A DNA stretch of 64,000 bases from Aplysia californica (lineage: Eukaryota). Made by a program: the position numbers and the translations under genes. This document shows positions 1 to 64,000 of this stretch, piece by piece. The notes below the pieces were generated by a model. The model was given only the letters and a program-made list of their open reading frames with translations. It was not told where the DNA came from and searched no databases. The stretch is from positions 423,351 through 487,350 of the forward strand of contig NW_004797845.1 of NCBI RefSeq assembly GCF_000002075.1, in the 5' to 3' direction. The stretch's first letter is position 1, and every line of letters begins with the position of its first letter.

Positions 1-21
1 ATATATAATATATATATGTCG

Positions 22-385
22 TTTCAATTAGCTAGGAATATTTTGAATTTTGCCCGGGTGGCGGCCGAAGCCTACTCTTCTTATCGATTTTAGGATCACA
101 AAAGGATTTTTAACATGCACAACTTGCACATGGGACCTCCGATATTCTTCGCCCGAGAAGGCTTTACAGGTGCTAGATCTTACCTTCCTATTAAGATCAG
201 GGGCGTGGCTGAAAGACAGCAGTAAGAATGAGCCAAGCAGTAGTAGTAGAAAGGCTGCAGAAAACGCCAGGAGCCCCGGGGAGTGAGGGGAAAAAGGGGG
301 GGGGGGGCAGAAAGTGGAGACGAAAGCAGACTACAAAACATGGTTTGGAGAATAGGAAAGGAGGTGAAAGGAAAACAATTAGTAT
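22..385 (-). mobile_element. tRNA-derived SINE family A, partial copy
   Basis: Reverse complement matches the body of the 37754-38280 element. Confidence 0.8.
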
Positions 386-2040
386 AATAATAATGATAAT
401 AATGAACAATCATGTCAGAATATAACGAGAGTTCAAAGGAATAAGGAACGACCATGAAAAAAAATGTAATTATTCCACGTAGGCCTGTTTAACCCTATCC
501 GTAAGATGTGTTTTACTATCGTATCCTTACGACGTGGACGTGGGGAACTCTGTGCCACAACTTTCCAAAGAGGAAATTTACTCGTTAATCCGATCCGTGC
601 TCTTTGCATTGCAGTGTGTGAAAATGACTTTTTGAGAAATACTGAGTTTCAAAGAGATTCTTCGTACTAGAAGTATTCTAAAATGTGAAGAATACAACCC
701 CAGGGATACAACTGATCCCAGGGCGTACGCAATGACTATAAATACCATGATAAAGCAATGGGGCGAAAAGCGTGTTAGCTCACGAAACTCCCTGGGGGAA
801 TGTCTGTGCGTCAACCGACGGTCAACCGCTGACCTGCTTCCTTATCAGCGCGCACCGGGTACGGGAAGTGCAGCTGGTTGTTCCATTGTTAGAGACCATT
901 AAAAGCTTTAAATATTATGTTGGTTTGAAGGTGAAAGCTTGCATGTGACCAAGGCACATACAACCAGACGGTTTTAGAACACTAAACTAAGTCTCACCCA
1001 GGGGCGGCTCGTGGGACCTAAAAAGTTGACGTGCACACACAGAATTCTACACTTATAGAACGGGAACTGTACCACGTGACCTGTGAGGAATTGAAGACCG
1101 AAAACAATGGCGTCTTGAGGGCACTATTTATCGTTTTCGGAAGTATCCCTATAGCTTTTAAAGCAAGAGCGGCTTTTACAAACGAGTGAAAAGTGGAACA
1201 TTTACTGTCCAGTTTGTAATTTTGAGTTACAGAATTCACTGTGCAACTAGAGATTGGAATTAAGGTTTTAAATTGTTGTGTTTTGGAGTGCAACAACAGA
1301 AAAAGCAGACATACAGAGTTTATATAGATATATATAAGATCTACAGAACTTTAAAAAATTCAAAGCACTTCTAGCTTCCCACACACATTTTGCATACGCA
1401 TATGGCCTACGTAGTTTTTTAGTAGTAAAATTTATTACATTAAATTTGTTTTACACTGAACATATTTTTTCACTAGATCTTATTAATGTTCTCAAAACAT
1501 GCGTTCAATAATTAGCTTTATGTCGCCAGCAGAAGTAGAAAAAAGGACGGACTTGCTTTTAAAAGAGATTTAGCTCCAGCTATAAACTTTTTAAAAATCT
1601 GTAGAAACCATTGACTGGGATTTTTTTTTTTATATATTGGGCTAGTATTTATTAAAGAATTTTCTTTAAAGAAATTTCTAGAATAATATAGAACCTATAG
1701 ATGTGTACAAATGTTTGAAAAAAATACTCATCGGTTAAGACGAATTGATATAGATCTAAGTCATTGTGTAAAAGTAGGAGAATCTAGATCTAGGTGTTTG
1801 ATAGTTCAGTAGCCTAGATATTTGATAATAAGTTGCGCATCAAATTTTTGACCGCATGCTACAGTAGTGAAGATAGCGTATTATTTTCGTCCGAAACATT
1901 AATTTCCGCATCCATACACCTTTTTGAGCCTTTATAAGCACATGTAGTCCTACTTTAATTATGTTTTTGTTTTTGAAAGCATTTTCAATTCCTTTCACTT
2001 TCACTTCCCACGCGCTGGCACATATAATTATGATTATAAT

Positions 2041-2632
2041 TTAAGATTCCAAATCTGACGAATGTATTATTAAATAGGGTATAATGCTGAGTTAGCCAAT
2101 GCATTGCAATGCGCACTATTATCAATTGATCGAATTGTAACAAGACTTCAATTTGATCCGTAACAAGAGACCACTTATTTTTTTATACGTGTTCATGAAT
2201 GTGTGTTTGTTTACTGTGTGCGGGGATTAAAAATTAAAGATTAAAGATTCCAGATCTGACGAATGTATTTATAAAATAGCGTAATAGTGCTGGGTTAGCC
2301 GATGCCTTGCGATACTTGCTTTTATCAATTAATTGATTTGTAACAGGACTTCGATTTGATCCGTAACAAGACAACACTTATTTTTTCTTATACGTGTTTA
2401 AAAATGTGTGTTTGTTTACTGTGTGCGGGCATTAAAGATTCCAGGTCTGACGAATGTATTTATTAAATAGCATATAGGCCTATAGGGCAGGGGTGGCCAA
2501 CGCATTGCGATACGCACTTTTATCAATTAATCGAATTGAAACAGGACTTCAATTTGATCCGTAACAACAGACCACTTATTTTTTCTTGTTCGTGTTCCAA
2601 AATATGTGTTTGTTTACTGTGTGCGGGGATTA
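2041..2632. repeat. Tandem repeat, 3 x ~195 bp, inside the hAT element
   Basis: Units begin aagattcc(a/g)..tctgacgaatgtatt and end tgtgtttgtttactgtgtgcggg. Confidence 0.9.
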
Positions 2633-3019
2633 CAGGGGGACAAGCCCATCCCCTCGACATGTGATCCAGAGTATGGGGATACATTTTTCTCAAAATGCAC
2701 ACAGCTCTGAAATCCTTGACCAGTGATCACTCGCCATGGAACTCTTTCTGTTGTGACTGTAGACACAAGTTTCTTCATTATCACATCTGAATGAGCCTCT
2801 CATTCATGCATTAGAAATCACACTCCCAACACACAGAAAATGACTTTGAACATATATTCAGGAAACATAATATGCCAGTTCCACTCTTATTTACTTTGTT
2901 TTGCATTATTGGCTTTTATGTGTAAAACAATATTTAGAGGCCTTTTCTGCATTTTTGTGTTTTTGGCAGCATGTACAATAGGCCTATGTATTTTATGTGC
3001 AACCGACACATTCTCCAAT

Positions 3020-3185
3020 CGTAGATCTAGATCTAGTACTAATCAAGACTATATCTAGATACTTTTCCAACAGAGTTAATGTTCATAATTAGTGTTATTA
3101 TCAAGTGTATTGTGATTGTGAAGATCTTTAGTAGATCTAGATCTAGTAGTAGATCTAGAGATCTAGATCTATCTAGATCTAGATC
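3020..3185. repeat. (TAGATC)n palindromic hexamer microsatellite
   Basis: Runs of tagatctaga; also at 6668-6755, ~7895 and ~62910. Confidence 0.85.
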
Positions 3186-3390
3186 CCATCCCATCCCATC
3201 ATTAAAAAAACAACAACAAACCAACAATACAGATACAAAAACATTGTAACATTGCCAATTATGACATATTGTTGGCAGTAAAAATGTACTAGACTATTTC
3301 ACTATATTTCCTCTTCGAAGAAAGTTTTAAAATACTGATGTAACTTAATGTAAGGTGTCTTCCAAGCCCTACCACTAGCATCAGCGTGCA

Positions 3391-4120
3391 TAGCAACGCG
3401 AAGCCTCGCTGTGCGGCGCAGCCAAAGGTGCCCTCAACTGGCCGCCATGTTTTAGTTTCAATTCCTCACAGCGAATCGGCGATCGCGAAGAGGGAGTTCC
3501 GCTTCTATAAGTGTAGAATTCTGTGCGTGCACATTAAGCTATCGCATGCTGAAAAGAGTCAATGGCATAGAATTTTATTTTTATTCTTTTTACTTGTTGC
3601 TTTGATTTCTAGTACTAAATTTGTTTGTTAGCTAAACATCAATTTCGTTCGTCCTGTATTGGAACTGAACCCTCAAGTAATAACTTTCACTACTCCACTA
3701 CAAAACCATTAAAAGGCACAACTCATAGGGCCGTCACGTTCACCTCCCTCAGGTTAGCGGTCACAGAGTCACTTAAAATAGTGGCAAGACAGACAATGAA
3801 CCAATCACAATTCGCTTGAGCACTCCGCTGGATTGCTCCGGGGCTCACATTATCTTGGCAAAGATAATAGCGCACGGTCTATCGCGTTTATTTTTAGACT
3901 ACCTACTGCGGGCTATGTTTCGGCACTATTCGGCAGGAGCACATTTGAGATGTGCCGTCTTATTAATATTAATGCACCGCCTAACTCGCTACGAGTGTCG
4001 TCATCGCTTGGGATATCCCCAATAGTGATTTATAGGTCAGGTTACACTGTTGAATATCCTATTATGTTTAGCTAAAGTGCGTGGACTTTAGCATGGCATA
4101 GTAGATGCTTCACGGCGCTA
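3391..4120. mobile_element. Possible TIR element with TAG...CTA ends (Academ-like), nested in hAT
   Basis: Imperfect ~25-bp inverted termini TAGCAACGCGAAGCCTC / GATGCTTCACGGCGCTA; no clear TSD. Confidence 0.4.
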
Positions 4121-6667
4121 TAGACACATAAATGACAGTTATGACGCCAGCGAGGACCATGTTTTGATATGATATTTGGTTAGTGTTTGTTTCTGGCTTC
4201 TTTTATTCTATTATTGTGGGTGTTTTACGTAAAAGAACATTAAACAATTTTGGGCGGCACTGCACGACCGTGCTCAAAGGACGAACCGCGCCTGGTCTCA
4301 CCCCCGAAAAGCCTTTTTTGTTTTATCACGAGGGTGATAAAATCAGTCCTGTTTGATCCTCCACACTTAATTAAGAATTAGAAACAATTTGTTGATCTAC
4401 CACAATTTCTGAGGGCCTAATCATCATGATGATACTGCGAGCTGGGCAGTTATTGAAAATTTCTATGAAAAAGACAGTGCCTTAAAGGTTTATTCAGGGT
4501 GGCACCCAAGTTAACCAACTGTGAGTCAAGTTTTGGATAACAAGGGTTTGTTTGGCTGTGCACGTGCTTAATCGCAGTGTATCAAAAGCAATTAAATTGG
4601 GACATTATATGTAGGCCTATCTCGGAATTTATCCTTTGTCTGACATCGCTATATCTGATTTTTGTAATGACTTTTATGATCTTTTCAGCGTTTTCATTTG
4701 GTCACTTGTGTCATTCTCTCTCGAATATCGTAACCCAGTCACAACTACAGCGCAGCGCCATGAATTTTTGCAGCAGACACTTCTGTGGTTGAAAGATAAT
4801 TCATGAAGTATGGCCCTGAAGACAAAAAGAAAGTTACAAAAGCATTAATATGAGTCAGTGAGTGGATCCACACCATCACTGCTTTGCAAGGTCTTGTGAC
4901 AGACATTGTGAGCTGCAATGGGGGATTACTTACAGTGATATCAAGATGAACTTGAACATCTGTTCTCAATCACCATGAGAGGAAAAGGTGGACATATTTC
5001 TTGACAATCCAGACCCCCCCCCCCCCCCCCACCCACACACAAGTTACATTTTCGTTTGAAGAGACAGAATGGCCGACAAAATTATGATCGCATCGCCTTC
5101 AAGCAGTTGCAGGGATGCAGTGGATAGCTTTTCGATAAATCAAAATCTAACGAGTAAGAATTTCAGTTAAAAAATAGTTGCAATTCCGGTAGACCTTGAT
5201 AAAGAACACAGACACATTGTTAATGTTGTTTAATTTTGCAATACATTAAAGATGCAATGCACTTAAAAATGAAATTTCTGACGTAGAGGATACACTTTGA
5301 AGAAACTTTATGATGTTAGTCTGCAAGGACTGTACAGGGATATTGGAAGATTCCTCTTCTTCCCATGCAAGGCACCTGACCCTCATCAGCCAGAAACAGT
5401 TTGAACATTATTGTCAAGGTGGCTTGAAAAAGCCAGTTTTAAACTTGTGGTATTTGTTGGTTTGTTTGAAGCTGGTTTTTTTAAACCTTTGATGAACAGA
5501 GTGCACAGTAGACAGAATCTAAATTTGAAAATGCTCCAGGAGCCAAATGTAATTGAAAACAAAGGCGATTCCTGCAAATGCAATACAGTGGACTATGAGT
5601 CAGTGTATATTAACGTCACACTGCACGATGATCTTTACAATTACAGTTTTACAGTGCAGTAAAAAATTCGTGGCGCAACTTGTCCTCCAACATCTCTTTA
5701 ACGGGTTAATGTCCTAAACTTTGCACAGCAGTTTGTACTGTATCAAATTTATCTTAACGTATTCATATTTTTCCACAATTGATTCTAGATTTAAAAACGT
5801 ATAGACTCATGAATTGATATAAAATACTCTAAAATGTGGTCAACTTGTCACCCCACAGCTCGTGTTATAGTAACACTGCCTGCGTGTGTGGTGTGAGCTC
5901 ATTAATGCGCAGAGCAACGCGCACAGTCGTTGACCTCGATTCTTCGATAGCGCACAAAGGCTGAAGAAGGATTGCACCGTCTCGGTATTTACGGGCTCTG
6001 GGCGTACGGATACTGGATAGGGTTTATTAAATAAAAAGAGTCCTACTGTCTGTTGCTCGAGGATCTGGGTCTTCGACCATCTCGCCTCGAATCTTGAATT
6101 CAAAGCTCGAAGACTCAGACAGTATGTGAAACTTCAAAGAGAATATGCACGAAACAAATAAAAAGAGTGGGGTATGTTTTGTAATATAATTTTGGAAACT
6201 CAAGTACAAACTGCGCTAGGCCATACGGGTCTTGAAATCCACTATTATAAGTCTATATAAAATATTGTTGTAGATGTAGCCTATACTGTACTGTTTATCC
6301 CCACAAAGAGAAGCTTGTCAACAACCGTTTATGTTTTTATTTAGACCTAGATTTAGTTCCTTTCACTACTTCCGGTTATTGACTGGGCCTAGTCAATGAC
6401 TAAATAAGTAAGAAGAACAACGAGCAGTGAATGAAAATAGAGACTTTATTTTTAATCAAAAGCGGATACAAATCAAACTGTAAGCACGTTACAATATGAT
6501 TTCTTATTTTATTTATTTTAATTGGGCATTACATTCAAAATATCCGTGTAAATTGGAGAAAAAAAAACCCAATAAACGTTTGATAGGGGAAAAATGTCTT
6601 ATCATGATGGGTGTTGTTTACAGTTTTTTAGAAGTTTATTAGTTTGGTCCTTGGTAGAAATCTTGAT

Positions 6668-6755
6668 TTCTAGATCTAGATCTAGTTAGATCTAAATCTA
6701 GATCTAGATTCTAGAATCTAGATATCTAGTCTAGATCTAGAATCTAGATCTAGAT
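6668..6755. repeat. (TAGATC)n palindromic microsatellite
   Basis: Directly visible. Confidence 0.85.
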
Positions 6756-8589
6756 CAGTATGTTGAATTGTTTTCTCGTAACTTGTGTGACTGTACTGTA
6801 AGTGTTTCTGTGTAGTGTTGTAAGTGTTGTTGTATTCTAGCCCTCATCCTGCGGGAGCCGGGTTTATGTAGCCTGATAAGCCTATTTCGGCACCTCGCCT
6901 ACGTTCTGGTCCCGAATCAGTGTAGCTCCTGGCTCAGCGCATGCGCAGCGCGCGTCCTCGTACGTGTCATTCGGGTCCCGAGTTGGATCCCCATTCACGC
7001 AGGTCAAGTGTGTGTGCGTCAGTCTGCTTGAGTTTGTGTGCTTTTGTGGCCTTCTTCTAGAACCGCCTGCGTTGGTTCGTAATCGAGGCATACGTCTCAT
7101 TCAAAACATGCCAAGTTGGTAGCTCTAGATGTTCGTCCAATGAAATTATAGAAGAAATTGACCCACTTAGACATGAGGAGCTGAAAAGGATAGTCAGGAA
7201 ACAAAAGACTTCCATTTTTCTATACAAAATATTTCAAATGAGCTTGATTTTGTATGAAATGATACTACCTGATAAAAAATAAGCTTATTTGATAGTTTTG
7301 TATACCATTGCGCAGGTACAAAGAACAATTTGAGTGTAAAACATTTGGAAATTGACCTAAATTATCCCCTTTCGAACCTCAGCCTCAGGTCATTCATAAC
7401 AACAAGAAGAGCGTCCAGAAAGGTTATTCGAATGGGCGTAACTACTCGTAATGTCTTATGAGCTTGTGAGAGGGGGTTATTCATGTGTTTGTAACACTTT
7501 ATAAATAGAAAGCTATGAAGGATAGAGCGTTATTTTCATCATCAGTTAACACTCTCCCTCGGTATTCATGGCGAAAACACACGTTTGCCGGCGCACGGGC
7601 TGTACACCAACAGTACACACTGAGTGACTCCGGCGGCCTGCCCGGCACGTCCGACGCAATCGGTTGCTGATAAGATACGCATCTGGGCACAGACGCAGGA
7701 TAAGAGCTGGAATCTAGAGATCTATCTGATTCAGGACTGAATGGTTGTTGCATCACGAAACTGCTGTTATCATCAGGACTGTTCATCATGTGTTATCATA
7801 TGCCACAAGCAAGAACTCAAAACAAAGTAGGCCTAGGCTATTTTAACAGGAATTCCTAAAGTATGTTGACTCAGATCTTTTCTGCTAGATTTTTAGATCT
7901 AGATCTAGATATCTAGCACAATTTAGCCTGCCTGCAGTGCAATCAGCAATGTTTTTGTATACTGGGTGCCCATTGGTATGAATGATTGGGTCGGGTCGGT
8001 TTGCTAGCCATATTGAGGGCTCAAATCGGCTATCGTGTGACATGCAGCTAAATGTAAAGACGCATCTGCCTGATTGGCTGCTTATTTTAGTAATGTGATG
8101 TCATCACATTCTGAGATACCCACAGACTATTTTTAGAAGATTGCGGAGAAACCAAAGATTCTCTACTACACTACTCACTACACGATCTTTGGAGATACCG
8201 CATGGAACGACATGTTGGGTCAGCATCTTGACCTATTATAATCCGTACCAATGTGTTTCGCACGCTAAAATTTCACACTTGCGGCTAACTGCAGCACGTC
8301 AGCCATGCTCTGGTGATGGAAGATTGCTTAGATCGTTGATGCTCAGAACGGTATGAACACTGATGCTTGAAATTGAAACACGGTAAACGCAAAGACAATA
8401 AAGCGCGCTAAAATTGCTGTAAAGATGCCAGGAGATAAGCAGCAGCATCATCGGAGCACCGCATCATATCACATTACCGATACGTCTCCTGGAAAAACGT
8501 CTCACCAATGTAGGTATACATGATCTTTGGTGCCATGCGGTTGGATATGTTTAGATCACGTAGTCACGTGCAGTGCTTCCACTCTTCCG

Positions 8590-9110
8590 TATTTTTACAG
8601 AAATCCATACTTTCTGCCAGTACCGTACTTGTTCCTCCATCATTATCAACTCCCTCCATAAAAAAACTGCGACAGCGCAGGACTGCCGAAATTCCGTACT
8701 TACCTTCGTATCGTCATGCATAAGTTACGGATATTTACGGTAATTTTCTCGGCAACAAGTTAAAGATATAGAAACCTGCCAGATTGCGCATTTCATGCTA
8801 TTGGTCATTATTCCGCTATGTCCCATGCATTCATTGCGGGTTGGTCGGCAGTACACTTTTTTACCTGCAGATGGATCAAAATCTGGCGTACCTTTTGTGC
8901 CAATTTCCTCCTTTCTATCATTCACTCATTCCTTCTGTCTGTCTTCGGATTGTTGCTGTGGCTGGAAAATCTGCGCGTTGATCAAGTAAATTGACTTGTG
9001 ATCTTAGTAAATTACTGTCTGAAAGGAACTTTATTTGCAAATTTGTTTAGATCTAGAGAAATTATCAATGCGAAGATTCTACGGCACGTGAACGCAATAA
9101 GGGCCGCGAT
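8590..9110 (+). repeat. Dispersed repeat (unclassified TE), second copy at ~23740-24210
   Basis: Shared blocks aaatcc(a/g)tac...gatatttacgg...gccagattgcgcattt...tctgtctgtcttcgg...gctggaaaatctg. Confidence 0.7.
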
Positions 9111-9137
9111 GAAAGTTGAAAGAAATATATGTGCTGA

Positions 9138-10035
9138 TACGGGGGTACCCACTACGGATGGGATTGGCCGATCGCGCTGATCGCCCGAATCGGTCGCCTA
9201 CGGGGTGCCCACTACGGCTGGGATCGGCCGATCAGGCCGATTGCCCGACTCGATCGCCTCAAAAACAAACGTGTTTGTTTTCAGGTTCAGGCGATCGAGT
9301 TGGGCGATCGGCCCGATCCAGCCATAGGTAAAATCAAAAAGAATTCGAAGTAATGTTCTGAGGCTGTGGCTGGCGATATTCAGACGTGAAAATTGAGAAA
9401 AAAAATTGGGTATATGCTGCGCAACTGTATTTTGAAGGTACATCTATTCATTATTCCCAGGTTTGCCTGCCATCAATGGTGCGACGACAAATTAATTGGA
9501 TTATAGTAGCAATGAAAGGGGAACCTGCTTTTAAACATTGCCAGCAATGGAAAGATATGTTGGTGAAGAAATCAAACAAGACAAAATGTTGGTGAAAATA
9601 TAAATGTTATGGGCTGTAGGCAGTCTCTTCAAACAGGCTCCCAAATGCCATTTTCACCCCTCTAAAAGCACTACGTTTCAATTTCTTCGGGGGCTTCGCC
9701 CCCTGAACCCCCGGCGGGACTCTGTCCCTGGACCCTGCTGGGGGCCTGTGCGACCCCCAGACCCCTGGCAGAATTTTTCTTACTTTTCAGCTTCAGCTGG
9801 TGCAAGCACTGCACGTGATCGGAGGGGGTATCCCGGTCTGACATCACACAAGGTGACCGCCTTACCTAAAAATAGTTTGTGTTATTCTATGTTTAGTCGC
9901 ATGTGCTATCGTTGCACAAACCGATCGCCCGACATGTCTCCTCAAAAACGAACGCAAAACAATCGCTTTTGTTTTCAGGCAACGAGTCGGGCGATCAACC
10001 CGACCCAACCTGATCCCATCTGCAATGGGCGCCGG
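9138..10035. mobile_element. Harbinger-like MITE with duplicated left end and a nested hAT-type fragment (~9620-9810)
   Basis: Inverted termini GGTACCCACTACGGATGGGAT / ATCCCATCTGCAATGGGCGCC; internal GATCG-rich palindromes; ~60-bp tandem duplication 9138-9258. Confidence 0.55.
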
Positions 10036-10165
10036 AGGACTTGGGCATTGGGTTAGAAGGAAATGTAAGATAAAAGACAATTACCCTTTCTATAGGTGGC
10101 ACTTTAGAATCTATTTAAATGCCACTTATTGTTATATCTGATCTATATAATATATGTTCCACGCT

Positions 10166-10525
10166 AATAACCGTTCGGTGTAATCTTAAGATTGTCTTGC
10201 ACATTTCAATGATCGTATAATTGGGCTGCAATCTGAAGATATTGTGTTAATATTGTATATTTTTGAAATAATAAAAAAAAAAATTCACTTCCATCTGTAT
10301 TCTTTTACTCACATCAAGGAACATTCACATATAATTATTATATCTTCAAAAGTGTAAAAGTATGAAAATTAAAATTAAAATTGACATGAAACTGAAGAGC
10401 TCACAAGAATGATACAATTATAACGATCGTTAAAACGCAGCGCAGTCCTAAGATTGCTGTACAATTATAGTATGCGATAGTTAAAATGCACAAGGTAATT
10501 TTAAGATTGCACCGATCAGTAATTA
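10166..10525. mobile_element. MITE with long (>40 bp) imperfect TIRs
   Basis: taataaccgttcggtgtaatcttaagattgtcttgcacattt is the near reverse complement of aaatgcacaaggtaattttaagattgcaccgatcagtaatta. Confidence 0.7.
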
Positions 10526-10529
10526 GTCA

Positions 10530-10940
10530 CGGCTGTTCGGAAGCAGTATTTTAGTTCGCAGACAGCCAGCGCGCCATATCTTGTAATCTGACCCCGGTTA
10601 CGGGGTCTTGAACTCGTGGCCAGGGGAATTCCTCGTGTCCCGCTGACACAGTGATCTATAAAATGAGATGTTAAACAGGCTTCTAGGTTTATCAGATCTG
10701 GAGAAATAAAGAGGGAACGTGATACAAAAATTGCCGGAACAGAGTTACACAGGCACGGCGGCGGGCATCGCTATTGTGGCGGTTTAAGCGTGGGAATGGC
10801 CGACTGACACTGATTTATTACCTTCGTGTGGAAGGTCTGACGGGGGCTCGGTCAATATCTAAAGTACCACTTTCAGTGGGATTTTAGCTGCCGTGTAGTG
10901 CGGAACATTTATTTAAGTAGAGAAGTTTACTTACACCAGT
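10530..10940 (+). promoter_or_regulatory. Probable promoter / first non-coding exon of the UBR gene
   Basis: CpG-enriched stretch ~2.3 kb upstream of the ATG exon, which has its own acceptor and so needs an upstream exon; YY1-like GCGCCAT near 10572; TSS not determinable. Confidence 0.45.
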
Positions 10941-13148
10941 AGGCTAATAATAGTTGTAGCCTTGTGCTTATCTAACAATTTATAAACCATAGAGGCGTAG
11001 CCACTGTAGGGCTAGGGTTTCTTTAAAGCCTAACCATCAGCATAATTTCCTTTTTCCTTTTTTGAACTGAATTTGATATCAATTTAACGAGTGATTTTTA
11101 TGATTCATGTGCCTTTGTGGTGACGTACATTTTTAATAGCCTTTTTGTGTAGCTCTGCTCTGTTTATTATAGTAGTATTAACTCATAATCTGAAGGCTTT
11201 ACCAGATGCATCTCTGATCAACTGATAAAACTAATTTCTTTGTACGTTCCCCACAGGTTGTCACCGGCCAGGGTCACTCAGTAGTCTAGCAGTCACCTGT
11301 GAATATCGTAGGGGTGTGTTGAGGAAAATAACACCTTATCATTTATTTCAAACACAATAAATATGTTTAGGAATGAATAACCTCCTCTCATAAAAATTGA
11401 TATATAAGTTATTATGAGCGGTAATGCCCATTCGAATAATCCATACTTTATTGTTATTATCATGAACGATATAGAGTTTGAAAGGAAAAAAAGTATTAGG
11501 AGAATTTCCAAATGGTTTGCTCTCAAATTTTTTCCTTCCTGAACTAGTTTTCACTTGACAGTGACAATGGTTTTAAGACCATCAAACAGAATTATTTTTA
11601 TCAGGAATAACATTTTGTGTAAAAATAATGTCACTTGGAAGATTTTTAAATAAAGAAATGGAAGTCTTATGTCCTGGTTATCGGTTCGAGTTCCTCATCA
11701 TGTTTTAGAAGTGCGTCACTTTGCTCAAATTTTATTGGATTAACATCAATAGACAACTTTACGTGTTCCAAATGAGACGTGTGCCTCAGTTTCGAATCAA
11801 CGCAGACGGTTCCAGAAGTAGACCACAAACGTTTAGTTGAATCAAACTGACACACACATACATACTTTGGCTGCAGAAATATATGAGACCCGCTGATTGC
11901 TCTGCTAGCATTGTAAGCTAAGTGGGGCCATGCTGATTTGGGACCCATTGGAAAGTGAGGGTACCTAAATACACTAATCAGTGTGCATAGAATTTGAGAC
12001 CTGGGTAATTCTTACCTTAAACCACTTGTGTAGAGTATATTTAGTTGTTGTTAATGCTCTTAGGCACTTGAGTTTGAGTGAATAACTTCTGGTTGCCTTA
12101 CTTTGGATTGGTCTCTTTGAATTGACTTTTATTACCCAATATATTCTCGGCTCGGTCTAAAACTCGATAGTCATGTGCTTAAAGTGCAGCTGTCGAAGTT
12201 GCGACTTCACGAAGTGATCTTTTTATGTTATGCTTATAGTGATGTTTGATTTTCACACACCATTTTGATAGCAACAAGGGATAACATTGTTGAAGATGTC
12301 AAAGAATTTGTTGTCTTTTACATTTTAATACCTGACTTGCTGTTTTAAACTTCAGATGTCTTTTTTTTCCCAGTCCCATCTGAAATTAAAATTTCCAGGC
12401 TAAAAGAATTTGGCATTTGTTTCCAGTTTTTACAATCAGTGTTTTCCTTTTAGGACCTATATTTTTTCAACGTGGGAAGGAAGGCTTAAAAGTCGTAATG
12501 TTGGTCTGTCCTTTGTTTACCTCTATTGTACTGTGTAAATTAGTATAGAGAGAGAGTATTTGCGTATGAATTATGTTTTTTTCTATACTCTTGGCATCTG
12601 ATTATCTTATGTGATCAAACCCATTGTTATAAGCTCAAGTAAACTTTGATTTTCATGTGTATTATTAATATAATATATTCTCTTTTTCTTTTAACAAAAG
12701 CTAAGCCACTGTAGTCTTTGCCAAATTGATTAGTAATATATATATATATATTAGCGGTACCGTCAATCTTGCTCAGTTTGAAGCATACATCCAGCTGATT
12801 AGGTTTGAATCTCATCATCAGGTTCCTTAGATAGAGCATGGACACTACTTTAAAAACTTTGACATTACCTTTGGAGCATCAAGAGGAAGCATCAAGATTG
12901 ACTATTGAAATTAAAATTTTATTTAATCATTTCCTTTGTCCAGCTACACGTTTTGCCTCACATCCTCTCCTAGTATGGCGAAATGTTCTACTGCTTCATT
13001 CCATGGTTGGTTTTTATTTATTTTTATTTTCTCTTTCAGGTCCACTAAATTGTTGGGTTTAACATCAGACAAGATCTTTGAGAACTTTTGCTTCTAACTG
13101 GGGACTCATGTTTCCGACAAAGTCTAACTTTTTCAACTGTTTGTGAGA

Positions 13149-13199
13149 ATGGACTCTTCAGGAGGTGTACAGGTGTTTGATCAAAAGGCTGTGATACAG
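13149..13199 (+). CDS. UBR2: UBR coding exon 1 ([17 protein letters not shown]); exon starts at 13040 with 5'UTR
   Basis: Strong Kozak context agaATGg; in-frame TAA upstream at 13125; acceptor ctctttcAG at 13039; donor GTTTGT; phase 0 matches exon 2. Confidence 0.75.
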
Positions 13200-16100
13200 G
13201 TTTGTTGTTGCTTTTCTATGTATCGTATAAATTATAAAGTAGTATGAAAGTCAACAACGGGAAAGACTGTCATGCTCTGTATAAAACAGATTTTAAAAAT
13301 CTTTCATCTTATAACCTTTTTATGACTGGTTTGTTCTAACTTCCAGGAGACTGATTTTAAAAAGAAATGAGTGCTTCTGATATTCAGCATTTTTATAAAT
13401 AGAAATCTGTACATAATGAGAGTTCTGTACTTGCGGCTCATAATATCAACTTGCCATTAAAATTTTCACATGCAAATCGGCTTAAGTCTGGCTAGACGTG
13501 ACAAAATTTTGGTACATAATTATTTCCTCCTTGCTTTCATTCAGTAATTATTTCTGTCTAAAAAGAACAGTGAATTGTGATTTTAGAAAGAAATTCATTA
13601 TACTAGAAAGTATCTTTTTCAACTCTATCTAGATCTTGAGATAAAATTTGTCAGTGTGAGTATTAAACTGTATTTTACGGGAGCAGGATAAAGATGGATT
13701 AAAAGACACAGATATCAAAATCTACAATAAGTGGAAACGGTGCTTTGAGGTTGACATTTGGACATTTTAATTTTTTTTTAAACTAAGGAAGATGAGGTAA
13801 AGGCTTGGTGGCGGGATTGTATTGTCTAGAGTGATGTTCCTAGATTTTGCATACTGTCGATGATGAATTGAATTTTATAGTGGCAATACAAAGGGGATTT
13901 GGTTTTAACATAACCAGATGTATTATGTAGATAAAGAAAACAGATAAATTAAGGCAAATTTGTGGTGAATAAAATAGGTGTTATGCGTTGTTGGCTATCT
14001 CTTCTAACAGACACCCAAGTGCCATTTTCAACTTTCTAAAAGCACTAAATTTCAATTTCAAAGGGGCCTCCCCACTGAATCCCCACCAGAATGCTTTCCC
14101 TTCGATCCAGTTCAGCTTTCAGACCCCTGCATTGAATATTTAATTTTCCTTACTCTTTTGGTTAGTCTATTAGAATCACTGAAAATGTATTGAGTTACAT
14201 ATCATTACTTTTGCTAGGAACTGATAATTCCTGAAAATCAAATCATTTGTTTAAATGTTTAAATAATGGAGATGCATTCTAATTCTAATGTAGGGGAAAA
14301 ATTGTCTTGTGTCATCTTTTTTGGGAACAAGGCCTACTGGGCACTCTGAAAAAAATGTAATTTGTCAAGAGTTTTTTCGCTTTTCAAAACGTCCTGGTGT
14401 TAATGTCGTATGAACTCAATTTTTTTGCTACTGCTGTCTTTCATCGACCTAAGATCGCATGAAATTGAAATGTTCTCCCATTTTTGGTCACAAAGGGGTT
14501 GGTAGGTTTGGGAAACCCAATTCTTCTAAGACTTCTGCTGTGGAGTAATATAGTAAGAGCACATATAAATACAGTGGAACCTGCCCTGACGGCCACCTCT
14601 ATAAGACGGCCACCTGTACAAACGGCCACTTTCCGTTTCCCCCCTTGCGTTTTTTCTATATAATTTAACTGTGTGAAATGGGCACCTGTCCAACGCGGCC
14701 GCGGCCACCTTATTTCAACACACAACCCCTATCACACTAAGCAATAACACCCGTCTAAGACGGCCACCTTAGTGACTCCATTTCGTTTAGTCATAAATTG
14801 TGCTTTGGCCCCTGGCGTTGTGGGCGAGCCGTCATAATTCAATCCCCTGTTGTTGTTGTTTGGTAGTCCCTCCAACCGATCATGTTGCGTAGGCCCCTCC
14901 TACTGTTGACCAATAGCTACCAATTTTCAGCTGCTGGTGAGGTAAGCGTGTGATCCCTCATAACCCATAAGCCCCGCCCAGAACTGAAACACAAATCGTA
15001 AGCAAGATGAGTGGTCACTGTTTACCCAGTCTGTAACAAAGTAACAAAGGACGTCAACATGAACTTGTGACAGAAACGTCGCTCGTTCTCCGAGTGGTGG
15101 CGACCCAGGAGTTTGTTTTTACTTCGCACTCGGTCTTCCTTGTCTGATACATTTCGTTTTATTGTCACCATTTTGCGAAATCAGCAACAAAATAAAAATT
15201 ACAAACAAAATACAAACCACCACCAACAACAACAAAAACAACAATGCGGCTATTTTCGATTGTGACCTCTGATAGGAATAATTTGTTTTCTTCTTCTTGA
15301 TCAGTCCTGCCTAAGACGGCCACCTGTCTTATACGGTCACTTTTCTCCTTGACAATGGGTGGCCGTCTTACACAGGTTTGACTGTACTTGTGAATTAGAC
15401 AAACCCTGTTTTATTCATCCTAAGGATAGACCTTTGTTGAGACCTTGGCTCTATCCCTTGTGCTCTGGCTTATTGATAATGATTTAGGTAATGAGTAGGT
15501 CTGGTAGGTAGTTATGGTGTTATGTAAAGGAAAATGAAGTGAGGGAGAGAGAACGGATGAGATGACTTTGTATAATTTGTTCAGTCTTCAGACATTTGAT
15601 AGGAATGAAATGTTCTCAGGCAATCCCATTTTCATTTTCAGAACCAAAGAAAGTCAACAATGGGAAAGACTGTCATGCTCTGTATAAAACAGCTTTTTTT
15701 CATTCTTTCATCTATTACCTTTTTATGACTGGTTAGTTTCTGCTCTCTAAGGAGGGAAATGCATGTGAACTGATTTGTACACAAACTCATGAAGATCAAC
15801 ATGTTATTTTTAAAAAAAAGAACCTGAAATCTTAGGGGTTTTTTTGTGATAGGATAGTTAGCTTCTGACTTGAGATGTCCTGCATGAAGACTGCTGTTCG
15901 GTCCATGAAAGCTTGCTTTCTGCTGTTAAATAAACATGAAGGAGTACAAAGTAGGATCAAGTTGTGATCACATTGAAATTGTATGATGAGGAAACCAAGT
16001 AAGCTTCTCATTGCTCAAAAGTAACCAACAAGCATAGAAATTATAAGTTAATCCTGTGTCATTTCAGCGATGGAAAAATGGTCTCCTGACCAGCCAGGAA

Positions 16101-19100
16101 CAATTTGAGCAGGCGGTCTACCAACATTTTGCCGAGTTTGTGCCTCTCGTGTATGCCAACAATTTGGACAATGAGAAAGAGGAGCGCCGGGCCCGGAAGT
16201 TTCTCTTCCATCCCCTGGAGGAGTTCATGTGTCAGGAAGACCCTGGGATTATGTTTCAGAAGTTAGGCCATATGGATAAACCCTCACAGCTATGCGGACA
16301 CAACTTTAAGAATGGAGAACCAACTTACTCTTGCAGGTGAGAATAAAAAAAATAGGTGTTGATTTTGTTCCTTGTTTGTATTCTTGTTGTTTATCTCTTA
16401 CCATTTTGTCACCTTCAGAATCAGCCCCTTGCTAGTTCTCAGCAGGTGGGTCAAGGACACAACTAGTTGGACATACTTCTTTGCTCTCACTCTTGGTTCT
16501 GTATGCCAGTCTTGTTCTGTCCCAGCATTGGCTCATCATATTGATTTCTTTATCTTCACTTCGAAGACTTTGATGATCTCTCACGTAGTTCAGTTTGTAG
16601 GTGTCCGAAGGGTGTCACTGGTAGGTCCTACTTCACTACTTTCTGTCTCTTGTTTCTGTCTCTCTCTCTTGCTTTTTCCGAAGACTAAATGACCGTTATT
16701 GTGTCAATGTGCTTCATTTTACTCAAAAAAGAACAACAAAAAAGCAAACCCCAATTTGGCTTGCATAGAAGAACATATCATCAGAATGAAAATAGTCTTC
16801 CAGCTGCAAAACTATGGGGGAAAATCACCAACACCCATGCTCATACATTGAATTCCACCTGCCTAATTTAAAACCGCCTTTGTCATTAAACTCTGGTTTT
16901 GTGTTATTTTTGGGGTTTCAAAAATTGTTTTGGACAAGTTTGCCTTCACTACCTTACAACGTAAACAAAGATATATTCCATCCAAGTTGTCAAGTAGAGA
17001 GAGGAAAGCTTGGTATCCAGTGGATTGCCTTTAAGAGGTCACAAGGAAGGAATCGAACTCATTCATTCTATGACAATTATGTTATTTACTGTTTTTCACA
17101 GAACTTGATTGATTTGTCTGTTCTCCCAGGGATTGTGCCTATGACCCCACATGTGTTCTCTGCATCACATGTTTCCAGAAAAGCACTCATAAAAACCACA
17201 GATATCGGGTAAGTGTATGTTGCTTTTCTGATTTGGTTCTTGAACTGACTTGAAAGATAAACAACATTAATATTAGCAATTGAGAGCCTCTGGATACATC
17301 AAATGGTTCACCATTCTTTATTTGAAATCCGTGTTGTACTTAGTTGTAGACATGTTGTTACATTTCCAGTATCAGAGAACGTTTAGTTTTTATGCTGTGG
17401 ATTTCATTGCTTCTTATAACCGCTCTTGGCTGCTGTCCACCCTTCAGCTTATGTTTTAGTAATGAACATTTTAAAAATTGAAAAAGAATTGTTAAGATTC
17501 CATCAATTTCAAATTCGTAATGATGGACAGCCCTTCTGTTTTGTGTTAGTGAGGAGACTTTCAAAACTTCATTTTTAGAAAAACTGATGTTGAATAGTGC
17601 TGTGCAACTTGGAGGAATCAAAGTTCTTTGAAGTGTGAAGTCACTATTTGTACTATTTGAATACTGCATGGGGCATGGGGATGAGTTTTTTTCTTCTTAT
17701 ATTTAATATTTTAAGCTATGTTTGTTATTCAATATTTACTGTTCACAGTGCAATTTATCCAGAACTATTTGCCCAAGCCAGTGATTCTCAGCTCTGTGTG
17801 TGTCTGCCTTTTCACATGCCGATTGGCTGCAGTTTATTATCTCTCATTTTATTGGTTCCCACCACACGTACCCACCTAAGGTGTGGGTGGTTGGCGGGTG
17901 CTCTGGTGTGGTTTGCTCCTTCTTTCCTATCAAACATCTATCGCTCTTATCTCCCCTTCTTCTTTTTTATGTTTGTTACTCTCTTGTAACACCTCTAATC
18001 TTCTGGCACTCATATGACCTTTTGCAGTTGCGAGCGCCGTAAAACCTCTACTAAAACTGAAACTGAAACCACCTAAGGTGCCAATGGATCTCGCAAGTGT
18101 GGCTGCTAATATTATTTTTTTGGGGGTGTCTTTTTAGGCCCCTTTCCTGCAGTACATTATAAGCCGTAATATGATCATGTCACATCACCACTTATACTGC
18201 TTTGAACTTGGAATAGGGTAGGGGAGCTCATTGGGTTTGCAAAGCTATCCATCACACTTCGGGAGTCATGGGTCCTTAAGCTTTTCATGGTGTGACTAGT
18301 GAATATTGCACTGTGTGCTTCCCGGGAAGCTGAGAATGTTTTGGAATGTTCTAGGGTCTGCTGGGGTAATAATAGTTGAAAAGGGCATATTGCATGCTAT
18401 AGAGCTTGGATATGCACTACATAAATGCATTTATTATTATCATTAATGAGTGATAGGGAAATAAATCTCACAGGGATGTTTTATAACTCTTGTTGTCTCT
18501 GTTCATCACTCTGTCTGATAAATCAATTAATACAAAGTTTTTCTGCAATGTCTCAGTTATTTGAGACATAGACATGCTCTAACTTTTTGTCAAGTTGAGA
18601 AAAATGAGACGAAAATCCATTATCTGTAGAAATTAAATGTGATTCAAATAGCTTTGCTGGGCTTCAAAAAGCTTTAGCAGGGAAAAATAATTAGCATTGA
18701 GTAATAAAGTTGAATAGGCCCAGCTCAAATGTTCAAATTCAAATTATAAATGAGTCAACTGTTTTAAGATGGATTTCTGCCTTTTGGAAATGAGCAAAAC
18801 GGATGTTCCATCTCGTTGAGTTGTTCTAGTTGAGATAAATGTGTCTCTGTGGTATGAACTTTTTTTTTGCAAGCCTGATTCTGGGGTGGGATTTAAAAAA
18901 ATAAAAATCTTGGGACCTCTCAAGCTTAGATCACCTACCTGAAGAGTTATAATTATTGCAAAGAGAAACATAGTTCAACTCTTTTATTTGTGGATGCAAC
19001 TGAAAACTGATACGAAGTATAGCATCAAAACTGTGGTTGTGAAATTATAGCAATTCAGTGTCAGTCAGGTCAAACTCAGTTCACATTGCCATCCTTCAGC

Positions 19101-22100
19101 AGTCAAACGAGTAGTTGCCTGCTCTGATAACTAGTAATTTAAGCCCAGAATGAAGGGAATAGGGTTGTATTATGGATAAGAATAGCAGTGACAATCGTTG
19201 TCATTGCTAAGCATGGTCTGTGCCGTGTTGGGTGCTTTGGTCCAACAAAGCTTATGTTTCTTGTGAGATCAGAAGGTGCCAAGGGACATAGTAAAGTTCT
19301 TTCCTTGCTTATGAGAATTTTCATTGTCCAATAAAATACATTCGTTAGTGTCTACTTTCAGGTATGAACTGTTCTGTTGGTTTGTTTTTACTTTCATTTG
19401 TTGTCTTTGAAGTTACGACCATGACCTAATTGTGTTGAAAGTGCCGTAAAACTTTTACTAAAACAAAAATATCTTCCCCTGCTATAGAACTGCCCCAGTT
19501 CTTTTGACTTTTTTTTTTTTAGAGAGACATGAGGATAGGAAGTCCTTTTGTGTATAAAAAACACCACATCAAGATAATTTGTGCCTACTTCATCATTTTA
19601 GCCATGGCAATCGGGGAAAAAAAGTTATTTAGTTTGAAGATTTTAACAACTGTCACATTTGTGTTTATTTCTATTTTGGTGTTGTTACAAATACAGAACT
19701 GCTTTGTTTCCCCTGTGCTTGTGTAGATGAGCACATCTGGTGGTGGTGGTTACTGCGACTGCGGTGACACTGAGGCATGGAAATCTGATCCCTCCTGCGT
19801 GCTTCACACACCACGTCGGGTAGAGGAGACAGTGAGTGGAGATTGAGTTAACATAAAAAAGAGATAGCTCTGAGTAATTTTTGGGCTAATACTAGGTGAC
19901 GTTGCAACAGAAAGGACCTATTTATATAAAAAAAAGGCAGTATGCTAGTCTCAAAACCCATTTTTAGAAATTTGCATGCCTAAGTTCACTTGAATGTATT
20001 ACAAGGTTGTCCATATTAGGTCTTACAGACAGGCAAGGAGGCTTTCACAGAGGTCTTAAGAAAGATGAATGGGTACACAACTGGTTTAAATTATAAAAGT
20101 AGAGAATGGAAAGGAGAAGTAAAACTTGACATATGTACTGTTTTATACAACAGGAATTAGATGGCAGTTTTGAAAAAAGAAGTGATTCTTTTTTTTTTTT
20201 TTTTGGTCAATTAGTTGTTGTAAGGGTTTTTTTGTAGATAGAGGAAACAAATTTTAGTGAGATGCTCCCTTATAAAAAAGTTTGACTGGTTTTATGCTTT
20301 CCAATGTAGATGAGCTTGCTTCTGAAGTGATTTTACATGTTTGCAGTATTGGACTGTCTTTTTTTATTTTCATCTGCGTACGTGTTGACCTGACTTGGGC
20401 CTGTTGTCAAGAATATATCCAGTTATTTTTAGTTTTAGACTGTCGAAAGTGGTTATAAATTCACTGAAAGTGGTTTTCATGTTTACATATGAGAGGTCAC
20501 TGTTATTTTGGTTTGAACTGAGCTTTCCTGTATGCTTTGTATTATGTGTCATTGTTTACAAAACTTGAAGATGTATAGAAGTAAGAATTTTTTGGAAAAT
20601 ATTCAAACTTCTGTAGACTCTTGTACTGAAGGAGAGCACTTTTATGAATAATGAAGAAGAGTTTAGGTCTTCAATTTTTACCCTTTATCTTCATTTTTCA
20701 CAAAAGGGTTAGGTAAAATTAGAAAAGCTTAAAAATGGATATTGAATGCTTTGCTTTCACCTTCTGGTATCTGCACAAGGAACAACTGAAGGAGTAGTTT
20801 TCAGGCTAGTTGAACAGCAGTGAGGAGAGAGCTCAGTGTGTAACAATAAAAAAGGTAAAGGCCATGTTATGTCCATATTTGAAAAAATAATTCTTGTAAG
20901 CCCACTTCAAGGTATTGAAAAAACCCCAAACTTTTTTTACCCATCCGTTCTTTCAGGGAAATGAGGTGAACCTTCCAGGAGACATGCAGCAGTTTGTCAT
21001 TGGCATGTTTCGCTGTGTGCTCAAGTTTACTGCTGCTGTGCTGACGTGGGACGAGAATGTCACTCTGCCGCTGGGTTTGCAGCGAACAGACGCAGCTCTG
21101 GCCAACATGCCTTACTTGTGTATGCTGTACAATGATGAAGTGCATACTTATGATCAGGTGTCTTTTCTTTCTACCTCAACATTTTTCTTCTTTTAAGAAT
21201 GGTTTTTATACGTTTCCATGGTTTGAAGAGAACAGGGAGCAGATCCTTCTTTACTATAGAATTGTTTGAATACATTTTTGTTGGATTTGTTACCATGAAA
21301 AGATGTTTTGTTTTAAGACAGTTTGATAATGGAAGTGAGTTGGGAGAAATGTTTTTTGTTTTTTTTAGTGTACTTGAACTGTTTTGATTCAGGAGGATAA
21401 GATCTGGGAACCAGGTTCTAAGATTAGAGTGCTGTGCACCTCTGTTGGATGCCTCGTATGTAGGCTGTTACGTCATTGTAGCTTGTCACTGTATGAAATC
21501 ATTGGTGATTAAAATTGTTTCAATGATTTTGCTTTTTTTTCCAAAATCAATACTTTGACCATGATGAGGTGATTGCAAGATTTTCAGAGTTGCTTCTTCC
21601 TATGCTCTCTTAGTCCTTTCAACTCTGGCTCTCAGTACTTGCTGCTTACCACTTTGACTTTTTGCTTGTTTGGAAACCTTTCTATAAAGGTTTTGCTTCA
21701 ATGAGTATGCGCAATATAAATTTAAAAAATAATAATATAATTGCTTGATCAAGTGACTGAATGGTAGTTCCCTATTTAGGTAACTACTTGTACCTGGTCA
21801 ATGTTTGTCTTTACACTCCCTGAGTTTCAGCCAAACTACCTAAAATTGATTCTTAATCAATCTGAAATAGGAAATTTTAGGTTAACAGCCCTGTGAACAA
21901 GTTCATGCATATTTTTTTTCCCTTCCCAGTCTGGTCTTTAGCTACTTTATAATTCCAAACAGCTTCTCTTCTTCCTCCACTGGACTTTGTGATGATTGTT
22001 ATTGTGTGGTTAGATGACAGGTGCTCTGGTGTAGTTTGATCAATGCTTTTCTATCTGACATCTATCATCCTTATCTCTCCTCCTTTTTTTTTTGTGTTTG

Positions 22101-25100
22101 TTACTCTCTTGTAACACCCCTAATCTTCAGTACCTATAAGACCCTATTGTATTACCAGTGCCATAAAACTCTTACTTATACTAAACGATTTTTCCTTCCC
22201 TCTGTTGGCTGTGTTTCCTTTCAGGTGATCAACACCCTCCAGAGAGCAGTCACCTGCACACCACGCCAGGCTCTTGATTATGCCACCATTGTCGATAGAG
22301 AGGTTAGTTCAGCTTATGAACTGAAAACAATTGTAAAAGTAATTTTCTTTTTCTGCCTGCTTCTCACGATTTTGTGCTGTAAATAAATATATTATTTTCA
22401 GGGTGAAAAAATCCAGCTTTATTCTTCTTTTTGAAGATTGCATTTAGTATTTATAGCGTAGTCTTCCTCTTTTTTTCTATTGGCTTTCAATGATGTTTGA
22501 AACGGTTGAAGCTGATTAAAGCTTATTCTAGATATACTTGATTTATCAAGTCTTTCTATGCAGTCGAAGAAGAATCCTTGTGCAGAAAGTACCATGAGGC
22601 CTGTGACCATGCGTGTACACTTTACTTAATGTCCGTAATAATAATAATAGACAGCATTTGTATAGCGCGAATTCCCACCCGACAGCATGCTCTAAGTCGG
22701 CTTTTCAACAGCTCTGTAATGGCCCTTGTATTTGCAATGAATTCAATTTTTTTCCATACTGACCTTTTTTGTTTTGTCTTGTCAGGGCCGCAGTTGTGTG
22801 AAATCTGGAACAGAAGATGAATGTAACACTGTGAGACAGACCATTGAGGTGAGATTCCATTGTGACTTTCGTCTGTTGTAAAAGATTTTGTAATTTCTGA
22901 ATTGTACTATAGTATTATTTAGACCTGTCGCTTGATTAAAGCACTGTGTTATCCACTTAAACCAAACATGGTTGAATTGAAAATGGCAAACCTCCCAGTA
23001 AAGTAAAATTCCTGATTTTGTCCTCTATTTGAGAAATCTCTCAAAGCAGAAAATCTGGATGAAATGAAGAAAATCCAGTGGTCCCACAGATTTTGGATGA
23101 AGTAGACTATTGACTTCTCATAATGAATGTTTTTTGAAGAATAATGCCCAAGCTGCCCTTGACTTCTTATTAACTGAAACATCAGTTTAAGAATTGTCTC
23201 AGATTTGTCTCTTTTTGTATTTCAAGTAGATCTGAGTTTGATGTTCTGCTGCCAATGTTATCATGCTTCTTTATAGTCACTCTGTCCTGCCCATGTGACA
23301 GTCTTGCCTTTCCCCTTGCAGCAAGTTTTAATGGTTTCTTGGGGCTGGCCCTGTTATGTTTTGAAAATAAATGTCCAGAAATTCAGATGAAATGCTATTC
23401 TAACGGGTATAGAAATCTTAAACAGTTTAAAAATTCCATTCTTCATATGCGCTCTTCTGCATTTTCTTTTGAAATGATATGCAAAACATTTTTTGACAGC
23501 AGAGATGAAATTCCCAGGTCATATCTGTGTAATGTGGGATGTGTCAAACTGAAGATATATTTTGGATAGTATGGATTCTAATGAGCTTAGGTTTTAGTTT
23601 TAGGCCGAGTTCTTGGGCAGTTTGCGGTAGATACCGATTTTGGGCCTGTTCAACCGCCATACCGATAAGGTGTCAAAACTGCCGGATTTTCGATGGGTGC
23701 CAAAAGAAGGAAAAAACCCCCATTCTGCAGTGCTCCCATTCTTCTTTGATTTTGCGGAAATCCGTACCTTCCAAAAGTTCCGTACTTGCCGCATCATCAT
23801 ATCACCTCCATGCGTATAAAGAGAGAGAGAGAGAGATCAGCCCTTGCTTCCGTAACTTGTCAGATATTTACGGCAACTCCCGGCAATAAGTTGTATTAGA
23901 AACCGCCAGATTGCGCATTTTGTACACTCGACCATTGTCTATCTGTGCCGTTAGGTCAGCTATATTTTTTCACGTGCATATCGGCTGAAATCTGTCTACT
24001 CATGATAGATAATCTTTCTCCTTCCTTTCATTCTTTCTTTCTTTCTGTCTGTCTTCGGGTTTTTGCTGCGGCTGGAAAATCTGTGCATTTAATTCATTTA
24101 CCAAGGAAACAAAATTGTGAATGTAGAAAAAAAATCGATATCGAAGTAAAACATTCTAAAATAGATCTTAGTCTAGAGAATTGATCAGTACCAAATGAGG
24201 ATTCTACGCAGGGGGACTGCGGGAATCTGAAAAAAACCCCGCTGCGACCCTAGAAAATGCTCAAAGTCCTTGAAACCAAATCTGAGTTCATATTTTACCG
24301 GTCGCCTTTGTGATATTACGTTCGGCTTTCCCCAGACCAGGAGTACGTTTCACGCGAATTAGCGGCTATGGCGGCAGGCAGAAATGTAGCTGTAATACAG
24401 AGACTCCATCGGGAAAATCTAAATCTACTTTCGCTTTCGTTACCGCTCAGAATTGTCCGATGATAGTTTAACGTTAGATTTACAGTTAATAAAAATTTGT
24501 AATATACAGTTTGTGCATAAAAAAACCACAGTGTTGCCATACAAATTAAATCGATATTCTCACTTATGTCACTATAATGACAAAAAAGGAAGAAAAAAAA
24601 AAGCGTCCTTCGATTTCTAGATTGTCGGGCCTGTATCGTGACCGGTCAGTGAACCTGTGCGAGTTCGCATAGGGACTGGCCGACGGTTGCCGGGGTAATC
24701 AAAGTTCATTCAAAGTAGGAGCGTTGCAGGGCTTTGGAATTGAGGGGAGGTGTTTGACGCTATACAGTCTACGGCGGCAGGATAAGGCCACGGTGCAAGA
24801 AACTGATGCTAAAATAAAAACGATAAGTTGAAGTGGTTTTGACATTCGACAATCGAGTGTGTAAATGAGGGAACATTAGAGCAGAGGCTTGATGATTGTA
24901 TCTTCAAGGTTGGTGTTGTCGGATTTGTCAGTGATGACAAATTGAATAGTGGCAATGAGGAAATGCCATTTTCAACCCTCGGAAAGCTCTATGTTGGATG
25001 CCTATGCATCATGATGGCTTACTGCTGATTAAAAACTGGTACTGTGATTTAGCATTTTGAAAAAAAATGAATACTTAGTCCATGATGCAGGGATTCATGA

Positions 25101-25684
25101 TTGACTGATTGGCAGGTTTACACCATCACTACATCCCACGCTCTCACCGTCCATCCAGCTCCGGCCCTCATTACACACTCTCTTTTATTTTCACTTTTTG
25201 CTCTACCGTAAGCCTAACTATAAAGGTTTTATAAATAAGTTTTGTCTTGCATGCTTTTTAAAATCCTTGATCGCTGAAACCAAACACGGTTTTGGCAGTT
25301 GATGTTCTTCTTGCCTCTCCTCAGGCCCAGATCAGGATTCATTTTGTATTTAGATGGTAAAACTAGTTGAAATTAATCGTCTGTCATACCTAAGTCGCAA
25401 AAGACTTTTCAGTGTCCTATGCTAGTGTCGGGAAATATGTTTTAATATAGTTTATATTTGTATGGGCTAGCGGTTTTGAAGTCAGTTTGGCAATCACCCT
25501 GCACTCAATTCCAGATTCAATACTGAATGATAGGTGCCTTGAACGTTAGTCCATAAATGCTTTAAAAAAAAAAAACCTCGCCTCATTACATACACACTGT
25601 TCATCGTAACTTGTACACGCCCAAACACTCCCTTCCCCTCCCCACAAATAGAAACAGTGAACACACACTAGAGCATGCGCTCAT

Positions 25685-25754
<70 letters not shown>

Positions 25755-28700
25755 GCATGCAAAAACAAATTTTCAAAATATAGTTACCCAATCTCGTGGA
25801 GAGCAAGCGCGTTCGATGGGGCAACGATCTTCTTTTTTTTTTTCCTTTGTCTTTGTACTACCTGATTTTGGGCCAAAATACCTGAAACTGACCCAGAATC
25901 TACCTGAAATGGGAACTTTGAGGTAGGCAGCCCTGATATCTTTTTGGCAGGAGGAATCAAGCTCTTAACTTACTAATACGTTTTTCTTTACGTGCAACAG
26001 GTTGTGTAAGTCTCACAAGCTTGCTTTTGCTTTTTCCAGCGCAGCACATCTCGTCATGGAAGCAAGCCCTTGAAGGTGGAGGTTATGCTGAAAGATGTGG
26101 TGGCCCTTCAGCAGTTTGCTCTCAAGGTACTTGGCTGGCTACAGACTGTCAGCGACAAAGCAAGTAAGTTGTCAAGGGAAATTATACTCGTACCTCAAGT
26201 TTTTTTTTTTTATGAACTTGTAGTTACTTGCTTGTAACTTTAAAAAAATTCTACCCAGAATCCTACTGTTTCCATTTTACTTTATGTTTGCTATCAAACT
26301 TCAGAGAATATTTGAAATCTTTTTTTTCTGCTTAAATCTTGGAAAAACTGTGTTACACCACTTTTTGAAAGTAACAGTAAAGCTTGCTGTGTCCTGTCAG
26401 AAATTTTTGGCTCATGATTTTCTTATATGGCAGAAATGTCAAAGTGTTTTACATGTCAGGTCTCGATTGCTTTAATGTTTTTGTGACTCCACAGGTTCTA
26501 TACGAAAGCTTATGTGTCAGACCCTGATGGAACCCAGCACCGAAGGCGGCGTTACTACCTTGTCAGTGCTGGAGAAATTTATACAGGCTGACACACGTCT
26601 CTGGAAAGGTCACTGTTTTGTATTTCTTGTCCTCTAAAGACAGCAAAAAAGTTTATTTTAGCTTGTGCTCTTTGCGTATATTGTGAGGATGCACTGGATA
26701 CTAGAAATTTTATTCACTTTTGTATTTATTGGCGTGATTGATGATGGAGAATCATGCATGTCGTGGACACAGTGGAATCCAGCGCTCATCAATTTTTGGG
26801 CGTATAGAGTTATTGGTATAATCTTAAAACTTGTATATTTGTCTTTCTTTTGTTTAAAAAAAAGTACCCATTTATTTTAAAAATGAAGGCAGTGGGGTTT
26901 CCTCGTGTCAGCAGTAAAATTAATTAGAAAATGGCTGAAAGTTTGGTGACTTTCGAAGCTTGAGTGTCCTGGGAAACTACAATTTTACATTTTTCTGTGT
27001 CTTTTATCAACTTTTCCCCCCCTAAAATCCACACAGAAATGTGTATTTAAATGGACTGAGTGGTGTTGAGCAAAAAAAAAAAAAAGCTAAAAATTGTCCA
27101 ATGGGCAGAGAAATCCTGATTTCCTCAACTTCATTATTTAGATGAGTGCCTGATTTCATCATAGTGATACATTTATGAACTCTTTGTCAGTCACTAGTCA
27201 TTGTTGTCCTATTGCAATTTGAAGAAAATAATGGAGGAAAGTTAAAAATTTGTATTTTCATCCCTTATGGTCATTTTTCATTCATAGTTGGAGGAAAACA
27301 CATACTCCAACCGTTGTGGTTTTTATTTATAGTGTAGGTTCTTTTGAAACTAGAAAGAGTTATTCCTGTGACCACAGCTGTTATAAGCGAGATATGTAAA
27401 AAGTGCTTATTCCGATTTTGGCTGAATATTCTGATAGCTTTATTTCCTAACTACTTTCTTGTCTGTCTACAGTTGCAAGAGTACAAAGCCATCAGCTGCT
27501 CATGTCTTGGTAGGTGATAAGCTTGTCTTGTTACAGATAAAGAGCTGTTAAGTCGTAAAAAAATTATTTATTAAATTATTTATTTACACAATGGGTTTAC
27601 TGTTCTGTAACTCACTGGAAAATGCTTTTGATATTCTAATTTTGTTTTCCAGTGTCGTATACCAGTTTCTGTATATCTGAAAAACTTTTATTTATGAGCC
27701 AAGAAATTCTTCTGTAAATTGTAATGTCATGCTTGTTGACATCTTTCATGGATGGCCTGAGGGTGTGTGTCACCAGCAGCTTCCCTGTGGGTTAGACATT
27801 GATAGACACTTTCTTTGGGTTCTGTTTGTTCTGTACTTCTGCTGTCACTGTTTTTCTTCCTCCCTTGTCTCTTTTCCACCCAATAGCCTCACCTTTACCA
27901 TCATTGTGTTAGTATTTGTAATGATTAATACGTTTAAAAAAAAAATTGATCTCAATCATGTATAAATAAAAGCCTCTTGTGGGTAGCATGGACTTACTAT
28001 TTTTGCTCATTCTCTCACACCTTTTTGAATTTTGCACTTAATAAAAGTATTTTTTAAATTGATTTTTTACAGTGTATTGAAAGATCCTCCTTCTAAAAAG
28101 CAATTTTCTGTGATATTCACTAAGGTAAGAGGATGCTCTTTGTTTGATTTTTGTTGTGTTTCCAAACTCAGTTCTGCAATCAATAAGTTGATATCTGTTC
28201 TTTTTTTTAATGACTGAATCAAGGCTCAATATTTGATGATGAAAGCTTTATATAAATATGAGAAAAAGTACTCGCCAATATGTGTAGTTTCAGGTGACTG
28301 GGGCAAATGATTGTCTTCCTGTTGAATATATGAGCAGTTATGTATTGGTTAAATTACATAAATACCACTGATGTTACTGCATGTAATTTCTTTCTATGTG
28401 TCTGTGCTTGTTTGTCCTTATGTAATGCATATCTGAGCTACTTTTGTCTTGCAGCAGAGAAGGTGTCTGAAACTGGCCTGTGAAAGCGAGAGCTTCACCA
28501 TCACATCAACTTTGTTTGGACCGAACGTAAAGTAGGAAAATGTTAAAGACACATAGCAAATGTCCTCATTTGGATTTCTCACAAAGATTCAATTGATGAT
28601 TAGCAAAGAATGAATCTTTTTCTTCTTTGTGTTCCCCTGCTAGATCTCAGGGATAGTCGACTACTGGTTCTTCAAACTGCAGTGCAACTGCTTTTTACGT

Positions 28701-31700
28701 ATGTGACCGTTTTTCCTGCTTCAGGCAGCCTCATTCTGATTTCGAAGGTACTCTTTATGTTTTTACTCTGACAAGAGTATTTTCAGTTTTTGGTAGGAAT
28801 TAATGTTGAATTTTGCCCAGGTGGTTGCTGAAGCCAACTCTTATCGAGTTTTGGGACCACCAAGGGATCTTGCACATGAGACCTCCCGAGATTTTTCTCT
28901 TTTATCCGAGAAGGTTTGCTGTTTGATCTTACCTGTCCAAAGATAAGGGGTGTGGCTGAAAGACAGCAATAAGATGGAGCTGGGAGTAGCAGTGGAAAGA
29001 GTCAGGAGTAGGGGGCAGAGGAGCTCAGAGAAAAAAGGGCTGGGGGGGAGATATAAAGTGGAAATGAAAGCAGATGACTAAACAGGATTAGACAACAGGA
29101 AAGGACGTGGAAGGAGATAATTATAAAGAAGAAACTTTTTTCTTCCCTGTCAGGTTTTGATCCTGTGACCTTTTGAATGAGAGGTGAACATCACAAGAGC
29201 CTCCAACTAAGAATGGATGAATTGTGGTTCTGAAAACATTATGCTGGGTAGACTTTTTTTCAAAAGTCGGGGCAATATGATTACTTCCAAGTTTTTCAAT
29301 GTGTTTTTTTTATGGGTGGGGATTTGAGAAATGTTTTATTTTCTTAAAGTTTGTTAAGTAGTTTGTTAAGTTGAGTGGATGGGGGATACTGTTCACATCG
29401 TGATTGGTAACTGTATGAGTAAGGCTGCAACACAATGCACTATTTTGGCTCTCTGAGATACAAATAGAATGTGCATAGAAATACCTCTGAAAAGCAATCT
29501 TTTATTTCACCATTTAGGTGATCAATGAGAGATGGAGGGCATGATGGAAATTTGTCTGATATTATGGCTTCATGTTCTGTTCACCATACAACTTATTAAT
29601 GGTGGTAGCTCCTAATACTGTTCCCTTGGGCATTAAAAGCCCATGAAGATCTATAGTCTTGAGTCTCCATGGTGTTAAGCTGGCCTTAAGAAACGAGCCC
29701 ATAAGAAAGTTAATGTTCTTTCGTCACCCTGCAATGTTTGCATCTGTCAACTTTCGTGTCAAGACCGAGGAGGATTGCTGACCATTGTAGTTTGTGTGTG
29801 GTACATTTTTATGTAACCTGAAACATTATGATACTTTCCAGTGGTTCCAGTACATGGTGCGCCAGTTTAGCCAGGACGATCATGATCATGACGTCTCCAT
29901 GCCCAGCCTCTCAGTCCAGATTTTCACTGTGCCCAGTTTGGTAGGTTGCCAGTGAAGCCTGGCACCTTTGGCTTCTGCTTGCTCCCAATGCCCAACTGCA
30001 CGATGTGGTGTCGGGGACCTGCCCTGGCATTTAACAGCACAGTTCTGAATTCTTTCCTCCAAATTGTGCTGTTCTTTGAAGTCATTGATGCCTTAGAAAT
30101 CTGGGCGGATGTTGAAGCTGATTTGGTACCTCATCTCTCGTTCCTATTTTTAAGAAATTTAACATGACCTTAAAGTAAGAAGTAGGTCCTGAAACAGCTG
30201 AAATTGATGTTTTAAATGAAAATCAAACCAGAAATTGTTTTCGGTCTATCCTTTTTAGGATGTGCTTTGAGAAAAAGAATTCAAAATTTTCTCTTTTCCT
30301 GAGAGTTTCCCAATTCAATGTTATCCCCTCAGATTTCTAGTTGTCCTTTTTCTGTCTCATCAGTTTGACTCCAACAGGTTTGTGGTTTGTGAATGGTTGT
30401 TCGCATGAACCATTTATGGTTGTGTTCACTTCACATTTGTCATCACTTTAAAATATGATTACACACACACACAAAAAACTCCTGAGTTGTTAAGAACAAG
30501 TTGAAAACTTTCTTTCAAGGAAATGAGTATTTCAGTTACACATTTAAAAGAATTGCCTACACCGTTGTGTGCTATGAACTTTGAAGTTCTTGTGCTCTTT
30601 TGGATTGAATTGGTTAATTCTTACTTTTTCAAGTGTTCAGGAAATGACTGAAGTGAAACCTAATGTGAAGATGAACATGACTTTTGTCTTTCTTGTAAAC
30701 ATTTTCTTCCCAACAAATTTGCTGTGTTTTTTTCCCCTTTAATTTCTGTTTCTCTTTCTTTGCTTTTCTTTTCTTTTTTCTTTAATCCCTGTAGTGCTAT
30801 TCCAAGCTGTACGAAGCCTTTTTGCAGGACGACCACTCTCGCTCCGTATCCATTACCCGCCTCTCCCTGCAGTTGTTCGGGACTCCCTCGTTGGTAGGTG
30901 TCACTGTTGACATTACTGCTCACCTCCAGATGTGTGTTTCTACAGGCCTTTATAGTCCTTTATTTCGTATGCCGCCAAACTGTGCTGCGTTTTCTACCGA
31001 AATCAAGTGCCTGCTTGTGTATCTTCGCTCCTAGTGTTAATTTTTGGCCCAGAACTCGGTCTCTTCCTGTTATGCTTGAACTTTTAATTTGTGTGACATA
31101 AATTATACATTTTGTTTGATCCGTTAAAAATTAGTCCCTGTAATGTACCGAGGTGGTCATGCGAAAAGTCCTTGTGCTCATTTCATGCTTCTGCACAGTT
31201 TGTCTCCAAGTGCTTGAATTGTTTGTTATTGCACCATTTCCTACAGCTCTTTTTGCAGTAGTGTTGGCTTAGAGTGCTTGCTCATCGGCAGCGTCTCGTA
31301 CTTTTCTTGATTATTTAATGGCTGTGGTTGGAACTTCTCTCTCTTTGCTGCTTGCTTTGCTTGCAATGATTTTTCTCTAATACCCTTTTGAGAACATCAA
31401 GGTTTTGAGATTGCTGCCTATGTTCCACATTGTTCGTGTTTACCATATAACAAGTTCAGCAGGTTCAGTGCTTTGTAATACTGCATGTGTAGCTGAAGTT
31501 TTTCTTGCTCTTTATGGGTCTGTGACTTATCCTCGGAAAAGTCAAGGCTGTCATTTTTCACTTTCTCAATAAGTGATGAGAAACTTTGTCCGCCTGCTTT
31601 CTTTTATTGAAGAAGAATATAATTTTTTTGGTTTTTTTACGACTGTTAAGCCTGATACTTGATGCACCAAATCAATTGATAAACACTGTTCATAGTGGAT

Positions 31701-34700
31701 CCTTATGGTTACAGTTTTTTGTGCTTGTTCACCTACATAGTGGAGAGCTCGGACGACTTTACAATATCCATCAGTCTGCACTATTTGATAATACTGTTAT
31801 GTTGCTCGTGCAATTTTGTTGACCGCCATCTATCTGCTAGTCAGACTGTCCCAGTTGTTCAGAAGGATGGTGGGGCACTCATTCGATTAGGGGGGAGGGG
31901 GGGGGGGCTACACCTGAAGGCTATCTCGCTTATTACTGGACCGAATTTTACCAAATTTTACGCATATAACAAGCATACTAAGGAGTCTTTAAATCCGCAA
32001 TCAAATTTGAGAAAAAGTTTCGTTTCCATGGATATGGCGGCCATATTGGATTTTGTTGACATGTCATACGTAATGAATACCGCACTTATCGCTCATGGAA
32101 ATTGAATGTTTTTTTGCATGCGTGTTCACAAACATTAGATCTAAAAATTGGTTTGTTGTTTTTTTCCTAAACGAATTAGAAAATTTTTTCTGAATTTTTT
32201 TCTGAGGTAGCATTCAAGTTTTAAAAAAATCCTTAAAAACCCACACTCCAGACACCACCAAAAAAAATCTATTCCATATATCAAAAATTCAACAGACAAA
32301 CTTATAGTATTACATTTTTTCTTCATTCTGTGAAAATGTCAAGAAGATTGGATGAAAAATGGTGGAGTTATTCAAAAAAGTATAGAGAAAAGTCGCGTTT
32401 TGAGAAAACGGCCGATAAAGAAAAATAAAATACTGACTTTATGAGGAAATGGCGGTGACAAACATGTCCGGTATGGGAAAAAATACAGTTTTTGGGGGTT
32501 CTTATATGATGAAATAGTTATAGGAGAGGCTGAGGAAGCTAAAAATGCCTACAACTCAAATTCCATAATTTTTAGCCGAATTTTGACTTTGGGGGTGTAG
32601 CTCCCCCCCTTAAGTTCAATATTTTCCTTTCTTGTTGGTTTGTAACGTACACCAGTATTCAATTTGTTAAGTTTGGTTCCATTCAAGGCTAGTAAAAGAA
32701 AAATGATTTGGTTATTTATTTGTTCAGTTCTCTTTATGTTTTCATTTCTCCTTTGACTGTTTTTAGTTGCATTTTTCTGAACTGAAAATATTGTAAGTAT
32801 TGTGCCCCTCGTATTGTTTTTTTTTTTTTTTGTGAAGCACATATCCCTGTTTCCCCTTCTTGTTTCTCGATGTATTAAGAATATTATGCTAAATCAAAAT
32901 GAAAACTGCTCTTAGAAAATTTAGGATATTTACAAAGCTAGAGAAACATAGTTTTTATTAATCAAAATCCAGTTGTACTATGTGTTTTGTTTCATTTTTC
33001 TAGAGATTTTTTGCTAGATGCCTATAAGGGATAATTGTTTTTACTTATTTTTGTCACTTGCTAGTGTTATACCCCATACTGCTGCTATTAGATACAGCTT
33101 ATATTTTAATTTTTCAGCACATTGTGATATCTGTTATGGACTTTGCTGAACTCGGGGTAGAGATGAAGGGAGTGGGGGGGGGGAGCTTCTTTCTCTATTG
33201 GGGATGTTGCTAAACATTAAAGAAAGGAAAAAGTGTCTTTGAATTGTGAGTTTTTTGGGTTGTTTTTTTCCTTTTTACCATGAACATCTTCTTTTCCACA
33301 GGCTAGGATGTTGATCGCTGAACATGATCTGCTTTCTGTGATAGTCAAGGCATTTCTCTCAGCTTGTGATCACAAGAAAAATCGTAAGGGACTTAGTCTT
33401 CATTAATTCTTCTTTTTTCACTGTAATGAGATGCCCCTTTTCATTTTCAGCTTTCCTGGTCAGTGTTACTGTTTCTTGACATGAAAGTGGTATACGATAT
33501 TTTTCAGACTACAGCCTTGCGTACTACTGTGATAAATTGGATTCCTGCTTCTCCCCCCCCCCCCAGCAATTCCCAGATCAAATTAACGCAATAATTTGCC
33601 TTTTGCCTCTTTTCATTCTTTTTTTTGAGTTTAGCCTTCCTCATGTCCCATTTGAAACTGGTTGGTGCTTTCTTTTTATGTTACCTAAATGAGTAAAGGG
33701 TTACCTCAGTTGTTTAAAAGCAGTCTTTTTTTTGTGAAATCTAAGTCCAACAGTATTTCAAATGCAAACAAAGACTTGTCCTTTCATCAGAATAGGTCAC
33801 TCGTATTTTTCTTCTTTAAAAATTTAAAAAAATTAAGACTCATTTTCATTGTGGGGTTGTCCTTTTTTTATAAGGGGGGAAAGGTCGGCAGAACTGGAAA
33901 TACAAAGGACTCTAAGGTTCACTCCATTTCGTTGACAGTCAGTTGCTCTTTTGTGCTTTTGCAGGGATTTTATTAACTGGATGTAGTGCTTTTTGTCTTA
34001 TCATAGCCCTCCCAAGGGTTCGATCATTGTGGTCCTTCAGTCGAGAAGTAAGAACTATCGACAACAAAATTTAATGAAGATGATAGTACTCTTTAAAACG
34101 GCATAGGCCATGTTTGCAAAAGAATAGTTTGTATGACATGTTGAAGAACCCACCTTTGACTCTCTCACAATCAAATATGAGGCGTGCTGAATAAAATGAG
34201 TTACTTGTCAGATTTTAGCCCCATGGACAAAGATATGTCAAATTTATAGTTTGAGTTTTTACAATTTATTTGCCTTTCGGGTGGTAAACACAGCATATAC
34301 CGTGCTTATGCAACTGGTCCCTGAGATGCAAACACAGCATATTCTGTGCTCGCTCCTAACATGGGTAGTCTAATTTTAAACTACACCAATGCAGTTAAAG
34401 AAAGAGTATGACATCATGTGTTGTTCCTAGAGATTTTTGGCCCATACCTCCATTTTGGATTGTAAGAAGAGCTACTCATTTTGTCAGCACGTCTCACAAA
34501 TATAAATTCTTGCGTTATGAGTGCTACATGTCCACACACAGACTCAAACTGCTATCAACAACATCACTCAGCACCAAGCGAAAAGCCATTCACTTTCCTT
34601 TGACACTCGCTCACAATAAAAGAGCAGATTTTGTAAAGGTATTCGATGTCTCCCTCCAAATGATATTTGCACTGTTCTCACAGGAAAGGTGAAAGGAAAG

Positions 34701-37700
34701 TTAATAGTTTTTCATGTGGTGCTGGATATTGCTGTTAATAGAGGTTTGGGTCTGTGTGCGGACTTGTTGCACTCATTATCGCAAGGGTTTACATTTGACT
34801 ATTTCTCCCAGGACTAGGTAAACTGAGTTTTGACCGAGCAGAGAGAAGTTCTGTCTTCAAGAGGTCAATGTATGTTCTTCACGATCTCAAGTAAGTGGAA
34901 CTTTAAAAAGCTGTTTTGCTAAAAAAAAAAATGGATTCTGTTCAAATTTTTGCTACAGTTTGCCTTGGCTCATACCTTGAAGGTGTTTTCACTTGGGAAT
35001 GATGACTTAAATTAGTTGATTGAGAGTGGAGCCTAGTTTAAACAAAAATGCTACATTGGGCACAGCGTAGAAAAGCAAGCCATTTGAAGTTAACCAGTAT
35101 CAAGATTTCTGTATACAGATGCCTCCAGCAAGGTAGATGCCCCTGCAACAAAGTGCTGATAGTCAACAGTTTCATCTCGTTGGCTACAATTTTTTAAAAC
35201 CCCAAAGTTCTTAAATAGTATGTAGAGAAGTTTTGCTTAGTTAATGAAAAAGATCAGTTCAGTATTCGCGTGGCCATTTTTTAAATTTTCATTCCTCTAT
35301 CTCTTTAGTTATGTTTTTGAGTATATAACTGCCATCAAGTACAAGGGGTATGGTCCGCCTCCTTTGACAATATTTCTCCTAGCTCATTGTGTCATAAATC
35401 CATGTCCTGAATGTTTGATATGTAGAACTCAATTATCTGCCTGGTTTTTGTGAAATGTACTTTTTTTAAATTAAGGAGGAACAGACTAAATCATTTTGCA
35501 TTCATTAATTAATGTACATATTTCCGGTTTTGTTTATTAATATGTAAGTTTGTCTGTAGAATCATGCTTACAAAATCTTTTTAGGTATGCCCTGGTGTGC
35601 AAGCCTACAAGTCCAGAGGACTGGTCTGAAGCCTTGAGGAACAACTTCCTCCGCGGCCTGACATCATTTTTGTCTCTGCTCACAATGATTCAGGTAAATC
35701 CCCACTTTATATGGTAAAGGAAGGGAGTGTTGGAAGACGACTGTGCTTTTTGTATCAAAATCAACCTTTCTTATATGTGTCGTTGTTCACTAAATACTTT
35801 CGGTATACGTAGACAGAGATGGTACTGTCTTTTGTTATTTCCAGACTGACAATATATTATACTCTTTAGTTCCTGTCTTGTGCGACCGACATCTATTGTG
35901 ATGTAATGGTAAAGTACTTTTTCCTTGCACACAGAACACTTGAATTTAATTCCTGCTTGGAGAATAGTATTTATCAAATATCTTTTATCTCTGTGAATAT
36001 TTCATGCATTGTATCAATGGTTGTCGCCCGTGTGGTTCTCGGTGCCCTGTCCAAGAGACAGGGGAGCAAAGAATAGGACCACTGTATCCGTACCGCGCAT
36101 GTCGTAGAAGGTGACTAAGGTCAGTTGGGCAAAGGGTTAGCAGCCCTTTCTCGTAAAACAAAAAGCAGCTACAAAAACATCAGCTGCAAAAACAACACGA
36201 CTGCCAGTTCTGGAAGATATAGGACCTTCATCACCGAGGAGAGGAGAGAATATGGAGTGTAGAATGACGCAGGATGGTGAAAGCCGAAAGGAAGCCACCA
36301 AGCCGAGAAACCTCCTGTCGACCGAAAGGAATCCACCAAGCCGAGAAACCTCCTGTCGACCAGAAGAACCACCAGGCTTGGCACCTGGAATGTTCGTAGA
36401 ATGTACGAGGCAGGGAAGGCACTGCAGGTTGCAAGAGAGACGGAGGGCTACCAACTGGACATATTGGGTCTCTGTGAGACGAGATGGACGAATGCAGGGG
36501 AGTGCCAACTTGCTTCAGGGGAAACAGTTCTCTACTCTGGACATCTGGAGGAAAACTCGCCGCATGCAGAAGGAGTAGGTATTAAAAAGCGGGGACATCA
36601 TGGAAACGGATAGAAAAGGATGCTCTGGACAGGCTTCGCTGGAGTAAGGCTGTTGATGGCCTGTGCTCCACTGGGAGTTAAAAAGGGCAAGATAGAGAGA
36701 GAGATCAATGGTTGTGAACTTCGTTGCCACTGTGACTCTACAACAACTGCATTCTGACAAAACTTTTGTGTCGTATCAATGATCAGGACAATTATCTTGT
36801 GTTTTTGCTGTTGTGTCTAATGCTAAGGGCATAGGCTTATTGGCTGTAGGATGACAATTGTACTGTGTTGTACTTTATTAGGGCATAGATTGTTGACTGT
36901 TCTCTGACAATTGTCTTGTGTTCTTGTACCTCATTAGGGCATAGTTTTTTTTACTGTGTTCTGACATTGTCCATGGGTGGTTGGCGGGTGCTCTGGTGTG
37001 GTTTGCTCCTTCTTTCCTATCCACGACGTCACTTTTCGCCCGATTCTGTTACTTTTAGTTAGTGTGACTCAGCAGCTCGCCGGAGCTCCCTGGCTTGGGG
37101 TCACGGGCTTAATGAGCCCTGAAGCGACTTTGCCGGTGTTGGTTAAGGAGTTCCCATTTTTGTCCATGTTTGAAACGATATGACTTCTAAACCATTACAC
37201 TGATGGACTAAAAGCTCAATTTTTAAAGATTTATTCTGTGTTAGAACAGTTAATTTCTGTGCCTTAGTTTTTGTTCTAGACAAGTGTTTTTAGAGTACCC
37301 AATTTGTCCTATTTTAGTTACAAACTTATGAATAAATGATAGTTTATTTAAAAACGGCACGACAGATCTCTCCAAAATCTGTGTTAAACTGACTATGAAT
37401 ATCATGTCTTTTACTATGAGAAATCTGAAATCTGTGCAAGTAGTTTTGTGAAGTTATTAGAGAAGAAAGATTCACGTCTGCCTTCTTTAACTAAAGGCAC
37501 TCAACGTTAGCTCTTTATTTTACCATTAAACAAGAGAAAGTTACTCTGCGTTTGTTCATGAATCGTGCTGTGTCTGTGGTAGCCTGCACACAACTAAGAA
37601 AGATATATTATGCAACTTAAAAAAAAGAAAACTGTGTAAATACATGGGTAGGGATAAACTTGTATGGAATAAAAATAATGACAGCTAACACATTCATTTT

Positions 37701-40700
37701 TAGTTTTTATGTCGGAAATATGCCCGCACACTTATGAATGTAAAGAAATCAGAGAGGGCTCTCGTGGCCTAGAGGTTAAGGTGTTGGCCTCTAATTCAAA
37801 GGTCCTGGGTTCGATTCCGGGTAGCGACCAAAAAATTTTCTTCTCTAAAATTGTCTCCTTTCACCTCCTTTCCTGCTCTCTAACAATGTTCTGTTGTCTG
37901 CTTTCATTTCCACTTTCTGCCCCCACCCCCTCACCTCCTTTGCCCCTCCTCTGGGCTCCTGACTCTTTCTGCAGCCTTTCTACTGCTAATCCTTGGCTCC
38001 TCCTTACTGCTGTCTTTCTGCCACACCCCTGATCTTCTGGTAGGAAAGATCTACATTTAGCCTTCTCGGACAAGGGCGAAAAATCTCGGAGGGCCCGCGT
38101 GCAAGTTGCGCAGGTTAAAGATCCCTTGGTGGTCTAAAATCAATAAGAGTAGGCTTCGGCCGCCACCCGGGCAAAATTCAAAATTTCCTACCAACTGAAA
38201 ATATTAGGTGTGTCCCGCGCGCTCATATGACCTTATGCAGTTGCGAGCGCCGTAAAACACTTTACAAAAACAAAAAAACAAAAGAAATCAGAACATTGTC
38301 AGTTATTGCAAATGGTCATAGAAACGAAAATATAAGCTGGAAAAGTCAGGTGCTGATTCAGTGTCACCAGAAAGCTTGATATTATTCTTATAACCCAATT
38401 ACAAGAGGTCATCCCTGTTATTCAGTCAACTTACAAAACCTAGACTTAGTGCTTTAAGAAAAGTACGGAATTTCAGGAGTGTAACAGATACTGTTTGTGT
38501 ATTGCATTGTAGAAGTTTTCTTGCACTAAAATCGATTTGTACTTTTTCATAGAGAGACTACAGGGTAATTTTTTCAAACGTTTGAGAAAATATGCGAATA
38601 TTCACGATTATATTAGACACATAAAGTTGTATTTGGAGGAATTACTTTATAGCGAATTGTGTGCCAGATGGATAAAGTTTCACAATTACTGCTTTCTATT
38701 ATATATGCGCAGATACCATCTTTTCTGAGTAACTGCTCCAATGTTATGTCATTCATGTTCCAAAAGCTCGACAGTTTTTGTTGTGTCGTTTATTTTTTAT
38801 AAATATTTTTTCATTCACACTTGTCAAAAAAATGTTACAATTTAGCGTTGCCGACTACAGCGCGTCTAATGAAATAACCAGACAGATTACAATGTCCGTT
38901 CTTTTTTTAGTCTCAAGTGCTGAACTGCTTGCTTTGTGTGCATTAAATGATCATTATCATAAATACAAGGATACACCTAAAAGTACCAAAAATCAAGTCA
39001 GCCCAGACAGAGCGGTGACAGGGAGTTGACCCCCGTGACCCCGACGTGATAAGGCACTTGGCCGGGAACCCCCCGCTGCAACTAAAATTCCACTGCCAGT
39101 GTGCCGTGTATCAAACATCTGTCGTCCTTATTTCCCGTCCTTATCTCCCGTCCTTTCATTTTGTGTTTGTTACTCTCTAGGAACTTATATGACGATATTG
39201 TATTGCAAGTGCCGTAAAACACTTACTAAAACTAACTGACATTGTCCTGTGTTGTCGTACTTTATTAGGGCATAGATTGATGACCGCTCTGACAATTGTC
39301 CTGAGTGCTTAACGGGTGCTCTAGTGTGGTTTGCTCCTTCTTTTCTATTAAATATCTGTCATCATTGATCCTCCTCCTTTTATGTGTTTGTTACTCTCTT
39401 GTAACACCTCTAATCTTCGTACCCCGCGGGGCAGTGCCACTGACTGAAGTGTCTTTAGGCCATTCCCAAAGGGGGGACATTTCTCATTCAAGCATAGTAG
39501 AATTGTAAATGGACTGACTCATGTCACGCTCATAACTGTGCCTGATCTACAACAGGGAACTGCTGCTTTTTCTTTCCTGATCCTTACTATTGTCATTATC
39601 CTCTACTTCTTTTGTATGTTTGTCACTCTCTTGTGACCTGCTATTTTGGGGTGCCTTGATAGTCGAAGCAGACCTTGTGCTGTTGAAGCTAGAGAGGTGA
39701 GCAGTCTTAGTCTGATTCCCTGAAAAGACTTCTCTGTTGACACCCACCCCTTGGCACTCATATGACCATATGCAGTTTCGAGCGCCGTAAAACCCTCTAC
39801 TATAATTTTTTTTAAACTAATCTTCGGCACTTATATGACCTAATTGCACAGCATGTACCTTAAAATGCTTACTGAAACTAAACTGACAATTGTCTCGTGA
39901 TGCTGTACCTTAGGGCATGGATGCGGTTAAGCGGCAGACTGGCCAGCACTTGGAGTTTGACCCTGAGTGGGAGGGCGCCTTCACCATACAGATCAAACTG
40001 GAGGACTTGCTGGTGCTGTTTTGCGAATGGTGTGCAGCTGATGTGAGTACAAGTCATACAGTGTAGAGTTTTAGTTGTATAATACGGAAAGAAAAAGAAA
40101 AAGTAAACGGAGGCATGGGTATTTTGGAAATTTTATGGTAATATTAGAAGAATGTTTTGACATTTTGCCCCATTTGGGCTTAAGAATAAAAAAACCCAAA
40201 ACATCAGCAACACTAAGTGTAGAGTTATTGATGTTTGGGTTTGTAGTATGTGTTCGATCTGATGTGGTTTACTTTTCCTGCCTCTTTTATCTGCTACCAT
40301 TGCTTAACCTGTAAATTACAACAAAACTTTACTAAGGTATGTCAGAACTGTTTGACTTAGTAGTGACAATGGTACAAATGTTCCGTTGCTATATTGAATG
40401 GGCATATAATTTTTTAAGCCAATCTGAGGTCGGTGGGTAGTTGGCGGGTGCTCTGGTGTGGTTTGCTCCTTCTTTCCTATCAAACGTCTATCGTATTTAT
40501 CTCCCCTCCTTCTTTTTTGTGTTTGTTACTCTCTTGTATGACCTCTAGTCTTTGGCACTTATATGACCTTATTGTGTTGCAAGTGCCGTAAAACTCTTAC
40601 TAAAACTTTTTAAAAACCCATCTGAGGTAAAGTGGAGATTCCCTGCTTTGTTTAACCTAGTAAAGGGATTTGTGGGACCTGTAGATATAACAAATATTGA

Positions 40701-43700
40701 TAAAACTACCATCATACAAAAACAACGCCATAGTTTTGCGTTATGAAAACATCTTTTGCCTCTTGTTTATGGATTGAACAAAGTAGTGTTCAGTGCGGTC
40801 CCATTTCTCTTTTTCAGCGTTACTTGTTGGTGGAAGGTTACAAGGCCGTGATGGAAGTTTTGGCAGGCTGCAGGGAGACATGCACATATAAAAATGCCAC
40901 AGGTATAAATGTATAATGATGATGATAGCATTTTGTTTTGCCATATGAATCACGACATGATTGAATCAGGCACTTATCACTTTTTTGACATATGGAGTTA
41001 TTGGTATAATCTTAAAGGCTGTTCATTTGTCTTGCTTATAATGAAAAAAATACCCATTTGTCTTGAATAGAAGTTGAGATATTTGCTATTAAAGGAGGTG
41101 GGCGTTACCAGGTGTCAGAGGTAAAATTAGCCAGAAAATAATGCTGTTGTTGTTGAAGAACGTGAGGTTAGATGTGTGTTTGGACCTGTGAATGTGAGAA
41201 AGGCGTGTGGTCCAGACGGTGTGCAACCCAAAATTCTGAAAATGTGTTCAGCACAACTTAGTTTTATTTACACCTATATTATCAACCAGTCGTTGTTGAC
41301 ACATGCTATTCCCACTATTTGGAAATGTTCTGAAATCGTCCCCCTTCCAAAGAAAGAAAAAATTACTGAAATGAATGACCTCAGGCCAATAGCCTTAACA
41401 TCGGTAGTTATAAAATGTCTAGAAAAAAATTGGGCTAAAAAGACTACGAATGTACATAGAACCCATCCAGGATCCTCTACAATTTGCATATCGTCACCGG
41501 AGAAGTGTGGAAGACGCCATTTTACTATTTCATGACAACATATATAGACACTTAGACAAGCCAAAAACATACTGTAGGCTCCTGTTTGTTGATTTTTCGT
41601 CAGCCTTTAATACTTTCCAGCCAGCTATCCTTTTCAAGAAATTAGAAAACATTGGTGTTAACGTCAATTTAATATCATGGATAGGCAATTTTCTTACCAA
41701 CCGAACCCAGTATGTAAAATTAAAACATTCTTCATCGACATACATCACATCAAATACAGGGGCCCCTCAAGGATGTGTTTTGTCACCAGTTTTATTCACA
41801 CTATACACGAATGATTGCCAAATAAACAACAGTAACATCAAGTTCATAAAATTTGCAGATGATTCAACCATAATTGGGCTAATTCAGGCTGACCATAACG
41901 AAAGCGCTTACTGGAATTTTGTACTTAACTTTTTCAAATGGTGGGAAAATCATAAGCTGCTTTTTAATGTGAAAAAAACCAAAAGAACTTGTTGATTTTA
42001 GAATAAAGAAACTGCCCCTGCAGCCACTCGAAATTAAATGTGAAAACATCGAGCAAATGTCAGACTATAAGTATTTGGGTGTTACAATAGACAACAAACT
42101 CAACTGGCATGTCCACACTTCTCTTCTGCATAAAAAAAGTGAACAAGAGACTATTTTTTCTAAGGAAACTAAAGTATTTTAAAGTTGATAAAACATTGAT
42201 GTTCATGTTCTACCATTCAACCATAAAAAGTATGATCAATTTTTGTATAACAGCATGGGCCGGTAACACAAGACAACAAGATAAAGAAAAATTAAATCGA
42301 CTAATACGGAAAGCATGTAAAATTTCAACATCTACATTCCCCTACTTGGATGAATTGTACATAACAGCTTGCACTAAAAAAATTAATTCCATCTTTTTAG
42401 ACAGCAATCATCCCTTGTTCCCTCAAATAAAAACATCAGTCAGAAGTAAAAGACCTAGGCTTCTGATCCGTAACAAAGAAAGATACAGTTATCTATCAAA
42501 ATGCTTCCATCTTAACCATCTTGTATAAGTATACTTACGACCTTAGGGCATTCATCAAAATAACATTGAGTATGTATCTAGCTTACGATTATTATTTTTT
42601 ATATTTCTGCTCATTTATATTATGCATGTGATTGTAAGCCTATGTGTGTGTGCATGTGTGCACGCGCGCGCGCGTGTGTGTGTGTGTGTGTGCACGTGGT
42701 GAAACACCAAACCAATGTGCCAGGATCTGGACCATAAAGATGTATCTTATCTTATCTTATCTTAAAATGGCTGCCAAGGTTTGGTTCATTGCAAAGCTTG
42801 AGTGCCCTTGGAAGCAGCAAATGTACCCTTTTTTTGTGTGCCTTTCATCAATATTTTTGTTCTGCAAAATTCACACAGATGTGCTGAGGCAAAAAATAGA
42901 AAGTTCGATAAAAATTGCTGAGTGAGTGGAGAAAATACCGGTTTCTTTGATTTCATTATTTTAAAGAGTGCCTGATTTCACCATGATGCAACACATATAT
43001 GTGAGTTGTATGTATTTTTAGCCTTGCTGGAGTCGCACCAAATTCTATATTACCTTCTTGTCTATTATTCTTTTCAAAGGATAAAGATAAATTAATGGTA
43101 GAGTTTATTTAATGTAGCTTGTAGGTCTACATGAATGGGATCACTTTGTGAGAAGCACCACACTGTTGGTCCAAGTGAGCCTTTCCTAAAATGGGAGTAT
43201 CACTGATGGTTTAGATCAGTTTTCAAGCTTGGCCCAAGACAGTTGGAAATTTTCCAACTTGTATTTGCAGAAACTTTGCCAAACTTGCAATAGTCCCAAT
43301 TTAACAAGTAACTTCCAATGAAGGTCCCATTCTTTTTTTTTTGCTACGAAAATACTTTGCATCTCTTTTGGTAGACAAAGTTGACCCACTTTGCTCTGTA
43401 TATAAACTTTAGTCAGTATGTTAGTATCATGGTCAGTCTTTGCAATCCGAAAAACACAGCTTATCTTCCAGCTAGGGTTAACACTTTGAACCCATGAGGC
43501 CAGTGATTTTTGCTGTTTTGAGTACCCGTTGAAAAAACTTTGAAAATGTTGAATTGACAATTATGATTTCACTATGTTCTTTTTTTGTTTTCAGTGGGGA
43601 ATCACACTGGGGAGGTGATCGACTTTGATGTGTCCACGGACCCAGTTTCTATACACTACCCTCTGAATAGGTTTCTGGCCGGTGAGGACATAAGACTGAA

Positions 43701-44630
43701 TTGAATTCATTAACTCAAGCATTAACATGACATTTGACTCTGTCTTTTTAAGATTAAAAAAAATTAATTTTTCTGCCTTTTTTTTTTTGGTGCTAATAAT
43801 AAGATTACATTGTTGTTTTGAAATACTTTTTTCCTTCTTCTTTCTTGAAAAACTTACTTGTTGAAAGTATCATCGCTCAGATTTGATTTTCCTCTGTATA
43901 CTGGTTTGATACTGTTAAAGCACTTGATGGGTTCAGACTATATCTAAAGTAAATTGGAACTTGTTCGTCTTTTTCATTTAACTTTTGCAGTATTATTTCC
44001 CCTCCACCTATTAAACATGTATCACACTGAAAAACATTTATGAAACTTTTTTGTTAATTTCATTTACTCAGTCATAGTTGTACCTTTTATAGTGGAATAA
44101 CACACACACAGTTACATGGTTATATCATGTACTTTTTATAGCAATTTATAATTTGATGAATTGTGTATATTATCCTCTTTCTTTTTTTTTCTTTAACCTC
44201 TTGCCTTTGAAATGGTCTAGATGTTTCTAGTAGGGTGTTACAGTGGCACAAATGTAAAATGAAACAGATATTTAACAATATTGTTAAACTACTTTATTGA
44301 CGAAATTTTTATTCCAGCTCTGCATGTTCATTTGGAGACCCATGGACTGACTTTTTCTTCTCCGGAACTGCAAAATCCTGTGAGTTGACATGGAACTTGT
44401 CTTTCTTTCCTGAACTTTTTTTGGATCTGATTGTATGTTCATTTAAAGTACATTTTACCAGGAATTTTTAATTTGTTACCTCTTTCCTCCGGAAAAAATA
44501 GTTTGTTTCAATGGAAAAGACATAGTCAAATTGTGTCTTTATACAGTCATACTTCTTCGAGGAAACCACTTATTGACGAGGAGAAAAGTGGTCTTCTTAG
44601 ACAGGTGGTTCATTGTCCTCTTGGACAGTC

Positions 44631-44666
<36 letters not shown>

Positions 44667-47600
44667 TATACATTCGAACCTGTGTAAGATGGAATTGCAA
44701 GGGAGCGGTAAAAAAATTCCGTCTTAGACATTTTCCGTCTTAGACAGGGAAATTTAGGGGGGGGATTTCAAAGGCTCAGCCGGTGGGATCAAGGATCGCT
44801 TGTCCGATCGGCAAGCACTGGGTCAAAACTTCACACCTCTCAGCTGCTATCCTGTCTGATAATGACATGTGTCAGTCTTACGTATCCAATTACCACCAGT
44901 GCTTGCCTTTCATAAGACCACTGTTTGACCTATTAAAAACAGAAATGTTTGAACATCTCCTTTGCTTCCACCCTTAGTCCCTAACTCTTTTCTCGGCAGG
45001 CCGTACGATCAGGGCGGCAGGCATTGGTCAATCTAATTTCTCACCTCTGGCTTCTGGCTACCCAGGAAAGTTTCCGTAGTGGCTCGCTACTCGAGCACTC
45101 TCACGGGCAGTGGGGAGATTTCACACACACACTACACTGACTATCTGCTACCCCCGAATTGCACCCGTACTCCCCTTCCTCGCCCAGTGGCATGGCCATG
45201 GTGTTAAGTGTAGAGCCAGCCCAACCAAACTTGCGAGTTTTGTTTCAAATCAGGGCTGAGTGGGCAAAGCATTTTCCGTCTTAGACAGGTGAAACTCTCG
45301 GAAGGGAGCGGATTTTTCTTTTCGTTTCCGCGTTGGACAGGTTTCCGTTTTATACAGGTAATTAAAAGAGGAATATATCAAGGGGGGAGCAGGGAGATTC
45401 CGTTAAGACAGGTTTCCGTTTTACACAGGTTTCCGTTAAGGCAGGTTTGACTGTATATATATATATATATATAAAATGCAAGGGGGTGGAAGAGTGGGAA
45501 TTGTATGTTTGTTCAGATGATTGTCTTGGATAGGTGGTCGATAGAGCAGGCTGTATATGTACATCTATCTGGAGGGATGTGGAAGAGGGAGCTAATTTTT
45601 CTGAGAGTTATTTATTTTTTTCCAATGCTGTTACGGAAAAACCCTGTTTCTGTAATTCTCCTCATTTCTCATTGTCTGAGCTTGTTGTTGTTTTTAGTTG
45701 ATCAAGTCTTTCAGAAAAGTCCAATATTGTTTATGTTTGCAATATTCTTTACAGACAGAGACCAAGTGTGTGTTTAAAAGTATATCAACACTGTAGGCAT
45801 ATTGCATCAAGTGTAGAAATAAAAATGGTACGGACTTGAGACTGGCAAAGAATTATTTTCAGTACTTTTTTCTGTGTTAGGCAAAATGCAAAAGCCTGAA
45901 CAAACTTTCTTTTATAAAATTTTGCAGACTTTAGCAGAGATGGCAGCTAGCGTGGACGTTCCCACCACTGGCCCGCTGGATGTGAGGGAGTTGATGGAAC
46001 CAGCGCTGCGTATACAGGTGCTTCTAGCTCAGTGCCAGGCGGGCATGTGGCGCCGGAATGGTTACAGCCTGCAAAATCAAGTGAGGAACAGAAACTGTCA
46101 TCTTTGTTATTTTGATTTCATGTGCTTTGGTTTTTAAATGTTCTTTTGTAATTCGAGCATTTTATTTTTTGGTGATTTTGACTGGTATTTTTTTCTTTGT
46201 ATAATTTGAATTATTGTGATCCTGTTATTTGAACTTCATAAAAGTATACTTATCAATGCGGCTGTTTCGTGCAGGGTTATTATGGACAAGAATAAGTGCC
46301 ATTCCTCAAGTATTCAGTTATTCTCTCTAAAGTTGTGACTAAATTTGATGTGAAAATGTGTAGTGTGACGTATTTTCTCTCATTTTTACCAAATTTTCAA
46401 CTTAGGAATTTTTGTTTATATTTTCTCAGGTGTTCTTCTACTCCAATCTCCGATGTCGACAAGAGATGTATGACAGGGATATAATCATGCTACAGGTACA
46501 ACTTGTTGTGTATTCAAGGAGCAAAAATGTACGCAGCGAGTGCAAACTTATTCACTTGTTCGTTCTAGTTGTCAGGTCTGCTGATGTCCTGAGGCTACTG
46601 TATGACAGTATTTGGCTGAGCCCGTGTGTGTCAGTGCCAGTCCCTGGGTAGAGTTTACAGTTGTAACTTTACTTACTTTTACTTTACTTTTCCTATCTAG
46701 CAGCCTTCTGAGTTATAGCCTTTCGGCCTGTGCAGTCCTAACAAACTCGTTATGTGCCAATGGCTTCTGGTAGATGAGTGTTTATAGTGAGGTATGAGTA
46801 TCATCCCGGGGTGGTCTAATACTTTTAAAAAAATGATTTTGTGCCATTATAAAGGAGATCAGCTATTTAGCCCCGGTTGGCTACTTTTCTAGGAGGGAAA
46901 GTCTGAGAGGTACATGTATAGAGCATGACTTGATGTCAATTTTCATCTGTTAGTAACACTTCTTAAAGCAAAAAATCCCAAAAATCATGTGGAGATAATA
47001 GCTCATTCACTATGTCAATTTGTAATTTTCAACACTCGTGGACATATATTCTTCTGCCAACATGTACCTGTATAGTACATACGTTTTACTTTTCTCAACT
47101 GATTTACATATTTGTTTATCAAAGTATAACATATTATATATCAGTTAAAAGAAAATTGAATGGGAATTCTTTAAAAAATAATAATTTTTTTTTACCAAAA
47201 CATGAAAGTCAGAATGGGAATATTTTGAGTATATATTGAGGTATAATGTTGAGCTGGTAGTGATGAGGAAGATGTTGACCCGATAAGTCGGCTTGTTGTG
47301 TTGAAGGAGTAAACCCTGTCTGACTACTCAAGGCTCATCAGGAATACACAGATGCTCAGCTGTGCCGAATTCCCAGATTACCGGTAATTTGGAAGCTGTC
47401 TTGAGAAAAAAAATCATGCCCTGACTTTTTAAAAAAGTAAGCCTATAACCTCTTGACTCGAAATATAAACATGCAGATGTTTGAATTATTTCCAATTCCG
47501 TTACTTTTCATCCAGATTGCAGCATCTCTTCTGCCGGGTGACGACTTTCTGCTGCAGCTGCTCAACAAGTACAACCTTCTCAACTGGGTCAGGTTAGTGT

Positions 47601-50600
47601 GCCACATTTGCTGTCCCATTTGTTTGAACTTGTTCATTGTTTCCTCGGCCTCAGTTCCCCAGTGTTGGTACAGGAGGTCGTGAACTTTTTCTCATGCAGC
47701 TGTTTTAGGCTGGTGTTAATCCGAGTGGGTGCGAAATGATTCATCTCATCATGTTTACTCCGTCTCGTAAGAACTGGTGTTCATGTTTTGGGAACATGAG
47801 AACGTTTATCAGGATTGTCTACTCATTCTCACATTAACAGCAAAGACCGCTTTCAAAAAGGCTGAGACAAGCTGCATTTTGTTTCCATCTTGTATTTTGG
47901 ACCAGGGAGTTTGCACTTGGTATAAAGTAGGGACAAAGAAGGGATGTGACCGTCTGGTGTAGCTTTCTCCTTTTCGTTTTTTGTGCTTGTCCTAGGGGAG
48001 ATGAAGCGGGTCTTCTCATGCTTGCTTATCGTTTGCTTAGCTCGGTGTGTCTTTTCTCTGATTCTTAGTCTGTATAAACTCTTTCCCAAACATTTAAATA
48101 TAACACTATACTGAGCTGCGACCCGTTCAATACATTGTCCCTTAGTTATTTAGGGAAAAATTTCAAACTACACCATCTCCACAAAGGAGTAGTTCCCTTG
48201 CCCCCCTTATTTAACTGTTTCAGTGCCATTTTCAACAGTCACCGAAATAAGGGTTCGGTCCAACTAAGGCAACCAATATGCATTTTGATTAACAACTCAT
48301 GTGGCTTTCAAAACTTTCAGCTAATAGACCATCTATTATAAATTTTCACTTGACATCTCAAGCAGAAAACAATTCCTTGCAGATAAAAAATTTTGAGAAG
48401 CCTTTTTGCGTGGAAGGGTAAAATTGCTATTTTTTCCCATTCAGGGCTTGGCACTTACAGGGTATGCTAGGATTTAGGGGCTGGCACTGAAAGGGTTAAG
48501 TTACTAACCTGCAGGTTTTTGTGCAACCTGCTGATATGATTAACTCATCCATACTGTGTAGTGATAACTGTTTCACTGCATGGCGAGCTCCAGAGCTGGC
48601 CATGCAGGGTTACCTCCTGATTCCCCCCGTTGTTTGACCAAGCTGTCCTTGCCTGATCAAAGTCCTGATTATTTTGCCCCTGAACCGGAACCTGACCCAA
48701 ACAGGATTGAGTATGACATCCCTGGAGGCCAGGAGGACTCTGTACGACAGACCGTCACCTTGGCTGAGGAGTTTCTTACGCTTCTCATCATTATCTTGGG
48801 TGAGTGAAAAATTTCTAGTCATCGTCTTGGGTGGGAGAAACTAATGACCCCACTTCAACAATTCCTTATCCTGTTCATTTGTTTTTTTAAAGAAATTCTA
48901 GATTTTTTTTTTGTTGAAAAAATCTTTTTAATTCTGTTTATTATCCACTTTAAATTATTTTATTTTTTTTGGTTGTCTTTTTGTTTCAAGGTATGTTTCT
49001 GGCAAGTGTGCTTTTCGTGGTCCAATTTTTAAAACTTTTTTCCTTTTTTATAGTGTGAGCATTTTCCTCAGTAAATTAAGAAAATACTGTTCTCACCACA
49101 ATGCAAAGAATAGAAGCACAAATGAAATGGGCAAATTTTTCTATCATGAAGCTCAAAAAAAAATTGCTGGAAAAGAAAAAGTAATTCTCATTTGATTGTT
49201 GATAATTTATCATTTGATAGTAAGATTGCCTTTGTAATTCTCAGAGGAACGTTACATCCCGGGTGTGGGGCAAGTGGAGAAGAAAGACACGATCAAGCGA
49301 GAAGTGATCCATCTGCTCTGTATCTCACAACAGGCTCACAGTCGCCTGAGCAAATCCTTAAATGAAGACGTAAGTCCACATATGAATATATTGATGACTT
49401 TCTTTTGTCGAGTCTCCTATTCAGAATTTAGTCAATAAATAAGAGATTTAGAGATAATTTTGAGATTCCATACCTTTCCAGAATGAAAACTGGAAAGAAA
49501 ACTGATCATTTGCTGTAAATCTGATTTTGAGCATTGTAATTTGGGATGAACTGGTCTGGTCTGGGTTTATTTTTAAAAAATGTTTTATTTTGTTGGAAGA
49601 CATGGGTGTTTAGCAGTGTTATTTTTAAAACAATTTTGTGAGAATCAGTCTGCATCCCAAGGACAGTGTCATTTTTCTGTTTAGAAATGGAATTTTATAT
49701 CATGTGTTCAATCGGTTGGATGTTCAGTCTTTGTATTCCCTTTTGCCCATAAATAAAGCACTCATTCACAGATTGTTGTCCTTTTTCACAGATTAATCAT
49801 GAGACAGGCCTTGACTCGGTGGTGAACGAAATTGCTAATTTCAAGTAAGTTCAGACTTTAATATTTCTTTTTTCTGCTTTAGTGCACTTCTCTATTTTCC
49901 CATCAGACGTACACTTACACACTTTAAAAATGGTATGCTGGTTCTCCCTGATTGCTGGGTCTTCATTGATTGATATCCTTGTCTGAAGAGTTCTCTGATA
50001 ATCTTTTCCTTTGTTTTGTCCCAACAGAAAACCACAAAGTGGGGGAAATGGCAAATTTGAGCTGAAGCCTGAATACTACAAAGAGTATTCACCATATTTC
50101 TACCACTACTACAAGGCGGAGCAGTCAAAGGTATTTTCTCAAAGAACTGAATAGCGTGCCGACTGTGCCTCAAGTTTTAAAGGAACTACTACCTTTAAAT
50201 TCAACCTAAAAGATTCTTTTGTTCTCAAAAAGATTGCATCTTCTTGAAAACACTCTAGTAGTATGTTTAAGTGTGTTTGTATTATTTTTTATAGTGTCTT
50301 TAACATGTCTAATAATAATAATAATAATTTTAACAATTGCATTTATATAGTGGATATCCAAGCTCTACAACATGCTCTATGCACTTAACAACCATTATTA
50401 CCACAGCAGAATGTAGAACATTCAGAAACATTCTCAGCTTCCTGTGAAGCATATGATGCAAGCTGTGAACTTCACTTGCTCAAACGCTAACAAACTGACA
50501 AGATCTTTCAATAGCCAGGAACCTGGGTGAAATGAGGAAAATTCGTGTAATGTACCTTTCCCAAGGACATAGCGTAGCGCCCCTTCTGGGATTTGAACCT

Positions 50601-53600
50601 ACGACCTTATGGTTGCGAGTCTGACAGCCTAACCACTAGGCCACCGACGCTACATTTATGTGTTAATGTGAATGCATAAGATTTCATTTTTTAAAAATAT
50701 ATAAGTGTTCTAAATGAACACATAAATGTTTCTATACTTCCTGTGTGTCTTCTGGTTCTGATGCACAATTTGAAAGATTTGTAAGAGCTTTTCAAAAGTT
50801 CTCTATTTTGATATATTGTACTATAGCAGTTTACCTTTTCTATGTCTAAGAAGCATTTTGAAACATATTTTTAGTCCAGAAAAATGTTTCCTCATTTAAA
50901 AGAAATCTGAGGTAAATAAGTACAACTGTCTGATGTTTAGTATTCAGTGGTTGCTCGGTATAGCACAAAATAGTCTATTGTTTTGTTTTGTCTAAATGTG
51001 TGCAAAGTTTTTATAGTGCAAAGCTTTTATTTTGTGTTAAGATGATACTTTGGCAAGCAAGATTTTTTATTTGTAAACGTCTCTTTTCAGTCTGAAGAAG
51101 TCCAGAGACAGAGAAAGAAACAGAACGAGGAAGATCAAAGTGAGGAGAATATGTTAGCTTTTTGTGTCAACGTCAAAGAATGCCTTGTTTAGTCATTTTC
51201 TTGTTTTTTAGTTTTTGTGAGCGTTTCTTTTTTTTATAGTAGATTTAAATTGTCCATGTAAGGTTTGTTTCACTGATATGCATAGGTTACATTCCTGGCA
51301 TCACTAGATTGACAAATTGAAGATGTAGAATACCTTTGCTGGTCCTGTTTTTGAGTCAGGGTCAGAGTGGTTTTGCTCAAGGCCAATCCACAGTGACTAC
51401 CCTTCTAAACATCCTTTCAGAGACATTGAGGTGCAGGTGCAAATTGTAGAACATTTTGGGTTATATCCTGAAAGCTGTGGGATAGGCAAGGCACTTATAT
51501 ATTTTATAGCAGGTGATCCCATCTTTGATCGTTGCCTAAACTCCTGACTGGTTTGTCTGCCTGGATGACTAGAGTTTAAAGAAGAAAGCCCCTAGTGCAA
51601 AGAACAGGTTCAAGTCTTTAGCCAAATGTGATTTTACCATTGATGTTCTCCTCTCCCACATAATTGAAAGGGTCTAGTGTGTCTCTGATATACCTTTCAG
51701 TTTGTTGGTTTCTACATTGTAAGATGTAAACAATATTGATGTTCCGATACTTCTGTGTGATTTCAGCAATATAAAGTATACGATGAATTGAATGTAATTT
51801 CTTTTTCTGGATGTTTTTTTGAATGTAATTTCTTTTTCTTGATGTTTTTTTCAGGTTTGCCTCCTCCCCTCCCACCTGCATTATCGTCCCAGTTCCAGGC
51901 ACTTGTCAACATTCTGCAATGCGATGTCATGATCCACTTACTCAGCATTGTCCTCCGCAGAACAGCGGCACCGAGGTCGAGGTCATGGTCAGAGGCCCAG
52001 TTTGACAGGGTATGTTCCCCATGGAGTAAAAGTAAAATGAAGTTGTTCCCACATCCGATCCGGACATTTGGGATTGCTTTGTTAGTGAGACAACTTCCTG
52101 GGCCTTCGGCATATTGTGGTAGGGTGGCCAGTTCCTTTCCATGCCACCTTTACTTCCCCAACTTGAAGTCAGGTACCTATGGAGTATACCCTTGAAATCG
52201 ATAGATGATGGAATGTTGGGCTTTAGTTTTTAGCAGATTTACCGTGCTTTTAATGGACATTGACTGCACTGTTTATGTGAACGCCAAAATAAGAAAGTAC
52301 AAATCTTAATTGGAAGTTTAGGGCATACTGAAAATTCTTTTATACTAAGACAGTGACTTTGAATCTAAAGATGTGAAATGTGCTGAAATGACAGAAAATA
52401 ATGAAAGTGTGGTCAAATAATCCCTGTTTGAGCAATGTAAAATTTTAGAGATTGTCCTATGGAGTTTAGTGTATGCCTTATTGTGCAGGAGTTAAATGAT
52501 TTAGTTGCAGTTTCAGAGTTGTGTGTGCGATGACATGGCCATTCACTTTGAATTGAACTTCTAGATTCATGCTAAACCAGCATCTGTGTTGCGATTAGGT
52601 GCTTCACCACCACATGCAGGAGATCAGAGTTCAGTTCCTGAATGGAAAGAATTTTTATCGAGTATCTCGGTCTTTCTTCAGGGATATTGTATCCCTTTCA
52701 CCTTGGGTTGGCCATGACAGGCACGGTCGAAGCCCTCCTCTGAAATGTTCTAAATTGTGTCGATGGGACGCAAAAAACTTACATTCATAATAATAATAAT
52801 AATAATAAATGACATTTACATAGCGCTCAACCCCAATTAGAGTACACAGGCTCTGAGCGCTTTACAATACAGTACATTATACAACAATAACATAAAACAT
52901 TGTGTTCTGACTAAAAGAAAATCACTCCAAATATTCATCTTACAAATTTAAAAACAAAAATGACTTCAGCTTGACATTTGAATGAATCAAAAGATTTGAT
53001 CTCTCTTCATGTACTTGGCAAAGCATTCTAGGTCTTGGGGCCTTGATATTCAAATGTCCTTTCACCCATTGTTTTAAGTTTCATAGATAGTAAAAGAAAT
53101 TCCTTTTTGTCAGCTGATGACCTTAAACTGCGAGTTGGAATGTAGTCTTAACAGATTTGATAAATATGATGGCGCATTATCATTCAAGCATTTGTGACAT
53201 AGGGTGGCCATATTGTACACAATTCTTTTCTCAACAGGAAGCCAGTGCAATGTCGGTAAAAGAGGTTTAGCAGAGTCTCGCTTCCTTTTCTGTATAACTA
53301 AACGTGAAGCATTGTTTTGGACAGTTTGAAGTCTTTTAACTTTCTCCTGTGATATTCCTGATAACAAGGAGTTACAATAATCGAGTCTTGATAAAACTAA
53401 GCGAGTTACTAGTAAAGCAGTTTACTTAGTATTGATTAGATGACATATTTTACTAATTATTCTTATTTCTAAATATATGCAGCTGATCAGATGATTTACC
53501 TCAGCCGACATTGACAAACTGGAATCAAAATAGATGCCTAGATTCTTAACTTTTCTTGAAAATTCTGCATCACCAATTGTCATACTAATGTCCCTGTGTC

Positions 53601-56600
53601 TGGTCACCAGCAGCGAACTTACAGTGTGCTGTGTTTTGTTCTCAGGTTCTTTTCATCATTGGGTTGGCCTTACATGAGCAGATTCGTGCCTATGAGCGGG
53701 GAGACAGATCTTTTCAGTTTCTGTCCAAGGCTATGAGAAAGTCTGTGCAGGAAGCTGGCCAAGAAGGTGAGATTAGATCAATTTTATTCCTTCTGTCGGG
53801 AAGAAATTGACAAAGTGTTGTTAATGGTTTTTGCAGCACCTTGTTTTGACTTGTGCATTCACCATTCAGGCTCATTAAGCACCGNNNNNNNNNNNNNNNN
53901 NNNNNNNNNNNNNNNNNNNNNNNNNNNNNNNNNNNNNNNNNNNNNNNNNNNNNNNNNNNNNNNNNNNNNNNNNNNNNNNNNNNNNNNNNNNNNNNNNNNN
54001 NNNNNNNNNNNNNNNNNNNNNNNNNNNNNNNNNNNNNNNNNNTTTTATTCTAAAACCATTGCAGATGTCGATCTGTGTGTTGCGAATAATGCACGGGAGT
54101 CAGCATGCACTTTTAATTGTATAAAAAAACAGGGGGTTTACTTCATATATTCTGTTTAAGTTAGATGAGGGTTTTTTTTGGGTGTTTTTTTTATCTCTGA
54201 AGCATTTTCAAGAGACAAGTTAAATGGTAAGATCAGAACACCCTTGATGTGACACTAATGAGACTGGTTCTTTAAAGTAAGGCACAACCCTGCCTTTTTT
54301 CTAAATATTTTTTTAAACCTCACATTTAGGTTAATTTGTAGAGCTGCCAGGTGCTATGCAGCAGTTGGTAGTGAATTTACAACACATGAAAATTTAGGTT
54401 CAGGTCAACTTCAGTCTGAACATAAAAAAGTAACTGAACAAAAGTGCTGTCAGTATTGAAATTTCCACAAATATTGTTAGCCCTTTGTGTCAAACTGGTG
54501 CTCAGTTTGGGATCTTATTTCCTTGTTATTGATAGTGGCTAATTAATTTTACCAAACTTGTCTTTCTGACTCCTCTAGGTGAGAGCATCCTGTCACTGCT
54601 CCAAAGCCTTGTATTTAACCCAAACCTCAGCACACAAGAGTCGAAGGATCTGTTGGCTTGGGTGTTGAGGGTAATTATACATTTGATTTTTTTCTGTAGT
54701 ACCCTTTGGCATCTTTTTGCAAACTTACTAAGGTTTGATATTTTTTTTTTTTTATTGAAAATTACTTAAGTCAGATTGGTCATGTATGTGAAGAAGTTTT
54801 ATGGAGAGAAGTGGGTGGTTGGCGGATGCTCTGGTGTGGTTCGCTCCTTTTTTCCTATCAAACATCTATCGTCCTTAGCTCTCCTCCTTTTTTTTTGTTT
54901 GTTACTGTCTTGTAACACCTCTTATCTTCGGCACATTATTGTGTTGCAAGTGCAGTAAAACTCTTACTAAAACTAAGGTAAAGAGAGAACAGGAACTCGT
55001 GTATGAAGCAAACTTTTCACAACACAGAACTGCAGGTTACTCATTGTAATTATAGTGTAACTGTACCAGAAAGTAGACCTACTTTTGCCAGGAACAGAGG
55101 AGAATTGCAGATGTACTGAGAACACATTTTAACAAAAGACCACACTGCTGGTCTGAAAATCACATGCATAGAGTGATGTGTCAGTGATCATTTAAAGATC
55201 GTTTTAGAATTGCAGTTAATATATATTTTGTGGAGACAGTTGAGGTTTTACGGCGCTCACAACTGCATAAGGTCATATGAGCGCCAGAAGATTAGAGGTG
55301 TTACAAGAGAGTAACAAACATAAAAAAGCAGGAGAGGAGATAATGACAATAGATGTTTGATAAGAAAGAAGCAGCAAACCACCCCAGAGCACCCGCCAAC
55401 CACCCACAGATTAGGAATAAAGAATAAAGAAGTTTGAATGGAGGTAGGTTGTTTTTTTCACTAAAATGTACCACTCTTCAAGTATAACTCTGGTGCCATC
55501 TGAAGAAATAGAAAGGCCTGCTGCTTGGGCAACTACAGTAACAACAGCTGCATGCTTAAAAGTGTGTTAGTTCAGTTTACATTGTCAAAGGATCTAGATT
55601 TCAGGACTTCTGATTTATGCATTGTCTGTGGTCTTTAACAGTGGGATGTTTTTTGTTGAAGATTCAGGATACCACAAATAAGAAGAAGAGTTGGGTAGTA
55701 TGCTTACAATTTGAACTGGGATTGACAAGTGTGAAGTAAGAATATATTTATTTTCGGTGAATTTTGTGTTCTAGATTTTCAAACCATTATGGGTTGTGTA
55801 GTATGTCAACATTTGAATGTTATTTCTCTCCCTGACAGAAATTTGCTGAGGCCCTCAAAGTCCTCGATGAGCCAGTAGCTAAAGAGCATGTGGACAGCAT
55901 TGCCAAATGTACAGACCTGCGTTCAGATGCTGAACGCAAAAAGCGAGCTCTGGCTGCAGCCAAGCGAAGGGCCAAGGTCATGGCTCAGATGGCCAAAATG
56001 CAGAAAGACTTTATTGCTGAAAATGCTGAACTGTTTGAGAACACAAGCACAGAGGTAAGAGTCAAGCTGAGGGAACAGGTATTATCTTTGTCTTTGCATG
56101 ACATGTTATATACAGACTCTTTCATAAAGGAGCGATATATTTTTTATTTTTTCATTCAATATCCAATATTTCAGCATTTTAGTCATATATAAGTACAAAA
56201 GATGATTTTACGTATATACCCTCTAAGGTGTGATGTCTTTTTTGGTTCAGTTTAAAAAAATGATTTTTAGTTCTTTCATTTCAGGATTTTTCTCTCACCA
56301 AAAAATGCACCACCACGGTTGTGGAAAGTTTGATAGCCTTCAGTTTGCAAATGTTTGTATTTGTGCATTATGGGCCTTTGTTTTCTGGTCTTTATCTCAA
56401 GTCCAATCTAAAGTCAATCGAAATGCCGGTTGGAATTGGAATTGAGTATACACTAGATGTCTCTGTTCTGAAGTTAATGGCATGTCAGGTTTGAAAGTGG
56501 AAGTTCATCGTCCCAAGTTGGAATTTTGTCTTTATTTTCAACCCTTGAGGATGGATTTGTACTTGTGTTCTTTATTTTATGTTCCCTATGTTTGAATCCC

Positions 56601-59600
56601 TAGTCAAGTGAAATGCCTATTGAGATGGAAGTTGGGGATCTACCAGCATCCAGTGACGATACCCTCATCGCCCTGGGCCCCCACCAGAGCTCCCTGAAGG
56701 TTACAGGCCCGCTCTCAGTCACCTGCATCCTGTGCCAGGAAGAGCAGAGGATTTCTCACTCAGGTCGTGCCATGGTGCTCTCCGCCTTTGTGCAGCAGTG
56801 AGTTTCTCATCAATTTATTTTGTGTGTAGGTTCAGCCAGTAAGAGTAGCGACTTGTCAGAGTGTGGAGAAAAAATAGTCATATGTTAGTGTTTTTGTGCC
56901 CAACTCTCAAAGATAATGTTGAGTTAAAGCATTATTTGGCTCAGTTGGTGCAGGGGTGCTTTCTGTTTGTTGTTTTTTTTTGGTAGGATGATATTTGTAA
57001 GTTTCTGTAATTTGTAGGAAGATAAAATGTTCGGGAAAATGGTCTCCTTTTTCTTTTATTTGGGAATTTTTATTTTTCTCAGAATGTCGCATTAACATAT
57101 CCTTCTGTTGTTTCTATTCACGTGCATTCTCTTTTTCAGCTCTGGAAACTATAATTATGTCAAAAATTCAAAATTATTCTCTGTAACACAAACAGACAAC
57201 TACCAGCCTAATAACTTGTGTGTGCGTCTTCATGCTCTTTATTTCACAATCAGTATTTTGTATAAATAACCCAACCTCTTTGCTTTATTCTTCTGCATTG
57301 GCCATCTTAAAGACCTCATCATATATAATCTCTCTGACTGCACTGTGTTCCCCAGGTCCACTGTGCTGGCTCAGCACAAGCGCGTACACTTGACGGGCAA
57401 GGAGGAGCATGACCCCCTGTTCATGCCCTCTGACCTCAGCAATGGAACTCACACCAGCTCCTGTGGGCATGTCATGCATCATGAGTGCTGGCAAGGGTAG
57501 GCTCTTTGTTCATGATATGAAAGTGGCAGCTCGTGTGTGCACTCTATTGGTATTTGCCTTCCTTTACTTCTTGTCAGGGTTACTGTTGTCTTTATCTGTT
57601 CCCTGGTGATATATCTGCCTTCTGTCGGAGAAAGAATGAACAGTTGCAAAGGCTGATTTTTCCCACCTTTACAATGTCACTTTTCCTCACGAGGAAAAGG
57701 TTTATAGCACCATAGAAATAGATTAATTAACGAAACAGACTTGTACCAAGTTTTATATTTTGGATGTTTGTCTTTGTGATATGGCAGTTTTACACTAGAA
57801 CTAGACACTGCTGAAGTTGAAAAGGCAGAAAGAGTTCTTCCTGTGTTAAAAAAAAGGTATTGAGATCTAAAAGATGAAAGTTTATCAAAGCTATAGGAAC
57901 AGTGGCCTGTTTTAGAATCAAATGAGTACTTCGTGGATGCTCTGTTGTTTTCTGATTCTTATACTTTATTCCGAGGATGCTTTTGTCTTAACATGTTTTG
58001 TAAGTAATGTTGCCATTTTCATGCTGATGTGTGGTAAAATTCACCGCGAAAACAAAATACTGCATTGCTTTAGTGTGACAGTGTATCCTGTAGAATGATG
58101 TTTTTTTGCTTCGTTTCGTGTATGTTCCCTGAGTTTTTTGTAGTTATGTGTAAGTAGTGTATTTGTCATAATGAGAGGGAGAGTAAGTAGATGAGTTGTA
58201 GGAGGAGAAAAAGAGCAGTAGGCCTACAAAGACAGAGTGGGAGGGAGATTGTGATGGGTTGATGGGATAATGTATGTGAACATTGTGTTGTAGGAGCTGG
58301 TGAAAGCACACTGTTAGCTTCTTGTAATGAGCAATCATAAAATATATTTCATCTTATGTTATTTTTTAGTTCGTGTGTCTTTTTCAATCTGCAGGTTTTT
58401 TACAAACATTGTGAACCGGGAACGGCGCCGTCCCATGCGCTTCAGACACAGTTTCAGCTACGACATTGACCGCATGGAGTACCTGTGCCCTCTGTGTGAG
58501 GGGCTCAGTAACACGGTCATCCCTCTTGTACCTGCACTGCACACCTTGGTCAGTGACAGGTAGGTTACGTGGCGCTGAATGCCATTTCTTGTTATTTTGC
58601 ATTGATTCTGCTATTTTTCTCTATGATGCCTGACGTCACATTACGACAGTGTTACTTTAAGCATGTCATGGGGCACATAGTTTATTGTCTCAGGACATGA
58701 ATTGCATATCAGTAGAAATATGTTATTTGTTGTTTTTATATCCAAGATTATCCTTAGTTTACTTGAATTATAATAGTGAAAGCAACATTTGTACCTTATC
58801 TAAGGCTAGTGGAACATTTTTTTGCTGGTCAGTTTCTGAACTATGTGTATGAAACAATGCAAATTTTATGTCTGTATGTTGTTTAGGGATAAAAAGACAG
58901 TTGAACTGAAATTTGACGACTGGCTGGATGGCATCCAGAAAACTGTGGTCAACAGCATTAAGGAGGCAGAGGACAAGGAGTCCAAAGGTAAAGCGCTTCC
59001 TTGGGTTGCACTAATGGGGATGGCAGCCTCTTTGTACTATAGGAGTTGATAACAGAGTTTCTGTTTTAGATTTTGGTGTCAGTCAGGACAAGCTGGTGTT
59101 TGGAGAAACACAAGATTGTTTTTCATTTATGATGTTTGATTTTTTAAAAGGTTTCTTTTTTATCATTTAGTATTTATTTATGTTTTCCTTTGAACTTCAA
59201 AGTAATGCCTATCTTTAGAACATTGGCTCTTTTGGTAAGGTAAGGCTGTTAACAATGGGATTTGAGATACAGAATACATTTCTTTATTTATCCCTCCATG
59301 CTAATTTTTTCCACTTTTGTGTTTGTCCTGTGGGAGGGGAGGGTGCATGTACCAGCACCCTGACATTTTGTGTGTTTGTGCCAGTGGATTTAAGGTGTTG
59401 TCTACTCCTATTTTTCCTTTCTTTATTGTCCACTATTGTGCTGACTCATTAAAAGTGCTTTCAGTATGGCTGTCTTAATATCTTTTGCCTATCTTTTAAA
59501 TGTCCTTATGCAACCTATAGTGCTTTATTATGTATGGAATCTAACCTAACCTTACAAAAATGTTTCTCGTTGCCAGATGACCTGCTGCTGTTTCAGCCGT

Positions 59601-62600
59601 GCCCGATCTCCACCATCTCACGCATGATGGCCGAGAGTGTGGCCAAGAACTTCCAGCTGCTGTGGGAGTACGTCTACGATGACGCCAGGTGACCTGTCCT
59701 GCTCTGATGATTAATTTTTGTTTTTGCCTTTTATAGATAATATTATTGAGGGCAAATTAGGACACTACTCCGAGTTAAGATATAAATTTGGTTTCCACAT
59801 AAGGAATTTATGTTATAGTGTCTGTGTCTTGTCTGCTGGGATGTTGTATCCTACTCGGCTTGCGTTGCCCCTAGCAAGTGTGTTTTAAGTAGCCCACTAC
59901 TTGAATGATCTAAATTGTGTTGGTGGTGGTCATAAAATGTTTACAACCAATCAGTCAATGGACAGGATATTGGTTGCACAGGGAATGTATCATGTACATG
60001 TATATAGGTTGCAAACAGGGTATTGCGCTGTATTTCTTTTCAGCTCAACTGATTTTTCTTTCATCTGAAAGTGACTGCTGGTTAGGGGTATTCAAGGTCT
60101 TTGCATCGAATAATGTTTAAGAGATTAGATGTGGCCTTTTCATTCCACTTTTTTATTTCTAGATTTGTTCCTTAGTGTTTTGGTAATCTGGTGGTTAGGC
60201 CATTGGCTTTTAGTCTTGAGATTGCATTTTTTTTTAGGCCAAGGTTCAGCTCAGCTTGATGTTTAGTCTTTGGGAAAGGCATTATACACAAATTTTCCCA
60301 TTTGGCTCGATTCTATTGAAGATGGATGTTAAATTTAGAGGTCCAGCCTCTTAAATTACCTAACAGTTTTGCAAAAGGCGTTAAACTCCCACTTTTTTTT
60401 ACATATGTCAAATGTCAAATTCAATCCACAGCTTTGAATTAGTTCAGTCACAAAGGTGCTGGGAAAAGACTGACATGCTTTGCATACATATAATGAAAAA
60501 TTGTGCATTTGTATGATATCAATTACAAGACACCACTGACATTGATTGAAGCATCTTCTGTTTGAAGCTCCTGTTTTTATTTTGTTTGCTTTTTACAAAT
60601 TTTCTTCTGTTTTCTTTTCTCCAGTGGTTGTTTCTCAGAAGGGATGAGAGAGATGATCAAAAAGTTTGCCAGAGATGTTTATGCTGTGAGTATTTATAGT
60701 TATATCTGCTCTTGGTTAAAGTAAAAGTGGTACTTTGCATTTCTCCCTCCCTTTATTCCTCTGAGAGAGACATACTGGTGCACACACATGATGCTTGCAT
60801 GCATCTCACACTCTTTAAAAGAGAGAGAGAGAGAGAGTTATGTACATGGAAGGTGTGAGGAGAGAAAATCTGTCTGACTATGATATAATCAACAAGTTTT
60901 CCTGTCCAGTATGTCAGTGTAACTGCCTGGAATTCTGAAGCTCATAACTGTCTTTAGTACAGAAAAAGTGTTGTATAAGAGACATTTTTCCTGAGTCAAA
61001 TGTATTTTTTTAAAAAGCCAAAGTCAAAAGATATTTTGTAACCAAGATACTTTTCTATGATTTGTGCATAACTTTGCGAAATGTGGTTGAATTATATGTA
61101 GGATTCTAACATGAATGATTGAACATTTTCTTGCTTTGTTTTCTTTTATTTTTACCGGAAAGTAGAAAATACGTTGCAGGTGAATCCTGTAACATGTTTC
61201 ATTTTCTTTATCATGTTGATTGTTCTAGTTTGGTCTTGGAGTGGAACCAGACGATGAAAACAGCCGAGTTCCTGTGATGGCCTGGAATACCTGTGCGTTT
61301 ACCGTGCAGGCACTCGGTCAGTTGTGGCTTGTTGTTTTGTTGATAGTGAGCAGTGCTCATTCAGTGGCGTCGTTGGCCTAGTGGTTAGGCTACCGGACTC
61401 GTAATCATGAGGTTGCGGGGTCGGGGGTTCGAGCTGCAGGCCTGACGTTGTGTCCTTGGGAAGGACACTTTACACTAATTTTCCTCACTTCACCCAGGTG
61501 GAAATGGGTACCTGGCCATAGACAGCGAAAGGTCTTGTCAGTATGTTAGTGTTTTTGCGCCTATAAATGGCTGCTTGCACTGTATGCTTCCCAGGAAGTT
61601 GAGTTTGTTTCAGAATGCTCTCCGGTCTGCAGGGGTAATAGTATAGATTGTGAAGCGCATAGAGCTTGCTTTTGAGCGGGGATTTGCGCTATACAAATGC
61701 TATCTATTATTGTTGTTATTACTACTCGCGATAGCTTGGTTGTGAGAACATATACTATGGTTGTTGGAGTCCCTACTAAATGCAGTGTAGGTGGTTAAAA
61801 GGGTTGAGTGCTTGGTTCACTGGACTTGTCACAGGGATAAGAGGAGATGTTTCTGAATAAACTAGAAAAATATTTCAAACTTTTCTCTGATTTAATCCTG
61901 AAACTTCCGGGAGGCAGGTCAAGGTCCTAACCCTTTCCCACAGTGACTGGTAGTTGTATGTGACTCAGAATGTGACAGCACTGTCATGTAAGCAGGGTGT
62001 ACACTCTAAACCCATAACAAGCCTAGGTCACTCCCATCTACCACATATTAGGGGGGGGGTTACTGATCAGGTTTTTGCCTTCAGATGGTCTAGGGGTGGT
62101 TAAAGGGTATATCTGGTAGGTCTTATTTTTTTTCTCTCTCGTATCTGTTTTGCATTTTGTACTAAACTCTTTCTCTGCCCATTACCGATATATCGGCACA
62201 AGGCTATACTCAAACTTTATTTGTGGGTGGTTAGCGGGTTCTCTGGTGTGGTTTGCTGCTGCTTCTTCTTTCCTATCAGACATCTATCACCCTTATCTCC
62301 CCTCTTTCTTTTTTATGTTTGTTACTTTCTTGTAACACCTCTAATCTCCTGCGCTCATATGACCTTATGCAGTTGCGAGCGCCGTAAAACCTCTACTAAA
62401 ACAAAACAAACTTTATTTAATTCGTAAATACTTGATCCATAATTTTAAGTTTTGATATAAACAAATCTCAAAAGTAGAAACTTCCTGCAACGAAATATAG
62501 TGTCTATAACTACGTAAGAGGGTGGAAATTGAAATTGTTGAAGTATTTTGTGTGGTGTGTTTGTCAAACCGAAACACGAAAGATGATCACACCAATTTCT

Positions 62601-64000
62601 AGTTCTAGCTATGTTTTCTGGGCCTGGTAGTAAACGACCCTAAAGGCATATAACTTGTAAAACAGACTAGGGAATTTTTCTTTAGTAAACTTGAGGACAG
62701 AGATGATATTGTCTTAGAATCCTTAGCTTTAGATTCTGATTCGGCCGATGATTGAATCAAGAGTGAAAAGCATGAAAGACATAATTCGTAGATCTAAATC
62801 TACAGTGACAGCAAAGAGGATAGATGGAGATAGGGAAGTGAGTGAATATGCTTGGAAATGGAAGGGAAATGAGAAAGCCAAGAGAAGTGAAAATCAAGAG
62901 GATAATGACCTAGATCTAGGTCTAAATCTAAATTTAGACTTGGACAAGCAAGTGCAACTCGGGCGAATTCTGATTCTTTACATCTTTTGGTATTGTCACA
63001 GTGATGTTACAAAATTGATAATAAAATCTGCTAGAATTGCACAATTCCATACCTTTTTGCATGAACATGCAAGGAATTGAAAATAGCATTCATTTCATGA
63101 ATGTAGGGATCTTTTTTTAAAATACAAATTTAATTATTTATATTCAAAGTCGGAAATTTAGTCTTGTCTTTTTAATAGCTCCCATGTGATGGATGTGTTC
63201 TCTAACAAGTATCAATTACAACCTTTGCCTAATCCAATATTTTTTTTTTACACATTTCAATGCTACTTTTTATTAACTTTCAAAATATGTATGACACTAC
63301 CTACTTATTATTTCATTTTACTTATGAAAATCCTTCCCGAACATACACACCTATCATTCATGATCGGATGCACAGAGAAAATCGGTGAAAGCTGGTTTAA
63401 AAATGGGCAGAGAATGAGTTAATAGTATGTTTCTCTTAACTGAAAAAACCCAAACATCTAACAAAGATGTATCTTTTGATGTTGCATTTGGTCATTGTTA
63501 GCTATTTTGGTATCAGGGGCAGTAGTTCAACATTTGTTTGCAAATGAGTATTATCTGTGCAAAATGTTGTCTGCTTAGACTATCAGAGGATGTTTATTTT
63601 TTAAAGTGAAAGCAGTTATAGACCAATGGTGAAGTGTCATGTTGCTTATGTTAATAGGTATCGTCAATAATTAACAATTTTGATAAAAAGTCCACCCTTT
63701 TTTTCCTGTTTTACTGATTTCTTTACAAATTTCTATTGCAATATTCTGCTAAAAAAAATGTTTGATTCCAATCATAAGGCTTTGTTTTTAGAAAAACATT
63801 GTTGCAAAATGTGAGCTGCACTTTGATTTTTTAATTTTCTGTACAATTTTTTCAGAACAAGAGCTTGAGCGGGACAACTTGGCTGTTTTCGAGTCGATAC
63901 CGGAGCGTCAGAACGCTCTGCTAGGGGCCGTGGTACGTTTTGCTGCGGTCACCAGCCAGGTGATGAATCCTGACACCATCAAACAGCATTGTATTCGACT
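13149..64000 (+). CDS. UBR2: E3 ubiquitin-protein ligase UBR1/UBR2 family (N-recognin); multi-exon gene span, 3' end outside window
   Basis: 39 GT-AG exon positions join in one open frame. Motifs: UBR-box ([17 protein letters not shown]...CVLC...H...[14 protein letters not shown]), ClpS-like [26 protein letters not shown], basic [23 protein letters not shown]2 (CILCQE...SCGHVMH...C...YLCPLC). Invertebrates usually have one UBR1/2 co-orthologue, so the symbol is approximate. Confidence 0.97.
14572..15384. mobile_element. Tc1/mariner (pogo/Tigger-type) MITE
   Basis: TA TSD; TIR CAGTGGAACCTG / CAGGTTTGACTG; repeated subterminal GACGGCCACC. Confidence 0.88.
16068..16336 (+). CDS. UBR2: UBR exon 2 (RWKNG...[16 protein letters not shown]), start of UBR-box
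   Basis: tttcAG / GTGAGA; UBR-box motif. Confidence 0.95.
17130..17208 (+). CDS. UBR2: UBR exon 3 ([26 protein letters not shown])
   Basis: cccAG / GTAAGT; UBR-box Cys/His. Confidence 0.96.
17884..18068 (+). mobile_element. Short retroposon family B (~185 bp)
   Basis: 12-bp TSD CCACCTAAGGTG; 3' tail GACCTTTTGCAGTTGCGAGCGCCGTAAAAC plus (AAACTG)n; many copies in the window. Confidence 0.88.
19727..19831 (+). CDS. UBR2: UBR exon 4 ([19 protein letters not shown]...)
   Basis: gtAG / GTGAGT; end of UBR-box. Confidence 0.96.
20957..21157 (+). CDS. UBR2: UBR exon 5 (...[11 protein letters not shown]), ClpS-like N-domain start
   Basis: ttcAG / GTGTCT; ClpS motif. Confidence 0.95.
22004..22165 (+). 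mobile_element. Family B retroposon, degenerate
   Basis: Similar to 17884-18068. Confidence 0.65.
22225..22302 (+). CDS. UBR2: UBR exon 6 (VINTLQRAV...ATIVDRE)
   Basis: ttcAG / GTTAGT; ClpS-like. Confidence 0.95.
22786..22848 (+). CDS. UBR2: UBR exon 7 (GRSCVKSG...RQTIE)
   Basis: gtcAG / GTGAGA. Confidence 0.93.
25687..25750. repeat. (CA)n microsatellite
   Basis: ~32 perfect CA units. Confidence 0.98.
26040..26163 (+). CDS. UBR2: UBR exon 8 ([16 protein letters not shown]...GWLQ)
   Basis: tccAG / GTAAGT; PLKVEV motif. Confidence 0.94.
26495..26608 (+). CDS. UBR2: UBR exon 9 (...ADTRLWK)
   Basis: cacAG / GTCACT; DxxLWK motif. Confidence 0.92.
26750..27180. mobile_element. MITE, uninterrupted sister of the 40943-42998 element
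   Basis: Shares gagttattggtataatcttaaa...aaaatggctg...aagcttgagtg...gagtgcctgatttca with the flanks of the Rex1 LINE. Confidence 0.7.
27473..27509 (+). CDS. UBR2: UBR exon 10 ([11 protein letters not shown]), 37 nt
   Basis: tacAG / GTAGGT; phases fit both neighbours. Confidence 0.88.
28073..28124 (+). CDS. UBR2: UBR exon 11 ([17 protein letters not shown])
   Basis: tacAG / GTAAGA. Confidence 0.9.
28781..29211 (-). mobile_element. tRNA-derived SINE family A, diverged copy
   Basis: Reverse complement similar to 37754-38200. Confidence 0.78.
29842..29940 (+). CDS. UBR2: UBR exon 12a ([33 protein letters not shown]), putative mutually exclusive
   Basis: ttccAG / GTAGGT; 99 nt, phase 0-0; DDH...[11 protein letters not shown] family motif. 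Confidence 0.92.
30795..30893 (+). CDS. UBR2: UBR exon 12b ([33 protein letters not shown]), putative mutually exclusive
   Basis: Long polypyrimidine tract + tAG / GTAGGT; 99 nt, phase 0-0; paralogous to 12a. Confidence 0.88.
31890..32609. mobile_element. Kolobok-like MITE
   Basis: TIR GGGGG..GCTACACC / GGTGTAGCTCCCCCCC followed by TTAA; left target degenerate (TTAG). Confidence 0.65.
33302..33383 (+). CDS. UBR2: UBR exon 13 ([11 protein letters not shown]...)
   Basis: cacAG / GTAAGG. Confidence 0.94.
34812..34890 (+). CDS. UBR2: UBR exon 14 (LGKLSFDR...VLHDLK)
   Basis: cccAG / GTAAGT. Confidence 0.92.
35585..35693 (+). CDS. UBR2: UBR exon 15 (YALVCKP...LLTMIQ)
   Basis: tttAG / GTAAAT. 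Confidence 0.93.
36025..36703 (+). mobile_element. Internally deleted RTE-clade LINE (5'UTR + APE start fused to 3' end)
   Basis: [13 protein letters not shown]...[10 protein letters not shown]...VLYSGH...GVG is an RTE APE N-terminus; jumps to an RTE-like C-terminal W..A.DR..W...GLC segment and (GA)n tail; 12-bp TSD ATCAATGGTTGT. Confidence 0.88.
36786..36972 (+). repeat. Degenerate ~55-bp tandem repeat resembling the exon-16 acceptor; continues at 39236-39300 and 39883-39919
   Basis: Units gacaattgtc..gtg..gtac...AGGGCAT, with AG at 36826, 36880, 36936, 39267 and the true acceptor at 39912. Confidence 0.8.
37022..39108. mobile_element. Non-autonomous CMC/Chapaev-like DNA transposon
   Basis: CACG...CGTG termini; 4-bp TSD TATC (37018-37021; 39109-39112); inverted subterminal blocks TTTTAGTT/AACTAAAA and GGGGTCACGGG/CCCGTGACCCC. 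Confidence 0.75.
37754..38280 (+). mobile_element. Full-length tRNA-derived SINE family A (527 bp)
   Basis: A box TGGCCTAGAGG, B box GGTTCGATTCC; 12-bp TSD AAAGAAATCAGA; tail shared with family B. Confidence 0.92.
39301..39882 (+). mobile_element. Family B retroposon carrying a nested 397-bp retroposon (39420-39816)
   Basis: Outer TSD CTGACAATTGTC (39289-39300; 39883-39894); inner TSD CTAATCTTCG (39410-39419; 39817-39826). Confidence 0.82.
39914..40042 (+). CDS. UBR2: UBR exon 16 ([23 protein letters not shown]...)
   Basis: cttAG / GTGAGT; conserved RQxGQHxExxPEW motif. Confidence 0.95.
40431..40619 (+). mobile_element. Family B retroposon
   Basis: TSD ATCTGAGGT; matches 17884-18068. Confidence 0.88.
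40818..40902 (+). CDS. UBR2: UBR exon 17 (RYLLVEGYK...)
   Basis: ttcAG / GTATAA. Confidence 0.9.
41140..42763 (+). mobile_element. 5'-truncated, frameshifted Rex1/Babar-clade LINE (RT domain)
   Basis: [50 protein letters not shown]; (TATCT)n tail; AAAAT on both sides; inserted in MITE 40943-42998. Confidence 0.92.
43595..43681 (+). CDS. UBR2: UBR exon 18 (...[14 protein letters not shown])
   Basis: ttcAG / GTGAGG; VSIHxPL motif. Confidence 0.94.
44318..44379 (+). CDS. UBR2: UBR exon 19 (LHVHLETHG...)
   Basis: tccAG / GTGAGT. Confidence 0.88.
44671..45453. mobile_element. pogo/Tigger-type MITE inserted in a (TA)n tract inside an older MITE (44544-45553)
   Basis: TIR CATTCGAACCTG / CAGGTTTGACTG flanked by (TA)n; repeated TTCCGT motifs. 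Confidence 0.8.
45928..46080 (+). CDS. UBR2: UBR exon 20 (...LMEPALR...[14 protein letters not shown])
   Basis: tgcAG / GTGAGG; WRRNG motif. Confidence 0.94.
46430..46495 (+). CDS. UBR2: UBR exon 21 ([22 protein letters not shown])
   Basis: ctcAG / GTACAA. Confidence 0.95.
47516..47592 (+). CDS. UBR2: UBR exon 22 (IAASLL...LLNWV)
   Basis: tccAG / GTTAGT. Confidence 0.93.
48215..48495. mobile_element. piggyBac-type MITE
   Basis: TTAA TSDs at 48211 and 48496; TIR CTGTTTCAGTGCC / GGCACTGAAAGGG. Confidence 0.7.
48705..48799 (+). CDS. UBR2: UBR exon 23 ([11 protein letters not shown]...[12 protein letters not shown]); alternative in-phase start at 48663
   Basis: aacAG / GTGAGT; choice of acceptor uncertain. 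Confidence 0.85.
49245..49369 (+). CDS. UBR2: UBR exon 24 (ERYIPGVG...REVIHLLC...AHS)
   Basis: ctcAG / GTAAGT; winged-helix region motif. Confidence 0.94.
49792..49844 (+). CDS. UBR2: UBR exon 25 ([17 protein letters not shown])
   Basis: cacAG / GTAAGT. Confidence 0.93.
50028..50130 (+). CDS. UBR2: UBR exon 26 (KP...[15 protein letters not shown])
   Basis: aacAG / GTATTT; PYFYHY motif. Confidence 0.95.
50311..50652 (-). mobile_element. tRNA-derived CORE-type SINE family C with L2-like tail
   Basis: Reverse complement matches 61362-61722. Confidence 0.82.
51091..51139 (+). CDS. UBR2: UBR exon 27 ([16 protein letters not shown])
   Basis: ttcAG / GTGAGG. Confidence 0.92.
51855..52009 (+). 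CDS. UBR2: UBR exon 28 (LPPPLPP...WSEAQFDR)
   Basis: ttcAG / GTATGT. Confidence 0.95.
52788..53600 (-). mobile_element. 3' fragment of an L2-clade LINE
   Basis: [41 protein letters not shown]; tail GCGCTATGTAAATG + (TTA)n. Confidence 0.9.
53646..53766 (+). CDS. UBR2: UBR exon 29 ([12 protein letters not shown]...)
   Basis: ctcAG / GTGAGA. Confidence 0.93.
53885..54042. other. Assembly gap (158 N) in intron 29
   Basis: N run; flanking exons are phase-compatible, so a missing exon is not required. Confidence 0.99.
54579..54670 (+). CDS. UBR2: UBR exon 30 ([10 protein letters not shown]...KDLLAWVLR)
   Basis: tctAG / GTAATT. Confidence 0.92.
54811..54975 (+). mobile_element. Family B retroposon
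   Basis: Matches 17884-18068. Confidence 0.82.
55238..55408 (-). mobile_element. Family B retroposon (antisense)
   Basis: Reverse complement matches 17884-18068. Confidence 0.85.
55839..56054 (+). CDS. UBR2: UBR exon 31 (basic E2-binding region [28 protein letters not shown])
   Basis: gacAG / GTAAGA. Confidence 0.95.
56604..56797 (+). CDS. UBR2: UBR exon 32 (...TCILCQEE...AMVLSAFVQ), RING start
   Basis: cctAG / GTGAGT. Confidence 0.95.
57356..57496 (+). CDS. UBR2: UBR exon 33 (STVL...[17 protein letters not shown]), RING-H2
   Basis: cccAG / GTAGGC. Confidence 0.96.
58395..58559 (+). CDS. UBR2: UBR exon 34 (...[17 protein letters not shown])
   Basis: tgcAG / GTAGGT; RING end. Confidence 0.96.
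58887..58987 (+). CDS. UBR2: UBR exon 35 ([13 protein letters not shown]...)
   Basis: tttAG / GTAAAG; phases fit. Confidence 0.9.
59577..59688 (+). CDS. UBR2: UBR exon 36 ([11 protein letters not shown]...YVYDDA)
   Basis: gccAG / GTGACC; branch-point-like CTAAC upstream; phases fit. Confidence 0.9.
60625..60685 (+). CDS. UBR2: UBR exon 37 ([20 protein letters not shown])
   Basis: tccAG / GTGAGT. Confidence 0.92.
61229..61316 (+). CDS. UBR2: UBR exon 38 ([29 protein letters not shown])
   Basis: tctAG / GTCAGT. Confidence 0.94.
61362..61722 (+). mobile_element. Full-length tRNA-derived CORE-type SINE family C
   Basis: tRNA head TGGCCTAGTGG / GGTTCGAG; core TGTGTCCTTGGGAAGG...CACCCAGGTG..AATGGGTACC; L2-like tail AAGCGC...GCGCTATACAAATG; partial copy at ~18300-18445. 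Confidence 0.85.
62222..62410 (+). mobile_element. Family B retroposon
   Basis: Matches 17884-18068. Confidence 0.88.
63856..64000 (+). CDS. UBR2: UBR exon 39 (QELERDNL...QHCIR), truncated by window end
   Basis: ttcAG acceptor; open frame to the edge. Confidence 0.9.

What the first reader, a model, noticed from the sequence alone, without database searches (positions are those of the whole stretch)
29842..30893. Tandem paralogous, probably mutually exclusive, exons (12a/12b) in an invertebrate UBR1/2 N-recognin
Seen: two 99-nt phase-0 exons, both open, both ending TTG|GTAGGT, encode the same family segment: [33 protein letters not shown] versus [33 protein letters not shown] (14/33 identical). 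Length and motif are conserved despite heavy divergence, which implies both copies are under selection. Recollection to verify: human UBR2 has two alternative versions of this same segment ([22 protein letters not shown] versus DDHERAVSVTALSVQFFTAPTL); 12a resembles the first and 12b loosely the second. Inference: either an ancient bilaterian isoform switch or a convergent duplication, swapping a scaffold helix just downstream of the ClpS-like type-2 N-degron site and possibly tuning the ligase by tissue.
Basis: partly seen in the sequence, partly recalled or inferred. Interest (0 to 1): 0.88.

Follow-up and report, generated by a model that had tools for sequence, protein, structure and literature searches.

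The report
Twin swap exons in snail UBR1/2
A protein-disposal enzyme gene in this sea-slug-like snail carries two interchangeable versions of one small exon, a pair kept in molluscs, annelids, brachiopods and ribbon worms, and jawed vertebrates most likely duplicated the very same exon independently.

Summary
Observation confirmed: two intact 99-nt phase-0 paralogous exons (29842-29940, 30795-30893) are exon 12 of the single UBR1/2 gene of a heterobranch gastropod. Public annotation already holds both 1778-aa isoforms, differing only here. Both copies are under purifying selection (dN/dS about 0.05 and 0.16). The pair, always a-then-b, occurs in gastropods, bivalves, chiton, octopus, annelids, a brachiopod and a nemertean, so it dates to early Lophotrochozoa. 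In many worm loci the separating intron is only 30-61 nt, pointing to steric exclusion; in molluscs it is long, and both-exon models exist, so exclusion may leak. Amphioxus and horseshoe crab loci hold one copy. The gnathostome UBR2 pair is published (dated to Gnathostomata). Independent duplication of the same exon is likeliest (~0.68); 33 residues cannot exclude an older origin. This scan noted similar exon pairs in other genes of this genome, not UBR.

The parts
29842..29940 (+). Exon 12a, 99 nt, phase 0-0; ancestral-type copy (loop DDH-D-H); residues 392-424 of isoform P0046
   Evidence: orthologues
30795..30893 (+). Exon 12b, 99 nt, phase 0-0; derived copy (loop DDH-S-R); residues 392-424 of isoform P0056
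   Evidence: orthologues
29941..30794 (+). Intron between 12a and 12b, 854 nt; 122-nt AG-free pyrimidine-rich zone before 12b; no conserved element versus two other heterobranch loci
28073..28124 (+). Upstream constitutive exon 11, phase-0 donor
33302..33385 (+). Downstream constitutive exon 13, phase-0 acceptor (3' end approximate to a few nt)
13149..64000 (+). Host gene: the UBR1/2 N-recognin E3 ligase (UBR box 93-160, ClpS 220-295, winged helix 782-878, PRT6_C); 39 coding exons inside the window, gene continues beyond it
   Evidence: one further exon tested finds a single locus in the genome

Best explanation
A tandem duplicated exon substitution (mutually exclusive homologous exons). The ancestral bilaterian gene had one symmetric 99-nt phase-0 exon here, encoding a helix-loop-helix unit of the helical scaffold. 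It duplicated once in an early lophotrochozoan; copy a kept the ancestral loop (DDH-D/E-H), copy b changed it to DDH-(Y/S)-R. Splicing normally picks one copy, giving two equal-length ligases that share both N-degron pockets and differ in one scaffold hairpin; the loop charge swap most likely changes a protein contact or scaffold dynamics rather than degron recognition (inferred). Exclusion is probably steric where the a-b intron is 30-61 nt (annelid-like loci, nemertean) and regulated, possibly leaky, splice-site competition in molluscs with long introns (inferred). Gnathostome UBR2 duplicated the same exon independently. Shown: anatomy, selection, distribution, order, annotated substitution isoforms, secondary structure. 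Inferred: exclusion mechanism, convergence, function.
For: Two 1778-aa annotated isoforms of this gene differ only at 392-421. Equal-length a/b isoform pairs in three Haliotis, Liolophura, Ostrea, Octopus, Lingula, Owenia. Genomic a-then-b pairs, both intact: Elysia-like L004, Bulinus L071, Owenia L005, Tubulanus L006 and 29 metagenome loci. dN/dS versus L004: a 0.09/1.98, b 0.22/1.38. Column 16: H in 25/26 a, R in 22/22 b, H in 13/14 single-copy taxa. Amphioxus locus (no gaps) has one exon with the same borders and no second copy; all its annotated isoforms carry one version; Limulus has the segment inside one large exon; nematode Soboliphyme has one exon with the same borders, none downstream. 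Human event dated to Gnathostomata, UBR1 not listed (PMC9741552 supplement). Vertebrate exons closer to each other than to a or b. a-b intron 30-61 nt in 18 loci; in Tubulanus 53 nt against a minimum of about 73 for its other 40 introns; under 50 nt donor-to-branch-point is the published steric criterion (PMC5740500). Model pLDDT 89, matches yeast Ubr1.
Against: Both-exon models exist for Ostrea, Physella, Mercenaria, Xiphophorus, Lepisosteus and a neither-exon model for Tachysurus. On 33 columns no history is rejected: independent duplication p-AU 0.58, b-plus-vertebrate 0.66, one-to-one orthologies 0.08-0.12. All vertebrate copies share the R of copy b. Echinoderms, hemichordates, named tunicates, cyclostomes, flatworms and cnidarians were not sampled. 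No conserved branch point or RNA structure explains exclusion in gastropods.
Confidence: 0.68

Rival explanations
1. One bilaterian duplication into an H-type and an R-type exon; lophotrochozoans kept both, amphioxus and ecdysozoans kept a, vertebrates kept only b, and gnathostome UBR2 duplicated b again.
For: All 22 vertebrate rows and all 22 b rows have R at column 16; best likelihood among five constrained trees, by 1 log unit; also the best constrained tree.
Against: Rests essentially on one column (His to Arg is a single-base change); vertebrates keep the acidic residue at column 15 that b lost; needs two gains and at least three independent losses against two gains and none.
Confidence: 0.17
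2. One ancient bilaterian switch with one-to-one orthology between 12a/12b and the two vertebrate UBR2 exons (either mapping).
For: Same exon, same borders and phase; mollusc a shares an acidic column 17 and a PSL end with the second vertebrate exon; not rejected at 0.05.
Against: Those shared residues are absent from annelid, brachiopod and nemertean a copies; the mapping needs reversed exon order; the other mapping scores no better; needs losses in ecdysozoans, amphioxus, UBR1 and, by the published dating, lamprey; fails the between-species-greater-than-within criterion of PMC8373072.
Confidence: 0.08
3. The two exons are independent cassettes or are often used together, not mutually exclusive, in long-intron molluscs.
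For: Both-in predicted isoforms in Ostrea, Physella, Mercenaria; 99 nt keeps the frame, so decay cannot enforce exclusion; no steric block in an 854-nt intron.
Against: Only single-exon isoforms are on record for this genome; the exon ends inside a helix of a packed scaffold; introns of 30-46 nt in relatives make joint inclusion implausible; de novo gene predictors readily join such exons.
Confidence: 0.07

Closest known systems
Gnathostome UBR2 mutually exclusive exon pair (human ENST00000372901 vs ENST00000372899; PMC9741552 supplement; hamster Ubr2, bioRxiv 10.1101/863175)
   Same: Same gene family, same 33-residue segment and borders, two tandem versions used as substitutes; a fish contig (P0001) shows a short 63-nt spacer like the worm loci.
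   Different: Published age is Gnathostomata; both vertebrate copies are R-type and resemble each other; the lophotrochozoan pair is H versus R, more diverged (mean 16.4/33), in a pre-2R single UBR1/2 gene, and not in matching order.
[quoted passage not shown]
   Same: Equal-length homologous exons replacing one structural element while keeping core residues. ACOX1 is a precedent for repeated duplication of one exon.
   Different: UBR2 is not among the events that paper traced to invertebrates; its method looked for bilaterian orthologues only if tunicates or lancelets had the event, so this pair would not have been sought.
Yeast Ubr1 helical scaffold (PDB 7MEX/7MEY; bioRxiv 10.1101/2021.04.12.439291)
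   Same: The model of residues 90-880 superposes on it (TM 0.75; Z 29.2, rmsd 4.0 over 733 residues); the exon lies in the scaffold between Ubr-Box2 (ClpS-like) and the winged helix.
   Different: No role for this hairpin was found in the passages read; contacts of the loop could not be measured.

Membership tests
UBR1/UBR2 N-recognin E3 ligases | UBR box, ClpS-like domain, winged helix and PRT6_C domain in order | tested here: met
   Pfam hits above cut-off in both isoforms
UBR1/UBR2 N-recognin E3 ligases | Fold like yeast Ubr1; segment homologous to UBR1/UBR2 396-427 | tested here: met
Mutually exclusive homologous exons | Adjacent, homologous, same length and phase, both open with GT-AG sites | tested here: met
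Mutually exclusive homologous exons | Each copy occurs alone between the flanking exons in transcripts | tested here: inconclusive
   Annotated isoforms P0046 and P0056 and equal-length pairs in relatives; these are predicted models, reads not seen
Mutually exclusive homologous exons | No exon-joining (12a-12b) reads | not testable with these tools
Mutually exclusive homologous exons | Both copies under purifying selection and conserved in relatives | tested here: met
Steric-interference MXE | Donor-to-branch-point distance under about 50 nt | tested here: not met
   854-nt intron with many AGs in this genome; plausible in 18 worm-like loci and Tubulanus (30-61 nt)
Orthologue of the gnathostome UBR2 exon pair | Each copy closer to one vertebrate copy than the vertebrate copies are to each other, in the same order | tested here: not met
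   a-V1 17.5, a-V2 17.3, b-V1 17.7, b-V2 16.6, V1-V2 20.3 of 33; order
Orthologue of the gnathostome UBR2 exon pair | Pair present in intermediate lineages | tested here: not met
   Single copy in amphioxus and Limulus; echinoderms, hemichordates and cyclostomes not sampled
Orthologue of the gnathostome UBR2 exon pair | Exon tree groups copies across phyla | tested here: inconclusive
   AU test rejects none of five histories

The most novel reading that the evidence does not exclude
The H/R exon pair is a bilaterian-age isoform switch of the N-recognin scaffold: vertebrates descend from the R copy alone and rebuilt a two-state switch at the same exon in UBR2, and the loop charge swap controls a partner or allosteric site of Arg/N-degron ligases that has not been described.
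Probability: 0.15. Interest if true: 0.72.

Novelty: new member of a known kind. Interest (0 to 1): 0.52.

Why it matters
Repeated duplication of exactly the same exon in two distant lineages, each kept for hundreds of millions of years, is rare and marks this scaffold hairpin of UBR1/2 as a tunable site. The vertebrate UBR2 isoform pair has no assigned function in the papers found; the lophotrochozoan pair offers an independent natural experiment with a clean two-residue signature to test. It also gives a series in which the same exon pair has a 30-60 nt intron in some phyla and a 0.3-1.1 kb intron in others, useful for studying how exclusion mechanisms turn over. The kind of event itself is well known and the isoforms are already in automatic annotation, which caps the interest.

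Tried and rejected
In one local tree locus pieces were joined with X. Three metagenome loci (L040, L043, L064) were flagged vertebrate-like by translation, may be human, and were dropped without printing or further comparison; four unnamed Logan vertebrate-like proteins (P0096, P0124, P0139, P0149) were left out; human sequence was seen only in the PDB alignment. The N run at 53885-54042 was left alone. Dead ends: first own-genome search was off-frame; single-sequence fold failed; one cluster look-up timed out (30); three contig look-ups found nothing and two gave no DNA; free exon tree did not converge (63, 64, 68). Rejected: a third copy at 28455-28531 (no profile hit, 77 nt); docking-site/selector pairing or a distal branch point (nothing conserved); donor hairpins at 12a and 12b (present here, weak in Bulinus, not shuffle-tested); pseudo-exon status of 12b (intact and selected in all relatives).

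Full report
Observation. The window holds a UBR1/2 gene on the plus strand: a bivalve UBR2-like protein maps exon by exon across it, and the annotated protein of this genome maps to 39 coding exons from 13149 to 63998. Between exon 11 (ends 28124) and exon 13 (starts 33302) lie two 99-nt open phase-0 exons, 29842-29940 and 30795-30893, each after AG and each ending TTG|GTAGGT. They share 14 of 33 residues, against at most 10 in shuffles and 7 elsewhere in the introns. No third copy is found.

Already annotated. The protein collection holds two 1778-residue proteins from this locus, P0046 with 12a and P0056 with 12b, differing only at 392-421. So automatic annotation already treats the exons as substitutes.

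Distribution. Equal-length isoform pairs differing only in this segment occur in three abalones, a chiton, an oyster, octopuses, the brachiopod Lingula and the annelid Owenia. Genomic loci show both exons intact and in the order a then b in an Elysia-like contig, Bulinus, Owenia, the nemertean Tubulanus, where the protein on record carries only a, and 29 partly redundant metagenome loci that look bivalve or annelid (their identity is inferred from sequence). Both copies are under purifying selection: dN/dS 0.09/1.98 for a and 0.22/1.38 for b against the Elysia-like locus, and mean pN 0.08 and 0.05 against pS 0.38 and 0.27 among 15 annelid-like loci. The pair therefore goes back at least to the common ancestor of molluscs, annelids, brachiopods and nemerteans. 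Outside, an amphioxus locus without gaps has one exon with identical borders and all listed amphioxus isoforms carry one version; Limulus has the segment inside one long exon; the nematode Soboliphyme has one exon with the same borders and none before the next exon, with only 2 kb upstream available; crustacean-like loci are single and mostly lack these introns. Two long-branch unnamed sequences, possibly tunicate but unplaced, show one H- or Y-type version.

Vertebrates. Non-human vertebrate proteins show both versions from sharks to mammals; models and a contig that hold both give the order DDHER first, DDHDR second.

History. Column 16 separates the copies: H in 25 of 26 a, R in 22 of 22 b, H in 13 of 14 single-copy taxa, R in all 22 vertebrate rows including fish UBR1; b also loses the acidic residue at column 15, which vertebrates keep. 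Mean identities are a-V1 17.5, a-V2 17.3, b-V1 17.7, b-V2 16.6, V1-V2 20.3, a-b 16.4. None is rejected, and searches were short. Parsimony decides my ranking: convergence needs two gains, no loss and one repeated His-to-Arg change; the others need three or more losses. PMC8373072 reports a precedent in ACOX1 and shows why this case would be missed: invertebrates were searched only if lancelets or tunicates had the event. My literature searches found no description of the lophotrochozoan pair; the library lacks most subscription papers.

Splicing mechanism. The exon is symmetric and frame-neutral, so decay cannot enforce exclusion. In 18 metagenome loci the a-b intron is 30-61 nt, while neighbouring introns mostly run to hundreds of bases; in Tubulanus it is 53 nt, below all 40 other introns (minimum about 73); a fish contig shows 63 nt. 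This fits the published steric criterion, by inference. In Owenia (280 nt), bivalve-like loci (459, 554) and gastropods (854-1110) it is long. Here the two donors are identical and weak, the 12b acceptor is stronger than 12a's, and no conserved intronic element, distal branch point or pairing was found. Predicted isoforms with both exons exist in Ostrea, Physella and Mercenaria, so exclusion in molluscs may be regulated and leaky.

Protein. A confident model (pLDDT 89) matches yeast Ubr1. The exon gives a helix (393-402), the DDH loop (403-410), a helix (411-419) and the start of the next helix, in the scaffold about 100 residues after the ClpS-like domain and well before the winged helix. Core positions are kept in both copies; the consistent difference is the loop, acidic D-H in a and x-R in b.

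Verdict. Real, selected, ancient within Lophotrochozoa, a new member of a known kind, and most likely convergent with the published gnathostome UBR2 pair. Interest 0.52.

Noticed in passing
L005:8143-8980 (Owenia UBR2 locus): The 3' end of one coding exon and its donor are repeated in tandem about twenty times (unit about 37 nt) at the start of the following intron.
   Followed up: no
L005:28403-32283 and 37543-43411: Two collagen genes are nested on the opposite strand inside the Owenia UBR2 gene.
   Followed up: no
L038:1235-1336 (also L041, L042): In these worm-like loci exon b is 102 nt, with one extra Arg codon before the DDH motif, and the a-b intron is only 30 nt.
   Followed up: partly
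window 28455-28531: Open 77-nt AG..GT stretch with a strong acceptor in intron 11; would shift the frame if included; no homology to exon 12, probably chance.
   Followed up: partly
window 31899-32609: 16-nt inverted repeats (94%) about 680 nt apart in the 12b-13 intron, resembling the ends of a small DNA transposon.
   Followed up: no
window 41131-42525: Reverse-transcriptase-like open stretches of a broken LINE in an intron, read from the translation.
   Followed up: no
window about 17880, 36900, 54800, 62200: Several copies of one short interspersed repeat in introns of the gene, seen as recurring translated text.
   Followed up: no
annelid-like loci L024-L066: Exon b shows lower synonymous divergence than exon a (mean pS 0.27 vs 0.38), hinting at splicing signals inside b.
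   Followed up: partly
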